From Stieleria maiorica (lineage in GTDB: Bacteria; Planctomycetota; Planctomycetia; Pirellulales; Pirellulaceae), in assembly GCF_008035925.1 (NCBI RefSeq), contig NZ_CP036264.1, forward strand, positions 2,412,443-2,476,442: a DNA stretch of 64,000 nt. The letters are read 5' to 3'. The translations under genes were made by a program, and so were the position numbers. This document shows, one piece after another, positions 1 through 64,000 of the stretch. How positions within the stretch are numbered: the first letter of the stretch is position 1; each line of letters starts with the position of its first letter. The notes beneath the pieces were generated by a model. It was not told the origin of the DNA, made no database searches, and saw nothing but the letters and a program-made list of their open reading frames with translations.

Positions 1-22
1 CCATCCGAGGAGATATCCCACC

Positions 23-1081
23 ATGCCTGCCCAGCGTCCCTGTTTCCTCCAGCCGGCAGCCCTCCAGCCCGCAACCCGCCGGCCCCAACGAAACGCCTTC
101 ACCCTGGTGGAACTGCTGGTCGTGATCGCCATCATCGGCATTTTGGTCGGGCTGTTGCTGCCGGCCGTCCAAGCGGCCCGTGAGGCGGCGCGGCGGATGA
201 GCTGCACCAATAACATGAAGCAGATCATTTTGGCGGTTCACAACTACGAATCGGCGACCAAGCGGCTGCCCCCGGCCTGGACGCGACCGGCGATGACCGG
301 TGACGGCTGGTCGACCCAAGCCAGGATCTTGCCGTATGTCGAGAACGTCTCGTTGGCGTCGGCGATCGATTTCGGAGCCGGCTATGGAGCGGCCCGGATC
401 ACGGTCGACGGCGAATCGATCAAGGTTTCCAGCTTCCGCGTGCCGGTCTACCTGTGCCCCAGCGATGTCAACGACTTTGAACGCCCCGATGACGACGGCA
501 ACCCCTATCACTACCCGCTCAGCTACGGATACAACGCCGGCCCTTGGTTTGTGTTCAACCCCAACACGAACGAAACCGGCCCCGGATCGTTTGCCACCGG
601 ACGCCCGTCGCGGTTCCGAGACGTGTTGGACGGATTGAGCAACACCTTGGGCTTCGGTGAAGTCAAAGCTCGGACGGCGTACTACCGCGACGTGGAGATC
701 GCCGGAGACATCGACATTCCGACCGAACCGGCAGACATCTGCGCCCTGGGCGGCAGCCTGAAGACCGACACCGGTCACACCGAATGGGTCGACGGACGCG
801 TTCACCAATCGGGGTTCACGACGACGTTTTCCCCGAACCGCAAGGTGCTGTGCACCGCCAGCGGCCGCGAATTCGATGTGGACTTCACCAACATCCGCGA
901 AGGCAAGGACACGACGGCACTGACCCAGGCCGCCGTCACCTCACGCAGCTATCACCAAGGCGGCGTGAACGTCACGATGATGGACGGTTCGGTCCGCTTC
1001 ATCACCGATTCGATCAACCTGGAACTGTGGCGAAACCTGTCCACACGGGCCGGCGGCGAAACCGTGACCGTGCCGGAGTAA
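23..1081 (+). CDS. DUF1559 family protein with prepilin-type N-terminal cleavage/methylation motif (planctomycete-specific)
   Basis: The N-terminus FTLVELLVVIAIIGILVGLLLPAVQAAREAARRMSCTNNMKQI matches a type IV pilin-like leader. The C-terminal MMDGSVRF motif is typical of DUF1559 (H-X9-DG) proteins that are abundant in Planctomycetes. The ORF is complete. Confidence 0.8.
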   Translation: MPAQRPCFLQPAALQPATRRPQRNAFTLVELLVVIAIIGILVGLLLPAVQAAREAARRMSCTNNMKQIILAVHNYESATKRLPPAWTRPAMTGDGWSTQARILPYVENVSLASAIDFGAGYGAARITVDGESIKVSSFRVPVYLCPSDVNDFERPDDDGNPYHYPLSYGYNAGPWFVFNPNTNETGPGSFATGRPSRFRDVLDGLSNTLGFGEVKARTAYYRDVEIAGDIDIPTEPADICALGGSLKTDTGHTEWVDGRVHQSGFTTTFSPNRKVLCTASGREFDVDFTNIREGKDTTALTQAAVTSRSYHQGGVNVTMMDGSVRFITDSINLELWRNLSTRAGGETVTVPE

Positions 1082-1112
1082 ACGGCAGGTGCGAGTTGGA
1101 TGGACCGATCTG

Positions 1113-1200
1113 GCGTAGCGGAACTCGCGGAGAGTTTCGATCGCCCTAAACGGAGTCGTGCTGTTGGCGAGCCGAAAGCCTTGGCGGCTTCCGCTACGCG
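1113..1200. repeat. REP-like hairpin element (module GCGTAGCGGAA...GCCGAAAGCCTTGGCGGCTTCCGCTACGC)
   Basis: An inverted repeat GCGTAGCGGAA/TTCCGCTACGC sits in the gap between the convergent DUF1559 and mtnA genes. The same module recurs at 33961-33989 and, reversed, at 43108-43140. Confidence 0.5.
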
Positions 1201-2225
1201 TTGGCGAAGTGCTCTGCGACGGCATCACGCGAGGGCTGCTTGATCACGCCGCGTTCAGTGATGATGGCCGTGACCAATTCGGCGGGGGTGACGTCGAAGG
1301 CGGGATTGAGCACGTCGGCGGCGTCGGGGACGATGCGGACGCCATGCGGCGCGGCGACTTCTTCGCGACCGCGCTGTTCGATCGGGATGTCGTCGCCGCA
1401 ATCAAGTTGTAAATCGAACGTGTTGGTCGGGGCGGCGACATAAAACGGCAACCCGTGATGTTTGGCCAACACCGCGACGGGATAGGTTCCGATTTTGTTG
1501 GCCACATCACCGCGTGCGGTGATCCGGTCGGCCCCGACGATCACGGCTTGGATCTTTCCCAGTCGCATCAACGATCCCGACATCGAATCGGTGATCACGG
1601 TGACATCGACGCCGGCTTGCGAGAGTTCCCATGCGGTCAAGCGTCCGCCTTGCAACAGCGGGCGGGTTTCGTCGGCGATGACTTTCGGCGCGTCGCCGGT
1701 CTGGTGCAGGTGATAGATCGGTGCGAGCGCGGTGCCCCAGGTCGACGTGGCCAACCCGCCGGCATTGCAATGCGTCAGCACGGTTTGGACATCGGCCAGC
1801 AAGGGTGCGCCATTGCGTCCGATCGCGTGACACATCTGGCGGTCTTCCTCGTGAATCCGCGTGGCCTCGGCGACCAATGCGTCTTTCAATTCAGCCTCCG
1901 GCGTGGAGTCAACGATCTGCCGCATGCGATCGAGCGCCCAGAACAAATTGACCGCGGTGGGGCGGCTGGTGGCCAGGGACTCGATCGCGTCGATGTATCG
2001 CGACCGGCCGGGGGTACCGGTCTCATCCGCCGGAACGGCCAGGCAAACGCCGTAGGCCGCCGCGATGCCGATCGCCGGTGCGCCGCGAACGACCAAGCGC
2101 CGGATCGCGTCATGCGTCTGTGCGACGGAGGTGCAAACCAGCTCGGTCAATTCCCCCGGCAGCTTGGTTTGGTCGATCAAAATCAAACGGTGGTTTTCGA
2201 AGCGGAGTGTTTCGGGGGCGGTCAT
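1194..2225 (-). CDS. mtnA: S-methyl-5-thioribose-1-phosphate isomerase (eIF-2B alpha/beta/delta family)
   Basis: The translation (RFENHRLILIDQTKLP...VRGAPAIGIAAAYGV...CNAGGLAT...GADRI...NKIGTY) matches the MtnA/e2B2 family over its full length. Confidence 0.85.
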   Translation of the reverse strand: MTAPETLRFENHRLILIDQTKLPGELTELVCTSVAQTHDAIRRLVVRGAPAIGIAAAYGVCLAVPADETGTPGRSRYIDAIESLATSRPTAVNLFWALDRMRQIVDSTPEAELKDALVAEATRIHEEDRQMCHAIGRNGAPLLADVQTVLTHCNAGGLATSTWGTALAPIYHLHQTGDAPKVIADETRPLLQGGRLTAWELSQAGVDVTVITDSMSGSLMRLGKIQAVIVGADRITARGDVANKIGTYPVAVLAKHHGLPFYVAAPTNTFDLQLDCGDDIPIEQRGREEVAAPHGVRIVPDAADVLNPAFDVTPAELVTAIITERGVIKQPSRDAVAEHFANA

Positions 2226-2389
2226 GAATCAGACGACGGAATGGGAGCGGTTACTGGGGTTCACCCGAAGGCGTCTACACTGAACAATGTAGACCATCCC
2301 TGCTCGGGGGCGAACATGCCTGCTCCGGGGGCGAAGAAGACGCCCGGCCATCGGGTTGATGGGCCGTCCTACATCATGAGACTGATTCG

Positions 2390-3661
2390 TTGATCGCTTT
2401 TTGGATAACGCTACCGATCGAACTGCGATTGGTGTTGCTGGCCGTGATCGGGGTCATGCTCGGCGCGCTGGCCAACTGGGCGATCTATCGATTGGCGTGG
2501 GACGCGAGATTGATCGGTCCCTGGTCCCCGGCGGACCCACAGGCACCGCCGCGAAAGACATCGGATCGAATTCCGATCCTCGGTTGGCTCGGGTTGCGTC
2601 GCGAAGTCCCCCTGCACGGCAAAGCGTTTTGGGTTCGCCCGATGCTGATCGAGTTGTCGATGGCGATCGGGATACCGCTGTATTACTGGTTCGTTACGCA
2701 GACGGGGATGTTGCTGCCGCCGGCCGATCGCGTTCCGGTGGCGATCGCCGGGTATCAACCCTGGATGACGGTGGTTTTCGCATCGCACCTGATCCTGATT
2801 TCGTTGATGGTGGCGGCGACGTTCATTGATTTCGACGAACAAACGATTCCCGACGAGATCACGATCCCGGGGACGTTGATCGCGTTGGTCGTGGCATGCC
2901 TGGCGCAGAAAGACTCCTTTCTACCGGCGTTGGATCTGAATGGCGTGCTGGTTCCTGTTGCGTTTTATCTGCCGGCGCCGGCTGAGGCTCCGAAGTGGAC
3001 AGGTCCGGCGGGCTGGTGGACCGGCGTGGGGATTTGGACGATGTGGTGTTTTGCCCTCTCCAATCGACGGCTGATTCTGCGGCGCGGTCCGCTGAAGGCG
3101 TTCGAATACTTCTTCGCCTCGCTGGTGCGCAACAAGCCGTACAACCCATGGAAGCGGTTGCTAGCGATGTGGTTGATCGGAGCGGTGATCATCCGAATCA
3201 TCTTCGGCGTCGGCGGCGCCACGTGGATCGGATTGCTGACGGCGTTGATCGGGCTGGGGGTCGGCGGTGGGGTGGTCTGGGCGATTCGGATCGTCGGCAG
3301 CGTCGCGATGCGGCGCGAAGCGATGGGGTTCGGCGACGTGACGTTGATGGCGATGATCGGCGCGTTTATCGGCTGGCAAGGCGCGGTGATGTCGTTTTTC
3401 CTGGCGCCGATCGCCGCAATCGCGATCGTGCTGGTGTATTTCATCATCACCCGAAATTCCGAGATCCCGTTCGGTCCGTATCTGTGTGCCGGCACGCTGT
3501 TGTCCGTTTTTGGGTGGGATCGGCTGGTCAACGGGTGGTTCTTGGGCAATCTGGCGATTCTGGGGCCATTTATGCTTTGGCTGTTTCTTGCCCTAACGGG
3601 TATCATGGGGGTGATGCTTTATTTTTGGCGGGTCACAAAGGAGACGCTGTTCGGTGAATGA
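2390..3661 (+). CDS. prepilin peptidase (peptidase A24, PilD-like) homolog, divergent
   Basis: It is a polytopic membrane protein. The motif FIDFDEQTIPDEIT resembles the PilD first catalytic Asp box (IDxDxxxLPD), and GFGDVTLMAMIGAFIGWQG resembles the second (GGGDxKLLAALGAWLGWQ). The N-terminal region RIPILGWLGLRR...RPMLIELSMA resembles the PilD N-domain but lacks the CxxC zinc-finger cysteines. A large insertion lies between the two Asp boxes. Confidence 0.6.
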   Translation: MIAFWITLPIELRLVLLAVIGVMLGALANWAIYRLAWDARLIGPWSPADPQAPPRKTSDRIPILGWLGLRREVPLHGKAFWVRPMLIELSMAIGIPLYYWFVTQTGMLLPPADRVPVAIAGYQPWMTVVFASHLILISLMVAATFIDFDEQTIPDEITIPGTLIALVVACLAQKDSFLPALDLNGVLVPVAFYLPAPAEAPKWTGPAGWWTGVGIWTMWCFALSNRRLILRRGPLKAFEYFFASLVRNKPYNPWKRLLAMWLIGAVIIRIIFGVGGATWIGLLTALIGLGVGGGVVWAIRIVGSVAMRREAMGFGDVTLMAMIGAFIGWQGAVMSFFLAPIAAIAIVLVYFIITRNSEIPFGPYLCAGTLLSVFGWDRLVNGWFLGNLAILGPFMLWLFLALTGIMGVMLYFWRVTKETLFGE

Positions 3662-4424
3662 GAACATGAACAATCACGATCGCGGGTACGGTTTCACGAA
3701 CCTGGTTTCGGCCGGCGCAAGGTGCCTGGTCGGCGCTGCGATCTTGGGACTGATGTGCGGGTGTGTTGACACACCGGTTGCATCCGAGCCAGTCGTCACC
3801 GAACCCTCCGAACCGGTGGTCTTGGTCGGCGATTCGTCATCGTCCGAAGTGAAACCCGAGCCCGCGAGCGAAACCGCAAACGCAACGAAGGGCGAAGAAG
3901 CATCCAGCGAAAAAGCCCCCGAATCGGAAGAGCAAACCGTGACAGAGTCGAACGAAAAGCCGGCGCCGAAACAAAAGTTGGATTTCGTCAAAGAGTACAA
4001 CGCACTGGATCGCAACGCCGCCTACGTGATCTTGAACAAGGGCACCGAACCGCCGGGGCCGGGCGGGTACACGATGACCAAGGACCCCGGCACCTACATC
4101 TGCCGTCAATGCAACGCACAGCTGTACCGCAGCGAAGATAAGTTCGAAAGCCATTGTGGCTGGCCGAGTTTTGACGATGAGATCAAGGGTGCGGTCCGGC
4201 GCCAAAGAGATGCCGATGGTTATCGAGTCGAGATCTTGTGCGCCAACTGTGACGGTCACCTGGGACATGTGTTTGAAGGTGAACGGTTCACCGAGAAGAA
4301 CACGCGGCACTGCGTCAATTCGATTTCGATGAAGTTCGTCCCCAAAGGCAAGGAACTGCCGCCCAAGCTGGTGATCGAAAAGGAAAAGGAACCGAAGGGG
4401 GATGCGGAGACGAAAGAGAATTAG
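3654..4424 (+). CDS. msrB: peptide-methionine (R)-S-oxide reductase MsrB with N-terminal lipoprotein/low-complexity extension
   Basis: The C-terminal half (GTEPPGPGGYTMTKDPGTYICRQCNAQLYRSEDKFESHCGWPSFDD...ILCANCDGHLGHVFEG...RHCVNS) is a canonical SelR/MsrB domain with two CxxC pairs. The N-terminal ~120 aa is Ser/Glu/Pro-rich after a signal sequence with a Cys. Confidence 0.85.
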   Translation: MNENMNNHDRGYGFTNLVSAGARCLVGAAILGLMCGCVDTPVASEPVVTEPSEPVVLVGDSSSSEVKPEPASETANATKGEEASSEKAPESEEQTVTESNEKPAPKQKLDFVKEYNALDRNAAYVILNKGTEPPGPGGYTMTKDPGTYICRQCNAQLYRSEDKFESHCGWPSFDDEIKGAVRRQRDADGYRVEILCANCDGHLGHVFEGERFTEKNTRHCVNSISMKFVPKGKELPPKLVIEKEKEPKGDAETKEN

Positions 4425-4530
4425 CGGGCCGAAGCGTTGGCGTGCAGGCTTGGGCCGACCATGGTCGCTGTGAACGCGGCGAGGGAATTCGCCTGAAGGC
4501 TAGACACCAACGGTTGCTTTAAATACCCCC

Positions 4531-4986
4531 GTGCCCTTTTTTGACAAGGCGTCTATTCCGATGCTCGTTTGGATCGATCGAATTTTGCTCCTGGCGCTGG
4601 TGATGGTGGTGGCGGTGCTCGTGTTCACTTCTTGGCCCGCCGCGATGGACGAGCAAACACTCGACGGCCAGGCGTTGCTGGTGCACATGATGGCCAGCGG
4701 AGTGCTGGTGATGGGGTTGCCGGTGTTCGCGTTGTTTTTTCTGCGATACCTGCCGGCCAAGCGGACGACGTCCTGGCTGCAAATCCTGGGCTACATCGCG
4801 ACCCTGGCTGCCGGACTGGTCACGATCGTCACGGTGTTCCTGTGCATGCTGCCGGTTGCGTCGACCCACCAGATGCATTCACTCATGTCGGTTCATGGCT
4901 GGGCGGGATTCATGATGATACCCGCGATCGTGTTGCTATTGATCGGAACGCGGGCTACACGATCAGCATCGCATCCCCATAGCTGA
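4531..4986 (+). CDS. small hypothetical integral membrane protein (about 4 TM helices)
   Basis: The ORF is hydrophobic throughout with no recognisable motif. It overlaps the 3' end of queA. Confidence 0.3.
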   Translation: MPFFDKASIPMLVWIDRILLLALVMVVAVLVFTSWPAAMDEQTLDGQALLVHMMASGVLVMGLPVFALFFLRYLPAKRTTSWLQILGYIATLAAGLVTIVTVFLCMLPVASTHQMHSLMSVHGWAGFMMIPAIVLLLIGTRATRSASHPHS

Positions 4987-6058
4987 AGAAGCGGTATTCG
5001 CTTTCGATCGCTTTGGCGTACGCCTCAAGAATCAGCTCGCGTGTGGCAAAGGCACTGACCAGCACCAGCAACGTGCTCTTGGGCAAGTGAAAATTGGTCA
5101 TCAACGCGTCGACGACCTGGAATCGGTAGGGCGGGCGGATGAACAGATCCGTGGTCGAGGTCCAGGCCCGCAGGTCACCCGAGAGGTCTGCGGCGGCGCT
5201 CTCGAGCACGCGGACGCTGGTCGTGCCGACGGCGACACAGCGGCCGCCGGAGGCCCTTCGCTGGACGATCAAGTCGGCGTTTTCCTCGGTGATCTGTCCC
5301 CACTCGGTGTGCATCTCGTGCTCCGACAGCGTCGCGGTGCTGATCGGACGGAACGTTCCCAGCCCGACGTGCAGCGTCACCGACGCGGTCTCGGTGCCTC
5401 CGTCGGCGATCTGACCGAGCAGACTGGGGGTGAAATGCAAACCGGCGGTCGGCGCGGCCACGCTGCCGGGCGTCTTGGCAAACACGGTTTGGTAATTGGA
5501 CACATCCGCATCGACCATGTGCCCGTCGCGAATGTACGGTGGCAGCGGCACGCGTCCGTAGCGACTGAGCCACTGATCGGCGCTGGCGGATTCTGACAAT
5601 TCGGCTTCATCGCCACCGAAGGCCAACCGATCGGCGGGGGGGCGAGGCAGCACGAGCATGTGCCCGTGTTCGGTCCGCGCGACTACTTCCAACCGCATGC
5701 CGGGCAACCCGTTGCGGTCTTCGATCGTGATGGTTTCGCCGGGAACCAGTTTTCCGCGGGTTTTGGTCAACACCTCCCAGATCCCTGTCTGGGCGTCTTC
5801 GCGCAAGAACAATCCCTGCCAGCGACCTTGGGTCCGAGTGCGGAACCCGACCATTCGCGCCGGGATGACGCGGCTGTCGTTCAGCACCAGTGTGTCTTCG
5901 CTTCGCAACAGGTCCGGCAGATCGCGCACATAGTGGTGTTCGATCTCGCCACTGCTGCGATGGACCAACATCAGCCGGGCGTCGCTGCGGGTCGCCAGCG
6001 GTTCCTGGGCGATTCGCTCACGGGGTAATTCGTAGTCATATAAATCGATTTCGCTCAT
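4955..6058 (-). CDS. queA: S-adenosylmethionine:tRNA ribosyltransferase-isomerase
   Basis: MSEIDLYDYELPRERIAQEPLATRSDARLMLV...GLHFT..LL...HVGLGTF.P...H.MH.E matches QueA throughout. I take the start at the internal Met, 45 nt downstream of the ORF-track start at 6103. Confidence 0.85.
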   Translation of the reverse strand: MSEIDLYDYELPRERIAQEPLATRSDARLMLVHRSSGEIEHHYVRDLPDLLRSEDTLVLNDSRVIPARMVGFRTRTQGRWQGLFLREDAQTGIWEVLTKTRGKLVPGETITIEDRNGLPGMRLEVVARTEHGHMLVLPRPPADRLAFGGDEAELSESASADQWLSRYGRVPLPPYIRDGHMVDADVSNYQTVFAKTPGSVAAPTAGLHFTPSLLGQIADGGTETASVTLHVGLGTFRPISTATLSEHEMHTEWGQITEENADLIVQRRASGGRCVAVGTTSVRVLESAAADLSGDLRAWTSTTDLFIRPPYRFQVVDALMTNFHLPKSTLLVLVSAFATRELILEAYAKAIESEYRFFSYGDAMLIV

Positions 6059-6170
6059 GGCCGAAGTGTAGCAGCCGGCCGTGCGATTGAAGATGGGAGG
6101 CAAGGCGGGCGACCGCTACGATCGGGGCCAAGTGAACGATCGGGAAGAGGCTGAAATCTGATTTGTTGGC

Positions 6171-7322
6171 GTGCCGAAACAGGGAGAGAATGCCGATCGA
6201 CAGGCCGGAAGCCTTTCCCATTTTTTCCCCGTTGTGATGCCGTATTACGACCTCAACGAACTTCGCCGAGCTGCGATGGGGCGGTGGGGCGAGATTTTGA
6301 TTTCCGCGGGCATCCCGGCAGCAGTCTTGGATGGTCGGAACCATCCCTGTCCCAAGTGTGGCGGGCGTGATCGATTCGCGGCATTTGGGGATCTGCAACA
6401 GCGTGGGGCGGTCCATTGCCGCCGTTGTTTTACCCGCGGCTGTGCGATCCGCCCGGGGGATGGGATCGCCACGCTGCGCTGGTGGCTGGGGTGTTCGTTT
6501 GCCGAATCGCTGGCTTTCCTGGCCGATGTGGTGGGCGTCCGGCCGGCCGTCGGCAGCCCCCGCAACCGACCGGCTGCGACTCCATCGTCCGGGTCAGCTT
6601 CATCGTCCTGCTCGGCGGCTGCGGTCCCCATCGACCAGTCTGCCGAAGCGATTGACAAGCACACCGCCTTCGCACGCGACGCCTATCACCGCATCGATGC
6701 TGCCACGCGTCGCCGGCTGGCCGAACAACTGACGGTCTCTCAGCACGCCTTACAGAGGCTCCGGGTCGGTGTGACCGCTGATGGCAACGGTTCCACATGG
6801 CCGATGCGAAATGAACACGAGCAAGTGATCGGCGTTCGCATCAGCGGTTTACCGTGGACGCAAAAACGAAACTGCAAATGGTCCCGCCGCGGCAGCCAAA
6901 GCGGGATCTTTATCGCCCGCCCAACCACCGGACCCGGCAGCACGAGAGGAATTCCGGAGACGCTGTATGTCACCGAAGGCGCCTCGGACACCGCAGCTGC
7001 GATCACGTTGGGCTGGTGGGCAATCGGAAGGGCCAGTTGCAGCGCGTCGACCTTTTTCGTCGACCGCTACATCCACCGACACCAGCCTCAACGACTTGCG
7101 ATCGTCGCCGACAATGATGAAGCCGGACGAAGCGGGGCCAAGCGATTGGCCAAGTCACTGTGCCAAACCCTGCCACGGTCCTTGAGCCACGTCGACGTGA
7201 TCGCTCCACCCGCACCGGCAAACGATCTCCGCGTCTGGGCGGCGATGTCTCCGATCAATCTGGCCGACGCCACAACGATCGCCACGATCCGATCGAAGAC
7301 GCAGAAGACGTTTCAGTTTTGA
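6171..7322 (+). CDS. phage/plasmid-type DNA primase: primase zinc-ribbon (CxxC-x17-CxxC with PCPxCGGxDRF) + Toprim domain
   Basis: [29 protein letters not shown] matches the Prim_Zn_Ribbon motif of P4-alpha/T7-gp4-type primases. The downstream [21 protein letters not shown]...[22 protein letters not shown] is a Toprim (E...DxD) fold. No helicase or D5_N domain follows. The true start may be Met23, near 6237. Confidence 0.6.
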
Positions 7323-7328
7323 GTTTCA

Positions 7329-7390
7329 GGAGTTGGGAGTTGGGAGTTGGGAGTTGGGAGTTGGGAGTTGGGAGTTGGGAGTTGGGAGTT
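7329..7390. repeat. heptanucleotide microsatellite (GGAGTTG)x~9
   Basis: A perfect tandem 7-mer array begins 7 nt after the primase stop codon. An inverted copy, (CTCCCAA)n, lies at 63526-63552. Confidence 0.95.
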
Positions 7391-7437
7391 TCATTTTTCC
7401 GCCCCCATTTTTCTGTCAAATCTCAGCTGCTACTCGC

Positions 7438-7473
7438 AAAAAAAAAGCGTCAGCGGATCCGCTGACGCTTTTT
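7438..7473. terminator. bidirectional intrinsic terminator
   Basis: An A9 run, the perfect 22-nt palindrome GCGTCAGCGGATCCGCTGACGC, and a T5 run sit between the convergent primase (+) and 7499-8968 (-) genes. Confidence 0.75.
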
Positions 7474-7498
7474 CGTGATGCGGTGGTTGCGATCGGCT

Positions 7499-8968
7499 TT
7501 AGAAGCACACGGCGCGGTCGCCGGTGTGGATCTTCGCCAAGCTGGCTGCGTCAGTGACGGTTGCGACTGACTGGTTGCCATTGACGCTGTTGATCAGCAG
7601 GTGTGCCACCAAGCGTTCTCCAGTCAGGTACTGATGGTAAACGGTCACCGAGGATCCGGGACGCATGGCTTGGCCGCTTCGCAGGATGACGCGGCCCGAT
7701 TTCTGATCGACTCCGACGACGGTCGCCACGACGTTCTTTCGTGCGGCCGGTTTGGGGGCGATGCGAGCTTGATCGGCTTGAGCAGCTTCTTTGATCGGGA
7801 GTGCGACCGGCATCGGCAGGGCTTGCGGTTTTTGTTCCGCCGCCGGGGCAGACGTCGCCGCGTCGTCACTGAGCGACAGCGAAACCGGCTTGCTGATCGA
7901 GCGGGTTGCGGGGGCATCGGAAGTCGCGGTGACCGGTGAAATGGTGACCGGTTGGATCGCCATGCCGCCGATCATTTTGACCTGACCGACTTCGACATCG
8001 GATCGCTGGACCTTGGCAGCTTGAAACAGTTTCAACCCTTCGGCGGTTGTGGTTGTGTCGGCACCCGCGGCACCGCTTGCGGCATCTGTGGCGTCTTCTC
8101 GAATCGGGGCTTCCAGCACTTCGGCCCCGGAGGCACCGGCACCTTCACCCTGAATCCCCTCGGCCTCCTCGGTGCCTTCACCGGAAATCGGATCCGGGAC
8201 GACCGGCGGCGGAACCAATTCTTCGGGCACGTCCTCTTCGATCGGTCCGGTCGCTCGATTCGGGCAGCACACGCACAGGGCTTTTGCCGCGGCGGCTCGC
8301 ACGTCCGCGTTGGGCTCCAAGTGGCAACCGCTGTCGTCGCGTTCGTAGGCGATTTCGCTCAACCGTTTGGTCACCTTCTCGCTGCAGCAGGACGTCGATC
8401 CGCACTTGCTGCACCCTTCGCCATTGGCAGCCGTTTCGATCGCATCGATTGCCGCCAATCGGACGTCCGGCGTGCAGTCGTCCATGGCCGCGAGCAGGGC
8501 ATCGGTGATCTTGCCTTCCTTGTCGTAGCATCCGCAGCCCATCTTGGCCAGGAACTTGATCGCCTTGATCTTCTGGGCCTTCAGGTCCTCGGCTTGCTTG
8601 ATCTCCGCAGCCGCTTTGATCGCCGGGTTGGGGGATTCCAGGTTGGCCGGATCGCCGATCCGCTTCAGCGGGGGCTTTCGTTCCAGGCCGGGAAAGTTAC
8701 CGCGGCGGTTGACCGTGACGTCGCGGATTTTTTGGATGCCCTGAGGGATTCCGATGAACCGCCAGATGGTCGGCACCGGCGCCTCGGTGGGCGTTTGGGC
8801 GTCAGACGGGGATGCGGTGGAAATGGCTAACGCTGCCACCGAAATCCAAATGAGATGATTCGTTTTCACCGTGGCATTCCATTGCGGTTTGTGTTTCGAT
8901 GGCGTTTCGCGAGGGTGATCGAATGGCTCCGCAGGGCGTCGATCCCATCGTTTCGCACACACACCCAT
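7499..8968 (-). CDS. secreted Cys-rich protein with HEAT/armadillo-like repeats (hypothetical)
   Basis: It has an N-terminal signal-like hydrophobic segment. Repeated LAA.DD..P.VRLAAIDAI / VRAAAAKAL segments are HEAT-like, with multiple CxC/CC pairs and a Pro/Glu-rich linker. No catalytic motif was recognised. Confidence 0.45.
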   Translation of the reverse strand: MGVCAKRWDRRPAEPFDHPRETPSKHKPQWNATVKTNHLIWISVAALAISTASPSDAQTPTEAPVPTIWRFIGIPQGIQKIRDVTVNRRGNFPGLERKPPLKRIGDPANLESPNPAIKAAAEIKQAEDLKAQKIKAIKFLAKMGCGCYDKEGKITDALLAAMDDCTPDVRLAAIDAIETAANGEGCSKCGSTSCCSEKVTKRLSEIAYERDDSGCHLEPNADVRAAAAKALCVCCPNRATGPIEEDVPEELVPPPVVPDPISGEGTEEAEGIQGEGAGASGAEVLEAPIREDATDAASGAAGADTTTTAEGLKLFQAAKVQRSDVEVGQVKMIGGMAIQPVTISPVTATSDAPATRSISKPVSLSLSDDAATSAPAAEQKPQALPMPVALPIKEAAQADQARIAPKPAARKNVVATVVGVDQKSGRVILRSGQAMRPGSSVTVYHQYLTGERLVAHLLINSVNGNQSVATVTDAASLAKIHTGDRAVCF

Positions 8969-9286
8969 GCATGTGTCCTTACTATGGTGATCGGCAAATC
9001 ACCCACGTCAGTTCATTTGCAAAATGCGACTGAAGACAATCACGCCCCGGTTTCTGGCGAATCCTGTGAAAGATTGCCGATTGCGCGGATTGCACGACGG
9101 GCGTGATTGAGAAAAACTGCCGTGTGCTGTGTCCGAAAGACGTCAGAGCGGCAGAGTCCGTGGTCGAACGATCGGCGATTGACAGTTTCACGCGCACTGT
9201 TTCATCGGTACGGTTCGGTTGGAAAACTCAACTGAGATCAACCGGTTTGCGCACTTGGTCCCATTTCTTAATGGCCTGCGGAAAAA

Positions 9287-9382
9287 GGGTAAGAAGATTT
9301 CGGGGGTAAGAAGATGATGAATCGCGCTCTCCATCCAGTTTCGCCAATTTTCCTACCTCCAAAATCTTCCTACCTCTCCATC
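9287..9382. repeat. dispersed ~80-nt repeat element (copy 1; partial internal duplication of GGTAAGAAGA)
   Basis: The 3' 42 nt (CCAATTTTCCTACCTCCAAAATCTTCCTACCTCTCCATCC) is near-identical to 24178-24217, and the whole element aligns ungapped with 24139-24217. It lies upstream (relative to the - strand) of gene 7499-8968. Confidence 0.8.
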
Positions 9383-9507
9383 CGACACGACGAGGAAACT
9401 GGAGAGGATGGCAGAATGATTCGCACTCAGAATGATTAAATGCCATGGGCGGACAGCTGATCTCAAGGGAGTACAGCGGAATCGAAACCGTCAAAATTCC
9501 ACGCCAA

Positions 9508-9630
9508 GAATGGCACGGGCCTAAGCCAATTTGCTGAGCCGTAGGCGCTAGCCTCGGGCCTTACCGCCGTGTTCAAGGCGTATCAAGGACCGCGGCTAGC
9601 GCCGTCGGCTCACCGAGCCCGTGCCATTCT
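9508..9630. repeat. nested inverted repeats forming a ~120-nt imperfect stem-loop, 3' of the giant gene
   Basis: The outer arms are GAATGGCACGGGC (9508-9520) and GCCCGTGCCATTC (9618-9630). The inner arms are GGCGCTAGCC (9544-9553) and GGCTAGCGCC (9594-9603). Confidence 0.5.
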
Positions 9631-9644
9631 CCCACCCCAAGTTT

Positions 9645-12600
9645 TCAGAGCACTTCCAGCTTCAGATTACGGAACCGAACTTCGGTTTTGCCGCCGCTGT
9701 GGAGCTGGAAGGCGATGATGCCGGTTTCGGCGCCGTCGGGATCGTGCAGGTCGACACAGGGCTGGCCGTTAAGAAAGGTCTGGATGTGGTGTCCGCGGGC
9801 GACGATTTCATACGTGTTCCACTCGCCCGGCTTGACGTGTGACTCGCCGGATTGATCCCACAGCAGCTTTCGTCCGTGTTCTTCGTACAGCTTGCCCCAC
9901 CAGCCGGCGCCGATGTCGGCTTGGTATCCGGAAACTTCGCCGTCGTGGGCGCGGCTGCGGAACTGGATCCCGCTGTTTCCGGCGTTCTCGACCAATTTGA
10001 CTTCGACGGTCAATCGAAAATCAGCGACCGAGAGATCACTGACGATCCAATCGTTGCGGCGCAGCCCGTCGGTCCGCCCGACCAATTCTCCGTCTTCCAC
10101 CGACCACAGGGATGGATCGCCATTCCAGTGTGACAGATCGGTCCCGTTGAAGAACGCCGCGGCATTCTCTTTGGTTGCCCGCATCGGTACTTGCTGTTTC
10201 CCGCGCAGGTAGGCGATCAACGAACGGACTTCGTGTGGCGAGAACTGTTTTAATTGGTCATCGGGCATCATCGACTTGTCGGCTGTTGCGCGCTGTTCGA
10301 TTTCATCTTTGGGAATCACAACGACCGCATCGGAGGTTTGGACGGTGAGCGAGAACTCGTCTTCGGCCTTGACCAGTCCGTTGACCACGCGACCGTCGTC
10401 GACCAAGACGACCGTCGGCACGTATTCCTTGGCCATCACGGCGCTGGGGTCGACGATATTCGACAACAGGTACTCCAAGTTCGCGCGGTTCGATCCGGTC
10501 AGATCCGGTCCGACTTTGAAGCCGACGCCGTACAAGACGTGGCACTTCATGCAGGTCTTGGCAAACACGGCGCGCCCGAGTTCCAGGTCCGCCGGCGGGT
10601 GATCCGTCGAGGCGACCAGTTGCTTGTACTCACCGATCATCGCCAATTTGTCGGCCGCCGATTCGCGGGCGACGCCCCAGACATTGTCCAGCATCGCATC
10701 GATTTTCTTGTTGCCCAAGAATTGCAACTGCCGGACCAGGTCGGCGGTCAAGTCGGTGCCGGGGATCTGTTCGGCTTCGATGGCCGTCAGCAGGGAGATA
10801 CCGGGATTGACCCGCGAGCACAGCGTCGCCAGCGCCGAACGCTTTTGGGCCGGATTGAGTTCTCCGTAGACCTTCAGCAAGGCCGGCGCGATGGCAGCGT
10901 CGTCGTACTGTGCCAGTCCCCGGATCGCGTCGTCCCGCAACGGTGAGTCGACTTTCAAAAGATCGATCAGGGTCGGGACCAAGCCGGGGTCGTCCATGTC
11001 CAGCAGTGACCGCAGGGCGACTCGCCGGGTCTCCAACGGCGCGGACGCATCGGCGACTTGCGTTCGCATCGCCGCGAGCGCTTGCTGGTCGCCGAACGTG
11101 ACCCCTAGGGCAACCGCTTGCAAGCGGACGTCGTGATCCGGGCTGGACAGCAGCTTCCGCGCGACCAACGTCCACTGCGTTGGCGGCTTCACTTGGCGTC
11201 GTCCTTCCAATGAAGATCGGATCGCGTTGAGGTAGGTCAGTTGCGTGGCCGCGTCGCTTGCGCGTCCGAGTGCCACCACCAGGACGGTCAGGGAGTCTTC
11301 GCCGCTCTGGCCGATTCGCCGCAACATGAATTCTCGCAGCAACGGGATTCGCTCGCCCGCCGACATCGCCAACGCGATCGCCCGCGAGGCATCCAGATCG
11401 GCGAGCGGTTCGGCCGCATACCAGTACATCAACGGCAAGTTGTGGTCGCGGGTGTCTTCGGCGTGCGAGGTCAATGCCTGCAGCAAGTCCCAACGCGAAT
11501 CCAAGGCCAGTTTTTGGGCCGCCGAGGCGAGGTACAAACGCACGATCGGCGAATCGTCCTCGCCGGCCATGTCGACGAATTGTTCTAAATACTCCGGAGT
11601 GACATTCCCCGCTGTCGATTCCATCACCATTTGGATCGACCAACCGCGAACGTAGGGGCTTTCGTCAGCCATCAGGGAGCGAGTAACGTTGGAATCGAAA
11701 TTCCCCGTCACGTGCAGTGCCCACGCGGCGCGCAGCCGGCGCGTGTCGTCGGTGTGTGTCGTGGCGATTTGGCGTAGCCACGTGACGGCTTCGGTTGCGA
11801 TCACCCGCTCCGCGGCTCGTTCCTGCAGCACCCGACGGCCGTGGCGGACGTACCAGTCGTTGGCGTGAAGCGTCAATTCGGCCAACTGCAGATCGCTGGC
11901 CGAGCCGAAGTCGATCTCCGGCGCGGCGGCGCCGACTTCGTCACCGTAGCTGATCTTGTAGATCCGGCCGTTGCTGCGGTCGTGCAGCGTGGATTCGCGG
12001 CGGTGACAAGCCTGCATGTCGTACCAATCGATCATCCACGCGTTGCCGTCGGGCCCGTAGCGGAGGTTCAAAATTTGCGAGGCCTGGTCGCCGGTTAACA
12101 GAAAATCGGGACCGTGGCGTCCGACGTATCCCGATCCGGCGGGTTCCAAGACGTCGACGTTCAAGCGTTGTCCGTGAATGTTGTTCATCATCAATTGGCC
12201 GCGGTACTTTTCGGGCCACGTGTCACCCAGATAAATCATCGCCCCGGCATGCGCGTGGCCTCCGCCGGCAGAATCCGATTTGCTGTTGCCCCCGTGCGGC
12301 GTGGCGCCCAGGTAGTGCAGGTGGTCGGCAATGGTGACGATGTCGCGGTAGGTGTGGTTGTTGAAATGCCGGCCGCCTTGGCGTTGATAGCGGGCGCCGT
12401 CGATGATGTGGTACAGGTGCGGGATCACACAGGCGGTGATGAAGGCTTGGCCGTGATCGTTGAAGTCCACGCCCCAGGGGTTGCTGGTGCCGTGGGCGAA
12501 GACTTCGAACTCGTGGCGTGTGGGATGGTATCGCCAAACGCCGCAATTGATCGGCGTCCGCTGGTCGTCCGGCGTTCCCGGTTTGCCGACGCGGGAGTGG

Positions 12601-15476
12601 GTGAACACGCCGTGGCAACCGTACAGCCATCCGTCGGGGCCCCAGATGAACGCGTTCAGGGTTTCGTGGGTGTCTTGATAGCCCCAGCCGTCGAGCAGGA
12701 TTTGGGGTTCGGAATCGGGAACATCGTCACCGTCCTTGTCGGGAATGAACATCAGGTACGGTGCCGCACCGACCCAAACGCCGCCGAACCCGACTTCCAA
12801 TCCGCTGACCAGGTTCAGCCCTTCGGCAAACACCTTGCTGTGATCCAGCGAACCGTCGTCGTCGGTGTCTTCAAAGATCAAGATCCGGTCGCGTCCGACG
12901 TCGCCTTCGGCACGCGTCGGATACTCATACGCCTCCGCAATCCAGACTCGTCCGCGATCATCCAGGGCCATCGCGATCGGTTGTTTCACATCCGGTTCGG
13001 CCGCGCCCACGGTGACTTGAAATCCCTCGGGGACTCGCATCGCCTCGGCAGCCTGCCGGGCTTCTAGCCCCGCGTGCGGGTACTCATCGGCGGTCAGGGC
13101 GATCATGGCCGGCGTCGGTCGCGCGGGAGGTTTGGCATGCAATCGGAAATCGTCAAAGTTGACGTGTCCCCAGCCGCCGTCGGACTCGTCGACCAGCCGC
13201 ACCATGACTTCTTTGCCGACGTGGGCACGCAGATCGACGATAACGCGTCGCATCGTTTCGCTGTTGGTCCCGTTGCTTTGATAGAACACGCGTTCGCTGT
13301 CCTTGCGCAGCAATTCGACACGCGTGGATTCGTGCTCGCCGCCGTTGGCCAGGTACGACGCATAGGGCTGGGAGACGATGAACGGAGCCGAGGTGAGTGT
13401 TCCGGTGGGCTCGTCGCCCAGTTTCTCAAAGCCGCCGATCCAAAACTGACCGTCATGGTTGCTGTGCATGTCAGCGCGCCGCGGTTTGACGGTGTCGCCC
13501 TTGACCGGTTGGCTGTCGAACGCGGTGCCGGTTGCCGTCCAGTCGTCCAGCGTGCCGGTTTCGAAATCCAGATTCAGCACTCGGCCATCAAGGTTTTTAG
13601 GACGGATCCCGGATGCATCGGCCGTGTTGTCGGCGGTCGCTTTTCCGGCCGCCGGGTCAGCGACATAGCTGCCGTCGGACTTTTTGATTCGCAAGTAATC
13701 CAACGCAAACATATATGCTTTCTTGGCGTTGGGATTGGCACCGACGATCGTCACTCCCAACGTGTGCTTGCTGCCTTTCAATGTCAATTTCGGAAACGAC
13801 AACACACCGGTCGTGACGACTTGGCGATCGAACAGATCGATCGGTTCTCCCAGCGGTTGATCGTCAATCGACAGCTGGACGATTCCGTAGTCCACCGCAC
13901 AGGTCAGGACCACGTCCAAGTCGATGGCTCCGGTGACCGGCGGCAACTGAATCGTCAGCGTGTCGCCGGGCTTGGCATCGGTCCACCACAGTTGCGACTT
14001 GCCGCTCCAGTTGTCGGCATTGAAGTTCGACATGTCCTGCGGACGCGCGTTGCCTCCGGTGGCGAGAAACTTCAACGATTCACCTTCGATGGCTCCGACG
14101 GCCCGAGTGGTTTGGGGATCGATTTTCGATTTCGGGCCACGTTTGGCGGTCGCACCTTCGGCGCTGGGTGGTTTGGATCCCTGGTACGGTTTCGGTTGGG
14201 CGGCCAGCCACTGTTCTTGGGAAACCGGCTGTTGCGTGTGTTTCAGCACATGGGCGCCTTTCATGCCGCCGACGATGATGTCGGGATGACCGTCGGCGTC
14301 CAGGTCATTGACGACGATCTGGCGTCCGATCCCCGCTTCGCCGTCGGCTTGATAGGGGACCCAGTCGATGCCGTCTTCCCCGCGAACCAGCCGGAACCAG
14401 TACACGACGGCGCCGGCGTCCCACATCGGACTTTGTCGATGGTGTGACCAATAGGTCTTTCCCGTCACGATGTCTTTCAAGCCGTCACCGTCGATGTCGG
14501 CCAGTTCGACCGAATGCGGCTCGCTGAACAGCACTCCGTATTGGTTGTCCGACGGGTGTGATCCCATGATTTGGTGTTGCTTGAACGTTCGCTCGTCGCC
14601 ATCAACGATTTGCTCGAACCACGACAACCCGAAGTTGTGCGCCGAGTCGCTGGTGATGATGTCGTTGTCGCCATCGCCGTCGACGTCATAGGCGTACATC
14701 TCCGCGCCGCCGCTGCCCCCGCAAAGACGCACGTCGTGATGCATCCAACGCGATGTCAGCGCGTCGTTTTCCGGCTGCTCGTACCAGCCCTTGGGGTGAA
14801 TGATGTCCAGTCGATCGTCGCCGTTGACGTCACCGATCCCCAGCCCGTGTCCGAATCGCGTCGCGGTCACCTGCGGCGAAATGGCATGAAACTGCCACGT
14901 TCCGAAAGGGTCTTCGGCGTCGATCGTTGCGAATCCAAAGAACCCATCCCGCGTGCACACCAACTCGGGACGATCATCGCCCAGCAGGTCGGTCAACTCG
15001 GGCGATTCATTGGACACCCAATCGAACACCTGGTGCTTTTTCCAATGCGCATCCAATCCGGCCTGTTTGGGATTCTCGTAGACGTAGGCGGGGGTCCCGG
15101 GGAATCCGACGACGAAGATGTCGTTCCAGCCGTCCTGATCGAAGTCGTAGATCCAGGAGAAAAAGTGGTCCGCATAGCGGTTCATGTCTTGCGGAACCGG
15201 CGGATAGATTTCGTGCTTCGTTTGGTAGTCAGGCCCGGCAAACCAATACGGCCCATACACCACGTCGTTGATGCCGTCGCCGTTGATGTCGCCGGCCGAG
15301 ACACCTTCGCTGAAATACGTTCCCGTCAGTTGCTGTCGCTGGAACTGGTGCAGCGTGGGGGCGTCGTCGGCGGCCGAGCCACGGCTGTCGATCACCGTGG
15401 CGATCGAGACGACGACGATCGAAGCGGCGATCCACAAAACGGGGCGAGAATGGTTCACAAGGCTGTTTTTTCGCAT
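9645..15476 (-). CDS. giant multidomain protein: FG-GAP/VCBS repeats + PVC-type membrane-bound dehydrogenase/heme-binding domain + HEAT repeats + cytochrome c (CxxCH) + DUF1080 (3-keto-disaccharide hydrolase-like)
   Basis: N-terminal DINGDGINDVV, DVNGDDRLDII, DVDGDGDNDII and DIDGDGLKDIV are FG-GAP repeats. The middle region GFQVTV...PIAMALDDRGRVWIAEAYEYP...LLDGWGYQDTHETLNAFIWGPDGWLYG...HGTSNPWGVDFNDHGQ matches the Pirellula/Verrucomicrobium-type dehydrogenase domain. HEAT-like repeats follow. CMKCHVLYGVGFKVGPDLTG is a c-type haem site. The C-terminal FNGTDLSHWNG...IQFRSRA...GYQADIG...WWGKLYEE is DUF1080. A signal peptide is present. Confidence 0.8.
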   Translation of the reverse strand: MRKNSLVNHSRPVLWIAASIVVVSIATVIDSRGSAADDAPTLHQFQRQQLTGTYFSEGVSAGDINGDGINDVVYGPYWFAGPDYQTKHEIYPPVPQDMNRYADHFFSWIYDFDQDGWNDIFVVGFPGTPAYVYENPKQAGLDAHWKKHQVFDWVSNESPELTDLLGDDRPELVCTRDGFFGFATIDAEDPFGTWQFHAISPQVTATRFGHGLGIGDVNGDDRLDIIHPKGWYEQPENDALTSRWMHHDVRLCGGSGGAEMYAYDVDGDGDNDIITSDSAHNFGLSWFEQIVDGDERTFKQHQIMGSHPSDNQYGVLFSEPHSVELADIDGDGLKDIVTGKTYWSHHRQSPMWDAGAVVYWFRLVRGEDGIDWVPYQADGEAGIGRQIVVNDLDADGHPDIIVGGMKGAHVLKHTQQPVSQEQWLAAQPKPYQGSKPPSAEGATAKRGPKSKIDPQTTRAVGAIEGESLKFLATGGNARPQDMSNFNADNWSGKSQLWWTDAKPGDTLTIQLPPVTGAIDLDVVLTCAVDYGIVQLSIDDQPLGEPIDLFDRQVVTTGVLSFPKLTLKGSKHTLGVTIVGANPNAKKAYMFALDYLRIKKSDGSYVADPAAGKATADNTADASGIRPKNLDGRVLNLDFETGTLDDWTATGTAFDSQPVKGDTVKPRRADMHSNHDGQFWIGGFEKLGDEPTGTLTSAPFIVSQPYASYLANGGEHESTRVELLRKDSERVFYQSNGTNSETMRRVIVDLRAHVGKEVMVRLVDESDGGWGHVNFDDFRLHAKPPARPTPAMIALTADEYPHAGLEARQAAEAMRVPEGFQVTVGAAEPDVKQPIAMALDDRGRVWIAEAYEYPTRAEGDVGRDRILIFEDTDDDGSLDHSKVFAEGLNLVSGLEVGFGGVWVGAAPYLMFIPDKDGDDVPDSEPQILLDGWGYQDTHETLNAFIWGPDGWLYGCHGVFTHSRVGKPGTPDDQRTPINCGVWRYHPTRHEFEVFAHGTSNPWGVDFNDHGQAFITACVIPHLYHIIDGARYQRQGGRHFNNHTYRDIVTIADHLHYLGATPHGGNSKSDSAGGGHAHAGAMIYLGDTWPEKYRGQLMMNNIHGQRLNVDVLEPAGSGYVGRHGPDFLLTGDQASQILNLRYGPDGNAWMIDWYDMQACHRRESTLHDRSNGRIYKISYGDEVGAAAPEIDFGSASDLQLAELTLHANDWYVRHGRRVLQERAAERVIATEAVTWLRQIATTHTDDTRRLRAAWALHVTGNFDSNVTRSLMADESPYVRGWSIQMVMESTAGNVTPEYLEQFVDMAGEDDSPIVRLYLASAAQKLALDSRWDLLQALTSHAEDTRDHNLPLMYWYAAEPLADLDASRAIALAMSAGERIPLLREFMLRRIGQSGEDSLTVLVVALGRASDAATQLTYLNAIRSSLEGRRQVKPPTQWTLVARKLLSSPDHDVRLQAVALGVTFGDQQALAAMRTQVADASAPLETRRVALRSLLDMDDPGLVPTLIDLLKVDSPLRDDAIRGLAQYDDAAIAPALLKVYGELNPAQKRSALATLCSRVNPGISLLTAIEAEQIPGTDLTADLVRQLQFLGNKKIDAMLDNVWGVARESAADKLAMIGEYKQLVASTDHPPADLELGRAVFAKTCMKCHVLYGVGFKVGPDLTGSNRANLEYLLSNIVDPSAVMAKEYVPTVVLVDDGRVVNGLVKAEDEFSLTVQTSDAVVVIPKDEIEQRATADKSMMPDDQLKQFSPHEVRSLIAYLRGKQQVPMRATKENAAAFFNGTDLSHWNGDPSLWSVEDGELVGRTDGLRRNDWIVSDLSVADFRLTVEVKLVENAGNSGIQFRSRAHDGEVSGYQADIGAGWWGKLYEEHGRKLLWDQSGESHVKPGEWNTYEIVARGHHIQTFLNGQPCVDLHDPDGAETGIIAFQLHSGGKTEVRFRNLKLEVL

Positions 15477-15601
15477 CGGACGCTTGCCGGAGGAGGTGGG
15501 GATGGGAAACGGCAGGGATCGTATTCTACAACGACGGCAGCGTGTATGTTGTGGAGACCTGCCCTTCTTTGTCCCGCCCCACCTGCCGGAATGAACCTGC
15601 G

Positions 15602-17113
15602 ATGAACCGTCTGCTTCAATTGTTCACAGCGATCTTGCTGCTGGGTTTGCCCCTTGGTCCAACCGTGGCCGCCACGGAAGTAAACGGGCCGACGGAAGCG
15701 AAACGGCCGATGAACGTGCTGTTCCTCATTTCCGATGACCTCACGTACACCGCACTGTCGTGCTACGGAAACACGGTCTGCCAAACGCCCAATATCGACG
15801 CGTTGGCTGCCAGCGGAACGCGATTCACCCGGGCCTACTGCCAGGGAACCTACTGCGGACCCTCGCGGGCATCGTTCATGTCCGGGTTCTATCCCCACGC
15901 GACGGGCGTGCTGGGATACAAGAACCCGCGGGCACAAATCGGCGACCGGGCGACGTGGTCCCAGCACTTCAAGAACAACGGCTACTACGCCGCGCGGGTC
16001 AGCAAAATCTTTCACATGGGCGTTCCCGGCGGGATCGAGGACCACGGCCCGGGCCGCGATTACAACGGAGCCGACGACGAACTGTCCTGGACCGAACGTT
16101 TCAACAGCCCCGGCCCGGAATGGCGCGCTCCGGGTGATGGCGAGACACTGGAAGGCAATCCCGACGGCAAGAAACCCGTGGTCGGCGGCAACACCTTTGT
16201 CGTCGTGGAGGCCGATGGGGACGACATGGTTCATAGCGATGGCAAAACGGCAAAGAAGGCGTGTGAACTGATTCGTCAGCAACGCGACCGACCGTTTTGG
16301 TTGGGTGTCGGATTCGTGCGGCCACACGTCCCCTTCGTCGCGCCGAAGTCCTACTTTCCACCGTACAAGCCCTACAGCAAACACGCCCTGCCGCCCAAGA
16401 TCGAAGGCGACTGGGACGACATCCCCAAGGCCGGTATCAATTACAAAACCAGCCCAAACATGAAGATGGATCTGCGACGACAAAAGAAAGCCGTCGGAGG
16501 CTACTATGCGTCGGTCGCGTACATGGATGCCCAGGTCGGCAAGGTGCTCGATGCGCTGAAGGCATCCGGACAGGAAGACAACACGATCGTGATCTTCACC
16601 AGCGACCACGGGTACCATTTGGGCGAGCATGATTTCTGGGCCAAGGTTTCCTTGCGTGACGAATCGGCGGGGGTGCCGCTGATCATTCGGGTTCCCGGAA
16701 AGCAGCCGGCGGTCTGCCACAGTTTCGTCGAATTATTGGACCTGTATCCGACCGTCGCGACGCTCTGCGGATTGGACGTTCCGAAGCATGTGCAAGGCAA
16801 AGACATCTCGGCGATGTTGGACGACCCCAATCACCAAGTGCGCGAGTTCGCATTCAGCGTCGCGCCGATGCGGAAAGGATTCTTGATCCGCGAGGATCGA
16901 TTCGCTTTCATCCAATACGAAGAAGACGCATCGGCAGGGACGGAGTTGTTTGACACGCACGCCGATCCGCAGGGCTACGACAATCTGGCCGGCGATGATC
17001 GCTATCAGGAAGTGCTGGCACGCATGCAATCCACTTTGACCCGAAAACTGGCCGAGGTTCGCGACAATGATCTGTCGCTGCAAAGCAGCGACCGGGAATC
17101 GCCTAAAGGCTAG
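15602..17113 (+). CDS. sulfatase (iduronate-2-sulfatase-like), secreted
   Basis: The signal peptide MNRLLQLFTAILLLGLPLG is followed by LFLISDDL and the sulfatase signature C-G-P-S-R (CxPxR) in YCGPSRASFMSG. FTSDHGYHLGEH is also present. The ORF track begins 60 nt upstream; I took Met21 as the start. Confidence 0.85.
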   Translation: MNRLLQLFTAILLLGLPLGPTVAATEVNGPTEAKRPMNVLFLISDDLTYTALSCYGNTVCQTPNIDALAASGTRFTRAYCQGTYCGPSRASFMSGFYPHATGVLGYKNPRAQIGDRATWSQHFKNNGYYAARVSKIFHMGVPGGIEDHGPGRDYNGADDELSWTERFNSPGPEWRAPGDGETLEGNPDGKKPVVGGNTFVVVEADGDDMVHSDGKTAKKACELIRQQRDRPFWLGVGFVRPHVPFVAPKSYFPPYKPYSKHALPPKIEGDWDDIPKAGINYKTSPNMKMDLRRQKKAVGGYYASVAYMDAQVGKVLDALKASGQEDNTIVIFTSDHGYHLGEHDFWAKVSLRDESAGVPLIIRVPGKQPAVCHSFVELLDLYPTVATLCGLDVPKHVQGKDISAMLDDPNHQVREFAFSVAPMRKGFLIREDRFAFIQYEEDASAGTELFDTHADPQGYDNLAGDDRYQEVLARMQSTLTRKLAEVRDNDLSLQSSDRESPKG

Positions 17114-17210
17114 ACACCAGCGGTTGCCGGATCCCTTTCGACTTGAGTCCGTGCCAGTTGCTTGATCGACACTAAGTGACCGGCGATAATCGGCTTGTCC
17201 CCCAGTCCCC

Positions 17211-17337
17211 TACCGGCCTGTTGATTTAATCCGATCCTACGTGGGATCAGCCGTTTCGCGCGAGCGTACGGGTATCGAAACAGCAAAAGATCGCACCGGT
17301 GCCCGTAGGCTCGCGCCATACGGCTGATTAAATCAAC
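17211..17337. repeat. ~125-nt palindromic structured repeat element (copy 1)
   Basis: TACCGGCCTGTTGATTTAATCCGATCCTACGTGGGATCAGCCGTTTCGCGCGAGCGTACGGG...CCCGTAGGCTCGCGCCATACGGCTGATTAAATCAAC has terminal arms GTTGATTTAATC/GATTAAATCAAC and internal arms CGAGCGTACGGG/CCCGTAGGCTCG. A second copy lies at 49935-50060. Confidence 0.85.
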
Positions 17338-17363
17338 TGTCCCCTACACCCCAGGCACTTCTC

Positions 17364-18713
17364 ATGGATCGCCGAAAGTTCATTGCCGCATCCACGCTCG
17401 CCGCATCTGCCGTTGCCAGTCGCCATGCCTATGCCGCCGCCGGCGACAAGAAACGCCGCGTCGGTTTGATCGGGTGTGGCTGGTACGGGAAGTGTGACCT
17501 GCTGCAGTTGATGAACATCGAACCGGTCGAAGTCGTCTCGCTGTGCGACGTCGATTCGAACATGTTGGGCGAATGTGCGGATTTGATAGCCTCCCGCCAG
17601 GTCTCCAAGAAACGGCCGCGGACCTATGGCCAATACACCGACATGCTTGCCGAGAAAGACTTGGACATCGTGCTTGTCGCAACGCCCGACCACTGGCATG
17701 CGCTACCGATGATTGCGGCGGTCAACTCCGGTGCCGACGTGTATGTGCAAAAACCGACCGGCGTCGATGTGCTAGAAAGCAAAGCGATGTTGGACGCGGC
17801 TCGCGAAACTGGACGCGTGGTCCAAGTGGGAACGCAACGCCGTAGTACGCCGCACTTGATCGAAGCGAAGCAACGTGTGGTCGATACAGGCTTGCTCGGT
17901 GACGTCGCGCACGCTGAAGTGTGTTGTTACTACCACATGCGAGCGAAGAAGAACCCGCCGGATACCGCGCCACCGGCGTATCTGGATTACGAGACCTGGA
18001 CGGGGCCGGCACCGATGCGACCGTACAACGAATTGGTCCACCCGAGATCCTGGCGAGCGTTCATGGAGTACGGCAACGGGATCGTCGGTGACATGTGTGT
18101 CCATATGCTGGACATGGTGCGATGGCAACTGGGCCTGGGATGGCCGCAGCGAATCAGCAGCAGCGGCGGCATCTACGTCGACCATGATTCCAAGGCGAAC
18201 ATTTCGGACACCCAGTCGGCTCGCTTCGAATTCGACGAACTGGACGTCAACTGGACACACCGCAGCTGGGGCAACGCGCCCGATCCCGATTGGCCGTGGG
18301 CGGGGATCATCTACGGCGACCGGGGCACGTTGAAACTGGATGTGCACAAGTACGAATTCACGCCCCGCGGGGGCGGCCAGAAACTGACCGGCGAAAAGCT
18401 GATCGAAACCGACAAGTACCCCACCGACGTCACCGATCAAAAGGATTGGCGGTTGGAACTGCACGTCGCGTCGGCGATACGCGGTCATATGCGAGACTTT
18501 CTTGATGCGATCGACAAGCGGTCCAAGCCGGTCGCCGACATCCTGCAGGGGCACATTTCCAGTGCATCCTGCATCATGGCGAATGTCTCGATGAAACTCG
18601 GACGGTCATTAGAATTTGATCCCGCCACCCACATCGTCGTTGGTGATGCCGAAGCGACCGACAAGCTGAAACGACCTTATCGAAAGCCTTACGCGCATCC
18701 CTCCGAAGCATAG
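17364..18713 (+). CDS. Gfo/Idh/MocA family oxidoreductase with Tat signal peptide
   Basis: MDRRKFIAASTLAASAVA is a twin-arginine signal. VGLIGCGWYGK is the Rossmann motif, and ATPDHWHA is the Gfo/Idh/MocA consensus. Confidence 0.85.
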   Translation: MDRRKFIAASTLAASAVASRHAYAAAGDKKRRVGLIGCGWYGKCDLLQLMNIEPVEVVSLCDVDSNMLGECADLIASRQVSKKRPRTYGQYTDMLAEKDLDIVLVATPDHWHALPMIAAVNSGADVYVQKPTGVDVLESKAMLDAARETGRVVQVGTQRRSTPHLIEAKQRVVDTGLLGDVAHAEVCCYYHMRAKKNPPDTAPPAYLDYETWTGPAPMRPYNELVHPRSWRAFMEYGNGIVGDMCVHMLDMVRWQLGLGWPQRISSSGGIYVDHDSKANISDTQSARFEFDELDVNWTHRSWGNAPDPDWPWAGIIYGDRGTLKLDVHKYEFTPRGGGQKLTGEKLIETDKYPTDVTDQKDWRLELHVASAIRGHMRDFLDAIDKRSKPVADILQGHISSASCIMANVSMKLGRSLEFDPATHIVVGDAEATDKLKRPYRKPYAHPSEA

Positions 18714-18943
18714 GGAAGTTCATCGCAGGGAACCAATGCGGCCTATTGGTAAACGATGGTCGATGGAGAGGGTACGACGTCCTTTCTAGGTCGTCGTGCA
18801 GAGCCCCACGGGCGACAGCCCGGAACGGCCATCATACGTTCGACAATAGCATCGCCCTCAGCTGGACGATCGCCTAGAGGCTAACATCCGCCTAGAGGCT
18901 AACATCAACGCGAATTCGTTTTGCAGCGATTATGGAACCGATG

Positions 18944-20578
18944 TCAACGCGTGGAATCTGGCAACGCAAACGTCGACTCGTACCGTGGCATCTGCTTTGC
19001 CTCCCACGAGGTTTCGGATTGCTCGTTGATGAACCAGCGAGGGTGCGTGTGCGTCGTGCTCCATCGTTTCGCTTCGTCAACCATGGAGCGGACGATTTCG
19101 GGGTGTTGTGAACTCAGGTCATGAACTTCACCGAGGTCGGTCTGTATGTCGAACAGTTGCCATGACGCTTTTGGGCCTCGCTTAAGCGCTTTCCATTGAT
19201 CCCGACGGATGCCCACATTGTGAAATCCGTTCCAATGACGCAACGCAAAAATCGATTCGCCCGCACGCGGCGTTTCGCCTGACGAAACAGCGTCCCAAAT
19301 GTCTTTGCCGTGAAATTCTTGTTCGGCCGGCAGCGTGGCTCCGGCAAGTCGCGCGAACGTGGGATAAAAATCGAGTGCCGAGACGGGGTGTTCAAAACGC
19401 GTTGCCGCCGCAAGCTGATCCGGCCAGTGAAAGAACATCGGGACGCGGAATCCGCCTTCGCAAACGCTGCCTTTCCCTTGTTGCAGCGGCGCGTTGTTGG
19501 CCCCGGCGCCGATCTTTCCGCCGTTGTCACTAAGAAACACGATCAGCGTGTTGTCGAGTGCACCGTTGGCCTTGAGCGCGTCGACCAATCGCCCGACGCC
19601 TCGATCAACCGCATACACCATCGCGGCGTAGGTTCTTCGTTTCTCGTCTTCGATGTGTTCAAACTTGGCGAGGTCGTCTTCCTTGGCCTCCAGCGGCGTG
19701 TGCGGGGCGTTGTAGGCGAGATACAAGAAGAACGGTTGTTGTTTCTGCTCGGCTTCGTTCACAAATCGAACCGCTTCGCGCGACAACGCATCGGTCATGT
19801 ACTCGCTCTCTTCAACGACCGTCCCATTGTGTTCCAGCGGCGTAATGTATTCGTTAAACCGCGTTTTTCCGGCGTTTTTCTGACGCTGGTAGATCGGCCC
19901 GTAACGCTCGGGAAAATACATGTGCCCGCCACCAAGGAAGCCGTAGAAATCGTCGAATCCACGCTCGTTGGGATGGAACTGGGGCGCGAATCCAAGATGC
20001 CATTTCCCGATCGCGCCGGTGTAGTAGCCGGCGCGTTGAAGCACCGCTGCGATCAATGTTTCCTCCACCGCTATGCCTTCGTCGTCGTACCGATCAAACT
20101 CGGTGCCGGATGGCGGAAGATTGAAGGGCGCGCCGAACACGTGGGGATACCGACCGGACAGCATCCCCATCCGGCTTGGGCCGCAAAACGGATGCGTCAC
20201 ATAGGCGGACGAAAAGATCGTGCCGTTTTTTGCCAACCGGTCGAGCGCCGGGGTGGTGATGTCTTGGGAACCGTTGAATCCAACATCGGCGTATCCCAGA
20301 TCGTCACAGAGGATCAGCACAATATTCGGACGCGGGGCCGCGGACTGGGCACCGCTAACGCACGTAGTGACACCGAGCAAAACAAGCAGGAAAAGCAATG
20401 AATCAGACGCGATTTTTTTGACCAACGGGAACTTCTCCACTCGAAGGAATTTCAAATTCAATCGCCCCGAATCGGGCGTAGAAACGGACCTCGCCGCACG
20501 GTCACCGACCGAGTCTCGCGGTCGTTTCCAAGCGAGGGCTTTCTCAGGTACCGCCAAGTCATGGCTTGTGGGCTGCAT
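18944..20578 (-). CDS. arylsulfatase family protein, secreted
   Basis: IVLILCDDLGYADVGFNG plus the sulfatase signature C-G-P-S-R in HPFCGPSRMGMLSGRYPH, and LSDNGG. The signal peptide SLLFLLVLLGVTTCVSGAQS lies ~60 aa into the ORF, so the true (possibly non-ATG) start is probably downstream of 20578. Confidence 0.8.
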   Translation of the reverse strand: MQPTSHDLAVPEKALAWKRPRDSVGDRAARSVSTPDSGRLNLKFLRVEKFPLVKKIASDSLLFLLVLLGVTTCVSGAQSAAPRPNIVLILCDDLGYADVGFNGSQDITTPALDRLAKNGTIFSSAYVTHPFCGPSRMGMLSGRYPHVFGAPFNLPPSGTEFDRYDDEGIAVEETLIAAVLQRAGYYTGAIGKWHLGFAPQFHPNERGFDDFYGFLGGGHMYFPERYGPIYQRQKNAGKTRFNEYITPLEHNGTVVEESEYMTDALSREAVRFVNEAEQKQQPFFLYLAYNAPHTPLEAKEDDLAKFEHIEDEKRRTYAAMVYAVDRGVGRLVDALKANGALDNTLIVFLSDNGGKIGAGANNAPLQQGKGSVCEGGFRVPMFFHWPDQLAAATRFEHPVSALDFYPTFARLAGATLPAEQEFHGKDIWDAVSSGETPRAGESIFALRHWNGFHNVGIRRDQWKALKRGPKASWQLFDIQTDLGEVHDLSSQHPEIVRSMVDEAKRWSTTHTHPRWFINEQSETSWEAKQMPRYESTFALPDSTR

Positions 20579-20873
20579 CGAGATTCCGTCGTCCCGCTGA
20601 TTTACCGCGTTTTTCCTGAGCTTTCTTTCCGATTTCGTCGGCGATCCGCGATCGGTTTTGGGGCAGAGCCCGGGCAGCGTTTAGCGCTTCAGCACTGTTC
20701 GTGTGCTCACCCGAACCGCCGTTCTTTTGGCCAACCGGGCGCAACATTGGTATCATTTGGGGCTATCTAGGAGCGAGCTCGAGTGGGGAAAGGCAGCGTC
20801 GACATCGAGTCGATTCAGGCGGTCCGATCCACGAACTCCGCGTCCGAACTCCGGAAAACTTGACCGGATCTTG

Positions 20874-22202
20874 ATGACAGAAAGAGCTTTCTTGCAGGAG
20901 CAACTGATGACGGCGACATCGGATCCGCGGGAGATGATCCCGGGGGGATTCACACCTACATTTCATTGGCGTGTTCTGGGCACTCCGGCTCCTGTGTTTC
21001 CGGGATTTGAAATCGATATTTGTGACCCGGTCGACAAGGAATGCGAACCGGATGCCGTTTGGCATCGCAACCGCGCCAAAGGCATTCTGCGAGATCATCC
21101 GGAGGTTCGACAACTCTTTGGTCCGGCACCGATAACGGCCCTTTTTTGCGTCGCCGCGGTTGCCCTGCAACTGGGGATCGCCATCAGCTTGGTCGGACGG
21201 GCGTGGTGGATCATTGTTTTGGTTGCCTGGGGTGTCGGGGCGATCATCAACATCGCCCTGTTCAATCTCGCGCACGAGTGCAATCACGGGTTGATCTTTC
21301 GAAACAAGGCCGCAAGCCGTTGGCTTTTCACCTTCACCTCCTTGCCGATGCTGTTTCCCGGCCACCATACGTGGTGGATCGAGCACCACGTTCATCACAA
21401 TCATTTGGGATCGAACAAGGACTTCGTCAAACGCCGACGCAGTATCCTGTTGGCGTTGAAAGACCGAATCTTCAATTACACGCCCGGCCCTCGCGTGCAA
21501 CGGATGACGACTTGGATCACGACTCCGCTTTTCTGGCCGTTGGCGGCGTTCATGCTTGTCACCCAAATCCTGCGAGCGGTCGTGGGCTTGGTCGTGTATG
21601 CGGTCACCGCACTGTATCACCGGCGACTCAAGCCCACCGATTTCACCTTGGCAGTTTTGGCGGATGAGCATCTGGTGTCAGGCTACAAACGCTACAAGAT
21701 TGAATCGTGGGCGGTGACGTATCCTTTGGTCGCCCTGGCGCTGATCTGCACCTTGTATTCGTTCTTCGGTTGGGTGCCGTTGCTCTACCTGTTTCTCAGT
21801 GCGCTATTCACGACCGGATTTCTCCATCCCTTGGCGTTCGGAATGATGCTTAGCAATTCGCATTTCCATGGGCATCAGTGCTACCAACCGAGTTCATCCA
21901 ACTACGGGCCGGTCAATTGGATCACCTTTAACTTTGGCATGCACACGGAACATCATGACTTTCATTACATCCCGTGGTTTCGTTTGGGACGTTTGCGTCG
22001 GATCGCACCCGAGTACTACAACAATCTCAAGCACACACGATCGTTCAGCGCGTTGGCGTTGCAATTTGCGTTCGGCACGCGCGATGCGTTCAACAACGAG
22101 GAGTACCGGAATTCCGAGCTTCTTCGCGACAAGGGATTGCAATCTGCGGAAAGCAACGTTTTAGCCGAGGGACCGGAGACAGCCGAGATCACGATTGAAT
22201 GA
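20874..22202 (+). CDS. membrane fatty-acid/sphingolipid desaturase family protein
   Basis: The three His boxes are HECNHG, HHTWWIEHHVHHNH and HTEHHDF, in a polytopic membrane protein. The ORF-track start (GTG at 20703) is probably too far upstream; I took the ATG at 20874. Confidence 0.75.
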   Translation: MTERAFLQEQLMTATSDPREMIPGGFTPTFHWRVLGTPAPVFPGFEIDICDPVDKECEPDAVWHRNRAKGILRDHPEVRQLFGPAPITALFCVAAVALQLGIAISLVGRAWWIIVLVAWGVGAIINIALFNLAHECNHGLIFRNKAASRWLFTFTSLPMLFPGHHTWWIEHHVHHNHLGSNKDFVKRRRSILLALKDRIFNYTPGPRVQRMTTWITTPLFWPLAAFMLVTQILRAVVGLVVYAVTALYHRRLKPTDFTLAVLADEHLVSGYKRYKIESWAVTYPLVALALICTLYSFFGWVPLLYLFLSALFTTGFLHPLAFGMMLSNSHFHGHQCYQPSSSNYGPVNWITFNFGMHTEHHDFHYIPWFRLGRLRRIAPEYYNNLKHTRSFSALALQFAFGTRDAFNNEEYRNSELLRDKGLQSAESNVLAEGPETAEITIE

Positions 22203-22280
22203 ACACGCTGCTATAGAACTGGCAAAACGATGGGGCAAAACGATGGGGCAAAACGATTTTGCTTCGTTCAGACGCCCCGT

Positions 22281-23942
22281 TCAGATGGTTCGCGACAGCG
22301 GCGGGTTCCACTGGATTTTCCAGCCGGCATCGATCATCGATGCGCCGTCGCCGTTCGGTGCGGGCAACGCGTCATCTTCCAGCTCGGGCCGGTTCAGTTC
22401 CACCGAATCGTCCTCGTCGACGGCGGGTTCGGCAGGCGTCGTCTCGATGCTTTTCAAACCCGTTTTCGGCGTGCCATCGAAGGTTTCGGCCGGCTTCAGA
22501 CTCATCTGAGAATTGGACGCCGGCTGGGCGATGGTCGACGACGAGTCGCTGGATTGGGCGAACGAGGAGAACCCGTGGGTGATCGCGCTGCCGAAGGGGT
22601 CGTAGTAGGTCATCGGCACGCGCATCACGGTTTGACGCGGCACGACGACGGTTTCGGTGTAGGGTTCGTAGACCGTGCGTGTGACCGGACGGCGGACCGT
22701 CTGAACGACCTCTTCGTACTCTGTGTACTGGACGGTCTGGGGAACCTTCTTGGTTTCGTAACGGATCTTGCTGGTTTGCACCGGCACCTTGCGAACTTGC
22801 TCTTCGGTGATCCAGCGCTGTTGGGTCACGGGCACCTTGCGGGTCATGGTTTTGGTGACCGGGCGTTGAACGACGTAGGGCACCTTGCGGACCATCGTCG
22901 TCGGCACCATCCGCGTTGACTGGACCGGGACGTTTTGGGTGACCACTTCGGTCTGCATCCGGGTCGTTTGGACGGGGACTTTTTGGGTGACGACCTCGCT
23001 TTGCATCCGTTGGACTTGGACGGGCACCTGGACCTGCTCGGTCACCGGCATGTACGACGTCTGGGCGACCTGTTGTTGGACGTAATTGGGGCGGTAGACG
23101 TACTGGGTCTGCGCCGTGGGCGGCGTGACGACCGGTTTGGCGACGTAACCGCCGCGGACACGGGCAAAGATCCCCAGCGGTCCCGGGGTCGCGTAAAGGC
23201 CGCGTTGGTACTGCAGGCCGTAGCCGACCGATCCCGGAGTGATCGTGGTTTGGGGGACGTAGCCGCCGGCGTCCACGGTCTGGTTGACCATCGTGGTTTG
23301 CGGGCGCAGCGTCGTGTACTGCTGCGTCTGCATTTGCGTCTCGACGACCGGTCGCTGGACGGTGTACTGCTGTTCGTAATAGCTGGTTTCGGTCACGGGC
23401 CGCTGGACCGTGTATTGCTGTTGGTACATCTGCGTTTCGGTCACCGGCCGATACGTCGTGTACTGTTCCTCGCGCTCGGAGGTTTCGGTGACGTACTCGG
23501 TTTCGGTGTACGTTTCGTCGCGATAGCTGGTCTCGGTGATCGGTTTCCAAACCGTGAATCGCTCTTCTTTGTAAGACGTTTCGACGGTGTTGACCGGGAC
23601 GGTGACTTCACGCATTTCGGTGCGGGTGCGGACAACCGGGCGGAACGATTTGACTTGCTCCTCGACCATTTCGGTCCGGTACACCGGACGCATCCGCTGC
23701 ACCGTCTGCTGTTCGTAACAGGTCGTCGGCTCCAGCCGGTAGGCCTGGGGATAGCAAAAATCCTGAGCGCTGGCCCCGCCGCCCGATAGACAAGCCCATC
23801 CGCCCAGAAAACAGGCAGCGGAACCGGTGAGAACCAGACTGCGAGGGAATCGTTTGCAGGAGAACTGGCGAAACATCGCGAGGAGACCTTCTGGAGCAAA
23901 TAAACGTGTAAACGCGATCGACCGAGCGCATCGGGGGCCCAT
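22281..23942 (-). CDS. secreted repetitive protein (Thr/Gln/Val/Tyr-rich tandem repeats), hypothetical
   Basis: A signal peptide is followed by many ~16-19-aa repeats (YTVQRPVTETSY..., VPVQ..RMQ.EVVTQ.). These are mirrored by ~48-bp nucleotide tandem repeats at 22921-23045. Confidence 0.5.
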   Translation of the reverse strand: MGPRCARSIAFTRLFAPEGLLAMFRQFSCKRFPRSLVLTGSAACFLGGWACLSGGGASAQDFCYPQAYRLEPTTCYEQQTVQRMRPVYRTEMVEEQVKSFRPVVRTRTEMREVTVPVNTVETSYKEERFTVWKPITETSYRDETYTETEYVTETSEREEQYTTYRPVTETQMYQQQYTVQRPVTETSYYEQQYTVQRPVVETQMQTQQYTTLRPQTTMVNQTVDAGGYVPQTTITPGSVGYGLQYQRGLYATPGPLGIFARVRGGYVAKPVVTPPTAQTQYVYRPNYVQQQVAQTSYMPVTEQVQVPVQVQRMQSEVVTQKVPVQTTRMQTEVVTQNVPVQSTRMVPTTMVRKVPYVVQRPVTKTMTRKVPVTQQRWITEEQVRKVPVQTSKIRYETKKVPQTVQYTEYEEVVQTVRRPVTRTVYEPYTETVVVPRQTVMRVPMTYYDPFGSAITHGFSSFAQSSDSSSTIAQPASNSQMSLKPAETFDGTPKTGLKSIETTPAEPAVDEDDSVELNRPELEDDALPAPNGDGASMIDAGWKIQWNPPLSRTI

Positions 23943-24137
23943 CTACAGGGGCACCGTGTAAGGTTACGCAGTTCATTAGCCAAATGCCAAAAAAAGAGTA
24001 CAAAAACCCCTGTTTTGACTCAAGAACGCCGCGCCAGATTCACCAAATTGCCTGACTGTTTGCCCACTTCACCAGGCGGAAACTGGGGCCCCAAGGGGAC
24101 AGTTTGCCGGTTGTCGCGGTCGTGCGGATTGGGGCGG

Positions 24138-24217
24138 TGGGTAAGAAGACTATGAATTGCACCACCATTCGATTCAGCCAATTTTCTTGCCTCCAAAATC
24201 TTCCTACCTCTCCACCC
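24138..24217. repeat. dispersed ~80-nt repeat element (copy 2)
   Basis: It aligns ungapped with 9305-9382. It lies upstream (relative to the - strand) of the repetitive secreted protein gene 22281-23942 and just downstream of the metallopeptidase gene. Confidence 0.8.
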
Positions 24218-24255
24218 ACCAACGACCGGCCGAGACGGAGGCTGACACGCGCGAT

Positions 24256-25320
24256 CTATTTGCCGATGTTGGTCATCCATTCGGACTTGGGCAATCGGGC
24301 CAACCAGGCCAGCCACGCGTAGTTGGAGGCCGAGATCATCGCTTCGCTGTGGTTCAGGCTGAGCGCGGCCAATCCGTAGGCGGCTTTCTTGCGACCGCCG
24401 TGCATGATCTTTTCCTTGCCGTTGGCAGGCCCGACCAAGTGTGCCATTTCGTGCACCATCGCATCGGTCATGAAGATGACATCTTTGCCCTTCATGTTTT
24501 TGACGCAGACCTTGACCCGTTTGTAGTCTTCGACCTCCATGTGAAACCCACCCGGAATGGCTTCGGCGAAAATGGCGTGCCCTTCATCATTGGTGCAACT
24601 GCCTCCGGTTCGCACGAACGGTCGGACGGCACGTCGAGCGCGGGGATAGCGATTGAAGATCTTGATGATCTTGTTGATCGCGAGCACCTGTTGCTTTTCG
24701 GTCGACAAACTCTTGATTTTGAAGCAGCGGTCGACCAGATCGTAGCTCGGTTTCTCAGCCTTCGTGCCTTCCAGGTATTTCAACGCGTTGAGCAGTTCGA
24801 CGACGGCGCCGAGCGCCCAGCGTTCGGCGCGATTGACCGCGGCGTTGACGCGCGTCATGACGTCCTTTTCCGAATCCGTCATCGGCACGAACGAACTCGT
24901 CCCCGGTCCGGCAGAGCCTCCGCCGCCTCCCGCCCCGCCGGCCGATCCGCCTCCGGACGCCCCCGCAGCCGGTTGCAATTCGTTCAACTTGGCCAGTGTG
25001 CGATGCCCGGGATCGACACGAGCATCGGCGCGGGCGGCCCCGAAGTGATGTTTCTGGAAGATGTAAATCGCCCGCTCGGTCTTGGGGCCGTTTAGCCCGT
25101 CGACGACCAGAATCGGGTTGGGACGCCCCTTGCCGACCGGGACTTGATTGAGGGCCTGCTGGATCGATTTGACATCGGCACGCAGGTTCTTCCCTTGCCG
25201 CCCGACCGAACCCGATATGTGAACTTGGGACGACGTCCCACCGGGTTCGTCCGAACCACTCGTCGGAGAGCAGCGACCGAACAGCCCATAACCCATGCAC
25301 TCTTGGCGGTGCGCAGACAT
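24256..25320 (-). CDS. putative zinc metallopeptidase (HExxH) with N-terminal peptidoglycan-binding domain
   Basis: DVKSIQQALNQVPV...VDGLNGPKTERAIYIFQ is PG_binding_1-like. A Gly/Ala/Ser linker follows. The C-terminal FMTDAMVHEMAHLVG contains HExxH. The Asp in ...TDAMVHEMAH suggests an aspzincin/M35-like or similar zincin fold. Confidence 0.55.
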   Translation of the reverse strand: MSAHRQECMGYGLFGRCSPTSGSDEPGGTSSQVHISGSVGRQGKNLRADVKSIQQALNQVPVGKGRPNPILVVDGLNGPKTERAIYIFQKHHFGAARADARVDPGHRTLAKLNELQPAAGASGGGSAGGAGGGGGSAGPGTSSFVPMTDSEKDVMTRVNAAVNRAERWALGAVVELLNALKYLEGTKAEKPSYDLVDRCFKIKSLSTEKQQVLAINKIIKIFNRYPRARRAVRPFVRTGGSCTNDEGHAIFAEAIPGGFHMEVEDYKRVKVCVKNMKGKDVIFMTDAMVHEMAHLVGPANGKEKIMHGGRKKAAYGLAALSLNHSEAMISASNYAWLAWLARLPKSEWMTNIGK

Positions 25321-25480
25321 GATTCGTCCCTTGCGTTAACGGTGGCGATGAACCCAGGTTATCGTGGCGAAGGGGGGATTGTTTCGTGCTTTTTCGAAAA
25401 TCTTTCACATCAGTCGCCCGGCCGGCCGGGACGCTTGCCGGTCAGACCGATCGAAAACCCCATCCACCAGAAAACGCCGA

Positions 25481-28400
25481 TCAGGCCGGTTCGTCGCCCG
25501 AAGCGGCGTCGAAGGTGGATTCGATCTCTCGGTAGTTCGCCCGCATCGCGTCAAGTTGCTCTTTTAACCGTTCTAAATCGCGGCCGTTGTCGATCGATTC
25601 GCTCAGGATCGGCCGCAACCATTCTTGCATCAGGTGGAATTGTCCTTTGATCAAATCCGCCAACACGCGAGGGACCTTGTGTTGCACAAAGACCTTTTGA
25701 TCGGGCGGTTGGGCGTTTGCTTGATGTTCGCTGATGCGTTGCAGCTGCTCCCCGGTTGTTTTGAGCGTCGCGGCGAGTTGATCGGCCGAAGCGGTCAGGC
25801 TGTGACGCAGTGAATCGATTCTCGCATCCATGCGTTCTTCGCTGCCGTCCCCGCTGGCCGCGATCGCTCGGGAGATGACCTGGCGAATGGATTCCAATCC
25901 GTCCCGCATCGACGCCAATTGACGCATCAATTGTCCCGCCTGGTCCTCGCTGTCCAGACCCTGCATGCGGATGCTTTCGACGAACGAATACTTGATGCTA
26001 TCCCAGCGTTCTTTCTCTTCCGGTGTCAGGATGCCCATCAGTTCCTTGAACTTCAGCACGTTCGCTTCGTTGTCGGTCGTCAACGTCTGGGCGTCTTGTT
26101 CGTAGCTGCTGACGATCAGCGATTGCAGTTCCTTGGCGTTCATCACGCTGGCGACCTTTTCCGCCATGCGATTCATGTTCCGATAGCTGCCCTGCAATTT
26201 GAACGGCGGCTCGGTGCGATAGGCGTCGGCCTGGGCGGCGCTGCGGATGTAGGCCCGATTGACCCGCAACACGACATCGCGGACTTGAAGCAGTTTCCGC
26301 ATCACTTCGTACATGTCGCGGACCTGGTCGGGCGAGAAGTTGCCTTGCAGTTCGATGCCTTCCATCGTGTCGCGTTCGGCGGCGCGGATGATGGCGCGGG
26401 CATCGTCGGGTGAAGCGGAGGAAAGCGGGGCCAGCGTGGTGTTGCTGGTCAAGCAATTTTCCAGGTAGCTCATCTCGAACGCGTCGGCAGAATCCCCGAT
26501 GATCTCGCCCAGGTTGTAGACGTCGGCGCGGTTGGACAACATGTCCGGAATCTGAAACCGCTCGCCGCTTTCGGTGTAGGGATTGCCGGCCATCACGACC
26601 GACACCCTGCGGCCCCGCAGGTCATAGGTTCTTGTTTTGCCGTTGCTGACGCCCTCGATCTTTCGTGTCGCGTCACACAACGAGATGAACTTTTGCAGGA
26701 ACTCGGGATGGGTGTGTTGGATGTCATCCAAGTACAACATCACGTTGTCGCCCATCTCGAGCGCCAGATTCAATCGTTCGACTTCTTCCTTGGCCGCGGC
26801 GTTGGGTGCTTCGGCGGGGTCGAGGGACGTGACCTGATGCCCGATCGCCGGGCCGTTGATTTTCATGAACACCAACCCGAGTCGATTGGCGATGTATTCC
26901 ATCAATGTCGTTTTGCCGTAACCGGGCGGTGAAATTAGCAGCAGCAACCCCATTCGGTCGGTGCGTTTGTTTTCGCCGGCGGCGCCCATTTGTTTGGCCA
27001 GGTTGTCGCCGATCAACGGCAGGTAGACTTCGTCCAGCAAACGGTTGCGGACAAAGCTGGTCAACACGCGTGGCTTGAATTCGTCCAGCCGCATGTCGTC
27101 GCGGGCGGCGTCGACGAGCCTGGATTTGGTTTCGTTCAGTTTTCGATACCGCGGTACGATGTCCAACATGTAACGCCCGACGCGACGAAGCAGTTCGTGA
27201 TAGTGGACGACCATCTTGCCGCCTTGGATCCGATCGTGGTTGCCCACCAATCCGCCCAGCGAGGTCGCGATTTCGACCTCGGCGATTCGCTGCCGTGAGA
27301 GGTCGCCGGACAAAATGATCCACGCCAGTTCGTCCAGGTAGTAGTGAGCCGGATCGACTTGGTTGTCGCCGTCGTGATTGGCCAAGAACGCTTTCGCCCA
27401 GTTGCGTGCCAAGACAAAGGATCGAACCGGATCGCTTTCATTGCTTTTCATCGCGGCTTCGAGCAGCGTTTGACGATCGACTTCGGGCACCGAGTCTGTG
27501 AACGCTTTGTACAATCCGGCGGCACGGGCGCTGCACACGACCTCGGGTTCGTTGTGCACCAATTGGTCGAACAGATAGTTGGCGATTCCCTCGGAGGTGA
27601 CGTTGTGATCGAACAGCGGCCCCCACAGTGGATGGTCTTGCTGGGCCAATTCGGCCAGCCGCTGACGAAATTCCACCGCCGGTTCGGCCTGCGGGTAGGC
27701 TTTGGCCAATTTCGCAAAACCGCCGATCCAATCGGTCATCGCGTCGCGTGTTTTCGAATCCAGCAGTTTCTCAAACCACAGCAAGCCGGCCGCACGAACG
27801 CTGGGGGGATGCCCCAGCAGGTCGATCCGGGCGTCGATCTGCAGCAGCGCAGCGAGGATCATCGCGGCGTCGTGGTCGTGCACCCCTTTGGCGTAACCCT
27901 GGTCGAATCGCCCACCGATCTTCGATTGAATCCAGCCGGCGTCGACGGCTTCGGCGGTCAACGCCGGGCCGTGTGAGTTTCGGTTGTTGAACAGGTCCAC
28001 GGCCAGGAATTCCGCGCGGTAGACGTCGCGGTTTTCGCTGATCAACTCTTGGTTCCACAGATCCTTGGCGTCCGACAGCGCCGGATCCTCCAGCGGTGCA
28101 AAAAACTGGGTGCCGGTCAGGTGCAGGCACATTGCGTCGTTGCGCAGTACCGTGGTCAGATCAAGCGGCTGGGTGTTGACGGCGAACTTCTGTTTTCCCA
28201 AACGGATGATGTGGCCGCCGTCTTCGTACAGGTCTTGCCGATCCTTCAGCTGACGCACCGAATCCTCGCGGATGGTTTTCATCCGGCTTTGCAGATCGCC
28301 GACCCGCACGGCGTCATCGAGTTCCTGCAGTTGGTCGATGATGTCGCGGACCTTTTCGACCATCAAATCGCCGGCAAAGTAGGCCGCGATGTCGTCGGCC

Positions 28401-30733
28401 GACTCCATCGAACGCACGCGGTTGTCGATGCCTTTGAGGATCCGATCGGCCGCCGAGGCCAGCGACTCGGCGCGGCGGTTGCGTTTCTCGACCAGTTGCA
28501 CCTTGCGTGATTCGAACGCCGCGTAAACCTCTTCGCGGCGGACGGCCAGTTGTTCGATAAAGTCATCGAACTCGGCGAACTTGCCTTCCAGCTCCTCCAG
28601 CTGCACCATCACCTTGGTCAGGTATTCGTCGCAGCGATCGGGGCTGTCGCAGACGTCCAGATAGCCCGACGTGGTTTGTTCCAACAATTTCAATTGGGAC
28701 GCAAACTCGGCGCGGCCTTCCACACCGACCAACTCGGACGTGCGAGCTTTGAGCGCGCTGCGAACACGGTTGACCGAGGCAAACACGTCGCCGATCGCGT
28801 CGATGATTTCGGTGCGTTTGGTCGCGTCGTCGATGCGCAGGTTGCTGACCGTTTCGGTCAACAATTCCAACTGCGATGCGGCGGCGTCGATTTCTTCGCC
28901 CAGCGACTTCGATTCGGCTACCGTCGCGACTTCCGCCACGCGATCCTTGGCCGCGGCGATGCGATTGATGTAGGGATCCAGGGCGCCGGGGGTGAGCAGA
29001 AAGTCGACACAGCGACGGCTCAACCGTTCGCTGCGCTCGGCCGTGGCGGTTTCGAGCTGGTCGACAAGTTCCAAATCGACGTAGCGGAGTTCCTTCAGCC
29101 CCAAAGCGTGCCCGCGCTGAGTTCGCAGTTCGGCCAGCGAGGTCACGAAATCATCGATCGATTCGAAACGGCTGCGTTCGATCTTCTTGATCAGCGCCTC
29201 GATCGCCGCGGAGACCTCTTTGGTTCGCGAATCCGTCTCGCGCCGGGCCCGGACGACCTTGTCGAATTCTTCGACCGCCGCATTGGACGCTTCGCGAATC
29301 TTTTGCAGCGGTTCGGCCAGCTTTTCCGTTTCCGGCTTGTCGATCCAAAAGTAGCTGTCCAGGACGTCGGACGATTTCTTGTTCAGATCGACGTACAGGC
29401 CCTCGTAGCTGTCGTCTTTGTCGATCAGCTGCAGCAGTTCGCTGCACTCGGCCATCCCCCGGACGATCTCCTTGTTGCCGATTTTGAACAGCAGCGAATC
29501 GGTTTGGTTTTCGGGGACGAAATTGGGGCCGGTGAAGGGCGTCTGCCAGATCTGCACGGCGTGGTGTTTTTGGGCTTCTTCTTGGCCGCGGAAACAGACC
29601 ATCTCGCCGCGTTCGAAGAAGGTTTGTCCGTGACAGATCAGCGGCGTGTCGACGGTTTGTTTGATCAGGTTGTAGCGCAGTTGGACGTAGGTCCCGGAGG
29701 TCGGCGCGTAGAACAGGTACAGGTAGTCTTCACCGTTGGAGGCGGCGACGGTGCGTTGATAACGCATGTCGCTGAGTCCGGTTTCGAACCGTTTGAATTC
29801 GCCGGTTTGCAGGTAGTAGCCGCCGGGGAAGATCAGCCCTTGGTCGCCCGGCAGCATGACGCAGGCCTCGGCGATTTCGTCCAATCGGATCGCCTGCTGG
29901 ATCTTGCTGTTGAAAACCAGGTACCGGAAGCGGTCTTCCTGGTAAGGTTTCATTTTCAGCAACACCAGGTTGCCCAAGACCGCGTAGTAGATTTCCGCGT
30001 CATCGAGCGTTTGGTCGGGGTTATCGACCGGTTCGGCATAGATGCCTTCGCCGCTGCTGGTGTTGTTTTCGACCTTGATGGTCAGGTCACCGCCGACGGT
30101 TTCCACAAACACGATGTCTTCGATCGAGATGTGGGGGTGTTCACCGTAGTGATGTTGATCGCGGGTCGTGCGCGTCCAGCGAAACTCGTGCTGGGCGGGC
30201 TCTTTGACTTCGTGTTCGCTGCGGTTGTCGATATACTCGATCGCATCGGACGTGACCCGCCATTTAAACGACTTGATGTCGCGGTTCGTCTTGCCGACCT
30301 GAAACACCATGTGCAGGATCGGGCCGGAGCGATAGAACCGTGAAAACCGCGTGTCTTTGTAGAACCGATACAGCTCGCTGAAATCGTTGTGGAAACGCGA
30401 ATCACCGATCAGATCCAACGTCGCCTCGTGGAACTGGTTGTCTTCGAACCGGTAGGCCGAAAAAACATCCGAGAGTTCGATTTCCGTCTTCAATCCGAAC
30501 TGGACGTTGTATCCGAACAGGAACTGATCGCCGACGGAAACCAGGTCGCGCGGGACGCAGTTGTGTTCGGTGGTGACACGTTCGGTCGAGATCAACTTGG
30601 TCTCGATATTGCCAAAGACTTCCGCCCGCGACTCGTTCAGTTTGGCAAGCCGGGAACGCAGGTCGTCGGCGGCATCACGCAAACGATTGCGGAGAACTTC
30701 GTAGGTGCCGGCGGCGAGTTGGGAGTCGGGCAT
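25481..30733 (-). CDS. 1750-aa coiled-coil protein with one AAA+ ATPase domain (AAA_5/MoxR-dynein-like) near residues ~1255-1420
   Basis: Walker A is LLLISPPGYGKTTLMEYIANRLG (coding ~26905-26928). Walker B is NVMLYLDDIQ (~26717-26746). The sensor/Arg-finger-like region is SVVMAGNPYTESGERFQIPDMLSNRADVYNLGE. About 1200 aa of predicted helical/coiled-coil sequence lie N-terminal and ~330 aa C-terminal. There is no TM segment. Confidence 0.75.
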   Translation of the reverse strand: MPDSQLAAGTYEVLRNRLRDAADDLRSRLAKLNESRAEVFGNIETKLISTERVTTEHNCVPRDLVSVGDQFLFGYNVQFGLKTEIELSDVFSAYRFEDNQFHEATLDLIGDSRFHNDFSELYRFYKDTRFSRFYRSGPILHMVFQVGKTNRDIKSFKWRVTSDAIEYIDNRSEHEVKEPAQHEFRWTRTTRDQHHYGEHPHISIEDIVFVETVGGDLTIKVENNTSSGEGIYAEPVDNPDQTLDDAEIYYAVLGNLVLLKMKPYQEDRFRYLVFNSKIQQAIRLDEIAEACVMLPGDQGLIFPGGYYLQTGEFKRFETGLSDMRYQRTVAASNGEDYLYLFYAPTSGTYVQLRYNLIKQTVDTPLICHGQTFFERGEMVCFRGQEEAQKHHAVQIWQTPFTGPNFVPENQTDSLLFKIGNKEIVRGMAECSELLQLIDKDDSYEGLYVDLNKKSSDVLDSYFWIDKPETEKLAEPLQKIREASNAAVEEFDKVVRARRETDSRTKEVSAAIEALIKKIERSRFESIDDFVTSLAELRTQRGHALGLKELRYVDLELVDQLETATAERSERLSRRCVDFLLTPGALDPYINRIAAAKDRVAEVATVAESKSLGEEIDAAASQLELLTETVSNLRIDDATKRTEIIDAIGDVFASVNRVRSALKARTSELVGVEGRAEFASQLKLLEQTTSGYLDVCDSPDRCDEYLTKVMVQLEELEGKFAEFDDFIEQLAVRREEVYAAFESRKVQLVEKRNRRAESLASAADRILKGIDNRVRSMESADDIAAYFAGDLMVEKVRDIIDQLQELDDAVRVGDLQSRMKTIREDSVRQLKDRQDLYEDGGHIIRLGKQKFAVNTQPLDLTTVLRNDAMCLHLTGTQFFAPLEDPALSDAKDLWNQELISENRDVYRAEFLAVDLFNNRNSHGPALTAEAVDAGWIQSKIGGRFDQGYAKGVHDHDAAMILAALLQIDARIDLLGHPPSVRAAGLLWFEKLLDSKTRDAMTDWIGGFAKLAKAYPQAEPAVEFRQRLAELAQQDHPLWGPLFDHNVTSEGIANYLFDQLVHNEPEVVCSARAAGLYKAFTDSVPEVDRQTLLEAAMKSNESDPVRSFVLARNWAKAFLANHDGDNQVDPAHYYLDELAWIILSGDLSRQRIAEVEIATSLGGLVGNHDRIQGGKMVVHYHELLRRVGRYMLDIVPRYRKLNETKSRLVDAARDDMRLDEFKPRVLTSFVRNRLLDEVYLPLIGDNLAKQMGAAGENKRTDRMGLLLLISPPGYGKTTLMEYIANRLGLVFMKINGPAIGHQVTSLDPAEAPNAAAKEEVERLNLALEMGDNVMLYLDDIQHTHPEFLQKFISLCDATRKIEGVSNGKTRTYDLRGRRVSVVMAGNPYTESGERFQIPDMLSNRADVYNLGEIIGDSADAFEMSYLENCLTSNTTLAPLSSASPDDARAIIRAAERDTMEGIELQGNFSPDQVRDMYEVMRKLLQVRDVVLRVNRAYIRSAAQADAYRTEPPFKLQGSYRNMNRMAEKVASVMNAKELQSLIVSSYEQDAQTLTTDNEANVLKFKELMGILTPEEKERWDSIKYSFVESIRMQGLDSEDQAGQLMRQLASMRDGLESIRQVISRAIAASGDGSEERMDARIDSLRHSLTASADQLAATLKTTGEQLQRISEHQANAQPPDQKVFVQHKVPRVLADLIKGQFHLMQEWLRPILSESIDNGRDLERLKEQLDAMRANYREIESTFDAASGDEPA

Positions 30734-30926
30734 GGATTGGCTCCCGGAGGGTGATGGGGGAAGCAGGCGGCGAATTCAGCTGACGGAATCAAGGGGGCAT
30801 CGGGGCTGAGTCCCGGGCCGCCGGTGGCGGCACAGGAAGGCTTCGCCGGACTCGTTTCACAGAGCGGAGGGCAAAGCGAGAGCACGGCCCCTCGCGGTCG
30901 ATCGCGAGGGGCCGCGACGCCGCCGA

Positions 30927-33077
30927 TTACGCTAAACCGCCTTTCAGTTTTTTACCATTGTCGGAACTGCCGCCCAGCAGTCGGCTGGTTTTTTGGTCGG
31001 CGATGTTGGCCGATCCGGCCATCCCGAGCAGACTGGTCAATTGCGATCGCATGTCGTCGGTGTCGGCCATGCCCATCATCTTGGCGATCAACGCCGCGAT
31101 GGACAGGTCTTTGACGCCGTCGGTGTCCAAGTTGAACTGTCCGATCATTTTCGTCAGCTGATCACGAAAGTACTCCGCGTTGCCATCGAAGAACGTGTCC
31201 TTGATGTCGGTCGCGACGCGGCTGTTGTAGACGAATCGGTCGATCGCTTTTCCGCCCTTGACGGCCGAAGTGATCTGGTCGAAGAACTCGCCGTCGCCGC
31301 CGACGATGTCGATGCGAGCGGCCTTGAGTGCTTCGCCGACCACACCGGCTTGGCTTTCGGCGATGCCACGCTGGGCATCGATCGCCGCGATCTCGACTTC
31401 CTTTTCCTTGTTCAGCTTCAGCTTGAACTCTTCGTGTTCCTTTCCGACGCTGTCGAAGATCTTCATCGCTTCGGCCTTTTCGGTGATACCGGTCGCCTCG
31501 CTGCGATACTTTTCCAGTTCGACGCTGGCTTCGGCCATGCCTTGTTTTTCGACCGCGGCCGCTTTGGCTTCGATGCCCTTGGCTTCGGCAACCGCTTTCT
31601 TTTCCAGGACGGTCGCTTGGGCCGACCCTTCTTTTTCCAGGCTGACCGCTTTGGCTTCTTGCACGCGTGCTTCGGCCAATCCGGCCGCAGCGGCCTTGGC
31701 GGCGTCGGCTTCGGCCAGCATCTTGGCGGCCGCCGTTTCTTTCTCCGCCGCATCGCGTTTGGCTTCCGCCTCGATGCGGATCTTTTCGGCCAACAGCTCG
31801 CTGGATTCCTTTTCCGCTTGGGCCAACTTGGTTTGGCGAATCAGCTCTTCTTCGGCCTTCATTTCCGCCGCAGTGATTTGAACCTTTTTTGCTCGCTCGG
31901 CCTTGGCGATTTCTTCGGTGTCCTTGATGCGTTCTTGCTCTTCGACGACCGCTCGTTCGACGGCGACGCGTTCGCGAATCACCTCTTGGATGTTTCGCTT
32001 TTCGGTTTCGATCGCCTTTTCCTTTTCGACTTCGGCGACGCCGACCACCCGCAGGCGTTCGGTGGCTTCCAGGTCACGGTCTCGATTGACGCGTTCGAGT
32101 TCGACGGCGTCGGTTTTTTCCTTGTTCCGCTGGGCGACCAGGATTTGACGGTCTCGGTTCTCCGAGGCGATGCCGAGTTCTTCTTCGGTCGCGATCCGGG
32201 CCCGTTCGGCTTCCAGTCGCTGTTCCTCTTCGACCTTTCGGGCCGAGGCCTGTTCGCGGGCGGTGATTTCGGCGATTTCGCGTTTCTGTTTCTCAACCGC
32301 TTCGACGCGTTGGCGCTCCAACGCGAGGATGGTCTCTTCGGCTTCGACGTCCTGCTTCTTGAGCGTCTTTTCCTTGTCGCGGGTGAACTGGTTTTCCTTG
32401 ACCTTTTCGGCACTGGTCAGTTCGGTGATCTTCTTGATCCCCTCGGCGTCCAGGATGTTGTTGGGCGAGAGCAGTTCCAGGGGAGTTTGTTCCAGATAAT
32501 CGATCGCCGCGTCGTCGAGCCGGTATCCGTTCAAGTCGGTGCCGATGACCTTCAGGATTTCGTCCTTGAACTTGTCGCGTTCGTCGTACAGTTCGACAAA
32601 GTCAAATTGCTTGCCGACCGTCTTTAATGCTTCGGAGAATTTGGCGTCGAACAGTTCACGAAGTGTTTCAAGTTCCGAACAGCGACGGGCGCCGATCGAT
32701 GCGGCGACCTCCTTCATCTCTTCTTCGCTGCTGTCGACGCGGATGAAGAAGGCGACTTTGATGTCCGCGCGGATGTTGTCTTTACAGATCAAACCTTCGC
32801 TGCCCTGGCGGCTGATTTCAAAACTTTTCAGCGACAGGTCCATCAGTTCGTAACGATGGATCACCGGGACGATCAACATGCCGTTGCCGGTGACGACATC
32901 CATCTTGCCCATCCCGGTTTTGACGATCGCTTGGTCCGGGCCGACCACCATGTAACACTTCTTGATGGTCGCGACGATGCCTAGAAGCACCACAAAGAGA
33001 ATCCCGACGCCGATCAGGACACTCGTCAGCAGGCCTTCGGCCAGCAGCGGGGTCGCAAGAGTACTCCAAGTCATCAC
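30927..33077 (-). CDS. flotillin-like SPFH/Band-7 family protein (YqiK/FloT-type)
   Basis: An N-terminal TM anchor is followed by an SPFH domain (MVVGPDQAIVKTGMGK...VPVIHRYELMDLSLKSFEI...) and then a long Glu/Ala/Lys/Arg-rich flotillin-type coiled coil (EA repeats). The C-terminal is Gly-rich. It overlaps the upstream NfeD-like gene by 4 nt (ATGA). Confidence 0.85.
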   Translation of the reverse strand: MMTWSTLATPLLAEGLLTSVLIGVGILFVVLLGIVATIKKCYMVVGPDQAIVKTGMGKMDVVTGNGMLIVPVIHRYELMDLSLKSFEISRQGSEGLICKDNIRADIKVAFFIRVDSSEEEMKEVAASIGARRCSELETLRELFDAKFSEALKTVGKQFDFVELYDERDKFKDEILKVIGTDLNGYRLDDAAIDYLEQTPLELLSPNNILDAEGIKKITELTSAEKVKENQFTRDKEKTLKKQDVEAEETILALERQRVEAVEKQKREIAEITAREQASARKVEEEQRLEAERARIATEEELGIASENRDRQILVAQRNKEKTDAVELERVNRDRDLEATERLRVVGVAEVEKEKAIETEKRNIQEVIRERVAVERAVVEEQERIKDTEEIAKAERAKKVQITAAEMKAEEELIRQTKLAQAEKESSELLAEKIRIEAEAKRDAAEKETAAAKMLAEADAAKAAAAGLAEARVQEAKAVSLEKEGSAQATVLEKKAVAEAKGIEAKAAAVEKQGMAEASVELEKYRSEATGITEKAEAMKIFDSVGKEHEEFKLKLNKEKEVEIAAIDAQRGIAESQAGVVGEALKAARIDIVGGDGEFFDQITSAVKGGKAIDRFVYNSRVATDIKDTFFDGNAEYFRDQLTKMIGQFNLDTDGVKDLSIAALIAKMMGMADTDDMRSQLTSLLGMAGSANIADQKTSRLLGGSSDNGKKLKGGLA

Positions 33078-33820
33078 GATTGGTTCTCCGGTTCAAGTTC
33101 AGTAACGGTGTAGATCCGTTTGGTTGGGTCAAACTCTGTAATCCGCACTTCCGTCCCTTTCGGAATCACTGCCCCCGTTGTGCGGACATTTAACAAAAGC
33201 GGAGCGGCATTCGTCCGAAACTTAGCTTGCCCAAAGCTGGGGGATGCCTCGATCGACGAAATTTCGCATGTCGCCCCGAGCAACCGGTCTTTGTCGTAAC
33301 CGGGCTCGGGCGAAAACTTTCCGACCACCGGCTGGGTGACGAACTTGGTCGCCACCACGGCGATGACAAAGTTGCGCGCCGCCAGCAGGACCGAAGGCAG
33401 CCAGATCGGTTGATACCGTGAGGCGTCGAATCCGTGCCAGAGGCCGTAGGAGACCATCCAGAACAGGACGGTGAACGCCCCGAACCAGATCACCAACGGC
33501 ACGCGTCCGAAGTTGGACCAGCGGACCGTCGTGGCCGCAAACCCGCCCAGGAAATCGAGGCCGACCGGATGTCCGACTTCGGCATCGCCGCCGGCGACAT
33601 CGAAATCGACCGCGTCCAAATCCGGCGTGCCGAGGTCCACGTCCATGTCCAAGTCGGCGTCCAGATCGATGTCAGGCGCCCCCAAATCCAATTCGATCAA
33701 CCCGACCAAGGCCACCAGGGTGTACATCACCATCAGGCAAACCAGAATCGACGCCGGCCAGACGGGACCGACGAACATTCGATTGGCGAGATCTGTCAGC
33801 ACTTCTTCCACAGCGGTCAT
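33074..33820 (-). CDS. NfeD/YqiJ-like membrane protein (flotillin-partner, C-terminal OB-fold-like)
   Basis: Several TM helices are followed by a C-terminal soluble beta-rich segment (GATCEISSIEASPSFGQAKFRTNAAPLLLNVRTTGAVIPKGTEVRITEFDPTKRIYTV), typical of the NfeD short homologs found immediately upstream of flotillin (yqiJ-yqiK, yuaF-floT arrangement). An acidic DLD-rich loop is present. Confidence 0.6.
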   Translation of the reverse strand: MTAVEEVLTDLANRMFVGPVWPASILVCLMVMYTLVALVGLIELDLGAPDIDLDADLDMDVDLGTPDLDAVDFDVAGGDAEVGHPVGLDFLGGFAATTVRWSNFGRVPLVIWFGAFTVLFWMVSYGLWHGFDASRYQPIWLPSVLLAARNFVIAVVATKFVTQPVVGKFSPEPGYDKDRLLGATCEISSIEASPSFGQAKFRTNAAPLLLNVRTTGAVIPKGTEVRITEFDPTKRIYTVTELEPENQS

Positions 33821-33960
33821 GCCCAGGCAAGAGTCATGCGATTCCTAAACCGACTCGTTAGCGTAGGGCATTTTCAGGCCGCCGGCGGGGCGCAGCGTTC
33901 CCCAGAAAGACGAAAACTTTGAAGACGTCGGCTGTCCGGCGCGGCGACGCCACACGGGGC

Positions 33961-33989
33961 GCCGAAAGCCTTGGCGGCTTCCGCTACGA
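33961..33989. repeat. REP-like module (GCCGAAAGCCTTGGCGGCTTCCGCTACG) copy
   Basis: It is identical to the module at 1172-1200 and, in reverse complement, at 43112-43140. It lies upstream of the NfeD-flotillin module. Confidence 0.6.
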
Positions 33990-34021
33990 CACGCACCCGC
34001 AACTTGCACCGCAGTCGACGA

Positions 34022-35143
34022 CTAGCCGACCAGGCCCGAGCGGACGCGGAGCGTGTCCAGATCCAGCAACCCGACCAGGCGACCGCGATCGTCGGCGACG
34101 GCGAATTGCCGACAACCGTCCAACGGCCGCGTGACGACGGATTCCAGCGATTCCTCCGGGGACAGGATTGGCGCGTCGTGACGCGCCAGTTGGCCGACCG
34201 TGGTCGTCGGATCGGCGCCCTCGCGCAGCGCCGCCGATACATCTTCCAGGGCCAGGATGCCGACGACAAAATCGTCCAGACCGACGACGGGCACGGCGGT
34301 CGTCGGGCACGATCGCAGCGTCGGCAGCAATTCCCCGAGTTCGGTTTCCATCGTCAGGAAAGGCGGCTGGTGCAGCATCGCATCGCGGATCGTCAGATCC
34401 CGTAGCGGTTCGATCGCATCGACCTGTCGCGCTTCGGACAGCCCCGCGTAACAGATAAACACGGCGATCAATCCGGCCGTGACCACGCCGTTGTACAACG
34501 CCAACGAACCCATCACGACCGCGCACACCACGCCGATGTAGGACGCGATCCGCGTCGCCCGGCGGTATTCAATTCCCATCGCCAAAATGCTGCGCAGCAC
34601 CCGCCCTCCGTCCATCGGAAACGCGGGGATCATGTTGAACAGAATCAGTGCCGTGTTGACCAACATCATGCTCATCAAATAGCCCAGCGGCGTCGGCGAA
34701 TTGAGCGTTTCGATGTAACGATCGATGGCGTCCGGTTGCGTCACTAATTCGCCCAGCGATGGCAACCCGAACCCGGAAAAGACGAACAAGACGGCTGCCA
34801 AGAACAACACGATGACGACATTGACCGCCGGGCCGGCGACCGCCACCAAGAATTCTTGCCAGGGGATCCGCGGAATCTTCATCAAACGAGCGACACCGCC
34901 GATGGGAAACAGCGTGATGTCCATCGTTTCAATGCCGAACCGCCGGGCCATCAAGGCGTGGCCGTATTCATGCAGCGTCACGCACAGAAACATGCCCAAC
35001 AAAAGCGTGACGCCGAAGACCGTCCCGACGACGCCGTCCTGGTATCCTGCATAGGCCACGTAGGCGACCAAAAGGGCGAACGACCAGTGGACGTAGACGC
35101 CGATTCGAAAGTAAGTTCCCAGTTTAAGTCGTCGTCGCCACAC
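34022..35143 (-). CDS. site-2 protease family (M50) zinc metallopeptidase with C-terminal CBS domain pair
   Basis: HEYGHALMAR is the HExxH motif within TM helices. A second motif region is FPMDGGRV. The C-terminal ~120 aa is CBS-like. Confidence 0.8.
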   Translation of the reverse strand: MWRRRLKLGTYFRIGVYVHWSFALLVAYVAYAGYQDGVVGTVFGVTLLLGMFLCVTLHEYGHALMARRFGIETMDITLFPIGGVARLMKIPRIPWQEFLVAVAGPAVNVVIVLFLAAVLFVFSGFGLPSLGELVTQPDAIDRYIETLNSPTPLGYLMSMMLVNTALILFNMIPAFPMDGGRVLRSILAMGIEYRRATRIASYIGVVCAVVMGSLALYNGVVTAGLIAVFICYAGLSEARQVDAIEPLRDLTIRDAMLHQPPFLTMETELGELLPTLRSCPTTAVPVVGLDDFVVGILALEDVSAALREGADPTTTVGQLARHDAPILSPEESLESVVTRPLDGCRQFAVADDRGRLVGLLDLDTLRVRSGLVG

Positions 35144-35204
35144 GTTGGGTCGGCCCGTTTGTAAAGTCCGTTGGTTTCCGTCTGTTCTCCAAACGCATCA
35201 CACT

Positions 35205-35648
35205 ATGTTACGCCACAAACTGATTCACCCCCAGATCTCCTCCATCCTGGCAGCCTCGGGGCACCATAGCACCATTTTGATCGCCGACGGAAACTACCCC
35301 GCAGCGAGTAAACGCGGCCCCCGAGCCGAGCTGGTCAGTTTGAATCTAATGCCCGGCGTCCCGACCTGCAATCAGGTCCTCGAAGCGGTCTTGTCGGCCA
35401 TCCCGGTCGAAGCGATCCAAACGATGAAGACCGAAACCGAGGGCCCCTACGCTTTGGACGGCGATCCGCCGGTGTGGGACGACTACCGCGCGACGATCAA
35501 AGCCGAGGGCTTGGATCTGGAACTGGAGCCGATCGAGAAGTGGGATTTCTACAAAGCGGTCAGCACCGAAGACCACGTGCTGACCATTCAAACGGCCGAC
35601 CAGCAACGTTACGCCAACATCCTGCTCAGCGTCGGGGTGCGGATGTAG
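35205..35648 (+). CDS. RbsD/FucU family sugar mutarotase/pyranase
   Basis: MLRHKLIHPQISSILAASGHHSTILIADGNYP matches the RbsD/FucU N-terminal consensus. I took the start at the internal Met, not at the upstream ORF-track start. Confidence 0.7.
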   Translation: MLRHKLIHPQISSILAASGHHSTILIADGNYPAASKRGPRAELVSLNLMPGVPTCNQVLEAVLSAIPVEAIQTMKTETEGPYALDGDPPVWDDYRATIKAEGLDLELEPIEKWDFYKAVSTEDHVLTIQTADQQRYANILLSVGVRM

Positions 35649-35778
35649 GGGCAGATTTCAGTGGGATAGGCTGCCGGGGGGATAGGCTGCCGGGATTCTG
35701 TTAAATCGTCGGGTGAACAGTCGTGGGCGACGCGAGGAGTTCTCGCGGCTGCGCAACACGCATGGACTCGTCGCCTCG

Positions 35779-36441
35779 TCAGCGCCACAGCCATTCGCGG
35801 AACCCTTCGACGACCTGCTGGCGTTCCGCGACGGCTCGCCAAACGACAAGGGTCCCGATCGCGAGCGCGACGGCGATCATCGTGCCGCCGCGGCGTGGGG
35901 CGGGAGCCGTGGTCGCCGCGGCTTTGTCGCGGAGATGCCCAAGTAGTTTTCCCCAAAATGCTGCGGCTGCAATCGGTTCGAACGATTCAATCGACGTGGT
36001 GTCGATCGCTTGGTGACCTGACGCTCTCAGGTGAACGCGCAGGTTTGGCAGATACACCTGCAGCGTTTCCCGGTCACAGCTCGCCTCTGAATCGAGCTCC
36101 AAGGCGGCTTCCAGCAGCGGCGTCAACATCTGTTCGGGCGTCCGACCATACACGACCAGTCGAGGCCGCGCCGTCAACGCCAACAACGAAACGATCAACC
36201 CGTAAAACGTCGCCAGCGCCAGCCAGACCCAGCCGCCGAAGACCCCGGCAGCAGCCTTTGGAAAAAACAATTCGCCAGGGCCGATCGCGACCCACCCGGC
36301 GACCGAAAACCCGAGCGCAGCGATGTCGCGGCCGCCCGTCGTGACCAAGACGCGACCGCTGATGCGAATCACCCCCAGCAACAGCAAATACGCGATCAGC
36401 GGCAACAGTGCGATCAGCAAGTAGATCGGTTCAATAGTCAT
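35779..36441 (-). CDS. hypothetical membrane protein
   Basis: The ORF has an N-terminal TM helix and additional hydrophobic segments, with no recognisable motif. Confidence 0.3.
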   Translation of the reverse strand: MTIEPIYLLIALLPLIAYLLLLGVIRISGRVLVTTGGRDIAALGFSVAGWVAIGPGELFFPKAAAGVFGGWVWLALATFYGLIVSLLALTARPRLVVYGRTPEQMLTPLLEAALELDSEASCDRETLQVYLPNLRVHLRASGHQAIDTTSIESFEPIAAAAFWGKLLGHLRDKAAATTAPAPRRGGTMIAVALAIGTLVVWRAVAERQQVVEGFREWLWR

Positions 36442-36680
36442 GCGCGCAGGGCAATTTCGTAAGTCGTATCAGGATCTTGCGGGGAGCTGTAAAGCGTACC
36501 ACTTCGAAGCGATCGACGCGACGACGGGATCGCCGGCCCGATGACCCCGTCAATCGGACCAACCGGCAGATTGACGGCAAGCCATCACCACCGTTGGGCC
36601 GGTCCATCGGGCGTGCCACCGGATCGCGTCGCAACCTTGGGAAGTGAGGCCCGAACTGATGAGACACCCGACGTAGCTAC

Positions 36681-37613
36681 ATGAGTGAACAATCCAATCC
36701 AACCGAAACACGATCGAGCACCGCAGGAATCGCCGATGGATTTCAACCTGCCCTACTCGAGAAAGGACCAACGGACGTGATCGATCGAGTCGAAACAACG
36801 CTGCGCGAAGTCGAACAGGCGTGTCGCCGGATCGAGCAGGACGGCAAGTGTGCGTTTGATCTAAGCGTGATCGTTCCGGTCTACAACGAACGCGAGACGT
36901 TGCCGAAAATCCTGGAGCGTATCGACGAAGTGTTTTCGGAGCGGACGCAGACGATCGTGATTGATGATGCCAGCACCGACGGCACGACGCAGTGGTTGGC
37001 ATCACTTGCCCCACGTGCCAATCGCACGATCTTGTTGCGCGGACGAAACCACGGCAAAGGGTCCGCGGTCCGAATGGGGATACGACACAGTCGCGGAACG
37101 ATCGTTGCGATCCAAGATGCGGATACCGAGTACGACCCGATCGACTTGCTGCAGGTCATCAAGCCGATTCAATCCGGCCAGGCCGATGCCGTCTACGGAT
37201 CGCGGTATCTGGACGGCAGCGATGACCCGTCACTCGTTCATCGGCTGGGCAATTGGGCCCTGACGGCGATCAGCAACTGCATGACCGGCCAACAATTGAC
37301 GGACATGGAGACTTGCCACAAAGCGTTCCGCGGCGACCTGGTGCGATCGATTCGAATCCGCGAATGTCGGTTCGGATTCGAGCCCGAAATCACCGGCAAG
37401 ATCGCCGACCGCGGGGTCACGATCGCCGAAGTTCCCACGGGGTACCAGTACCGCAGCTACGACGAAGGCAAGAAAATCACCTGGAAGGACGGCGTCGCGG
37501 CCTTGGCGTGCATGTGGCGTTACCGCAACCCCGGTTGGTTGTCGCGGGCGTTTGCCGGCGGCGGCAGAGTGCTGGTTCGATTGCCGCGGTTGATGCTGCC
37601 TGATCGCAGATAA
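36681..37613 (+). CDS. family 2 glycosyltransferase (dolichol-phosphate mannosyltransferase-like)
   Basis: LSVIVPVYNERETLPKILERI...IVIDDASTDGT...QDADTEYDP...GSRY is the canonical GT2 (DxD) fold. Confidence 0.8.
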   Translation: MSEQSNPTETRSSTAGIADGFQPALLEKGPTDVIDRVETTLREVEQACRRIEQDGKCAFDLSVIVPVYNERETLPKILERIDEVFSERTQTIVIDDASTDGTTQWLASLAPRANRTILLRGRNHGKGSAVRMGIRHSRGTIVAIQDADTEYDPIDLLQVIKPIQSGQADAVYGSRYLDGSDDPSLVHRLGNWALTAISNCMTGQQLTDMETCHKAFRGDLVRSIRIRECRFGFEPEITGKIADRGVTIAEVPTGYQYRSYDEGKKITWKDGVAALACMWRYRNPGWLSRAFAGGGRVLVRLPRLMLPDRR

Positions 37614-37620
37614 GATATGT

Positions 37621-37685
37621 GTCGTAGCTACCTTCGCCAGAAGGTGGTTCCCCGGCCTCTCCACGCTCTGGCGAGCGTAGCTACG
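37621..37685. terminator. stem-loop between convergent genes (putative terminator)
   Basis: CGTAGCTACCTTCGCCAGA...TCTGGCGAGCGTAGCTACG is a ~19-bp imperfect stem (17 of 19 pairs) between the GT2 gene (+) and 37706-38263 (-). Confidence 0.4.
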
Positions 37686-37705
37686 TCAGCCTAGCCAAGT
37701 CCTGA

Positions 37706-38263
37706 CTAATTGCCGGGCAGCTTGCGACGGTGCTTGGGGGTTTCCGAAGGCGGCAACTCGCAATCGTATTCTTCTTGATAGCGGCGTCGTTCGACCGGGC
37801 TGGCGTAATACCGCAGCCACGTCTCGGTGTCCTCGACGCACATCCATTCGAGTGCCTTGCCTGGGACATCGACCTTCTTTTCGCAACAGGGCAAGATGTC
37901 GCGATAGATGATCGTGTACAGTTCCCGGTCACAGAGGTGATCGGTGCACCGCAACACGATGTTCATGCTGTACAGTTTTTGAATCGTCTTTTTCAGCCGA
38001 TGTGCCAGTTGTGAATCTCCCAGCGCGTCGGGCGGCAGCAAGTGCAGCGGCGGGGAGAACCAATCGGAAATCGGCAGTGCCGGGGCACGCTCCCAAGCCA
38101 GCATCGACGCCAGGTATTCGTTCTCGGCCTGCAGCGACATCCGGTTGATCGACGATTCGATCGACTCATCGCGATACGGCTCCAACTCGTCCCGAAGCCT
38201 GGCATTGGCCAACATCAACTCGACTTCGTCGATCGCTTGTCGGCGGGTTTCTCGCATGTCCAT
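37706..38263 (-). CDS. hypothetical protein
   Basis: The ORF fills a gap consistent with the surrounding coding density. No motif was recognised. Confidence 0.3.
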   Translation of the reverse strand: MDMRETRRQAIDEVELMLANARLRDELEPYRDESIESSINRMSLQAENEYLASMLAWERAPALPISDWFSPPLHLLPPDALGDSQLAHRLKKTIQKLYSMNIVLRCTDHLCDRELYTIIYRDILPCCEKKVDVPGKALEWMCVEDTETWLRYYASPVERRRYQEEYDCELPPSETPKHRRKLPGN

Positions 38264-38325
38264 CTAAACCGGTTGGCTGGGGGGGGAGGCAGCTCGTACT
38301 TCGTCAACTATTAAACTTGGGGTGC

Positions 38326-38404
38326 CGCGGAAAAGGGGTCAGGTACCAAAAATGCGAAGCACCCTTCGGGCCATTTGGTTTTTGGTACCTGACCCCTTTT
38401 CCGC
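38326..38404. repeat. perfect 70-nt hairpin element (copy 1)
   Basis: GCGGAAAAGGGGTCAGGTACCAAAAATGCGAAGCACCCTTCGGGCCATTTGGTTTTTGGTACCTGACCCCTTTTCCGC has perfect ~26-bp arms. Confidence 0.9.
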
Positions 38405-38721
38405 TCGACTTACGCAAACCAAGGATTTGACGCTGACAGAGCACTAGGCTGGGGCAAAGGATCGGTTGACCGGTCGGCAAAGAGCCCGTCGGGGGCCCAG
38501 GCGGGCCGACCAAGTCGTCCAACGATGCCCTGATGGTATCTGTCGTTTGCCGCCGCTCAACTTGCAACTGAAGCAAAACCGAGGTTTCAAATCATTTTCG
38601 TCGCTCCGGCCTTGCCTTGATCGTTACGAACGGAATGCCTTATCAGGATTTGCCGTCAATTCGCCAGTCCGTGGACTTCTTCGCCCAAAGATTGACTACC
38701 ACGCTGTTCCAATTGGCCGAG

Positions 38722-38833
38722 CTAAAAGGGGTCAGGTACCAAAAATGCGCGAGCGAAAAGGGGTCAGGTACCAAAAATGCGAAGCACCCTTCGGGCCATT
38801 TGGTTTTTGGTACCTGACCCCTTTTCGCGCTCC
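38722..38833. repeat. hairpin element copy 2 plus an adjacent half-copy
   Basis: The half element AAAAGGGGTCAGGTACCAAAAATGCG (38724-38749) is immediately followed by a full hairpin (38753-38828) identical to copy 1. Confidence 0.9.
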
Positions 38834-38869
38834 CACCCGTGAACCCGTCCATCGAATTGGAACGCAGCA

Positions 38870-39985
38870 CTACCGCGCCTCGAATTGCGATCGCAGCTGG
38901 CGATAGAGTTGGGCGTGCCGCTGAACCATTTTTTCGACCGAAAACGCCTCTTCGATCCGTCGCCGGGCGGCGTTTCCCAGTCGCTCGGCCGTTTCGGGAT
39001 GGTCCAGCAAATCCAACGATTCCCGGGCGAAAGCGGCGCGATCGCCGACCGGGACCAGCCGCCCGGTTTCGTCGTGGCGGATCAAATCGCGGTTGCCGGG
39101 AATCTCCGATGCGATCACCGGCCGTCCGGCTTGCATCGCTTCGATCACCGCATTGCTCTGGCCCTCGTATTCGCTGCCGATCCAAAACAGGTCCGCGTGC
39201 GGCAGCAATTCGGGCACATCGTCACGTTGGCCGACGAAGCAAACATGTTCGGGGATCGTGACGGCATCGCGAAAACGCAGCAGTTCCGCTTTTTGCGGGC
39301 CGTCGCCGATCACGACCAGCGTGGTGTCGCCGCGGGTGCAGGCGATCAATTCGGCGGCCCAGATCAAGTCGCGATACCGTTTTTGCGGCCAAAGTCGACC
39401 GACGGCCATGATGAGCTTTCGATCGGCGGACACTCCCAGGCGCTCGAGTGCCTGCCCGCGAGTGATCGACGTCGCCGATCGCTCTGGGATTCCATTGGGG
39501 ATCACATGAAACAGATTCGGTGAGATCCCATGGTCGGCGTAAAATTCCACCACGCCTGAACTGTTGGTCGTGATCGCGGTGGAGCGGCGTGCCAAGACAC
39601 GATCGATCCAGAAGTGCCACCAGGATTTCCAGGGATCGACGCAGCGTTCACTGGCGATGATCACCGGCACCTTGGCCATCACAGCGGCGGTGCGTCCAAA
39701 ACTGTTCGCGGCGAACAACCAGGTGTGGACCACGTCCGGTGACCATTCCTTCAACAGACGACGCAAGCGAAACAGGGCGGTCGGATCGGCTTTGAACCGT
39801 TTGCCGATCACCGTGACCGGGATACCACTGTCACGCAGCGATCGGCTGCGTGGGCCGTCACGCGTCAGCAAGTAGACGTGCACCTCGAACTCGTCGTGAG
39901 GCAAGTTTTCGGCCAATAATGCGAGCTGCTTTTCGGCGCCCCCCTGATCCATCGTCGGGATGATCAGTGCGATTCGAAGTTTCAT
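38870..39985 (-). CDS. family 4 glycosyltransferase
   Basis: The N-terminal MKLRIALIIPTMDQGGAEKQL is the GT4 N-domain. The C-terminal EYEGQSNAVIEAMQAGRPVIASEIPGNRDLI is the GT4 EX7E region. Confidence 0.8.
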   Translation of the reverse strand: MKLRIALIIPTMDQGGAEKQLALLAENLPHDEFEVHVYLLTRDGPRSRSLRDSGIPVTVIGKRFKADPTALFRLRRLLKEWSPDVVHTWLFAANSFGRTAAVMAKVPVIIASERCVDPWKSWWHFWIDRVLARRSTAITTNSSGVVEFYADHGISPNLFHVIPNGIPERSATSITRGQALERLGVSADRKLIMAVGRLWPQKRYRDLIWAAELIACTRGDTTLVVIGDGPQKAELLRFRDAVTIPEHVCFVGQRDDVPELLPHADLFWIGSEYEGQSNAVIEAMQAGRPVIASEIPGNRDLIRHDETGRLVPVGDRAAFARESLDLLDHPETAERLGNAARRRIEEAFSVEKMVQRHAQLYRQLRSQFEAR

Positions 39986-41349
39986 TGAGCGTTTTCCATC
40001 GACGTCGGATCGGAGTGACGGCGGGGCTGGCCGCTGGCGAGTTGTCGAAACAGCGTCACAAAACGCTCGATGGATTCGGATCGCGACCGTGTCCGTTGCA
40101 TGACGCGTCGCGCTTGCTGAGCCCTCCGCCGTGCCTGTTGGAGGTTATCGACGATCTGTTCGATGGCAAAACGCAGGGTCTTGGGTTGCTTGGGATCGAA
40201 CCACCACACGCAGCGACCGGCGTTGTCGACCGCCGGGGGATCGTCGGGATGAGACGCATCAGCATCGGCCCGCTCCGCGTCGCCAGCATCGATCGTGACA
40301 GCGCGGCGACGCAGGATCCACGTTTGGACGTCGGAGTCGGTCACGCCGAAAAACTCGCGGGCCGTTTCGGTGTTGGCCAGGATCAACGGCAATCCGGCGG
40401 CGATGGCGGTCGGAATTTGATGTTCAAACCCTTCGTCACCGGCATGGACCATCAAGTCGGCGGCGGAGAAAACGTCGTCGGCCGAAGAGAACGATCCCGG
40501 CATCGCCATCGATTGCCGCAGCCCGTCGCTGCGGAGCTGTGCATAGATGGTTTCGCGCAGCGGACCGTCGCCGACGATCCAAAACTGCAGCCCTTGGATT
40601 TTTTGCGCCAGCGAGTAGGCCGATTTGACCAGCGTCATGACACCGGAGCTGCGATCGAGTCGTTCGACGGACAGGACGACCGAACAGGAATCGGGGACAA
40701 ACAGATCGCCGTTGATCCGTGCCATCGCCCGCCGCAACCGTTTGGGGCTGGACCAGCCTCGGTCGGGTGCCGGGCCGATGCCGACCGGAATCCGATGCAC
40801 CCGCTCTCGGTCGCCGCCGTCGGCCAACCAGCGGCGATGAGCCGACGCGCTGTCGACCACCACCGCAGTGGCTTCCATCACGGCCGCGCGACAGCGACGA
40901 CCGGTCCGGCTGTGTAGGTGATACTCCAGATCGCTGCAACTGCCGTGACCGGCCAGACGCACGACCGAGGGTACCTTGATCGCCCGGGCGGCTTCCACCG
41001 CCGCAATCGCTTCTTCACGACCGGAGTCACAATAGACCATGTCGCACGCCACCGGATTCGACTCGATCCAATCGCGCAGGTAGCGGATGTAGCGTGACGA
41101 TGTGCGATCGCCGCGCGCCGTCCAACCGGTTCGGAACATCCGAATCGGCCGATACACCTGGCACTCGCGAAACGAAAAACGCTCGGCCCACGACGCCGCG
41201 TGCTTGGGTGTGACCACCGAAACGTGAACGCCAGCCAGCTTGAACCCCGTGGCGAGTTCCATCAGATGGCCGGCCGAATCGAGCGAACCGTGCGGCCAAA
41301 AGTGTCGACCGATCATCAGAACACGGACGGGGCGTTCCAAACCATTCAC
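39982..41349 (-). CDS. glycosyltransferase (GT4-like, two Rossmann domains)
   Basis: VRVLMIGRHFWPHGSLDSAGHLMELATGF...VYCDS are N-domain motifs. The C-terminal FEHQIPTAIAAGLPLILANTETAREF is present. It overlaps the downstream GT4 gene by 4 nt and the upstream hpt gene by 4 nt, so the genes form an operon. Confidence 0.7.
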   Translation of the reverse strand: MNGLERPVRVLMIGRHFWPHGSLDSAGHLMELATGFKLAGVHVSVVTPKHAASWAERFSFRECQVYRPIRMFRTGWTARGDRTSSRYIRYLRDWIESNPVACDMVYCDSGREEAIAAVEAARAIKVPSVVRLAGHGSCSDLEYHLHSRTGRRCRAAVMEATAVVVDSASAHRRWLADGGDRERVHRIPVGIGPAPDRGWSSPKRLRRAMARINGDLFVPDSCSVVLSVERLDRSSGVMTLVKSAYSLAQKIQGLQFWIVGDGPLRETIYAQLRSDGLRQSMAMPGSFSSADDVFSAADLMVHAGDEGFEHQIPTAIAAGLPLILANTETAREFFGVTDSDVQTWILRRRAVTIDAGDAERADADASHPDDPPAVDNAGRCVWWFDPKQPKTLRFAIEQIVDNLQQARRRAQQARRVMQRTRSRSESIERFVTLFRQLASGQPRRHSDPTSMENAQ

Positions 41350-41906
41350 TGTTTCGATTTGTGCTCGGTCGCTTCGATCTCGTGCGTTTCCAAGACAGCC
41401 AGGTAGGGCAGGTTGCGATACATGTCCATGTAATCCAATCCATAGCCGACGACAAACTCATCGGGGATTTCAAAGGCGACGAAATCCGGGCGGAGCGAGA
41501 CGGCATGTTCGCGATGTTTGTGCAACAGCACCGCCGTCTTGGTCGACTTGGCCCCCAAATCCTTGATCATGCCGGACAGCCGATCCAGCGTCCGGCCGGT
41601 GTCAAAAATGTCATCGACCAGCAGAACGTCGCGGTCTTTGACATCGATCAGCATGTTGGCGTTGACCTCCAGGCTACCCGATTCGGTCCCCCCACGATAA
41701 CTCGACGCCTGGATCACGCCAACTCGTTGCGGCATCGACAGGCGTCGGATCAGGTCGGCAAACAGGACCAAGCTGCCGGTCATCACGGCGATCACCGTCA
41801 GCGGGCGTTTTTCCCCATAAAAACGATCGATCTCGGTCGCGAGCCGTTCGACGCCGGCCTGCAACTGGTTTTCATCAAGCAAAATACGCATCCGTTTCGC
41901 GTCCAA
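41346..41906 (-). CDS. hpt: hypoxanthine phosphoribosyltransferase
   Basis: LVLFADLIRRL...VLLVDDIFDTGRTL is the PRPP-binding motif. The length and order match Hpt. Confidence 0.85.
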   Translation of the reverse strand: MDAKRMRILLDENQLQAGVERLATEIDRFYGEKRPLTVIAVMTGSLVLFADLIRRLSMPQRVGVIQASSYRGGTESGSLEVNANMLIDVKDRDVLLVDDIFDTGRTLDRLSGMIKDLGAKSTKTAVLLHKHREHAVSLRPDFVAFEIPDEFVVGYGLDYMDMYRNLPYLAVLETHEIEATEHKSKQ

Positions 41907-42166
41907 ACCAGACGCGCTCCCTGCGGCAAACTCTCAATTAACTGGCAAAATGGGCGATTTGGGGTTTCGGTGCGATTCGGTCCAGCAATTTGCGGATCAA
42001 ACGCGGCCAAACGCCGATGAACGATACACCGGCGGCCGACAAATTCCCACGGGACATGCCCCCAGGACGAGAACCCCGGGAACGAACCCTGGGCATCAAC
42101 CCGGGGCACCGCGACCGCCGGCGGGAACCTTGCTCCACCCACGCGTTTTATCGACAGACCCGACGA

Positions 42167-42673
42167 ATGACCAATTCCCAACGCTTGGCAACCGTGCGAG
42201 CCCACCTGCAACGTTGGTTGGCCGCCACCGTGACGCCCTCTCGCCGTGAAACGGTGAGTGAGGGAAAGCCCGAAGGAATGGATCAAGCCTCGTCAGACGA
42301 CGCCCAAGGTGATGCAAACGAAGCGGGAATCGTCTCCGAATCGATTCTAATTCGCGACGGGTTCTACGCCGGGCGGACATTCCACGCCACCACCGCTGGC
42401 GACACCTATCGGGCGACCTGGTTCATGGAGCCGGACGAACTGAAAATCCACGGCGCCGGCGGAACGTTGGTGGCGTCGTTCCAAGGCGATGAAATCGGCG
42501 CGGAAATCCCAGTCGTCGAAATCGCAGTCGTCGAGACTCCGGTCTTGGACGAACAGGACGCTCAAGAGACACCCGATTCCGAACCGGTCAGCATCCCGAT
42601 GCCGGCGGCCGAAGAGGAATCCGCGACCGATCTGGATTCCGACCACGAAGGTCAACTGCCTCGAGCGGCGTAG
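42167..42673 (+). CDS. hypothetical acidic protein
   Basis: The ORF has an acidic C-terminus and no recognisable motif. The start was chosen at the internal Met. Confidence 0.25.
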   Translation: MTNSQRLATVRAHLQRWLAATVTPSRRETVSEGKPEGMDQASSDDAQGDANEAGIVSESILIRDGFYAGRTFHATTAGDTYRATWFMEPDELKIHGAGGTLVASFQGDEIGAEIPVVEIAVVETPVLDEQDAQETPDSEPVSIPMPAAEEESATDLDSDHEGQLPRAA

Positions 42674-42901
42674 TTGAATGAATCCCAGCACGGAGTCACT
42701 GCACGGGGTCACTGCACGCAGAGGCAGAATGATTCGGGGCAGAATGATGGGCAGGCAAATGCGAGGCGTTTGTGATGATTTCCGTGGCCGTTGGCTGGAC
42801 TTCACGCGTGGTCGATGACGATGTAGACTGCTCGCCGACGTCCCCGTTTGCCTTGAGCGAGCCGGTGGCGGTGATTCCGCGGTGAATCAAATCATCACGC
42901 C

Positions 42902-42986
42902 GGATGGGTGGCCGAGTGGTCGAAGGCACTGGTCTTGAAAACCAGCGTAGGGCAACCTACCGTGGGTTCGAATCCCACCCCATCCG
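42902..42986 (+). tRNA. tRNA-Ser (anticodon UGA)
   Basis: The acceptor stem is GGATGGG/CCCATCC. The D-arm is GCCGAGTGGTCGAAGGC. The anticodon stem-loop is CTGGT-CTTGAAA-ACCAG, giving TGA. A long variable arm (CGTAGGGCAACCTACCG) is present. The T-arm is GTGGG-TTCGAAT-CCCAC and the discriminator is G. CCA is not encoded. Confidence 0.85.
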
Positions 42987-43015
42987 CTGCTTCTTCTTTC
43001 GGCGGCCCCTGGATA

Positions 43016-43140
43016 GTCGCCGTCCTCTCCGAGGTCGGCGTCAGGGAAGAGCTTCGCTTTTCGAGGGCGCCGAGTTCGGAGAACACGGCGACATTCGGCC
43101 GCAATGCGTAGCGGAAGCCGCCAAGGCTTTCGGCTCCCCG
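43016..43140. repeat. composite REP-like element downstream of tRNA-Ser
   Basis: The inverted pair GTCGCCGTCCTCTCCGAGGTCGGCG / CGCCGAGTTCGGAGAACACGGCGAC is followed by the module GCGTAGCGGAAGCCGCCAAGGCTTTCGGC. Confidence 0.7.
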
Positions 43141-43316
43141 GTGTGGTGCCGACGCGCCGGTACGAATACTCGTGGGGAGTTCCGCTACTTGAAGGCCCGA
43201 CGGCGGCAGATTCGTCTTCCGGGCGGCCCGCCAGATGGTTTTTCGAGCTAGGTTCCTTGTGACCCCAAGCCTTGATCGATCTGCCCGTCTGGTTCCGCTG
43301 CCGGTGAACGCCTCCG

Positions 43317-44921
43317 ATGAGCTACAACCCCTACAATTCGTCCACGCCGCCCCGTCCCTTCCGGATCGTTTTCGGCTTTGTGATCGCTGCCGCCGGACTG
43401 ATTGCCGGAATGACCGGTGCCGTCCATGAATTTCATAAGGCGTCCGTTATGCAGGGCGAGCCGGTCGAAATGGACTGGCAGACCCTGGTCGCCGAAGGTT
43501 ATGGCGACAATCCGCACATCCGACTGGTCAACGTCACCGTCATCGATCCCTACGTCGACATGGACGAACTGTTCGAGGACGAAGACCTGGATGCGTTGAT
43601 GGACGACCCGCTGGTTCGCAGCCACATGCACACCGGTCTCGGCCCGGCCAAGGTCGTCCCGATCGGAACCGATGAATCGGACGTCGAATCGCGTGTCTTC
43701 ATTGCCCAGGGCGAGCATTTCTTGGACGAAGCGTTTCGCCAAGTCGACGAGACCAATTCGGTGACCGGGATGGTCAGCACCTATGGCGTAGGGCAGATGA
43801 TCGCTGACTTCGTCTCCTTCTGCACCGGGAACGAGGTCCAAGGGCCTCCGGAGGACGATGACGTCTACTACACGATCGTTCCGATCGACGGGACACCCGA
43901 CCTGGGATTCGCCCGCAATCTGTTCTTGACCGCCGGGTTTGCCTTGGCGCTCGGATTGATCTTCTGCGGCAGCGGCGGTCCCGGCATCTGGTGTTGTTGG
44001 TACGCACCGTTGCCGTCGGTGCTCAGCCTGATCGGATACCCGATGCGATACGGGCGCGGATCCTGGTCGACGCGTCTCACGTACATCGCCGGCGGAGCGA
44101 TACTGATGGGGTACGGATTCTACCTGCTGGTCCCGATGGGCAACTTCGGCTCGACCGACGGCAACCCGATCTTCCATGCCTTCGGATTCGCAACGCTCTT
44201 TGTCGGACTGGGAGGCATCCTTGCGGTGCCGCTCCAAATCACCACGCGAGCACTTTGCGCGAGCGTCGAAGTTCAGCCGAAAAAGAAGCCGGTGCGGATG
44301 TCCTGGAACCAAGCCTGTTCGATGGAACCGGTGATCCAGGAAGTGGAGTACACCGACCCGCCACTGGTTCCCTCGGGGACGTTGCCGCTGAGTGGCGAGT
44401 TGAAACAGAAAGCCGCAGCATTGGCCGAAGCCGGCTTCAACGAGGCCGATCCGTTGCAATGGCAGCGTGAGGCGGGGATTGCGGCGGCGGCGATTCAGCT
44501 TGGTTGTCAAAGCATGGTGGTGACGGATCTGGAATACAACAACGACGCGGACATCGTTGAGTGCGGATTGATCAGCGTGCTCGGAACGGGGCTTCCGATC
44601 ATCACCGTTTCGGCAAACTCCAGTGTCAAGCAAAACCGCCCATCGGCGAAATGTTTGTTCCAGCGTGCATCGTCGAGTGATCCAACGGAGATGTTGGCCG
44701 AACACTTGGAAGTCACCGTGCGAGAGGCGGAACAGCGTGACACGATCGTCGTCGAATTTGACGAAAGTGAAACGCACGATGTGGTCCGCTTGGCCCGACG
44801 CGTCCTCGCCGAGATTCAAGGCACGATGGACGGCCAGATCGTCAACGTCGGCCCCAAGCGTTACGGGCGTTTCCACTACCCGCCCGCCCCGGTGCCGGAA
44901 TTCGTGCCGTCGTCGGTCTGA
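43317..44921 (+). CDS. hypothetical integral membrane protein
   Basis: Multiple TM helices flank a soluble domain. No motif was recognised. Confidence 0.4.
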   Translation: MSYNPYNSSTPPRPFRIVFGFVIAAAGLIAGMTGAVHEFHKASVMQGEPVEMDWQTLVAEGYGDNPHIRLVNVTVIDPYVDMDELFEDEDLDALMDDPLVRSHMHTGLGPAKVVPIGTDESDVESRVFIAQGEHFLDEAFRQVDETNSVTGMVSTYGVGQMIADFVSFCTGNEVQGPPEDDDVYYTIVPIDGTPDLGFARNLFLTAGFALALGLIFCGSGGPGIWCCWYAPLPSVLSLIGYPMRYGRGSWSTRLTYIAGGAILMGYGFYLLVPMGNFGSTDGNPIFHAFGFATLFVGLGGILAVPLQITTRALCASVEVQPKKKPVRMSWNQACSMEPVIQEVEYTDPPLVPSGTLPLSGELKQKAAALAEAGFNEADPLQWQREAGIAAAAIQLGCQSMVVTDLEYNNDADIVECGLISVLGTGLPIITVSANSSVKQNRPSAKCLFQRASSSDPTEMLAEHLEVTVREAEQRDTIVVEFDESETHDVVRLARRVLAEIQGTMDGQIVNVGPKRYGRFHYPPAPVPEFVPSSV

Positions 44922-44979
44922 TGCCAGCCCGAAGCGTCAGCGAGGGGCGCCGCGTGTCCCTTCGCTGACGCGTCGGACA

Positions 44980-45054
44980 GTCGCCGTGTTCTCCGAACTC
45001 GGCGCCCCGAAGGCGAAGCCTTTGCTCCGCGCCGACCTCGGAGAGGACGGCGAC
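44980..45054. repeat. REP-like hairpin element (GTCGCCGTGTTCTCCGAACTCGGCG...CGCCGACCTCGGAGAGGACGGCGAC)
   Basis: It is a 25-nt imperfect inverted repeat with a ~25-nt loop. It lies between the convergent 43317-44921 (+) and O-methyltransferase (-) genes. Confidence 0.8.
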
Positions 45055-45091
45055 TGTCTAGCTCCGCCGAAAACGAAGCTGCGGTCGATGC

Positions 45092-46132
45092 CTAGCGTTT
45101 GATCGCGGTGATGAAACCGCGGTCGGCGATCGTGTCGTGATACGGACCGACCTCGAATCCGTGATCCGCGAGGATCACGCCGTACTCGGCCGGCGAATAA
45201 CATTTGCCTTGGGTGATGTTGACCAACAGCACCGAGTACTCGGCGACCGCCAGCGGGCCTGTTTTGTCGTCGTCTAAGAATGCCTCGTGGATGATCACGC
45301 GACCGCCGGCCGGCAACACCTGGCACGTCTTTTGAATCAGCGTCCGGATCTCGGGAAAGTCCCAGTCGTGCAGCACATTGGACAGCAACACGCAATCCGC
45401 TCCGCCGGGCCAGGGATCGGTAAACATGTTGCCTTGAGCGACCGTGATCCGATCTTGCAGCCCGTGTCGCAGCACTTCCTCGCGTGCCAACCGATCGACC
45501 GGTGCCTGTTCCAGCACAGTCGCGCGCAAGTGATCGTGTTTGGCGACCAGCGTGGACGAGTAGATTCCCGATCCGCCGCCGACATCCAACACATGATTGC
45601 AATCGGCGATGAAGCCGCCCAGCTTGTCGGCGAGCACCTGGCCCATGGCGATGCCGCGACAGTTCATCAACGCGGTAAAGCCTTGGGCAAAGTCCTCGTC
45701 CATCATCGACGTGTGCCAGTCGCTGCCGTCTTCGCTGGCCTGCCAATTGGCCGGACGATCGTGCCGTAACACCTGCAAGCATCCCTGGGCGATCGGTGAA
45801 TCGACGATCGGCGCGTAGTAGGGACCGAGAAACCAGGGCGAGGTGTCCACCAGATGTTCGCGTCCCAGGTCCGTCAGCCTGTGCGTATCGCCAGCGCTTT
45901 CGATCAGCCCGCTGGCGCGACACAGTGTCAACAACACATCCAAGGGGCGCGATGCGAGCGAAAAGTGGTTGGCGATCGCCTCCGTGTCGGCGTCGCCCCG
46001 CTGGTGAATCCAGCTGAACAGATTCAGTTTGCCGACCGCCACGGCAAGCATGTCCGGTGCGTATTGCCGATCGCGAAAACGCAACAAGAGGGCAGGATTG
46101 GTCGCGGGGTTTTGTTTCAGGTCGATCGTCAT
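45092..46132 (-). CDS. class I SAM-dependent O-methyltransferase (family 2 OMT, with N-terminal dimerisation/winged-helix domain)
   Basis: VLDVGGGSGIYS is SAM-binding motif I. The overall length and layout resemble CrtF/plant-type OMTs. Confidence 0.75.
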   Translation of the reverse strand: MTIDLKQNPATNPALLLRFRDRQYAPDMLAVAVGKLNLFSWIHQRGDADTEAIANHFSLASRPLDVLLTLCRASGLIESAGDTHRLTDLGREHLVDTSPWFLGPYYAPIVDSPIAQGCLQVLRHDRPANWQASEDGSDWHTSMMDEDFAQGFTALMNCRGIAMGQVLADKLGGFIADCNHVLDVGGGSGIYSSTLVAKHDHLRATVLEQAPVDRLAREEVLRHGLQDRITVAQGNMFTDPWPGGADCVLLSNVLHDWDFPEIRTLIQKTCQVLPAGGRVIIHEAFLDDDKTGPLAVAEYSVLLVNITQGKCYSPAEYGVILADHGFEVGPYHDTIADRGFITAIKR

Positions 46133-46222
46133 CGCGGTGCTTTGGGCTTTGCCTACTGTAGATGGAAAGGTTTGTGTCGTCGCGTAACTGTCAGTTGCGT
46201 ACTCGACGATGCATTGCCAGTG

Positions 46223-46297
46223 TCGCCGTGTTCTCCGAACTCGGCGAGCGCGAAAAAGCGAAGCTTTGCCCCGCGCCGACCTCGGAGAGGACGGCGA
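46223..46297. repeat. REP-like hairpin element, second copy flanking the O-methyltransferase gene
   Basis: The arms are the same as at 44980-45054 and in the same orientation. Confidence 0.8.
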
Positions 46298-46305
46298 CTG
46301 TCCAG

Positions 46306-48108
46306 CTAGTTTTCCGAATCGATCAACGATTCAACAACCGATTCGAGTTGCAGCCCGGTAAAGTCCAACGCTTCGACCTTGCCCTGTTGGTTGAAGATCG
46401 CGACGAATGGCAACGACACCAAACCGAACTTGGACGCGATCGGGTTGCCCTGGTCCGACGTCGCCGAGGAAACGCTGCGATAGCTGGGGAATCCCAGGTC
46501 ATTCTTCGCCAGAAACTCTCCCAACGGGGCCTGCTCGCCGTCCAAGTTCATCCCGACGATCGCGATTTTATCGGGGTGCCGGGATTGGATCTCCTGGAGC
46601 ATCGGGATGATTTGCAGCGAGGGCGGGATCATCACCGCCCAAAACGGCATCAGCACAACTTTGCCCTTGGTGTGGCTGGACGAGATGCTGTTACCGTCCA
46701 GGGTGGGCAGGTGTGCCAACGCGTCCAATGAGGTCCCGATGACGTCGCGGCGGGCTTCCATCGCCGCTTTGGCTGTTGCGATTTCGCCGGCGGTCGCCGA
46801 GTCGGCGTCGGCGAACCGTTCGCTCAAGATGCGGAACGTTTCCTGGACAAACGCGTCACGACCGGCGGCTTCAAATTGCAGTGCCGACGTGCCCAAGAAT
46901 TCGACGGTGTTCATATCGGGAGCTTCGCCGGTCAAGGTCGTCACGGCTTCGGTCCAACGCTCCAGGGCCACGTTCTCGTTTTCCAATATCTCTCCGATCA
47001 ACCGTGTGGCGGAATCATACTTGGCCGTCCCGGCGGCGTCGGCGGCCACTTGTGCGATCATCTTGTCGGGGGAGTTGCCGTACAGTTCCAGGATTTTTTC
47101 ACGCACCTTGGCCGATTGGTCCACCAATCCGTAATCGGCCAGCACTTGCCTGGCTTCCGCCATCATCAACACGGCCGGGATATCCGGTGTCGCACTTGCC
47201 GTCATGCCTTGGATCAGCGAGACGATTTCTTGGGCGGCTGATTCCCGGCCGGCACGCAGACCGTCGATGGCGAATCCGATCAACACGATTCGGCTGTCAC
47301 TGGCGATCGTCGATTCTGGCGACGATAGGTTCTGCTTGGCCAAGGCTTCGAGCGCCTTGGCCGACTGGATGTCGCCCATCGCCGACAGATGTGACAGCGC
47401 CTGCAACTGACCACGCAATCCCGCGGTGCGTTGTGCATCGGTGGCGTTGGGATGCTCCAGAAGCCGGACGGCAGCTTGCAGTTTTCCCTTGACCAACTGC
47501 TGCATCATTTCATTGGCTTGGTCGGCGTCTTGCAGTTGGTTGCGCTGGCGGGCCAACATTTCCATGTCGCGATCGGACTCCTCCAGAAACGTCATCAATT
47601 CGTCCGCCGTCAGATCGCCGCGCAGCTCACGCTCGGCTGCGACAGCGTTTGCGCCGCCGGTCCCGATCATCTCGGGGATGCCCGCCGGAATGGTGTTCGA
47701 CTCGGCCAATTCGAAACTCGGCGGAGTGGTGTTGGGGGCGCCGGCATTAGAACCTGGACCGGTTGCCGCCATCGCAGGGTCGGCTGAGTCGGCGGCCGCG
47801 ATCCGCGGGCCGGCCAATTCCTCTCGCTCTGCCGTGGTCGGCGGCGCTGTTCTCTGCGCGGAAGTCGCGTCGACGCCATTTGCTGACGGGTCGGAGACGC
47901 TGCGATCCGAATCGCCACTCTCCGTCACGGCACCCCCGGCCGGAGGGTTTGACGCCGCGTCAGGATCGCCCTGCGAGCAGCCCGGGACGCACAAACAGCC
48001 CAGAACACAGAGGGAAATGGTCAAACAGGCAACAGCGGACAGGTTGCCCCGTTGAACGGAAAGCGGACGAATTCGCATGGCGGTAAGAGGGTTCGGCGAC
48101 GGGATCAA
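46306..48108 (-). CDS. lipoprotein with C-terminal TlpA/ResA-like thioredoxin fold lacking the CxxC active site
   Basis: A lipobox-like sequence and low-complexity region are followed by helical repeats. The C-terminal GKVVLMPFWAVMIPPSLQ...FPSYRS...VSLPFVAIFNQQGKV matches the TlpA fold, but the WCxxC motif is replaced by WAVMIPPS. Confidence 0.5.
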   Translation of the reverse strand: MIPSPNPLTAMRIRPLSVQRGNLSAVACLTISLCVLGCLCVPGCSQGDPDAASNPPAGGAVTESGDSDRSVSDPSANGVDATSAQRTAPPTTAEREELAGPRIAAADSADPAMAATGPGSNAGAPNTTPPSFELAESNTIPAGIPEMIGTGGANAVAAERELRGDLTADELMTFLEESDRDMEMLARQRNQLQDADQANEMMQQLVKGKLQAAVRLLEHPNATDAQRTAGLRGQLQALSHLSAMGDIQSAKALEALAKQNLSSPESTIASDSRIVLIGFAIDGLRAGRESAAQEIVSLIQGMTASATPDIPAVLMMAEARQVLADYGLVDQSAKVREKILELYGNSPDKMIAQVAADAAGTAKYDSATRLIGEILENENVALERWTEAVTTLTGEAPDMNTVEFLGTSALQFEAAGRDAFVQETFRILSERFADADSATAGEIATAKAAMEARRDVIGTSLDALAHLPTLDGNSISSSHTKGKVVLMPFWAVMIPPSLQIIPMLQEIQSRHPDKIAIVGMNLDGEQAPLGEFLAKNDLGFPSYRSVSSATSDQGNPIASKFGLVSLPFVAIFNQQGKVEALDFTGLQLESVVESLIDSEN

Positions 48109-48519
48109 TTCTGAATCGCCAAACTATATCGCAACGCTCGGTTTTCCACTGCGCCTGAATTCCATTCCCTCAGGGACGGACGCTGGTCGATCGGGGCATC
48201 CGCTTCAGGGAAAGACTTGATGCGAACGAAACAATTGAAGTCACCTCCCTCTGGGCATTGGTGCCCGCACAAGTCGGCTCGTAGATATGGGCATGGCTCC
48301 CCTCGCCCTAAAACAGATCGAGCGAAAGACTTGGATCGCGGATTGACGATGACCGCGATCTTTTTTTGGGGTGAGGGGCTGGTGGTGAGGGGCTGTCCCC
48401 CCCGAAACGTCTGCGCCTCATCTCGCTCGCATCAGGCAAGCTGCTGGCCCCCTCATCCCCAGCCTGGCCTGATGAAAAGTACGTGGCGTCGAAAACTGGT
48501 GAACCGACAACGATTGAAA

Positions 48520-48614
48520 ATTGCAAAATGAACAGTGCAAATTGCGAAATGAATTGAGCGACGATTCCCGGCAAATCAGAATTTTGCAATGAACAGTTTG
48601 CAATTTGCAATCGA
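48520..48614. promoter_or_regulatory. AT-rich region with two ~32-bp imperfect direct repeats (TTGCAA-rich) upstream of the sugar-phosphate isomerase gene
   Basis: TTGCAAAATGAACAGTGCAAATTGCGAAATGAA and TTGCAATGAACAGTTTGCAATTTGCAATCGAG lie in an AT-rich island ~180 nt upstream of the 48795 start. Confidence 0.4.
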
Positions 48615-48794
48615 GGGATCCAGCAGAATCGCTGAACGTCCCCGAACCTATCCAACGTTCCAAGTTCCATTGATTTTCGCCAGCCCAGCCTCGGCCCCCT
48701 TCCGCCGAATCTGTCGCCGCCGCGCGTCCGCCGGATCGATGTTAAACTGGACGCCGATCGCATTTCCCCCCCCACCATACACACAAACTCCTTT

Positions 48795-49745
48795 ATGAAA
48801 TTCACTCGACGCGACGTCCTGGCGGCTTCGGCCGGACTTTTCTCGATGGCGACCTGTTCGTCTGCGTTCGCTTCGACCGAGGCGAAACGCAAATTCACCG
48901 TTGACCTCCGCTGGGGCAGTATCGGTGTCAAGGCGAACCAGAACGAAGCGATCGAATTGGCGGCCAAGCACGGATTCGAATCGGTCGCAGCGTCACCACA
49001 GGAACTGGAAAAACTGTCCGATGCCCAAAGCGAGGCGTTGGTCGGGACCCTGAAAGAAAAAGGCTTGGTCTGGGGCTCCTCGGGCCTGCCCGTCGATTTC
49101 CGCAAGGACGACGCAACCTTCAAACGCGACTTGGGGGCATTGCCCGCCCAAGCGGCCGCGTTGCGTCGCGCCGGTGTGGACCGAATGGGGACTTGGATCC
49201 GCCCCTGTCACGACGACCTGACTTACGTCGCCAACTTCAAGCAACACGCCGACCGGCTCCGCCAATGTGCCAAAATCTTGAAGGACCATGGCCTGCGTTT
49301 GGGGCTGGAATACGTCGGCACGGCGACCCTGCGCAATTCGAAACGATTCCCGTTCATTCACACGATGCGCGAGACGGCCGAACTGCATTCGGCGATCGGC
49401 GTGGACAACATGGGCTTCGTGCTCGACTCCTGGCACTGGTACACCGCCGGCGAAACCGCCGACGACATCCGCTCATTGAATGCAAACCAAATCGTCGGCT
49501 GTGATTTGAACGACGCCCCCAAGGACGTGCCGGTCGACCAGCAGATCGACAACCGACGCGAACTTCCCGCGGCAACGGGCGTGATCGACGTGAAATCCTT
49601 CCTGCAGGCACTGATCGATGTCGGCTATGACGGTCCGGTCCGCGCCGAACCGTTCAACCAAGCACTCAACCAGATGGACAACGACGACGCCTGCGAGGCG
49701 ACGTCCAAAGCGATCCGAAAAGCGATCGCGCTGGTCGAGGGATAG
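48795..49745 (+). CDS. sugar phosphate isomerase/epimerase (xylose-isomerase-like TIM barrel), Tat-secreted
   Basis: MKFTRRDVLAASAGLFSMA is the Tat signal. The length and HxxE...D.WH motifs match the family. Confidence 0.75.
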   Translation: MKFTRRDVLAASAGLFSMATCSSAFASTEAKRKFTVDLRWGSIGVKANQNEAIELAAKHGFESVAASPQELEKLSDAQSEALVGTLKEKGLVWGSSGLPVDFRKDDATFKRDLGALPAQAAALRRAGVDRMGTWIRPCHDDLTYVANFKQHADRLRQCAKILKDHGLRLGLEYVGTATLRNSKRFPFIHTMRETAELHSAIGVDNMGFVLDSWHWYTAGETADDIRSLNANQIVGCDLNDAPKDVPVDQQIDNRRELPAATGVIDVKSFLQALIDVGYDGPVRAEPFNQALNQMDNDDACEATSKAIRKAIALVEG

Positions 49746-49764
49746 GGTTTCCAGCCTGTCACGA

Positions 49765-50235
49765 GTCGCCGTGTTCTCCGAACTCGGCGTGTTCGACCTC
49801 GTTCCAAGGCTCCGCCTTGGAACGCGATCCTGATGTGGCTCGGCCACATGGTATCTGGCGACGCGAGGCGGAGCCTCGGGGGCTGTGTGTTCCCAGGCGG
49901 GAGCCCGGAACAAGGGGGACGTGGGCCGCTCGCTTACCGGCCTGTTGATTTAATCCGATCACACGTGGGATCAGCCGTTTCGCGCGAGCGTACGGGCTTC
50001 CAATACCAAGAAAACGAACTGGCGCCCGTAGGCTCGCGCCAAACGGCTGATTAAATCAACAGGACGTTACGCGTCCCGCTGGCATGCGCCTCTGCGCCTC
50101 GTTCCAAGGCTCCGCCTTGGAACGCGATGCCGATGTGGCTCCGCCACATGCCCTCTGGTGACGCGAGGCGGGAGCCTCGGGGACCGTGTGTTCCCAGGCA
50201 GGAGCCCGGGAACAAGGGAACAGCGTGTCGCGGAG
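49765..50235. repeat. cluster of nested REP-like hairpins surrounding the second copy of the 125-nt palindromic element
   Basis: Two copies of [TTCCAAGGCTCCGCCTTGGAA hairpin + ATGTGGCTC(C/G)GCCACAT hairpin + GGTGACGCGAGGCGG..GTGTGTTCCCAGGC.GGAGCCCGG..AACAAGGG] lie at 49795-49925 and 50098-50230. They flank the 49935-50060 palindromic element. A half REP (GTCGCCGTGTTCTCCGAACTCGGCG) sits at 49765. Confidence 0.8.
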
Positions 50236-50238
50236 CTG

Positions 50239-51324
50239 TTATGCGGCCTTGCGTAGACGACGGGGTGCTTCGATGCGTCGGCGGACGCTGGCCAACGGCC
50301 CGATTTCCGACGGGGCCGCCTCGGCGTACCAAGCCCTCTGGGCGATCGAATCAAGAATCCGCTCGGCGATCGTGACCGCTCGGGCACCGGCCAATCCGCT
50401 GACCGTCGGCGAAATCCCGGATTGGATGCTGATCACGAAGTCGTGAAGTTCATCCAGGATGGCGTTCCGCGACTCGAGTTGTTTAGTTTCCAGTTGCAGA
50501 TGGTCGGCGAACAATTCGTCGGCATATCCGAGCGGATTGTCGGTGGCTTGGTCCAGGTCGAACGCGCGGTCGACCAACGATTCGCTGGGACGAACGGCGT
50601 GCAGGGCGGGGCCGGAAAAATCGATTTCGGCAAAACCGCCGCATCCATACACTTGCATCTGTCGCGCCGGAGCGGGGCTGACCCGCGACGCTTTGAGATT
50701 CGCGACCAGACCGCAGGCGAATTCCAGCCGGGCTTCGGCCAAATCTTCGTGGTCGCTGACGACCGCCAGTCCGCTGGCCGAGACGTCGGCGACGGCGGCA
50801 TCGGTCATCGAACAAACCAGGTCGATGTCGTGGATCATCAGGTCCATCACCACGCCGACGTCCAGGCAACGACCGGGAAAGCGTGAGGCGCGGACGGCTT
50901 CGACGTACTTCACATCGACACCGATATCGCCCAGCGCGGTGAAGGCCGGGTTGAACCGTTCCACATGTCCGACTTGCAGCGTCAATCGTCGCGAGGCGGC
51001 CAGCATCGCCAGTTTGTCGGCATCGGCCGCGGTCGTCGCCAGCGGTTTTTCGACTAGCAAGTGCTTGCCCGCTTTCAACAGCGTCGTCGCGATCTCGGCA
51101 TGAGCGTCGGTCGGCGCGGCGATCACGGCGGCATCGATCTGGTCGATGCAGTCGCGGTAATCGGCAAAGGTGGGGACGTCGAACAGTTTGGCCGCGTTTT
51201 CTCGGGCGGCTTCGATCGGATCGCTGATCGCGACCAATTGAGCGCCATCAACGCTGCCGAGAAGTTTGGAATGAATTCGGCCCAGATGGCCGGCACCGAT
51301 GACGGCGACGCGCAAACGACTCAT
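50239..51324 (-). CDS. Gfo/Idh/MocA family NAD(P)-dependent oxidoreductase, translationally coupled to lpxA (GnnA-like candidate)
   Basis: MSRLRVAVIGAGHLGRIH is the Rossmann motif and EKPLA is the family consensus. The start ATG overlaps the lpxA stop by 4 nt (ATGA). Confidence 0.8.
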   Translation of the reverse strand: MSRLRVAVIGAGHLGRIHSKLLGSVDGAQLVAISDPIEAARENAAKLFDVPTFADYRDCIDQIDAAVIAAPTDAHAEIATTLLKAGKHLLVEKPLATTAADADKLAMLAASRRLTLQVGHVERFNPAFTALGDIGVDVKYVEAVRASRFPGRCLDVGVVMDLMIHDIDLVCSMTDAAVADVSASGLAVVSDHEDLAEARLEFACGLVANLKASRVSPAPARQMQVYGCGGFAEIDFSGPALHAVRPSESLVDRAFDLDQATDNPLGYADELFADHLQLETKQLESRNAILDELHDFVISIQSGISPTVSGLAGARAVTIAERILDSIAQRAWYAEAAPSEIGPLASVRRRIEAPRRLRKAA

Positions 51325-52133
51325 GCTGCTTTCTTTCTCCGTTGGTCTTGACCGCGTCCGTGACGTCCGCTGCACGAACGATCGACACAATCAAAAAGGT
51401 GTTTGATGACGGGACGAATCGGGCCTTGGGAGTAGACGATTTCGCGAGCCTTGTCGACACCGACGCGGGCTCGGTACAACAACTTGAACGCTTGCGTCAG
51501 CACCGCGATGTCTTCGGCGGTGTACCCGTGACGTTTCAGACCGATCGTGTTGACGGCGCGTGGTTTGGTCGGCTGGCCGTCGACGATCGTGTAGGGCGGC
51601 ACGTCGTGCAGCACCCGGCTCATCGCGCTGACAAAGCTCAACTGTCCGACGCTGGCGAAGTGCGACACGCCGACGCCACCGGCGATCGTGACGTCGTTTC
51701 CGACCCGGACGTGTCCGCCCAGCATGCCGTTGTTGGCGATCACGATGCGGTCGCCGACCTTACAATCGTGCGCGACGTGTGTGCCGGCCATGAAGTAGTT
51801 GTCGTGCCCGATCTCGGTCACGCCGTCTTCCTTTTCGGTCGCCCGATTGACGGTGCAGTGTTCGCGGAAAACGTTGTTGTCGCCGATGACCACTTTCGTC
51901 GGCGTGTCCTTGTAGCTTGTGTCCTGCGGGTGGCCGCCGATCACCGTGCCTTGAAAAATGTGGTTGTCATCACCGATCGTCGAGTGGCCGGTGATGACGA
52001 CGTGCTCTTCGATGAGCGTGCCGTCACCGATTTTTGCATCCGGCCCGATCACAGAAAAATGGCCGATTCGAACGCCGTTTCCAAGTTGAGCCCGCGGATC
52101 AACAACGGCTGTTTGAGCGATGACAACACTCAT
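51321..52133 (-). CDS. lpxA: acyl-ACP--UDP-N-acetylglucosamine O-acyltransferase
   Basis: Left-handed beta-helix hexapeptide repeats are present. The N-terminus IAQTAVVDPRAQLGNGVRIGHFSVIG matches LpxA, as does the C-terminal alpha-helical domain. Confidence 0.9.
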   Translation of the reverse strand: MSVVIAQTAVVDPRAQLGNGVRIGHFSVIGPDAKIGDGTLIEEHVVITGHSTIGDDNHIFQGTVIGGHPQDTSYKDTPTKVVIGDNNVFREHCTVNRATEKEDGVTEIGHDNYFMAGTHVAHDCKVGDRIVIANNGMLGGHVRVGNDVTIAGGVGVSHFASVGQLSFVSAMSRVLHDVPPYTIVDGQPTKPRAVNTIGLKRHGYTAEDIAVLTQAFKLLYRARVGVDKAREIVYSQGPIRPVIKHLFDCVDRSCSGRHGRGQDQRRKKAA

Positions 52134-52286
52134 GGCAAACCAATCTGAATAATTGACAGAGGAAGTTGCGATCTGAAAGCGAAATCAAATCGCGGATGAT
52201 TTGGAACGTAGCAATTCGATGTCTTTTGAATCGAGAGGAATCGGGCTGTTTTTTCGTCCACCAGGGGAAACTTTTTTCGGACCGAT

Positions 52287-53189
52287 TCAGGCCGCGCGGC
52301 GACGATCGCAAAACGAACTCACCTGATCCCGCGATCGCGACAACGTGGCCAACTCGTGGAGCGCTTTGGCCATCCGACCGTTCAACCGATGACCGCCGCG
52401 ATAGGAGATGAATTTTCCGACCAGTTCGACACCGACCAACGCCAGATCCCCGACAAGATCCAACGCCTTGTGACGAGCGCATTCGTTTTTGAAACGGACT
52501 TCATTTTCGATCGGGCCGTCATCGCCAAAGACCAACAGGTCCTGGTAAGAAACATGCTTTGCGACACCGCGGGCATGCAGCGATTTGGCTTGGCTTTCGG
52601 TCACGAACGTCCGCGCCGGAGCGACGTCCCGGCTGAACCGTGTCGGTGTGCAGGGGAATCCGTAACATTGATTGCTGATCTCGCCTTCTTGATCGAACAC
52701 CAACTGGTAGCCGAAGTGACTGACGCCCGTCGGGACCGGCGACGCGGAAATCCAAGACGATCCTTCGTGCAGCGTGATCACTTGGTCGATCACCAATCGG
52801 CGTCGTTCGCCCGCTTGGATCACCAACCCCGCCCCGGCCAACGCGTCGATGTAGGGCTTGCTGCTGCCGTCGAGCCCCGGCAGTTCCTTGCCGCTGATTT
52901 CCACGACGCAGTTGTCGATTTCCATCGCGTAGAGCGCCGCCATCAGATGTTCAATCATCTCGAACTCGGCGCTGCCACAGGCGACGTTGGTCCGCAGCTG
53001 GGCGTCGGTGCGTTGACTGACGTGAGCCGGACAGGACGGCTGGCCAGGCAAATCCGAACGCACAAGCGTGATGCCCGTGTTCACGGGGGCTGGATGCATG
53101 ACGACGTCGACTTCTTTTGCCGTCCAATAGCCTCGGCCACTCAGCCGACAAGAAGAAGCGATGGAATGCTGGTTGCGTGATAGCTTCAC
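52287..53189 (-). CDS. lpxC: UDP-3-O-acyl-N-acetylglucosamine deacetylase
   Basis: GITLVRSD...EH.MAAL....DN....I.G.E.P..DGSS match the LpxC consensus. The C-terminal HKALDLVGDLAL is also present. Confidence 0.85.
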   Translation of the reverse strand: MKLSRNQHSIASSCRLSGRGYWTAKEVDVVMHPAPVNTGITLVRSDLPGQPSCPAHVSQRTDAQLRTNVACGSAEFEMIEHLMAALYAMEIDNCVVEISGKELPGLDGSSKPYIDALAGAGLVIQAGERRRLVIDQVITLHEGSSWISASPVPTGVSHFGYQLVFDQEGEISNQCYGFPCTPTRFSRDVAPARTFVTESQAKSLHARGVAKHVSYQDLLVFGDDGPIENEVRFKNECARHKALDLVGDLALVGVELVGKFISYRGGHRLNGRMAKALHELATLSRSRDQVSSFCDRRRAA

Positions 53190-53398
53190 GGCGTGCCTCC
53201 CTGCCTGATCAAGCCACTTTTCGAATCCGGAAAATAAAAACGACGGACATCGCTGTCCGCCGCTTTGTGTCTGGTGTCAGCCGACGCCCTTGCCCACTGA
53301 CGTCGACCGTCGCCTGCTGACGCGGCCCTTTGCCGTTTTGGTGCGACCCCTCGCCAGTTGGCGACGGGAGTTGCACCGCATGCAGGGCTGCGTCGTCT

Positions 53399-54088
53399 CT
53401 ACTGACGCTGAGTGCTGTTACGTCCCGCGATCGCCGGATCCGTCTTGATGACCTTGTCCAGGTATTGCATCACACCCGGGGTCATGTCCAACGCGGCATC
53501 GTGATAAACGATGTTCTTCATCACGCCACGGATGACCGATTCGCCTTGCTCCTGATTCATTTCTTCGCTGTTGTAGCGAAGCACCAGGTTGATCTTGTAG
53601 TGGTTGGCCAAGAACTTCACGCCCGCGGCGATTTGCTGGTAGTTGTCGTAGTAGATTTTGGCTTCCGCGTCGGCCAATTCCTTGCGTTTGCGAGCCATGT
53701 CCAAGCGGAGCTTGGAATCCATGCTGGCCAGTTGCTCTTCCAGTTGAGCGTATTCGGGCGATCCCGGCGACAGCGTTTTCAGCTTGGCGGCGGTGTTCTG
53801 AAGCTGCTCTCGCTTTTGCTTCAGTTCGGCGTCGTAGGCCTTCAAATCGCCTTCGACTTTCGCCACCTGGACCTTGATCCCGGGATGATTCTTAAAGATG
53901 TAAGCGACGTCCACGACCGCGACGCGGTGAGGAGCCGATTCCTGTGCAGAAGCCGTCCCGCTGATCAGGCACGGAGCTAACACAGTTGCCAATCCGATGG
54001 CAATTCCACAGACGTGATGGCGAACGGTTCGCACTTTCGCTCTCCTTGCGTATTGAGTCGCAGTCCATTTGTCACAGCGATGAAACAA
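53399..54088 (-). CDS. skp: OmpH/Skp family periplasmic chaperone
   Basis: A signal peptide is followed by a long coiled-coil-rich ~160 aa (VAVVDVAYIFKNHPG...). Its position 5' of the lpx genes matches the conserved skp-lpx cluster. The N-terminal start is uncertain. Confidence 0.6.
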   Translation of the reverse strand: MFHRCDKWTATQYARRAKVRTVRHHVCGIAIGLATVLAPCLISGTASAQESAPHRVAVVDVAYIFKNHPGIKVQVAKVEGDLKAYDAELKQKREQLQNTAAKLKTLSPGSPEYAQLEEQLASMDSKLRLDMARKRKELADAEAKIYYDNYQQIAAGVKFLANHYKINLVLRYNSEEMNQEQGESVIRGVMKNIVYHDAALDMTPGVMQYLDKVIKTDPAIAGRNSTQRQ

Positions 54089-54254
54089 ACCGAGTTACCG
54101 CCTCAATTTGCTCGCAATGGCCCGATGCAGACATTCGTTGTCTGGTCCGAACCACCCAGTCGCTGTCGTGCCGAAATCGCTCCGGCGTTTGTTCACTAAT
54201 TACCGATTGTGGCAATCGTCCCCGGCCACGTAAAGATTGATCATGCGCTTTTTT

Positions 54255-56357
54255 CTAGGAGCGTTTCTCAAGCTTTCCACGCAGCATCACGGTGTTCGCC
54301 TCGCGACGCACCTCGATCTCGAAGGTGTCGCCGGGCTCGTGCGCCCGCACCCACGACAAGACGTCGCTTGTGGTGCGAATCACCTGCCGGCCGATCCGTT
54401 GAATCTGGTCGTCGATTTGCAATCCCGCTTTCGATGCCGGGCCCCCCTCGGTCACGTCGGTGACGCTGACCACGCCGCCTCGTTCCGTAATCCGCACGCC
54501 CAAAAATGCCGTCATCTGACGACGGATCTGGACCCTCGGATCGGTCTCGGCATACGCGGGCCGTTGGGGGAGCACCGCCAGTTGAAATGCCACTTCAGAA
54601 ACCATATCGGTTACACGGGTTAGGTTCCCAAAATCGATTTTGTCGAAATCGTCAGAAGGTCGATGATAATCGTTGTGCAGCCCCGTGAAGAAAAACAACA
54701 CCGGCACACCGACCCGGTAAAACGACTGGTGATCGCTGGGACCATAACCACTGGCGACCTTAAAAAGGTCAAAGCCGAAGCGGTCGTTGGCCGCGTCCAC
54801 GACGGGTTCTAATCCGCTGGCCGATCCCGTCCCGTAAACCGTCAATTCGTTGTCGCGAAGCCGGCCGACCATGTCCAAATTGATCATCGCCGCCGTGGTT
54901 TCGATCGGCCGCACCGGGTTTTCGACATAATGCTGGCTGCCCAACAACCCACGCTCTTCGCCGGTGAACCCGATGAACAACACGGTGCGGTGCGAAGCCG
55001 TCGATTCCAACCGACGCATCAATTCCGATCCGCAAGCCAACATCGCCGCCGTCCCGCTGGCGTTGTCATCGGCTCCGTTGTGCACCGCGATCGTTCCCGG
55101 GGCCAAGGAGCCGAAGCCGCCCATGCCGACGTGGTCGTAATGGGCGCCCACCACGATCGTTTCGTTCGCTAGCAAACCCTTGCCGGGCAATCGCCCGATC
55201 ACGTTGTCGCTGGCCGCGACCGCCGGTTTCAAATCGACCGATAATTCGGCGGTCACGCCCTCGAGCGTCCGGCTGTCCGGCCGAAACGTCCGGTCGATTT
55301 CCGCCTCGACCTCTTCCAGCCCCACCCCGCCGCCGGCGCGCAGCATTTGATCGGCCAGATCGCGGGCGATCGAAGCAACCGGGATCTTCTCGGTCTGCTT
55401 GGTTTTCGTTCCTGCATCGGCGATCCCCAGAACGCCGCGTCGGGCAGCGGAAAGCTGGGATTGCATCGCCACAATCATCCGCTCGGTCGCCGCGATCTTC
55501 TCCGCCGTCGCCGCGCGGTTCTTGACCGCTTGCTGGGGAAGATTTTTCAGCACCTCGGCCAAGCGTTCCTTGCGGCGCACTTCCTGGTCGATGCGATTCT
55601 GTTCCTCCTGGACTGCGTCGCGAACGCTCCGCGGATCATTGACGATCAACACGCCGGCCGCCCCCTGCTTGATCGCCTCCGCGACCTTGGTGGCAAAGTA
55701 GGCGTGCCGCGTATTTTTGACACCGTCGAAGGGGCTGTCCGGGTCGCCGGCCCCGGGCTCTTTTCGCAGGATCAACACGATCGCACCGCGGGCATCGACC
55801 GAGGCGTAGTCGTCGTAGTGGTGCGATTCGGAACGGATCCCGTAGCCGGCAAAAACCACCCGCGCCGACACGGATTGTTTGTCGCTGCCGATGCCCAGCG
55901 GCCCGAACCCACCGTTCAAGTCCGCTTCGATGACGCTTTGGCCGGGGAGCTGAATGCGACAGACGTTGCCTTCTTCATTGCGAACCTCACTGCCAACCGT
56001 GATCGCGACGCTTTGAAAGGGGCTGCCGGCGACCGAGTCCAGTTGCAGCCCGATCGATTCCATTCGCTCGCGCAAATAGTTTCGCGCGACATCAATCGTC
56101 TCGTCGGTCACACTCCGCCCGCGCAGCTCCTCCGACGCCAGGTATTCAACGTCCTGACGCAGCGTCGCCATCAGTGACGCTGACTCGTCGTCAACAGACC
56201 CTTGTGCCGGGCAACTAGCTGCATCGATCGATAACAACACAAGTTGCAAAAGTGCCAGATGCATCGCGACCGCAACAGCCGTCCTCACGATGCAGGACGA
56301 CTTGGGAAGCGGCGAGTTTGTTCGGGTGGTCATGTGCCGGATATCGGATCGATTCAA
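54255..56357 (-). CDS. M28 family zinc aminopeptidase with PA domain and C-terminal PDZ domain, secreted
   Basis: GAHYDHVG, NGADDNASG, GFTGEERGLLGSQHY and GPSDHQSF are the M28 zinc-ligand motifs. The C-terminal GVRITERGGVVSVTDVTEGGPASKAGLQIDDQI is PDZ. Confidence 0.8.
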   Translation of the reverse strand: MNRSDIRHMTTRTNSPLPKSSCIVRTAVAVAMHLALLQLVLLSIDAASCPAQGSVDDESASLMATLRQDVEYLASEELRGRSVTDETIDVARNYLRERMESIGLQLDSVAGSPFQSVAITVGSEVRNEEGNVCRIQLPGQSVIEADLNGGFGPLGIGSDKQSVSARVVFAGYGIRSESHHYDDYASVDARGAIVLILRKEPGAGDPDSPFDGVKNTRHAYFATKVAEAIKQGAAGVLIVNDPRSVRDAVQEEQNRIDQEVRRKERLAEVLKNLPQQAVKNRAATAEKIAATERMIVAMQSQLSAARRGVLGIADAGTKTKQTEKIPVASIARDLADQMLRAGGGVGLEEVEAEIDRTFRPDSRTLEGVTAELSVDLKPAVAASDNVIGRLPGKGLLANETIVVGAHYDHVGMGGFGSLAPGTIAVHNGADDNASGTAAMLACGSELMRRLESTASHRTVLFIGFTGEERGLLGSQHYVENPVRPIETTAAMINLDMVGRLRDNELTVYGTGSASGLEPVVDAANDRFGFDLFKVASGYGPSDHQSFYRVGVPVLFFFTGLHNDYHRPSDDFDKIDFGNLTRVTDMVSEVAFQLAVLPQRPAYAETDPRVQIRRQMTAFLGVRITERGGVVSVTDVTEGGPASKAGLQIDDQIQRIGRQVIRTTSDVLSWVRAHEPGDTFEIEVRREANTVMLRGKLEKRS

Positions 56358-56568
56358 TGATGGATGTCACACACGGGCCGATCCGTTTGATCGAGTCGCA
56401 GGCCGGCAATTGACGAGGCACACCGCGTCATCAGGACCGCATTTGAATCAGCCCGCGGATGGCAGGGCGTACCCACGGATGTCTGGCAGTCCGGGATCCG
56501 TGGGGACGCTCTGCCATCTGTGGGTTTTATTTGTTGGAGTGTTCCAGCACCCGTACGCCCGACTGGGC

Positions 56569-59500
56569 TTACGCCGCTTCGGGCGTCTTCTCACCCCGTT
56601 GGACCAACATCAACAGGATCGGGCTGGCCACGAAGATCGAACTGTAGGTTCCGACCAGGACACCGACGACCAGACAGAACGCAAACGCGTGGATCCCTTC
56701 GCCGCCGAACAGGTACAGCAGCACGACCACAATCAACGTGGTGATCGAAGTCAACAAGGTCCGGCTGAGCGTTTGATTGATGCTGGTGTTGATCATTTCG
56801 CCGGTCAACCGCGGTGCCTTGCCTTTGGTTTCCCGGATCCGGTCAAACACGACGATCGTGTCGTTCAGCGAATAACCGATGATCGTCAGCAATGCCGCGA
56901 CCACGGTCAGACTGATCTTGAAGGGGTCGATCAACAGGAATCCGAGTGCATCGGCGACGTAGTAGCTGATCGCGATCGCACCGAGCGTGATCAAAACGTC
57001 GTGGACCAACGCCGCGACGGCCGCAAAGCCATAGATGACGCGCTGGAATCGGAACCAGATGTACAAGATGATCACCATCAAGCTGGCGAACAGGGCGACC
57101 GAGGCGCGTCCGACCATTTGACCGGCGACCCGTGCACCGACGCTGCTGCTGCTGACCCAAACCGGTTCGTTGCCCAATGATCGCTCGACGACCTGCATCA
57201 CCTTGTCGGCCGCGTCGTTGCCCATCGGCAACGTCACTTTCCACTCGGAAAACGGCACGCTCGATCCGCTCTTCCAATCCTCGGCGCCTTCGCCGCTGGG
57301 CAGCAAATCGACGGCACGTTCATTCAGCGGGATGTTTAATTCGTCGGCGGCCTCTTTCATCCGGTTGATCAACGTCGGGCCGCTGATCGAGGCACTCGTG
57401 TCGCCGCCGCCGATCCCCAAGCTGATGCGGCGAACGGCCGATTCGCCCGCGGTCAGTGACGGCTCGGCGCTGGTTGACTCGGAGGTTGCTTCACTGTCGG
57501 CAGCTTCACTGTCGGCCTGCATCGCGACCAGCATCACGCCGTTGGAATCGCGGCCGATCGAGGAGGTTTCCGATCCGCCGGCGGAGATCGTGACGTCGTA
57601 GGTGACCAGATCGGTATCGGTGGACGCTTCAAACGCCTCGACGATTCGCGCTTGCAGATCATCGACCGAAACCAGCGACGAATCGACTTTAAACACCGTC
57701 CCGTCATCGGCGCCGTCCATCGTCACGCCGTTGACGGTGAATTGGACGGGCGAGCCGTCTTGGTCACCGATCCCTGCACCGACGATCTCGCGAATGGTCT
57801 CCGTCGTCGTCGTCTCATTGACGCGGAATTGGACCGACGATCCGCCGGCAAAGTCGATGTCCAGGATGTTCTTGCCGCGTGCGAACAGCGATCCGAGACC
57901 GATCAGGATCAGGATCGCAGAAACGGCCAGGGCCGGTTTTCCTTTGCCGATGAAGTCCATCATGCCGCCGCCGGACACGGAATTCTTGATCGCGTTGACC
58001 ATATCCGACATCCCCAGCGACACCTTGTTGTGACGCTCGGCGATATCGAACAGCGTTCGCGACATGTAGATCGCGGTGAACATCGAGTACAGGATCCCCA
58101 AGATCAACGTGACGGCAAAGCCACGGATCTGGTCGGTTCCGATCGCGTACAACACGATCGCCGTGAACAGCGTCGTCAAGTTGGCATCGATAATGGTGAC
58201 CGTCGCCTTGGCAAATCCGTTTCGAATCGCCATCCGGTCCTTGGCACCCTTGCTGATCTCCTCGCGGATCCGTTCAAAAATCAACACGTTCGCGTCGACC
58301 GACATACCGACGGTCAAAACCAGACCGGCCAGTCCCGGCAGCGTCAGCGGTTGGTGAATCAGCACCATCGTCGCCAGAATCATGCCCAGGTTCAGCACCA
58401 GGGCCAAGCACGCGATTGCACCGGCAAACCGGTAATAGAACAGGATAAAGATCAGCACCAGCGACAGCGAAACGCCGATCGCCATCACGCCTTTGCGGAT
58501 CGTGTCGGCACCCAACGTCGCGTCGATCTGGTTCTTCGCGATCGGTTGTTTCGTCAGAGCCGCAGGCAATTGGCCGGCTTTCAAAATATCGACCAACGCT
58601 TTGACTTCTTCGGTCGTGAAATTACCGGTGATTCGACCTTGCTTGCTGATCGGTTGCAGGATGTTCGGTGCCGACAACAGTCGGTCGTCCATCACGATCC
58701 CGAGTTGACGTTGGCGGGTTCCCTGCGGCGCGTTTTCGGTCGTCAAGACACGGAACTTGCCGCTGCCGGAATCGGTCAGGTTGAACGCGACCGCCGGGGC
58801 GCCTTGCTCGTCAAAGGTGGTCGATGCGAACGCCAGGTCTTCACCTTTGACGTCGATATCGGGATCGATGATCATCAGCACCTCCAATCCCGACAGCCCT
58901 TGCTGGTCGACCCAGCTGGCTTGCAAGGCTTGGTCGCCGCGGACGGTGCTCGGCAATTCGATGAATTCGCCGGTGTCCGGGTTGCGAACGATCGCGTTCC
59001 CGACGTTGACGCGGAACGGCCCGTTGTCGCCCGTCCGAGTCGTCTCGCGGTCGACGATGGCCCAACGGCCGACCGTGCGACCATCGACGTCCGAAATCAC
59101 TTCGCTCATGCGGATCGCACGTTCTTTCGACGCCGCCTGTTCGGCCGCCAAGTTGATGATCCGCTGGTGGTCGGTTCGGTTGGCGAGGATTGCGAAACGC
59201 AGGATCCCGGCCTGCTTGAGCGTCTCTTCGATCTGGGCGACTTCGCGTTGATCGACTTCCGGGATGATGATTTCGATTTGCGAATCACCGTACGGACGGA
59301 TCACGATCTCACGCGTGCCGCTGGGGTTGATCCGCTTCGTTAGCGGGCCGACCAAATCCTTGGACTTGACCCCGTTGCCTTGCTGTTCGGCGTCCGGGTT
59401 GCTTTTGCTGGGGTCGATCTCATAGACCAGAATCGTTCCGCCGCGAAGGTCCACGCCCCGGTCGGGCAGTCGGTTCAACAGCACCGTGACGCTGGCGGTG

Positions 59501-59751
59501 ATCGCCAACAGGATGAACCCGATTCGCGTGCTGTGATTGGGCATCTTCAGCCGTTTGGCGAAGAACCCGCCCACCATGAACGGCAGGATCATCACCGCCA
59601 ATGCAATGGCCAGCATTCCGTACTGCTGCCATGAAATACCTTGTTCGGCGTCAGCTTGAGCGATCAGGCCGGCCAGCAGACTCGGGGCGGCCAATGTGAG
59701 ATCGGCCAGAGTGACGTCGGCTGGGGGCTGAACGAGAGAAAAGCAGTCCAT
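56569..59751 (-). CDS. secDF: protein translocase subunit SecDF (fused SecD-SecF)
   Basis: At 1060 aa it covers both subunits. It has two 6-TM bundles and periplasmic domains. The motifs VDANVLIFERIREE (SecD) and YSLNDTIVVFDRIRE (SecF) are present. It sits downstream of yajC. Confidence 0.9.
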   Translation of the reverse strand: MDCFSLVQPPADVTLADLTLAAPSLLAGLIAQADAEQGISWQQYGMLAIALAVMILPFMVGGFFAKRLKMPNHSTRIGFILLAITASVTVLLNRLPDRGVDLRGGTILVYEIDPSKSNPDAEQQGNGVKSKDLVGPLTKRINPSGTREIVIRPYGDSQIEIIIPEVDQREVAQIEETLKQAGILRFAILANRTDHQRIINLAAEQAASKERAIRMSEVISDVDGRTVGRWAIVDRETTRTGDNGPFRVNVGNAIVRNPDTGEFIELPSTVRGDQALQASWVDQQGLSGLEVLMIIDPDIDVKGEDLAFASTTFDEQGAPAVAFNLTDSGSGKFRVLTTENAPQGTRQRQLGIVMDDRLLSAPNILQPISKQGRITGNFTTEEVKALVDILKAGQLPAALTKQPIAKNQIDATLGADTIRKGVMAIGVSLSLVLIFILFYYRFAGAIACLALVLNLGMILATMVLIHQPLTLPGLAGLVLTVGMSVDANVLIFERIREEISKGAKDRMAIRNGFAKATVTIIDANLTTLFTAIVLYAIGTDQIRGFAVTLILGILYSMFTAIYMSRTLFDIAERHNKVSLGMSDMVNAIKNSVSGGGMMDFIGKGKPALAVSAILILIGLGSLFARGKNILDIDFAGGSSVQFRVNETTTTETIREIVGAGIGDQDGSPVQFTVNGVTMDGADDGTVFKVDSSLVSVDDLQARIVEAFEASTDTDLVTYDVTISAGGSETSSIGRDSNGVMLVAMQADSEAADSEATSESTSAEPSLTAGESAVRRISLGIGGGDTSASISGPTLINRMKEAADELNIPLNERAVDLLPSGEGAEDWKSGSSVPFSEWKVTLPMGNDAADKVMQVVERSLGNEPVWVSSSSVGARVAGQMVGRASVALFASLMVIILYIWFRFQRVIYGFAAVAALVHDVLITLGAIAISYYVADALGFLLIDPFKISLTVVAALLTIIGYSLNDTIVVFDRIRETKGKAPRLTGEMINTSINQTLSRTLLTSITTLIVVVLLYLFGGEGIHAFAFCLVVGVLVGTYSSIFVASPILLMLVQRGEKTPEAA

Positions 59752-59967
59752 CGTTGGTTGTTTCGTTGTCGAAAGGAATGCAAACGTTGCGGTTGCAGTG
59801 ATCGGGGGAAGCGGATTTGGCCGGTCCCTTCGGGGCCGGCGTCACCACCGTCGGTGTGTTTGGGCTGCCTTGGTAACAACCAAGGTCGCTGGTTGAGTCG
59901 TGGGGGGCGAACGATTCGAAAGGCTCGGATTCGATTGGTGGGGAATTCGAATTCGATTCGACGTTCT

Positions 59968-60258
59968 TTAGTCCTTGGCGTCGTCCTTGGGCTTTTTTTC
60001 TTCGATGACCGTCAGCGCCCACCGGCTGACCTTCACCCGTATCGTGCCGCTTTCGTCCAGCCGAATCGTCACCACATCGCTGTCGCTCGGGGCACTGACG
60101 ACCGTTCCGTGTAATCCGCCGTTGGTGATCACGCGATCATTCTTTTTGATCGCCGCGATCCGTTTTGCCTCTTCCGCCTTGCGTCGACGCTCCGGAGCAA
60201 TCAACGTCAGATAGAAGATCAAAATGATTCCCGCGATCGGGAACAGCGGATTCTCCAT
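59968..60258 (-). CDS. yajC: preprotein translocase subunit YajC
   Basis: MENPLFPIAGIILIFYLTLIAPERRRKAEEAKRIAAIKKNDRVITNGGLHGTVV matches YajC. I took the start at the internal Met; the ORF track begins at 60420. Confidence 0.8.
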   Translation of the reverse strand: MENPLFPIAGIILIFYLTLIAPERRRKAEEAKRIAAIKKNDRVITNGGLHGTVVSAPSDSDVVTIRLDESGTIRVKVSRWALTVIEEKKPKDDAKD

Positions 60259-60422
60259 CAACTGCAATAGAAACGGTTTGGGCTCGGCGACCTCCGCCGG
60301 GACATCTTCGGCCAGGAATAGCCAAGGTGCGAATTGAAGCAGGGGGTGGATCACAATCCGGACCGATTGGGTTCTCATCTGGTTGGCAAAATACAAGTGC
60401 GGCATGATATGGAAGCCCAAAA

Positions 60423-61643
60423 TTGGTCACAAGCCCAGCCAGCGCCGAACTTTCATTGCTTTTGCCAGTCTCACGTGGCTGCAGACCGCTCCCGATGACC
60501 CACCACACCCCTCCCAAACCCGCGTCAACGCCAGCAAATGCCGGTCCGGTGCCCCCTCCGGATCACTCCGGCGGCCCCCAACCCAACGCCGATTCCCATT
60601 TTTTTCCTACCTGGCCTCCCCAGTGGCCCGAGATTACCGAGTCCATTCTGCAGGTCCTCCGCAGTGGCCACTGGGGCCGCTATCGGGGGGAAGCAACGGA
60701 AAGGCTTCGAGAAAAGATTGTCGAATTGATCGGCTGTGGGCACGTGCGTTTGGTCAGCAGCGGATCACTGGGCGTCGAATCGGCCCTCCGCGCCGCCGGA
60801 ATCTCGCCCGGCAACCAGGTCGCCCTGTGCGGCTATGACTACCCGGGAAACTTTCGCGCGATCGAAATCTTGGGAGCCCGGCCGCTTTTGGTCGACGCTG
60901 ATCCGGCCGGATTCTCGGTCGATCCCGAATCGCTGCGGCAAGTCAGCCCTGAATCGGTGAAAGCTGTCGTCGTCTCACACCTGTATGGCGTCCCCGCGAA
61001 AATCCGCCAGCTGCGCGAAATCTGTGACCAGAAGGACTGGGCGCTGATCGAAGACGCCTGCCAGACGCCGGGCATGGCGATCGACGGCCGGCCGGCCGGG
61101 GCCTGGGGCGACGTCGCCGTGCTCAGCTTCGGCGGCAGCAAACCGTTGACCGCCGGAAACGGGGGCGCCGTGCTGACCAACAACGACAGGATTGCGAGCA
61201 AACTGAACGCCTACCTCGACCGCCCCAGTGATTCGACCCCGATGAGTGAATTGCAGGCCGCGGCGTTACTGCCCCAGTTGGACCGGTTGGACGAGTGCAA
61301 TCGGATTCGCTGGGAAACCTATTCGGCAATCGTCGCCGGCGTCGATTGGACCGGCCGGGCGACGTCCAGTTGCCGCGTGACCGAGCCCTCGACGATTTAC
61401 AAAGCGGCATTCTTAACACCGCGACGCGACGCACTGATCGAGCGGCTGCGGCGATCGGGGCTTCCCGTCGGTCCGGGCTATCGGTCGATGCACCGCAGCA
61501 GCGATCGGCGCTGCGATAAATCTGGGCCACTGGATCGCTGCCGCCAGCTCGGCGAACAGCTTTGCCTGCTCGACCACGCGGCGCTGCTGGCCACCGGATC
61601 ACTTCGAAGCGAGCTGATCGATTTGCTAACAGCTGCGGGATAG
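60423..61643 (+). CDS. DegT/DnrJ/EryC1/StrS family PLP-dependent aminotransferase
   Basis: ILQVLRSGHW is the N-terminal motif. VSSGSLGVESALRA and DACQTPG are present, and SFGGSKPLTAGNGGAV carries the PLP lysine. The N-terminal ~25-60 aa is Pro-rich, so the start may be at 60495. Confidence 0.8.
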   Translation: MVTSPASAELSLLLPVSRGCRPLPMTHHTPPKPASTPANAGPVPPPDHSGGPQPNADSHFFPTWPPQWPEITESILQVLRSGHWGRYRGEATERLREKIVELIGCGHVRLVSSGSLGVESALRAAGISPGNQVALCGYDYPGNFRAIEILGARPLLVDADPAGFSVDPESLRQVSPESVKAVVVSHLYGVPAKIRQLREICDQKDWALIEDACQTPGMAIDGRPAGAWGDVAVLSFGGSKPLTAGNGGAVLTNNDRIASKLNAYLDRPSDSTPMSELQAAALLPQLDRLDECNRIRWETYSAIVAGVDWTGRATSSCRVTEPSTIYKAAFLTPRRDALIERLRRSGLPVGPGYRSMHRSSDRRCDKSGPLDRCRQLGEQLCLLDHAALLATGSLRSELIDLLTAAG

Positions 61644-61664
61644 GCTTCCAAGGTTGTTACTCCT

Positions 61665-61740
61665 TGCTCCTCGTTCCAAGGCTCCGCCTTGGAACGCACT
61701 GTCGGTGTGGCTCCCGCCACACGCGGCCGGGCTGCCAGCG
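61665..61740. repeat. REP-like hairpin pair (TTCCAAGGCTCCGCCTTGGAA + GTGTGGCTCCCGCCACAC)
   Basis: It belongs to the same family as the 49795 and 50098 copies. It lies between the convergent DegT (+) and SGNH hydrolase (-) genes. Confidence 0.7.
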
Positions 61741-61886
61741 GCGGACACGTACGATGGCCCTTCCGGGCCGTCGCTGGCCAGACATGTACGATGGCCCTTC
61801 CGGGCCGTCGTTGGCGGGACCATCCGCTTACCACCACTTTTCGCACCTGATCATTCTGCCCCGTATCATTCTGCCATCCTTCCCCA

Positions 61887-63143
61887 CTATGACGCGACAA
61901 ACTCCAAGACCCGCACGGCGTTTCCCTGGCTCGCTTCGTTTTTCTTTTTCGATACCCGTAGCTTCAAGCGGTGAGGGCCGTCGTCCAGCGCCGACTTCAA
62001 CACCACCGTCCTCGGATAGTGCAGCCCTTTGCTGAAGCCGTGGAACAGCTCGGCGGCCTGCCAGTCTCCGTCGTCGATCGAAAACTCGACTACACCGGCG
62101 TCGGGGCCGGCCAACACGAACAAACCGATCGCGGTGCCGGAAAACGCGACCTCTAGCTCTGCGCCGGGGACCGTCGCAACGGTCAGCGGCCGACCGGCAA
62201 ATCGCTCGCGGAACGACCCGGCGATGTCTTTCCAGGACGGTTCGACGTATGACCATCCCGGCCCCATCGTGATCGCATCACGAGCGAGAAAACGTCCGCG
62301 ATCGAAGCTGGACGGATCGATCGGGGGCGGCAGCCGACGCGAGAGATCGCGTCGGCGGTTGCCGGATTTCGCGTCAGCAGAAGAAAACTTGGTTTGCCGG
62401 AACACATCTTCGATCAAGTCCGCAGCGATCCGGTTACCTGCCGGCTTCGGGTGCGTCCCCCCATAAATCGCCCAAGTGGTTTTTCCCGCTGCGATCCGCT
62501 GGGCCAGTTCCATGGCCACGTTACAGGTTGAAATGTCATAGTGTTCGGCCACCGTTTCGTGAGCCCGAATGCTGGTCGGTAATTCACCCTCTTGAACCGT
62601 TTGCAACATTGACGGATTGACGAAGTGGGTGATCACGATGTCCACGTCCGGTAGGCTGGTCCGGGCCGCTCGGATGATGCCCTCCATCCCCCGCACCGCA
62701 TCGTCATGGCTGTGCCCTGCGTCTTGATCATCGTTGACGGCGAATTCGACGAACAACAGATTCGGTTTGGCCGACAGCACATCGGTGGGCAACCGAAACG
62801 CCCCAGTGTGCGAGCAAGTGGACGAGATTCCCGCGTTGGTGAACTCGAACTCGGTCTCGGGGAATCGAGCCGCTAGGCTTTCCATCACCATGGGCCGATA
62901 GCCGTCCATTTCGGTGATCGAGCCGCCGATGAACGCGACACGCCCCGTTCCGGTCGCGGAGAACGCTTGGCGGCTGCGGTACAGGTCGCCACGCACAGTA
63001 ACGGCAGGTGCCTTGGCAACTGCTGGGGGCAACGTGTCCGAGTCGCCAGATGCCGGTTGCGTGTCCTCACAACGGCACGTCACGGCGGACCACACAAGGG
63101 CAGCCAAACAGCAGGCGATCCGACCGGAACGTGAAAGATTCAT
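61887..63143 (-). CDS. SGNH/GDSL family hydrolase, secreted
   Basis: A signal peptide is followed by FIGGSITE (block I, catalytic Ser). FVEFAVNDD is also present. The C-terminal ~150 aa is an extra beta-rich domain. Confidence 0.65.
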   Translation of the reverse strand: MNLSRSGRIACCLAALVWSAVTCRCEDTQPASGDSDTLPPAVAKAPAVTVRGDLYRSRQAFSATGTGRVAFIGGSITEMDGYRPMVMESLAARFPETEFEFTNAGISSTCSHTGAFRLPTDVLSAKPNLLFVEFAVNDDQDAGHSHDDAVRGMEGIIRAARTSLPDVDIVITHFVNPSMLQTVQEGELPTSIRAHETVAEHYDISTCNVAMELAQRIAAGKTTWAIYGGTHPKPAGNRIAADLIEDVFRQTKFSSADAKSGNRRRDLSRRLPPPIDPSSFDRGRFLARDAITMGPGWSYVEPSWKDIAGSFRERFAGRPLTVATVPGAELEVAFSGTAIGLFVLAGPDAGVVEFSIDDGDWQAAELFHGFSKGLHYPRTVVLKSALDDGPHRLKLRVSKKKNEASQGNAVRVLEFVAS

Positions 63144-63272
63144 GATTTCTCTATGGTTTTGACGACTTCGGTACTGACGAACCTGGAAACTTAAAGGATT
63201 GTCCTGATCTTAATTTCTGAGAACATAGGGTGCCAAACCGGCTTCTTTTGTTTTCCTAACACCCCCATTTTC

Positions 63273-63521
63273 ATGGCAGGTCGCATGGATTCACCCTTGA
63301 TCCTGATTGACGACAAGCACGTCCCACTTTATCGCATCGTCTGGGTCGCCGACCTACCCCATTGGTGCGGCGACAAGGATTGCGAGCGCGAAGGCGAATA
63401 CGAAATCCGACTGGATGTCGAAGAGTCCGTTTGGACCAGCCTGCGCGGCCGTGACCAGGTTTTGGAAAGCCTGAAGAAATGGTGCGGGGACCCCGAAGAC
63501 GACCACGACCCGTTGTTCTAG
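63273..63521 (+). CDS. small hypothetical protein (82 aa) with two WCGD motifs
   Basis: The ORF is complete and ends 4 nt before the inverted heptamer repeat. No family was recognised. Confidence 0.3.
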   Translation: MAGRMDSPLILIDDKHVPLYRIVWVADLPHWCGDKDCEREGEYEIRLDVEESVWTSLRGRDQVLESLKKWCGDPEDDHDPLF

Positions 63522-63525
63522 TGAC

Positions 63526-63552
63526 TCCCAACTCCCAACTCCCAACTCCCCC
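63526..63552. repeat. heptanucleotide microsatellite (CTCCCAA)x~3.5, an inverted copy of 7329-7390
   Basis: CTCCCAACTCCCAACTCCCAACTCCCCC lies directly after a stop codon. Confidence 0.9.
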
Positions 63553-63558
63553 GTCTCC

Positions 63559-64000
63559 ATGCCTGCTGATCGAATCCTTTTCGAATCCCATTCACACACG
63601 CCGCTCTGCAAACACGCCGACGGAATGCCGACCGAATACGCGGCGGTCGCCGAAGCGCGTGGTCTGCTGGGCATGCATGTGACCTGCCACAACCCGATGC
63701 CCGACGGCTTCTCCTCCGGCGTCCGGATGGCGGAATCGGAATTCGACCAGTACGTCGACCTGGTGGCCGAAACGACGGACCAATGGCGTGGCCGCGTCGA
63801 TGTGCGTTTGGGATTGGAAGCCGATTACTTCGAAGGCCACGAAGCGTATTTGGAGAAACAACTTTCCAGCGCGGACTTTCATTTCGTGCTCGGGTCGGTG
63901 CACCCGCAAATCGGCGAGTTCCGCGAAACGTATTGGCAAGATGACTTGGTCGAAGTCCAACGCATTTACTTCAACCTGTTGGCCAAGTCGGCCGAGACGG
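63559..64000 (+). CDS. PHP-domain histidinol-phosphatase-like protein (HisJ/HisK family), 3'-truncated by the window edge
   Basis: MPADRILFESHSHTPLC carries the HxH motif of the PHP domain. The frame stays open to the window end and is not in the ORF track because no stop is reached. Confidence 0.55.
   Translation, partial: MPADRILFESHSHTPLCKHADGMPTEYAAVAEARGLLGMHVTCHNPMPDGFSSGVRMAESEFDQYVDLVAETTDQWRGRVDVRLGLEADYFEGHEAYLEKQLSSADFHFVLGSVHPQIGEFRETYWQDDLVEVQRIYFNLLAKSAET

Follow-up and report, generated by a model that had tools for sequence, protein, structure and literature searches.

Three kinds of bacterial repeat are the closest described relatives, in form, of the repeats analysed here. 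RUP of Streptococcus pneumoniae is an IS630/Tc1-mariner-derived bacterial MITE, and the Correia elements (CREE/NEMIS) of Neisseria are small palindromic MITEs with a TA duplication, in which the whole unit forms a long hairpin in transcripts; they often lie near gene ends and have documented effects on transcript processing or termination. REP/BIME and REPIN repeats, too, are extragenic, palindromic and of high copy number, and are sometimes clustered; roles in termination or in mRNA stabilisation have been suggested for them. The hairpins that we describe from a glycosyltransferase locus of Stieleria maiorica are very likely the cores of two MITE insertions, and so represent a new MITE family of a known class. 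The planctomycete element is like the IS630/Tc1-mariner MITEs in being about 100-150 nt long and non-coding, in its terminal inverted repeats, in insertion at TA with apparent duplication and in having many dispersed copies, most of them intergenic; it differs from them in the shortness of the shared inverted-repeat core, in that no matching autonomous IS was identified in the loci searched, and in a near-invariant perfect 23-26-bp central hairpin that is better conserved than the termini and is common to two planctomycete orders. With the Correia elements it has no sequence relationship, and while the Correia stem is made by 26-bp terminal repeats, the perfect stem of the planctomycete element is internal.

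The hairpin cluster occupies a 606-nt spacer within the window, by which we mean the whole 64-kb stretch of S. maiorica DNA that was analysed. It lies downstream of the last gene of an hpt-GT4-GT4 run, which encodes a GT4-family glycosyltransferase (38870-39985, minus strand; Pfam PF00534 and PF13439), and upstream of ORF185, a conserved 185-aa ORF (37706-38263, minus strand) that is the downstream neighbour of GT4 and keeps this synteny in orthologues. The earlier note had reported a perfect stem of about 26 bp present in two full copies and a half copy, and this description holds. The central hairpin of element A, at 38327-38404, has a 26-bp perfect stem and a 26-nt loop, TGCGAAGCACCCTTCGGGCCATTTGG, with a small CCC-TTCG-GGG stem-loop inside it; the central hairpin of element B lies at 38753-38828, and the two share an exact 72-nt direct repeat (38330-38401 and 38755-38826; 100% identical), with a perfect stem of 23-26 bp across the two 72-nt units. 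The half copy, at 38724-38749 (plus strand), is a partial duplicate of the left arm, AAAAGGGGTCAGGTACCAAAAATGCG, consisting of the arm and the first loop bases only, and the same bases recur 32 nt further on in hairpin B. The 22-nt arm occurs five times in the window, every time within the cluster, where 0.00 occurrences are expected from 100 shuffles, and RNA folding of either strand gives -57 to -58 kcal/mol (z = -8 to -10). To call the arrangement tandem, as had been done, is to use the word loosely, since hairpin copies A and B are spaced 425 nt apart, with start-to-start distances of 393 nt from hairpin A to the half copy and 32 nt from the half copy to hairpin B. The dismissal of a CRISPR array was correct: such an array has at least three regularly spaced direct repeats with unique spacers of similar length, and the repeats here are long palindromes at irregular intervals.

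The hairpin had also been taken as the repeat unit, which proves to be larger. In blastn comparisons of the window with the other loci, copy A is similar over about 153 nt (approximately 38293-38447) at 88-96% identity in about 35 loci, and copy B over 38755-38832 only. When 40 copies from the Pirellulaceae group and 51 from Fuerstiella are aligned, they define a full unit of 149-152 nt, with modal lengths of 149 nt in the former and 152 nt in the latter. This unit has no coding capacity and forms, as a whole, one imperfect palindrome; on this definition element A is 149 nt long (38296-38444) and element B extends rightwards to 38870. The parts follow in the order terminal repeat, (C)TA|GTGCTT(C/T)GTCA..., variable subterminal segment, hairpin, second subterminal segment and terminal repeat, ...TGAC(A)nAGCAC|TA(G), and the near-invariant central hairpin accounts for 72-78 nt of the whole. 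The terminal inverted repeats pair GTGCTT(C/T)GTCA... with ...TGAC(A/G)nAGCAC; a 17-nt terminal repeat is perfect in the Fuerstiella consensus, and the core shared among the Pirellulaceae subfamilies is shorter (8-16 nt). Conservation drops to background directly outside CTAG...CTAG in the aligned 40 and 51 copies. In the 53 full-length copies the left flank reads C (79%), T (75%), A (77%) and the right flank T (87%), A (79%), G (75%), with random sequence beyond on both sides, and TA stands on both sides in 23 of them. An nhmmer profile of 159 positions, built from 38 copies of other genomes with the window's own copies left out, detects element A, element B and the half copy in the 64 kb, and nothing else. 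Small size (below about 300 bp) without coding capacity, terminal inverted repeats, multiple dispersed copies and a target-site duplication are among the features by which a MITE is recognised; the unit has the first three and, on the evidence of one empty site, an apparent duplication.

The family is widely dispersed in one phylum. The arm 18-mer GGGGTCAGGTACCAAAAA, scanned against one genome per species (596 Gb), matched at least 120 loci, and all of those listed except three are in Planctomycetota; the three are single arms in unrelated bacteria, and about 17 chance matches are expected for an 18-mer in 596 Gb. The Fuerstiella sp. Nau_8 MAG has at least 72 copies, many of them at contig ends, and there are at least 12 in 'Phycisphaera sp. 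RhM', at least 11 in S. sedimenti, at least eight in Rhodopirellula sp. SM50 and at least five in S. magnilauensis; S. mannarensis and further Fuerstiella, Pirellulaceae and Planctomycetota MAGs are the other hosts among the matches listed. For S. maiorica the count of two copies and one fragment covers the 64-kb window alone. The matches listed comprise 106 complete hairpins and 23 solo arms, the latter being contig-end truncations, decayed copies or chance matches, and some copies consist of the hairpin only, with no recognisable flanks. No match to the element was found in viral contigs or in plasmids. The loop is asymmetric and conserved, TGC(G/A)AAGCACCC-NNNN-GGGCC(A/G)TT(T/CC)GG, so that each copy has an orientation, and its variable positions are the four central bases only (TTCG, TGCG, TACG, GATG or GTTG), between the conserved CCC and GGG. 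Dozens of scattered copies had been named beforehand as the observation that would mark a generic family; they are present, in related genomes, and the hairpins are therefore ordinary members of a generic family rather than an sRNA or a protein-binding site particular to this locus. The REP-type element was the closest of the four candidates that the earlier note had offered; the terminal inverted repeats, the TA flanks and a demonstrable empty site nevertheless make this a MITE and not a classical REP. At loci L091 (S. magnilauensis, position ~2583) and L101 (RhM, ~7385) the same insertion lies between orthologous genes of 91-97% protein identity, and some copies are therefore older than the split of these lineages.

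Element A (38296-38444, plus strand as set by the asymmetric loop) is a full-length 149-nt MITE, GTACTTCGTCAAC...GCTGACAGAGCAC, with terminal inverted repeats, and is supported by nhmmer, by blastn and by an empty site. Its nhmmer match covers 38294-38448, that is, model positions 4-158 of 159 (E = 1.4e-48). The empty site is found in RhM (L121) and at L122, where, in the window's minus-strand sense, the sequence is CCAGCC-TA-GCTGCC; the filled site on the S. maiorica minus strand is CCAGCC-TA-[GTGCTCTGTCAGCG...GACGAAGTAC]-GA-GCTGCC, with a 149-nt insert and with GA standing for TA with a T>G change. Given the empty site in the relatives, element A is a clean lineage-specific insertion into CTAG. 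On the plus strand the left target-site copy is TC, a degenerate TA, at 38294-38295, as placed by the empty-site alignment and the 53-copy flank logo, and the right copy is TA at 38445-38446, with G38447 completing the CTAG target. The TA appears to be duplicated on insertion, an element-borne terminal TA being formally possible with a single empty site. The hairpins belong to a multi-copy repeat family of several genera that has the anatomy of a MITE, and copy A arrived by insertion.

Element B is less regular. Its nhmmer match extends over 38755-38871 (model positions 40-155; E = 8e-32), and its right flank (38829-38870, plus strand), which ends ...GGAACGCAGCAC, is diverged yet recognisable: in local alignments tested against shuffles it resembles the right flank of the consensus (p = 0.001), whereas its left flank has no similarity to the consensus left flank (p = 1.0). 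We conclude that B is rearranged and that its canonical left end is gone. The half copy (nhmmer model positions 41-66, E = 3.7e-7) is, from its sequence, part of a 32-nt internal duplication on the left side of element B. At the other end the element meets the GT4 stop codon TAG (38870-38872, minus strand), which is composed of the flanking TA (38871-38872) and the terminal base of the element, the C at 38870 on the plus strand being the G of TAG on the minus strand. Since the element begins with G, insertion at the TA of a TAG stop rebuilds the stop codon. Hairpin B begins about 40 nt past it.

Comparison with syntenic loci separates the inserted from the ancestral DNA. The loci compared, from RhM, two metagenome assemblies, S. 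tagensis, Roseiconus nitratireducens and Crateriforma, share the gene order hpt-GT4-GT4-ORF183/185, followed by GT2 on the opposite strand, and the GT4-to-ORF185 spacer is 245-308 nt long in the closest relatives, where both genes are called, against 606 nt in S. maiorica. The roughly 320 nt between the hairpins, previously described as non-coding DNA, are in part element flank and in part an ancestral spacer conserved in relatives; this spacer (38448-38697, minus strand), outside the repeat, is delimited by the relatives' alignments and has no match to other repeat loci. Within it, upstream of ORF185, is a block of about 116 nt (38531-38646; in minus-strand sense CTGATAAGGCATTCCGTTCGTAACGATC...GACAGATACCATCAG) that is strongly conserved in five related genomes and appears better conserved than the remaining spacer; by group, the conservation is strong in Stieleria-like and Roseiconus relatives and partial in Crateriforma. 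RNAalifold found no convincing consensus structure for this block on either strand, so that it may be a promoter, an operator or a leader. ORF185 matched no Pfam or NCBIfam family; its N-terminus, M(DM)RETRRQAIDEVELMLANARLRD, is highly conserved, and its synteny is kept in six related genomes. L121 (WCIL01000009.1, 'Phycisphaera sp. RhM') shares the full Stieleria gene order, and its GT4 is 83% identical to that of the window; the Phycisphaera label of the RhM MAG is probably wrong, the genome having the look of a Stieleria-like member of the Pirellulaceae. Elsewhere, the window has one Rfam match that reaches the gathering threshold, a tRNA gene at 42902-42986 (plus strand; RF00005, 63.8 bits).

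These comparisons bear directly on the idea that the hairpins evolved in place for the glycosyltransferase operon, as an sRNA gene or a pair of terminators made for the purpose. In its favour are the high stability of the fold and the positions of the two copies, of which one directly follows the stop codon of GT4 and the other shortly precedes the next gene; against this, the same sequence stands at more than 100 unrelated loci in other genera, the syntenic orthologous loci of five relatives have neither hairpin, and Rfam has no RNA family for the hairpins at the gathering threshold, its E-value mode returning generic miRNA-precursor hairpins only (18-38 bits, against thresholds of 53-99). 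We regard this origin as extremely improbable.

Insertion of a MITE, the reading that we prefer, is also reflected in where the copies lie. Of 78 interior copies 64 are intergenic, in loci of which 87% of the DNA is called coding (p = 6e-45, with a crude ORF caller). Their flanking genes are co-directional in 39 cases, convergent in 16 and divergent in nine, which is close to background, with a weak skew of convergent over divergent (p = 0.046). With respect to co-directional genes the loop points the same way in 22 cases and the opposite way in 17 (p = 0.52), an absence of orientation bias that tells against the family, taken as a whole, acting as a strand-specific RNA. Among 113 intact termini, 35 close an in-frame open stretch of at least 100 codons at the terminal TAG, compared with four and 12 in the control frames. 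We considered stop-codon targeting as a selected property and rejected it, because 27% of termini are at long-ORF stops and the supply of non-disruptive CTAG sites predicts 21% (p = 0.13); termini coincide with stop codons as a by-product of the choice of target and of the loss of disruptive insertions.

Effects on particular genes are a separate matter. Because copy B starts at the GT4 stop codon, a terminator effect on the hpt-GT4-GT4 operon is possible, and from its placement hairpin B could plausibly act in termination or 3' stabilisation after GT4. Hairpin A has the conserved leader on one side and the start codon of ORF185 on the other, and to form a structured 5' leader or to insulate ORF185 is a plausible, if putative, function for it. 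A terminator role across the family finds no support in loop orientation relative to gene direction (22 versus 17). An intrinsic (Rho-independent) terminator is a GC-rich stem with a U-tract directly after it on the transcribed strand. The UUUU run at the stem base is paired with AAAA, and a terminator consensus scan flagged the 5-bp loop hairpin alone, followed by CAUUUUUGG, on the minus strand, leaving the main stem unflagged.

The hairpin core calls for separate consideration. Between Pirellulales (Stieleria, Rhodopirellula) and Planctomycetales (Fuerstiella) it hardly differs, and in both groups conservation is much higher at the centre of the element than in the flanks; that hairpin and loop are better conserved than the element ends is the opposite of the simple expectation for a MITE moved by a DDE transposase. 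Constraint on the master copies could account for this, as could horizontal spread, local gene conversion or selection for some function of the hairpin. The last of these would make the hairpin-loop core a functional module carried by MITE backbones, such as a bidirectional terminator, an RNA-stabilising stem or a binding site for a protein of the host or of the element, and its near-invariance would then be due to that function and not to transposition, a reading that partly overlaps with our main explanation. It draws on the loop, which is outside the search pattern and is nonetheless at least 90% conserved in both the Pirellulaceae and the Fuerstiella groups, with variation confined to the inner tetraloop and the surrounding CCC and GGG kept, while the flanks are just 50-80% conserved and group-specific. 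Element B repeats this pattern on a small scale, its right flank being about 30% diverged from the family consensus and its 72-nt core identical to that of A, and the hairpin-only copies fit as well; moreover, once the outer A:U pairs are opened, either strand has a stem GGGGUCAGGUACC...GGUACCUGACCCC with UUUU after it. The conservation of the arms carries less weight, as it is partly an ascertainment artefact of fetching the loci by an exact arm 18-mer, and the same exact-arm retrieval biases the arm-to-arm covariation comparison. Single-arm substitutions are common and uncompensated in individual copies, as is usual for neutrally decaying insertions, and the unbiased loop orientation, the weakness of the convergent skew, the terminator scan that picked out the tiny loop hairpin and the lack of an Rfam family likewise speak against a functional core, which we consider unlikely. 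A stronger version, in which the 72-nt core is an independently selected module riding on diverged MITE backbones in the two orders, either as a recognition structure for a dedicated protein, which in view of the GGGGWSAS-like arm may be an HUH/'TIRYT'-type enzyme, or as a portable bidirectional terminator, seems to us somewhat less likely again.

Recognition of the hairpin as single-stranded DNA by an HUH tyrosine transposase (RAYT/TIRYT, IS200/IS605-like) would instead make the family a REP/REPIN-like or 'TIRtron'-derived repeat. Rhodopirellula baltica has many tyrosine-transposase genes and associated repeats, and a GGGGWSAS motif has been reported in the inverted repeats flanking RAYT-like 'TIRYT' genes (PMC3733652). 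The arm of the planctomycete element contains GGGGTCAG, which fits this motif, and the hairpin is the best-conserved part of the element. The anatomy is nevertheless difficult to reconcile with such a system. The arms are not REP hairpins, that is, short imperfect palindromes with a GTAG or CGTC tag beside the stem: they are 23-26 nt long and, apart from GGTACC, not self-complementary, they contain no GTAG, and the one CGTC belongs to the terminal repeat of the Pirellulaceae copies, some 30 nt away from the stem, with TGTC in its place in Fuerstiella. Symmetric terminal inverted repeats and TA flanks at CTAG, which set the element apart from REP and REPIN repeats, are not a product of HUH transposition; in the loci searched we found neither an associated Y1 transposase, as RAYT systems have, nor an inverted arm pair around a gene-sized insert; and the sequence is absent from the supplementary lists of the study cited above, where the R. 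baltica families are GTAG-20 and GTAG-21 (PMC3733652). A tyrosine transposase is therefore an improbable agent for these repeats.

We return to a MITE moved by a DDE-type enzyme, and to its target. IS630-family elements insert at TA and duplicate it (PMC2170065), and IS630 is reported to prefer TA within CTAG (Tenzen & Ohtsubo 1991, as cited in PMC2170065), a preference that the CTAG context of the planctomycete element matches. Because insertion at TA within CTAG agrees with the behaviour of that family, mobilisation by an IS630/Tc1-mariner-type transposase is the agency that we favour, as a reasonably probable one judged from target and flank behaviour; its cognate enzyme would be of the HTH plus DDE_3 type and bind the terminal repeats. 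On this model a non-autonomous MITE, dispersed through Planctomycetota genomes, entering the TA of CTAG sites with apparent duplication of the TA and driven in trans by such a transposase, would have inserted twice at the GT4-ORF185 spacer. Element A would be the lineage-specific insertion, its end 30 nt upstream of the ORF185 start codon, and element B would have entered at the TA of the GT4 stop codon, lost its left end and gained the 32-nt internal duplication. An autonomous element with the same termini, whose presence in the same or a related genome is a further mark of a MITE, was not found in the window and about 0.95 Mb of loci, and no ORF is multi-copy within any genome in an all-against-all blastp of the 1713 ORFs from the same 0.95 Mb. 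Among pairs of terminal repeats separated by 250-4000 nt there were four candidates, of which L102 (1306 nt), the one examined in detail, is a chance pairing beside ordinary genes; a looser search for pairs with internal ORFs gave 31, and the ten ORFs that were translated look ordinary by eye (ABC ATPase, SelA-like and HflX-like proteins, for example) and not like transposases.

Several other features were seen around individual copies. Several Stieleria-group copies are flanked by another palindromic repeat, CCCACGGATGGCAGCGCGAACCCACGGAT and its complement, that is unrelated to the element, with sites at L045 (~2490-2540), L091 (~2450-2550) and L101 (~7250-7350). At L115 (~5510-5640; Planctomycetota MAG J06632_9) a hairpin-only copy directly precedes a sequence that, judged by eye, resembles the beginning of a tRNA gene (GGGGCTGTAGCTCAGTTGGTTAGAGC...). 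Two Fuerstiella copies, at L053 (~1480-1620) and L104 (~6345-6400), are truncated in or next to the hairpin GGTACC and are then followed by a shared sequence, GCGGCCACAA(A/G)(G/T)CAGCGTGAAACGCTG, with no IS-like ORF nearby; this sequence may be another small repeat. A hairpin-targeting IS was suspected at these two loci and discarded, the neighbours being ordinary genes. Many contigs of Fuerstiella sp. Nau_8 start or end inside the element, among them L003, L005, L022, L064, L072 and L111, and the 5.6-kb contig L111 is bounded by it at both ends, so that the family seems to be a frequent assembly breakpoint in this MAG.

In summary, the MITE class itself is ordinary, but this planctomycete family appears to be undescribed, no publication on the family or its sequence strings having been found in the literature searched. 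For annotation, the hairpins belong under a repeat or mobile-element label, and sRNA, terminator or CRISPR-like labels are mistaken; and because the family coincides with many contig ends in the Fuerstiella MAG, it explains part of the fragmentation of planctomycete assemblies. The reconstruction of a TAG stop codon by an element that begins with G and inserts at TA, as at GT4, illustrates how target choice makes insertions tolerable, and if the core were indeed a portable terminator, insertions beside stop codons would be harmless or even useful. Were a partner transposase to be found, the family could provide a native transposon tool and strain-typing markers in a phylum with few genetic tools. 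In S. maiorica itself, the glycosyltransferase genes are now set apart from ORF185 and its conserved leader by two hairpins of high stability, which may have altered co-transcription at this locus compared with the related species.

Follow-up and report, generated by a model that had tools for sequence, protein, structure and literature searches.

A mosaic of small hairpin repeats between convergent genes of Stieleria maiorica contains a probable gene-less REP doublet related to the flanks of RAYT transposase genes

The locus considered here lies on the chromosome contig NZ_CP036264.1 of the planctomycete Stieleria maiorica, within a stretch of 64,000 nucleotides that was analysed as a whole and is referred to throughout as the window; all coordinates are counted from its first letter. 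Two convergent genes, a sugar-phosphate isomerase-like gene on the plus strand and an oxidoreductase gene on the minus strand, end at 49745 and 50239, respectively, and their stop codons bracket a gap of ~490 nt that is devoid of credible coding potential. An earlier reading of the DNA, made from its letters alone and termed here the original prediction, had proposed a ~470-nt non-coding island of nested, interspersed hairpin repeats drawn from several families, and this description is borne out. In order, the families are represented by a remnant of family E, a singlet of family C, a first family A unit (A1), a copy of family H split by family B, and a second family A unit (A2). These features, together with a further copy of family A elsewhere in the window, are given below; the bit scores and E values refer to R1, a covariance model of family A whose construction is described later.

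48795-49745, plus strand: sugar-phosphate isomerase-like gene, ending in a TAG stop, upstream of the island
49741-49762, no strand given: probable degenerate copy of family E (GGATAGG-GTTTCCAGCCTGTCA), overlapping the TAG stop of the isomerase gene
49765-49789, plus strand: 'a' arm of family C, a REP-like hairpin (CGCCG-T-GTTC-TCC-GAAC-T-CGGCG)
49798-49914, no strand given: A1, a probable four-hairpin REP doublet of 117 nt; R1 105.9 bits (E 1e-21) on the plus strand, 89.9 bits on the minus strand
Hairpins of A1: H1 49800-49824, H2 49833-49849, H3 ~49863-49877 (CGAGGC-GGA-GCCTCG), H4 ~49887-49909
49924-49938, no strand given: left fragment of family H (GGCCGCTCGCTTACC), cut off by the insertion of B
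49941-50063, no strand given: family B, a 123-nt palindrome (inverted repeats I1 and I3) whose termini are CCTGTTGATTTAATC ... GATTAAATCAACAGG and which encloses a 28-nt inverted repeat
50068-50083, no strand given: right fragment of family H (TACGCGTCCCGCTGGC)
50098-50216, no strand given: A2, the best-preserved copy of family A, 119 nt; R1 123 bits (E 2e-25) on the plus strand, 99 bits on the minus strand
Hairpins of A2: H1 50100-50124, H2 50133-50149, H3 ~50164-50179, H4 ~50189-50213; termini CTCG ... CAAG
61670-61738, plus strand: truncated copy of family A with H1 and H2 only; R1 60.4 bits, E 8e-12

The two composite units that had been placed on either side of a palindromic element were recovered by BLAST and by the covariance model at the coordinates of A1 and A2, which are 91.5% identical to one another, and the palindrome between them, originally measured at 125 nt, is present at 123 nt. 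One of the hairpins assigned to these units, TTCCAAGGCTCCGCCTTGGAA, occurs exactly at 49802-49822, 50102-50122 and 61674-61694, and the other, ATGTGGCTCNGCCACAT, at 49833-49849 and 50133-50149. The three exact occurrences of the 21-nt hairpin in the window compare with none in 100 shuffles, so that the observation is real and far beyond chance. Other elements of the original prediction require amendment. The "GC-rich tail" of each unit is indeed rich in GC, and it resolves into two further hairpins, H3 and H4. Among the six distant loci listed as further copies, the one at 61665-61740 does belong to family A, in truncated form; those beginning at 43016, 44980 and 46222 are members of another family, C, of which the island holds a single 25-nt arm; and those at 1113-1200 and 33961-33989 belong to family I (CGTAGCGGAAGCCGCCAAGGCTTTCGGC), which is not present in the island, leaving two of the six outside the island's families. 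A tandem hairpin repeat of 2 x 37 nt lies at 61744-61817, after the truncated copy of family A, and direct-repeat families D1 and D12 mark this stretch.

Family A has the architecture CTCG-H1-GCRNTGCC-H2-spacer-H3-H4-CRAG, with four separate GC-rich hairpins. H1 is composed of GTTCCAAGGC-TCC-GCCTTGGAAC and is followed by GCGATGCC before H2 (ATGTGGC-TCC-GCCACAT), and on the far side of the spacer H3 (CGAGGC-GGGA-GCCTCG) precedes H4, which reads GTTCCCAGGC-AGGA-GCCCGGGAAC and is followed by AAG; in A1, this last hairpin is weakened by a 1-nt deletion. The stem tops are GGC-TCC-GCC in H1 and H2 and the complement, GGC-GGA-GCC, in H3 and H4, and the unit is therefore an inverted pair of two-hairpin arms. 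The near-equal scores of R1 on both strands likewise point to symmetry at the level of the DNA. At the foot of the structure the family invariably carries CTCG or CTGG, with CGAG or CAAG at the opposite end. The conserved 5' GTAG (GT[AG]G) foot that is canonical in classical REPs is missing in family A, and the conserved CTSG foot in its place makes the family atypical among REPs.

Support for the four-hairpin structure comes from an alignment of 41 full copies, taken both from the window and from related genomes, in which pairs were counted for both candidate structures. For the four local stems, 92% of cells are paired and compensatory changes occur in 13 of the 35 pairs, values that none of 500 shuffles reached on any measure. 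Because copies were collected through H1, this hairpin is invariant by construction, and the covariation signal arises from H2, H3 and H4. The minimum-free-energy fold of single sequences is a different one, in which H1 pairs with H4 and H2 with H3 over long range; its covariation was indistinguishable from that of shuffles, and it was rejected. The covariance model R1 was built on the four-stem structure, from gene-less copies, and it detects exactly three copies of family A in the window.

The distribution of family A was assessed by searching for the exact 23-nt H1 in a species-representative genome collection, which yielded 104 stretches from ~27 genomes, all of them Planctomycetota apart from three MAGs of the cyanobacterium Hormoscilla. 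Exact-H1 loci number 38 in Rhodopirellula sp. SM50, 10 in Stieleria sedimenti, nine in one Pirellula MAG and five in Roseiconus, and further carriers belong to the Gemmatales, the Thermoguttaceae and other Planctomycetota MAGs. Full doublets account for 47 of 123 copies (106-199 nt, mostly 117-128), and the remaining 76 are partial, typically consisting of H1 and H2 alone. Tandem arrays are common, with periods of 128-185 nt and up to five units. The flanks of the 47 full copies exhibit no consistent target-site duplication or target motif. In gene contexts derived from a crude GC3-based gene caller, copies of family A are strictly intergenic, every apparent genic case being a spurious ORF made by the repeat or an over-extended start. 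The intergenic regions that hold an element comprise 26 convergent, 36 tandem and 9 divergent cases, against a background of 47, 129 and 57 (chi-square p=0.007), and within tandem regions the element lies closer to the upstream stop in 26 of 39 instances; family A is enriched at the 3' ends of genes.

On both strands the island is traversed by ORFs of 43-106 aa, and public databases hold predicted proteins with tails that translate family A hairpins (for example "...SQAGAWE"), observations that could be taken to mean that the region encodes a small conserved protein. We give this reading practically no credence: homologous units, 117-121 nt long, differ by 1-nt indels that appear as gap columns in their alignment, conservation tracks base pairing and not reading frame, the database peptides are explained by read-through of RAYT genes (discussed below) into flanking hairpins, and high-GC repeats generate long spurious ORFs across the related loci as a matter of course. 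The original prediction had dismissed the six-frame ORFs as almost certainly spurious, and the same length differences and conserved pairing bear this out. Nor does an Rfam family cover the region. A search of the whole window against Rfam 15 at the gathering threshold returned a tRNA at 42902-42986 as the only match, and with the threshold relaxed to E<=10 nothing better than E=5 falls within 49600-50400. A search for intrinsic terminators found no T-run after the family A hairpins and no terminator at family A; the one terminator-like site lies inside family B and is at chance level (shuffle mean 1.0).

The enzymatic affiliation of family A emerged outside the window. No HUH gene was found in the 64 kb with an IS200 query or with motif patterns, and in the 104 related loci of 8 kb each (~830 kb) no RAYT of the clade described here was found in Pirellulaceae genomes, the only HUH gene among the Pirellulaceae loci (L025) being of an IS200-like subclass and flanked by a different repeat family. 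Clustering of all ORFs from the 104 loci likewise produced no recurrent neighbour protein other than spurious repeat ORFs and families common in planctomycetes, among them sulfatases, kinases and DUF1559-like proteins. Scanning these loci for motifs, meanwhile, identified a canonical RAYT gene in a Hormoscilla locus (L049), with hairpins of the family A type directly after the gene; relatives of its product are annotated as REP-associated tyrosine transposase or RayT. In a second Hormoscilla strain and in Oscillatoria (RAYT 76% identical), family A hairpins are found on both sides of the gene and include complete H1-H2-spacer-H3-H4 units. Further members were obtained through an exhaustive search of representative genomes and a profile built from GC-rich members, and the RAYT loci associated with family A are as follows.

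L049 and L105: Hormoscilla
L107 and L108: Oscillatoria
L109: Brocadiales, gene between the two arms
L110: high-GC MAG contig, one complete family A unit on either side of the gene
L111: high-GC MAG contig, partial, with only part of the right arm
L112: Pirellulales, gene between the two arms
L113: Planctomycetia, gene between the two arms
L114: high-GC MAG contig, gene between the two arms

Where the gene lies between the arms, the order is CTCG-H1-GCACTGCC-H2, RAYT, H3-GGCAGTGCG-H4-CGAG. In total, a RAYT gene flanked by family A REPs was observed at eight loci in Planctomycetota and cyanobacteria, in addition to the partial case of L111. R1, which was trained on gene-less copies only, matches the RAYT flanks at E values from 1e-10 to 4e-25, and A2 is 79-88% identical to the RAYT-flanking units or halves of L109-L114. 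The RAYT proteins themselves (P0301, P0443, P0475, P0283 and P0001) pass the NCBIfam equivalog NF047646, with 100-107 bits against a cut-off of 80; they are ~177 aa long, carry the motifs NHLH...WQ...Y[IV]HxNP, and match Pfam Y1_Tnp weakly. The planctomycetal and Hormoscilla enzymes are 51% identical. The H1 hairpins that flank RAYT genes have so far been of the CCCAGG/CCCACG variant, whereas H1 in the window is CCAAGG, and no REPtron carrying precisely this H1 turned up in targeted metagenome scans, a search of low power in that an exact match was required. The position of the RAYT gene between the halves, the match of R1 to its flanks, the identity of A2 to the flanking units and the membership of the enzymes in NF047646 together make it very likely that family A is a gene-less, REPIN-like REP doublet, in other words a REPtron without its gene. 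A cognate RAYT was presumably present in this genome at some time, and may be so now.

The same observations bear on whether family A might be a conventional MITE, that is, a deletion derivative of a DDE-type insertion sequence that is bounded by terminal inverted repeats (CTCGTTCC...GGAACGAG) and mobilised by cut-and-paste. The unit does end in inverted repeats, and as a whole it is near-palindromic and of MITE-like size. However, its 47 full copies lack a target-site duplication of consistent length, covariation preserves each local hairpin and not end-to-end pairing, half-units of H1 and H2 are common (the 76 partial copies), and the gene found between the halves encodes a HUH-Y1 RAYT and not a DDE transposase. 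In the ~830 kb of related sequence, no DDE transposase bounded by family A termini with target duplications was found, and a MITE origin for family A appears very unlikely to us.

The probable REP doublet shares the island with four unrelated families. Family E, whose consensus is GGATAGGCTTCCAGCCTGTCA, has 42 matches in 18 of the 104 related loci; the stretch at 49741-49762 probably belongs to it, lying one indel from the consensus by eye and failing a search that tolerates three substitutions. The exact 25-nt 'a' arm of family C recurs in the window at 44980 and 46222 and, on the minus strand, at 43068, and the 'b' arm, in which CCTC/GAGG replaces GTTC/GAAC as a compensated change, is found at 43016 and, on the minus strand, at 45030 and 46274. 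These arms, each a hairpin with a TCC loop, combine into full doublets at 43016-43092, 44980-45054 and 46222-46298. Since the window contains seven exact arms and the 104 related loci contain none, family C looks young and lineage-specific. Family H, in its intact form (CCAGCGGGACGCGTCAGCGAGCGGC), has 13 matches in 9 related loci and no intact copy in the window, and the sequence of its right fragment has 12 matches in 8 related loci. In loci L057 and L065, B has the same flanks as here or H stands intact beside A, and L065 is collinear with the island, carrying B, the right part of H and A in the same order. Family B, which looks like a MITE-like palindrome, has a second copy in the window at 17217-17340 that is 88% identical to the island copy and is flanked by a 9-nt repeat, GTCCCCTAC, of which the island copy shares only TTAC; elsewhere, family B was found in Rhodopirellula sp. 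SM50 and Stieleria loci (L030, L042, L055, L057 and L065).

The arrangement of B between two A units invites a further reading, in which the insertion of B would have generated the A units as a long target duplication, the comparison drawn in the original prediction, or as the two halves of one element. Direct copies of ~119 nt do bracket B with a period of 300 nt, and a repeat-in-repeat insertion has indeed occurred, in that B lies inside a copy of family H that is uninterrupted in related genomes. The history of the site is nevertheless of another kind. In Rhodopirellula sp. SM50, the orthologous region (L081) is collinear at 78-86% DNA identity and also possesses two copies of A, which form a 164-nt tandem duplication of A plus a different 46-nt linker, at a site without B, without the C arm and without E. 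This history at the orthologous site rules out the A units as a target duplication of B, and other observations agree: the second B copy in the window and those of L030, L042 and L057 lack A flanks, the island's B is bounded by fragments of family H and not directly by A, each A unit is complete with its own termini, and family A is an independent, widespread element with a transposase family of its own. We thus regard a role for B in generating the A units as scarcely credible. The four A copies of the window and of SM50 group by genome and not by position, a grouping that speaks against both A copies being older than the split of the two species. The simplest history is that one ancestral A occupied the site and was subsequently duplicated or homogenised separately in each lineage, with the other repeats arriving in a lineage-specific manner. 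For this one pair of loci, the comparison reveals persistence and local duplication of family A and no new insertion.

The reading of family A as a gene-less REP doublet can be set against what is known of related systems. The REPINs and REPtrons of Pseudomonas fluorescens, reportedly described by Bertels and Rainey in 2011, are said to be REP doublets that form hairpins and are mobilised by a RAYT. Those of P. fluorescens and other Proteobacteria have since been reviewed (PMC3733652, PMC6006769). Like REPINs, family A consists of two inverted REP arms separated by a short spacer, is present in tens of copies or more per genome that are extragenic and often clustered, and shows no target duplication; as in REPtrons, a single-copy RAYT gene is flanked by the same REPs, and the gene-less doublet would be the replicating unit. 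Family A departs from REPINs in that each arm is composed of two stem-loops (H1 and H2) instead of one, covariation supports four local stems instead of one long hairpin, the foot is CTSG instead of GTAG, and the family, with its 23-nt H1 unchanged, is present in two phyla.

A second point of reference is the REP/BIME system of E. coli, in which BIMEs bind IHF, gyrase or Pol I. The island shares with it short palindromes in alternating orientation, recurring linkers, a location at gene 3' ends and tandem arrays, and the RAYT of family A falls in the same NCBIfam family as E. coli TnpA-REP (PDB 4ER8), the direct sequence similarity to 4ER8 being weak. Unlike their E. coli counterparts, to which they are unrelated in sequence, the island's repeats lack GTAG, and what serves as linkers in the island is a set of further mobile repeats in its own right (families B, C, E and H). 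In the classification of TnpA-REP proteins, subclasses 2.4 and 2.6 are distributed among Cyanobacteria, Bacteroidetes and scattered phyla, and Quentin et al. (2018, PMC6006769) describe their secondary structures as "double foot" or "atypical". Judged by that description, the enzymes of family A resemble these subclasses in their motifs (N-H-[LIV]-H, WQ and Y-I/V-H-x-N-P), in their length of ~177 aa and in their taxonomic spread. Atypical REPs have been reported for some RAYT subclasses, and a double-foot REP can arise through central deletion of an inverted dimer (PMC6006769). The feet of subclass 2.4 are GT[AG]G (PMC6006769), in contrast to the CTSG of family A. Planctomycetes have been placed mainly in "class 3", with a CnGA foot (PMC6006769); class 3 TnpA-Y1 was considered for the RAYTs of family A and rejected, as the WQ and NP-type Y motif and the foot do not fit.

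Di Nocera et al. (2013, PMC3733652) described REP superfamilies tagged by GTAG or CGTC, to which GTAG-20/21 of the planctomycete Rhodopirellula baltica belong, and credited that organism with a "plethora" of genes for tyrosine transposases together with the repeats that flank them. Family A is similar to the GTAG/CGTC REPs as a set of stem-loops in Planctomycetes that form mostly head-to-head dimers, with several families per genome, and differs from them in carrying neither tag. GTAG-20/21, the only R. baltica REPs in that survey, do not correspond to family A, as judged by the peptide fragments given for them, and the family A core motif is absent from the survey's supplementary files (PMC3733652). 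A full-text literature search for the core motif also found no paper on bacterial repeats, and family A may therefore be undescribed; it sits squarely in the known REP/RAYT kind of system. In the interleaving and nesting of unrelated small repeat families within one intergenic region, the island also recalls the mosaics of Neisseria (dRS3, Correia elements), and family B, a 123-nt palindrome with defined termini, recalls MITEs. Family A differs from both in its lack of target duplications and in its tie to a HUH enzyme as opposed to a DDE transposase or phage integrase.

The enrichment at gene 3' ends raises the question of whether family A is in the first place a selected cis signal of the host, for example a bidirectional terminator or a device for mRNA 3'-end protection, whose spread by a transposase was incidental or ancient. 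E. coli REPs stabilise upstream mRNA, which counts in favour of such a signal, as do the compensatory changes that keep the stems intact, the enrichment between convergent genes and near upstream stops, the location of the island exactly between two convergent stop codons, the symmetric doublet, which offers equivalent hairpins to transcripts arriving from either side, and the identity of the 23-nt H1 in distant lineages. Yet the hairpins are not followed by a T-run and the sole terminator-like site is at chance level, no Rfam family matches, and purifying selection that removes insertions from promoters would also be expected to produce a bias toward 3' ends. Moreover, family A behaves as selfish repeats typically do, forming tandem arrays of as many as five units, occurring in truncated form and being gained and lost in individual lineages, and the same family A units bracket RAYT genes. 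As a primary explanation a host signal is thus unlikely, and it fits within the REP-doublet explanation as a secondary, exapted role. Such a role, protecting the 3' ends of transcripts or terminating transcription from either direction, is possible and is compatible with the 3'-end bias and the symmetric design. A rather unlikely extension of this idea would hold that the RAYT clade and the four-hairpin doublet constitute one ancient or horizontally exchanged system of cyanobacteria and Planctomycetota, in which the GGC-TCY-GCC top and the 23-nt H1 stay near-invariant through host co-option.

The island is very probably a BIME-like mosaic of REP-type elements in the 3' intergenic region of convergent genes. 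Each family A unit comprises two REP arms of ~50 nt, with two stem-loops apiece, that face one another across a short spacer with two-fold symmetry. A mechanism for the spread of such units can be proposed on the model of what biochemistry has established for E. coli TnpA-REP and for the TnpA of IS200/IS605 (PMC6006769, PMC3733652). A RAYT of the HUH-Y1 type, supplied in trans, would recognise the hairpins in single-stranded DNA, for example on the lagging-strand template, cleave at the conserved foot beside the stem, and move or copy the unit without leaving a target duplication; both the cleavage chemistry and the mobility of family A by a RAYT are ascribed here by analogy. Units would then accumulate downstream of genes, where they do little harm, and at these 3' ends they may cluster, duplicate in tandem and serve as landing sites for other repeats (C, B and H).

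The findings have practical consequences for annotation, since family A units create long spurious ORFs in the high-GC genomes of planctomycetes, and their hairpins add read-through tails to RAYT proteins in public databases; the model R1 could be used to mask them. For REP biology, the loci described here show cleanly how a REPtron divides into H1-H2, RAYT and H3-H4, and they do so alongside the gene-less doublet. With two hairpins per arm, no GTAG foot, a range that extends over two phyla and enzymes that are only 51% identical, family A lends itself well to testing how RAYTs recognise their hairpins. In this organism, 3' intergenic regions are hotspots for the accumulation of repeats from several families, with a turnover visible between species of ~85% identity. 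If the co-option of family A by its hosts were to prove true, the hairpins might, for example, act as orientation-independent 3'-end or termination signals for transcripts in organisms that largely lack canonical terminators, and the island would be a functional double "stop" between convergent genes and not junk.

Several repeat families of the window differ from family A, the four-hairpin unit H1-H2-spacer-H3-H4 of the island, the 470-nt intergenic hairpin-repeat mosaic. The window features considered here are as follows.

43016-43092, 44980-45054, 46222-46298, plus 49765-49789: family C, exact arm copies
1171-1198 (-), 33961-33988 (-), 43107-43134 (+): family I, three exact copies of the 28-mer CGTAGCGGAAGCCGCCAAGGCTTTCGGC
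38330-38401 and 38755-38826: 72-nt perfect palindrome beginning GAAAAGGGGTCAGGTACCAAAAATGCGAAGCACCCTTCGGGC..., two copies, 100% identical
61744-61817: tandem repeat, 2 x 37 nt, with the hairpin GGCCC-TTCC-GGGCC in each unit
49741-49745: end of the isomerase gene, compared with positions 2713-2724 of L081, the orthologous intergenic region in Rhodopirellula sp. SM50

In the family C doublet, which spans ~80 nt, each of the two arms is a hairpin whose loop reads TCC, and a compensated change in the stem sets the two arm types apart. Every one of the seven arms in the window is exact to its type, and none was found among the 104 related loci that match the exact 23-nt H1 hairpin of family A; together these observations suggest a young, lineage-specific, REP-like family. 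One of the doublets is immediately preceded by a tRNA (42902-42986). Family I had been placed among the families of the island in the original prediction, but its 28-mer is absent there. As GTAG adjoins the palindrome in the 28-mer, family I may, judging from this motif, represent a classical GTAG-type REP.

At 17217-17340, the family B copy lies between direct repeats of 9 nt, GTCCCCTAC, a candidate target-site duplication; the flanks of the island copy have just TTAC in common. In a truncated family A copy (61670-61738), the H3/H4 half is replaced by the 2 x 37-nt tandem repeat. At the edge of the island, a putative degenerate family E repeat contains the last codons of the isomerase gene and its TAG stop (..GTCGAGGGATAG followed by GGTTTCCAGCCTGTCA), whereas the SM50 orthologue has a different end (..GTGGGCTAA), and the isomerase C-terminus seems to have been remodelled by repeat insertion.

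Two loci of other genomes are also considered.

L020 3478-4240, Hormoscilla sp. GM7CHS1pb: family A-type array, five units, head-to-tail, 185-nt period
L025 7318-7788, Rhodopirellula sp. SM50, NTFY01000027: IS200-like HUH-Y1 gene, Pfam Y1_Tnp 85 bits

The array units of Hormoscilla, a cyanobacterial sponge symbiont, carry the exact 23-nt H1 found in Planctomycetota, which may reflect either horizontal transfer or strong constraint. Predicted RAYT (REP-associated tyrosine transposase) proteins in public collections (P0129, P0192, P0005, P0038 and P0237) bear N- or C-terminal extensions, e.g. 'SQAGAWE' and 'SQAPPGN', that are translated flanking REP hairpins and therefore gene-calling artefacts due to family A repeats. 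The 72-nt palindrome, whose window copies are spaced by 425 nt, recurs at 93-99% identity in Stieleria sedimenti (L058) and the 'Phycisphaera sp. RhM' MAG (L015), and is a separate repeat family that crosses genus boundaries. Finally, the SM50 HUH-Y1 gene has the Y---Q--HH signature of 'subclass 1.2' and has on either side a further set of hairpin repeats, GC-rich and with no relation to family A; several independent hairpin-repeat/HUH systems are present in these genomes.

Follow-up and report, generated by a model that had tools for sequence, protein, structure and literature searches.

A GnnA-like oxidoreductase gene overlapping lpxA in Stieleria maiorica and a predicted 2,3-diamino-2,3-dideoxyglucose lipid A in planctomycetes

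The skp-lpxC-lpxA-oxidoreductase locus

The window analyzed here, a stretch of 64,000 nucleotides from contig NZ_CP036264.1 of Stieleria maiorica, contains a gene for a Gfo/Idh/MocA-family oxidoreductase directly behind lpxA (Table 1). It had been claimed from the sequence alone that this gene lies within the skp-lpxC-lpxA cluster and overlaps the end of lpxA. Both points hold, as the open reading frames all lie on the minus strand and minus-strand bases 51324-51321 read ATGA, with 4 bp common to the two genes. The oxidoreductase frame runs from an ATG at 51324-51322 to a stop codon at 50239-50241, and an exact database look-up returned no record of this 361-aa protein with the same start. A promoter scan of 49600-54400 found no sigma-70-like promoters, and terminator-like matches in the same interval did not exceed the shuffled expectation. 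The further claim that no aminotransferase adjoins lpxA or the gnnA-like gene in the window is likewise borne out: the next gene downstream is a convergent TIM barrel, and the DegT open reading frame (60423-61643, plus strand) lies about 9 kb away. This frame is open from 60423, whereas the start in a 100%-identical Stieleria maiorica entry is 60549.

LpxA scores above the cut-offs of both NF003657 (313 bits versus 226) and TIGR01852 (279 bits versus 231), matches PF00132 (hexapeptide left-handed beta-helix) and PF13720 (the Acetyltransf_11 domain at the C terminus), and reaches up to 212 bits against LpxA entries in the PDB. LpxC scores 186.8 bits against TIGR00325, marginally below the cut-off of 187.25.

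Table 1. Coordinates of the features of the window
Feature	Position	Strand	Evidence or remark
gnnA-like gene, predicted UDP-GlcNAc 3-dehydrogenase, 361-aa Gfo/Idh/MocA protein	50239..51324	-	Last operon gene; Pfam PF01408, PF22725, PF02894
Codons for GnnA-like C-terminal tail LRKAA, end of disordered extension (residues 345-361)	50242..50256	-	
ATGA overlap of gnnA-like start codon and lpxA stop codon	51321..51324	-	Sequence reading
lpxA, acyl-ACP--UDP-GlcNAc(3N) acyltransferase, 270 aa	51321..52133	-	NCBIfam NF003657; PDB LpxA matches
Codons for LpxA C-terminal tail RRKKAA; purine-rich CGGAGAAAGAAA just 5' of gnnA start codon	51324..51341	-	
lpxC, UDP-3-acyl-GlcNAc deacetylase, 300 aa	52287..53189	-	Pfam PF03331, 264 bits
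Codons for LpxC C-terminal tail RRRAA	52290..52304	-	
skp/ompH periplasmic chaperone gene, first in conserved skp-lpxC-lpxA-gnnA block	53399..54088	-	Pfam PF03938 and synteny
Xylose-isomerase-like TIM barrel, next gene downstream of gnnA-like gene	48795..49745	+	Convergent
DegT/DnrJ/EryC1/StrS-family PLP aminotransferase	60549..61643	+	Pfam PF01041, 167 bits; divergent from yajC-secDF
Gfo/Idh/MocA paralogue elsewhere in window	17364..18713		

Relationship of the oxidoreductase to GnnA

The sequence-only reading had compared the oxidoreductase with GnnA, and GnnA is indeed its closest characterized relative by both sequence and fold. In a phmmer search of the PDB, the best entries were 7bvj/7bvk (162.6 bits, E 1.3e-46), 7bvj being GnnA of Acidithiobacillus ferrooxidans, while the next entry reached 77.6 bits; 3q2k, which we take to be WlbA, scored 30.5 bits. 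An AF2 model of the protein (pLDDT 81.7, with residues 345-361 below 50) was compared by Foldseek, and the best five matches were all GnnA (7bvj/7bvk; E 3e-30, rmsd 2.7 A, target TM 0.88-0.91). This match spans both domains, and the first non-GnnA match follows at E 9e-23. The features of Gfo/Idh/MocA membership are present, namely, G10, G12, and G15 of the GxGxxG motif in the N-terminal Rossmann domain, E92-K93-P94 (EKP motif), and D161...H165 of the catalytic D-x-x-x-H motif (all invariant in an alignment that includes GnnA). Beyond these generic motifs, the family-invariant residues H18, H75, H120, R145, R152, D194, R214, and R221 are retained.

The NCBIfam ranking of the window protein is the same as that of true GnnA, with the archaeal UDP-GlcNAc 3-dehydrogenase first and myo-inositol dehydrogenase second. 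The protein misses the cut-off of the archaeal equivalog NF040723 (177 bits versus 450), as does true GnnA from A. ferrooxidans, of which a 243-aa fragment (7bvj) reaches 151 bits. Over its full length, the protein is 34-35% identical to Acidithiobacillus GnnA and 36% identical to a Desulfuromonas protein, these two sharing 45% identity with each other. As the window LpxA is itself only 38% identical to Acidithiobacillus LpxA, the divergence of the gnnA-like protein fits the distance between the species. Relatives found by tblastn show 34-41% identity in clusters of Methylococcaceae and other Gammaproteobacteria and 35-41% in Bacteroidota. A neighbor-joining tree (numpy, 200 bootstraps) that places A. 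ferrooxidans GnnA near the family base, with deep support of 30-71% and two outgroups only, is counted solely as consistency evidence.

The open reading frame is therefore best read as a GnnA orthologue, and UDP-GlcNAc 3-dehydrogenase activity would be expected from its sequence, A. ferrooxidans GnnA being the UDP-GlcNAc 3-dehydrogenase reportedly described by Sweet, Ribeiro, and Raetz in 2004. The two proteins share the two-domain Gfo/Idh/MocA fold, the conserved motifs, and a gene placed right after lpxA with an ATGA overlap, although the window protein exceeds GnnA in length by about 50 residues and has a basic, disordered tail that ends in RKAA. The archaeal UDP-N-acetylglucosamine 3-dehydrogenase catalyzes the reaction predicted for the window protein but belongs to a non-lipid-A pathway. 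WbpB/WlbA together with WbpE likewise oxidize and then transaminate position 3 of a UDP-2-acetamido sugar, but the similarity of WbpB/WlbA to the window protein is weak, its substrate is a uronic acid (UDP-GlcNAcA), and it serves O-antigen synthesis.

Overlaps of 4 bp between start and stop codons are frequent in operons and mean little alone. The arrangement of lpxA and the oxidoreductase gene is phylum-wide in Planctomycetota, with the order (skp-)lpxC-lpxA-gnnA in every planctomycete class sampled, and our analysis corrects the generic label "Gfo/Idh/MocA family oxidoreductase" across the whole phylum. An in-frame [A/G]TGA overlap of lpxA and gnnA was found in 17 of the 25 loci with both genes, a set that holds 23 planctomycete loci and one duplicate (L002, of L001). 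Outside the phylum, Acidithiobacillus has the order skp-lpxD-fabZ-lpxA-gnnA-gnnB-lpxB, again with an ATGA overlap of lpxA and gnnA, which agrees with the earlier statement that gnnA and gnnB adjoin lpxA in organisms with lipid A built on 2,3-diamino-2,3-dideoxyglucose (GlcN3N). Desulfuromonas versatilis shows the same order, and its protein carries the NCBI name UDP-N-acetylglucosamine 3-dehydrogenase. The order is gnnA-DegT-lpxB in Methylococcaceae and other Gammaproteobacteria, lpxA-lpxI-gnnA-lpxB in Desulfobacterales (L048), and gnnA-lpxB or gnnA-lpxB-lpxI-lpxC in Omnitrophota.

The planctomycete locus differs from these clusters in what surrounds gnnA. In Acidithiobacillus, gnnA is followed by gnnB and lpxB, and lpxD-fabZ lies 5' of lpxA, whereas the window operon stops at the gnnA-like gene and has lpxC in the place of lpxD-fabZ. 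In Methylococcaceae, other Gammaproteobacteria, and Desulfuromonas, the gnnA-gnnB-lpxB clusters share the protein family and the linkage to lipid A genes but include an adjoining canonical GnnB that has 50-60% identity to the A. ferrooxidans protein, while the planctomycete loci have no GnnB within 8 kb.

A predicted GlcN3N lipid A pathway and its alternatives

Taken together, we consider it likely that the window open reading frame encodes the planctomycete GnnA orthologue and feeds GlcN3N lipid A. The gene would share a transcript with skp-lpxC-lpxA, and the ATGA overlap would couple its translation to that of LpxA. NAD-dependent GnnA would then oxidize the 3''-OH of UDP-GlcNAc to a 3-keto sugar. 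GnnB, a DegT-family transaminase whose gene would lie at another place in the genome, would convert this sugar to UDP-GlcNAc3N, and LpxA would N-acylate the latter at position 3. With LpxC, LpxD, and later enzymes completing the pathway, the resulting lipid A may carry amide-linked acyl chains at 3 and 3', with GlcN3N wholly or partly replacing glucosamine. Planctomycetes, it is predicted, probably build their lipid A on GlcN3N.

For LpxA, a preference for UDP-GlcNAc3N of the Leptospira/Mesorhizobium type would follow from this pathway, and no sequence feature is known to us that marks selectivity between UDP-GlcNAc and UDP-GlcNAc3N as acceptors. The window LpxA scores about equally against LpxA of Leptospira (3hsq, 191.6 bits) and of Escherichia coli (1lxa, 199.7 bits). 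In the searchable literature, we found no work linking planctomycetes with GlcN3N and no established planctomycete lipid A backbone structure.

Published Tn-seq data from Planctopirus limnophila place the oxidoreductase in a physiological context. Plim_0920 (skp), Plim_0919 (lpxC), and Plim_0918 (lpxA) are essential, and so, on re-scoring of the data, is Plim_0917, which follows lpxA and encodes a 360-aa oxidoreductase with the Pfam layout of the window protein; its orthology is based on position, length, and domain layout rather than on alignment. Its insertions (n=23) fall in the last ~29 codons in 20 cases, in the first codons in two, and at about codon 263 in one. Plim_0916, which lies downstream, is itself non-essential, so the essentiality of Plim_0917 is not accounted for by polarity. 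P. limnophila has two DegT paralogues, of which Plim_0836 is essential. An obligate GlcN3N lipid A would account for both an essential gnnA and one essential DegT transaminase.

The position of GnnB is where the proposed pathway meets its first alternative, in which the DegT protein encoded at 60549-61643 is GnnB, loosely linked to its partner through a block of the order DegT, yajC-secDF, M28 peptidase, skp-lpxC-lpxA-gnnA. The protein belongs to the DegT fold family and contains SFGGSK, the PLP lysine motif, and its gene is solitary, without further sugar-modifying genes in its vicinity. Moreover, the divergent pairing of DegT with yajC-secDF is kept in Pirellulaceae, namely, in Stieleria, Novipirellula, Rubripirellula, and a further MAG, and in three of those the block extends as far as the M28 peptidase in front of the lpx genes. 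However, the identity of the DegT protein to GnnB of A. ferrooxidans and to the syntenic GnnB-like proteins, which share 50-60% identity among themselves, is only 27-30% (93-129 bits), and an HMM of this group gives it 105 bits against 720-770 for members, less than its score on the generic Pfam DegT profile. With its low identity and its gene not adjoining gnnA, it is not in the conserved GnnB group. Between two Stieleria species, DegT is 47% identical and GnnA 77%, so that DegT diverges far more rapidly than the enzymes of lipid A synthesis. The DegT protein also lacks the C-terminal tail of LpxC, LpxA, and GnnA described below, and its gene is not linked to the lpx block in Novipirellula CA13. 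We therefore regard it as rather unlikely that the DegT protein 9 kb away is the GnnB partner.

A search of the examined loci and the six-frame window with the GnnB-group HMM returned no GnnB orthologue, the divergent Stieleria DegT being the sole match, and no DegT gene lies within 8 kb in about 23 planctomycete loci, Stieleria excepted. This could indicate a diverged enzyme of the GnnA family whose substrate or function in envelope synthesis differs. Such an enzyme might act on a lipid A intermediate that is already acylated, or on a different UDP-sugar, and would require no transaminase. The moderate identity to GnnA (34-35%) and a planctomycete C-terminal extension of ~30-50 residues that is missing in A. 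ferrooxidans GnnA would be in keeping with such a change. Set against this, the family-invariant residues are retained, the structural match covers both domains, and the extension is disordered (AF2 pLDDT <50 over residues 345-361) and, judging from the insertions in Plim_0917, dispensable in P. limnophila. The essential DegT paralogue of that organism also argues for a transaminase step. Finally, gnnA and gnnB lie apart from each other in some bacteria whose lipid A is proven to contain GlcN3N, e.g., Mesorhizobium and Capnocytophaga. Among Campylobacter jejuni, Capnocytophaga canimorsus, Mesorhizobium, and Phyllobacterium, several have gnnA and gnnB scattered and unlinked to lpxA, as proposed here; those four have solved GlcN3N or hybrid lipid A structures. 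A diverged enzyme with a different substrate is thus judged improbable.

Similarly improbable is a UDP-GlcNAc 3-dehydrogenase that supplies another glycan with a 2,3-diacetamido sugar (O-antigen, capsule, or surface glycoprotein), as happens in archaea, while lipid A keeps its glucosamine. It is conceivable in that the best NCBIfam match is an archaeal enzyme of a non-lipid-A pathway and that relatives in Bacteroidota and Ignavibacteria have sugar transferases, and no lpx genes, as neighbors. The study of Gemmata LPS by Mahat (2016) reportedly found glucosamine and proposed a conventional backbone, which speaks against a GlcN3N backbone and would suit this explanation, although a difference of 1 Da per sugar would easily be missed by low-resolution MALDI. 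Yet the overlap with lpxA recurs across the phylum, and in other phyla the gene is enclosed by lpxA/lpxI on one side and lpxB on the other. Surface-glycan genes are seldom essential, unlike Plim_0917, and the C-terminal tail is common to the gnnA product, LpxA, and LpxC only.

The adjacency of an unrelated sugar or inositol dehydrogenase to lpxA by chance, which might be entertained because Gfo/Idh/MocA paralogues are numerous in planctomycete genomes, is scarcely credible, as the paralogue at 17364-18713 scores 49 bits on the family HMM and the gnnA-like protein 450 bits, the lpxA overlap is kept across classes and phyla, and both synteny and GnnA-specific similarity contradict it.

Lipid A structure governs how stable the outer membrane is, how well cationic peptides are resisted, and how TLR4 recognition proceeds, and whether Planctomycetota have LPS at all was still in dispute some ten years ago. 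A GlcN3N-containing backbone in these bacteria is a concrete prediction with named genes, in which gnnA would be represented by Plim_0917 and its orthologues and the candidate gnnB is Plim_0836. The prediction also offers candidate roles for these two "essential genes of unassigned role" in the P. limnophila essentialome.

C-terminal tails of LpxC, LpxA, and GnnA

LpxC, LpxA, and GnnA of Planctomycetia have in common a lineage-specific C-terminal basic Ala-Ala tail (RRRAA, RRKKAA, and RKAA, respectively). The tail is enriched in the planctomycete forms of these three proteins and absent from neighboring proteins, and its limitation to LpxC, LpxA, and GnnA ties the three together. A tail common to three lipid A pathway enzymes is not described in a review of the subject.

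The planctomycete tails resemble signals recognized by ClpXP, as the C termini of MuA (RRKKAI) and ssrA (...LAA) are ClpXP degrons. For E. coli LpxC, turnover by FtsH through the C-terminal signal LAFKAPSAVLA is established; that FtsH/LapB control acts on LpxC only, whereas in planctomycetes LpxA and GnnA carry the tail as well as LpxC. It may tentatively be proposed, as a less likely reading, that an obligate GlcN3N lipid A is combined with the disordered tails of LpxC, LpxA, and GnnA acting as one putative degron for co-ordinated turnover, by which the first cytosolic steps would be controlled together. Should the tail be a degron, it would represent a new mode of regulating flux into lipid A, unlike the enterobacterial mode.

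The codons for the LpxA tail could also be viewed as a mere Shine-Dalgarno-like tract for gnnA. This is not a full explanation, as LpxC and GnnA carry their tails without an overlapping downstream gene.

The lpx operon of the window and its oxidoreductase

The sequence-only reading had described a skp-lpxC-lpxA cluster in which the start ATG of a Gfo/Idh/MocA oxidoreductase overlaps the lpxA stop codon, and direct reading of the ORFs and bases shows that description to be accurate. The skp, lpxC, lpxA, and gnnA-like genes are co-directional on the minus strand, where bases 51324 to 51321 read ATGA, with the gnnA-like ATG sharing bases with the lpxA TGA. As the next gene downstream is convergent, the gnnA-like gene is the last of the operon.

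Features of the window (window coordinates)
Feature	Position	Strand	Remarks
Giant ORF, 1943 aa	9645-15476	-	FG-GAP repeats, DUF7133, HEAT repeats, C-terminal 3-keto-disaccharide hydrolase domain
Distant Gfo/Idh/MocA oxidoreductase, 449 aa	17364-18713	+	PF19051, PF01408; adjoins sulfatase 18944-20578
Fatty-acid desaturase	20703-22202	+	N-terminal match to sphingolipid delta-4 desaturase (Lipid_DES) domain
Giant ORF, 1750 aa	25481-30733	-
tRNA-Ser(TGA)	42902-42987	+	sole tRNA in window
Xylose-isomerase-like TIM barrel	48795-49745		convergent with gnnA-like, next downstream
Gfo/Idh/MocA oxidoreductase (gnnA-like), 361 aa	50239-51324	-	PF01408, PF22725, PF02894
GnnA-like tail codons	50242-50256	-	RKAA
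lpxA	51321-52133	-	NCBIfam NF003657, 313 bits (cut-off 226)
LpxA tail codons	51324-51341	-	RRKKAA
lpxC	52287-53189	-	PF03331, 264 bits
LpxC tail codons	52290-52304	-	RRRAA
skp (OmpH/Skp gene)	53399-54088	-
M28/PDZ peptidase	54255-56357		upstream of skp
secDF	56569-59751	-	upstream of M28/PDZ peptidase; DegT block
yajC (predicted)	~59968-60420	-	DegT block
DegT	60549-61643	+	DegT block, also in loci L001, L084, L085, L086

The gnnA-like gene is an orthologue of GnnA, the UDP-GlcNAc 3-dehydrogenase, and the earlier GnnA-like interpretation is supported. Among all PDB sequences, its product matches Acidithiobacillus ferrooxidans GnnA (7bvj/7bvk) best (162.6 bits, E 1.3e-46; runner-up, 77.6 bits). 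Its AlphaFold2 model (mean pLDDT 81.7, pTM 0.79) retrieves five GnnA chains as top Foldseek matches (E 3e-30 to 3e-27, rmsd 2.7-4.0 A, target TM 0.88-0.91), followed by glucuronide 3-dehydrogenase (E 9e-23). The archaeal UDP-GlcNAc 3-dehydrogenase model ranks first in NCBIfam, ahead of myo-inositol dehydrogenase, at 177 bits and so below its 450-bit cut-off; true GnnA (a 243-aa fragment) and its syntenic relatives give the identical ranking, likewise below the cut-off. In a 32-sequence alignment including GnnA, the EKP and D161...H165 motifs are invariant, as are H18, H75, H120, R145, R152, D194, R214, and R221. Full-length identity to the Acidithiobacillus and Desulfuromonas enzymes is 34-36%, these two being 45% identical to each other, and such divergence fits vertical descent because that of LpxA is similar (38% identity to Acidithiobacillus LpxA). 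In a neighbour-joining tree with weak deep support, A. ferrooxidans GnnA branches near the family's base, and the planctomycete sequences form one loose group.

On the family HMM, the window's sole Gfo/Idh/MocA paralogue (17364-18713) reaches 49 bits versus 450 for the gnnA-like protein, and it is unrelated to the GnnA family. Elsewhere in the 64-kb window, no tmRNA was found, and the Lipid_DES domain of the desaturase is unusual in bacteria.

Gene order across genomes

The Acidithiobacillus locus runs bamA-skp-lpxD-fabZ-lpxA-gnnA-gnnB-lpxB with an lpxA/gnnA ATGA overlap identical to that in the window, and the order is the same in Desulfuromonas versatilis, whose protein NCBI names UDP-N-acetylglucosamine 3-dehydrogenase. 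A family scan with one genome per species yielded 80 loci. The order (skp-)lpxC-lpxA-gnnA occurs in all planctomycete classes sampled (Pirellulales, Planctomycetales, Isosphaerales, Brocadiales/Kuenenia, and Phycisphaerae). Both lpxA and gnnA occur at 25 loci (23 of them planctomycete, with L002 a duplicate of L001), and at 17 of these the two genes overlap in frame by [A/G]TGA; Stieleria varia and Novipirellula show the same arrangement. Other lineages show gnnA-DegT-lpxB (Methylococcaceae and other Gammaproteobacteria), lpxA-lpxI-gnnA-lpxB (Desulfobacterales, L048), or gnnA-lpxB and gnnA-lpxB-lpxI-lpxC (Omnitrophota). Bacteroidota and Ignavibacteria copies are unlinked to lpx genes, and a paper on Capnocytophaga reports GlcN3N-GlcN hybrid lipid A (GlcN3N, 2,3-diamino-2,3-dideoxyglucose) in an organism whose gnnA and gnnB lie apart. 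Within the Bacteroidota, Flavobacteriia included (L017, L029-L030, L036-L038, L043-L047, L052, L054, L060-L062, L066, L068, L071, L074, L075), the flanking genes are pcm (protein-isoaspartate methyltransferase) and 3-hydroxybutyryl-CoA dehydrogenase, or a Bac_transf sugar transferase. GnnA has neither been annotated nor discussed in Planctomycetota before.

The aminotransferase and a predicted route to lipid A

The DegT-family gene noted by the sequence-only reading at 60423-61643 is present as described, on the plus strand; the ORF is open from 60423, and the annotation of a 100%-identical Stieleria maiorica protein starts at 60549. True A. ferrooxidans GnnB (L087, 9012-10097), the transaminase partner of GnnA, forms a tight group (50-60% identity) with the gnnA-adjacent proteins of Desulfuromonas and Gammaproteobacteria. 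In the PDB, these syntenic proteins find 7b0d at 388 bits (named "Glutamine--scyllo-inositol transaminase") as well as QdtB and WbpE. The PLP lysine is kept in the window DegT, but its PDB matches are all weak (<=109 bits), its identity to every group member compared is 27-30% (93-129 bits), and it scores 105 bits on the group HMM (members, 720-770) and 167 on generic Pfam DegT. It is probably not a GnnB orthologue and is unlikely to be the functional partner of GnnA; that partner is probably encoded elsewhere in the genome. The window DegT evolves quickly, with 47% identity to S. varia and 61% to Roseiconus, compared with 77% and 82% for GnnA in the same pairs. In several Pirellulaceae genera, a DegT gene (44-47% identity between genera) lies at a fixed position back-to-back with yajC-secDF, a block that often runs on into M28 peptidase-skp-lpxC-lpxA-gnnA; the yajC of the window is inferred from this synteny. 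Novipirellula CA13 lacks DegT at this position.

Physiological context comes from a Tn-seq study of essential genes in Planctopirus limnophila (PMC10632474), which lists skp (Plim_0920), lpxC (Plim_0919), and lpxA (Plim_0918) as essential. The next gene on the same strand, Plim_0917, encodes a 360-aa "oxidoreductase domain protein" (PF01408, 5-120; PF02894, 153-221) and is the positional counterpart of the gnnA-like gene. Its insertion index is 0.021, and its initial score of "unclear" was later changed to "essential"; it carries 23 insertions, with 20 in the last ~29 codons, 2 in the first few codons, and 1 at about codon 263 (PMC10632474). The downstream Plim_0916 is non-essential (PMC10632474), so polarity cannot explain this essentiality. 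One DegT paralogue, Plim_0836 ("Glutamine--scyllo-inositol transaminase"), is essential and the other, Plim_2763, is not (PMC10632474), and the supplements list clpX (Plim_1734) as essential. The text of that paper mentions neither Plim_0917, Plim_0836, nor GlcN3N, and does not discuss clpX. The automatic name common to Plim_0836 and 7b0d hints weakly at membership of the canonical GnnB/WbpE-like subgroup.

An essential gnnA together with an essential DegT is what would be expected if LpxA needs UDP-GlcNAc3N, and the essentiality of Plim_0836, Plim_0917, and Plim_1734 together fits an obligatory GnnA/GnnB route. It can be hypothesized that GnnA oxidises UDP-GlcNAc at C3'' and that a GnnB encoded at an unlinked site forms UDP-GlcNAc3N from the product by transamination. 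LpxA would then N-acylate this sugar, the overlapping stop and start codons allowing stoichiometric synthesis of LpxA and GnnA, and LpxC and later enzymes would yield lipid A with GlcN3N at one or both backbone positions. Such a route gives a clear prediction on planctomycete lipid A and would account for the published essentiality data. The LpxA of the window is matched with equal scores by its Leptospira and E. coli counterparts, and we know of no sequence marker for LpxA acceptor selectivity. No paper in the searchable literature links planctomycetes with GlcN3N, and a review from 2025 on how lipid A is regulated mentions neither planctomycetes nor GnnA.

A basic Ala-Ala tail common to LpxC, LpxA, and GnnA

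Among the 47 window ORFs of >=120 aa, only LpxC (...DRRRAA), LpxA (...QRRKKAA), and GnnA (...RRLRKAA) end in a basic stretch and Ala-Ala. At 21 planctomycete loci, 23/57 LpxC, LpxA, and GnnA proteins end in the motif when it is defined strictly, versus 0/173 other ORFs, and 46/57 versus 6/173 do so under a relaxed definition (Fisher p 3e-18 strict, against 0/217 with the 44 other window ORFs added, and 4e-31 relaxed, for phylogenetically non-independent sequences). R[RK]AA or similar ends ~115 of 120 close GnnA homologues; the motif occurs in 0/57 GnnA relatives outside planctomycetes and is absent from DegT homologues. The GnnA tail is disordered in the AlphaFold2 model, and the corresponding region of Plim_0917 is where nearly all tolerated insertions cluster.

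At the least, the tail ties GnnA to LpxA and LpxC. Similar sequences are the ClpX degrons of MuA (RRKKAI) and ssrA (...LAA). In E. coli, LpxC is controlled through another C-terminal degron, which FtsH recognises. The planctomycete tail may act as a common degron through which turnover of the three proteins is co-ordinated, an attractive idea. More widely in Planctomycetia (L001-L021, L033, L039, L050, L053, L057), these proteins end in a basic stretch with Ala-Ala or Ala-Gly. In the window, the Arg and Lys residues of this tail in LpxA are encoded by CGG AGA AAG AAA (within 51325-51345, minus strand), a purine-rich tract that contains GGAG and lies 13-16 nt 5' of the gnnA ATG; it may double as the gnnA ribosome-binding site.
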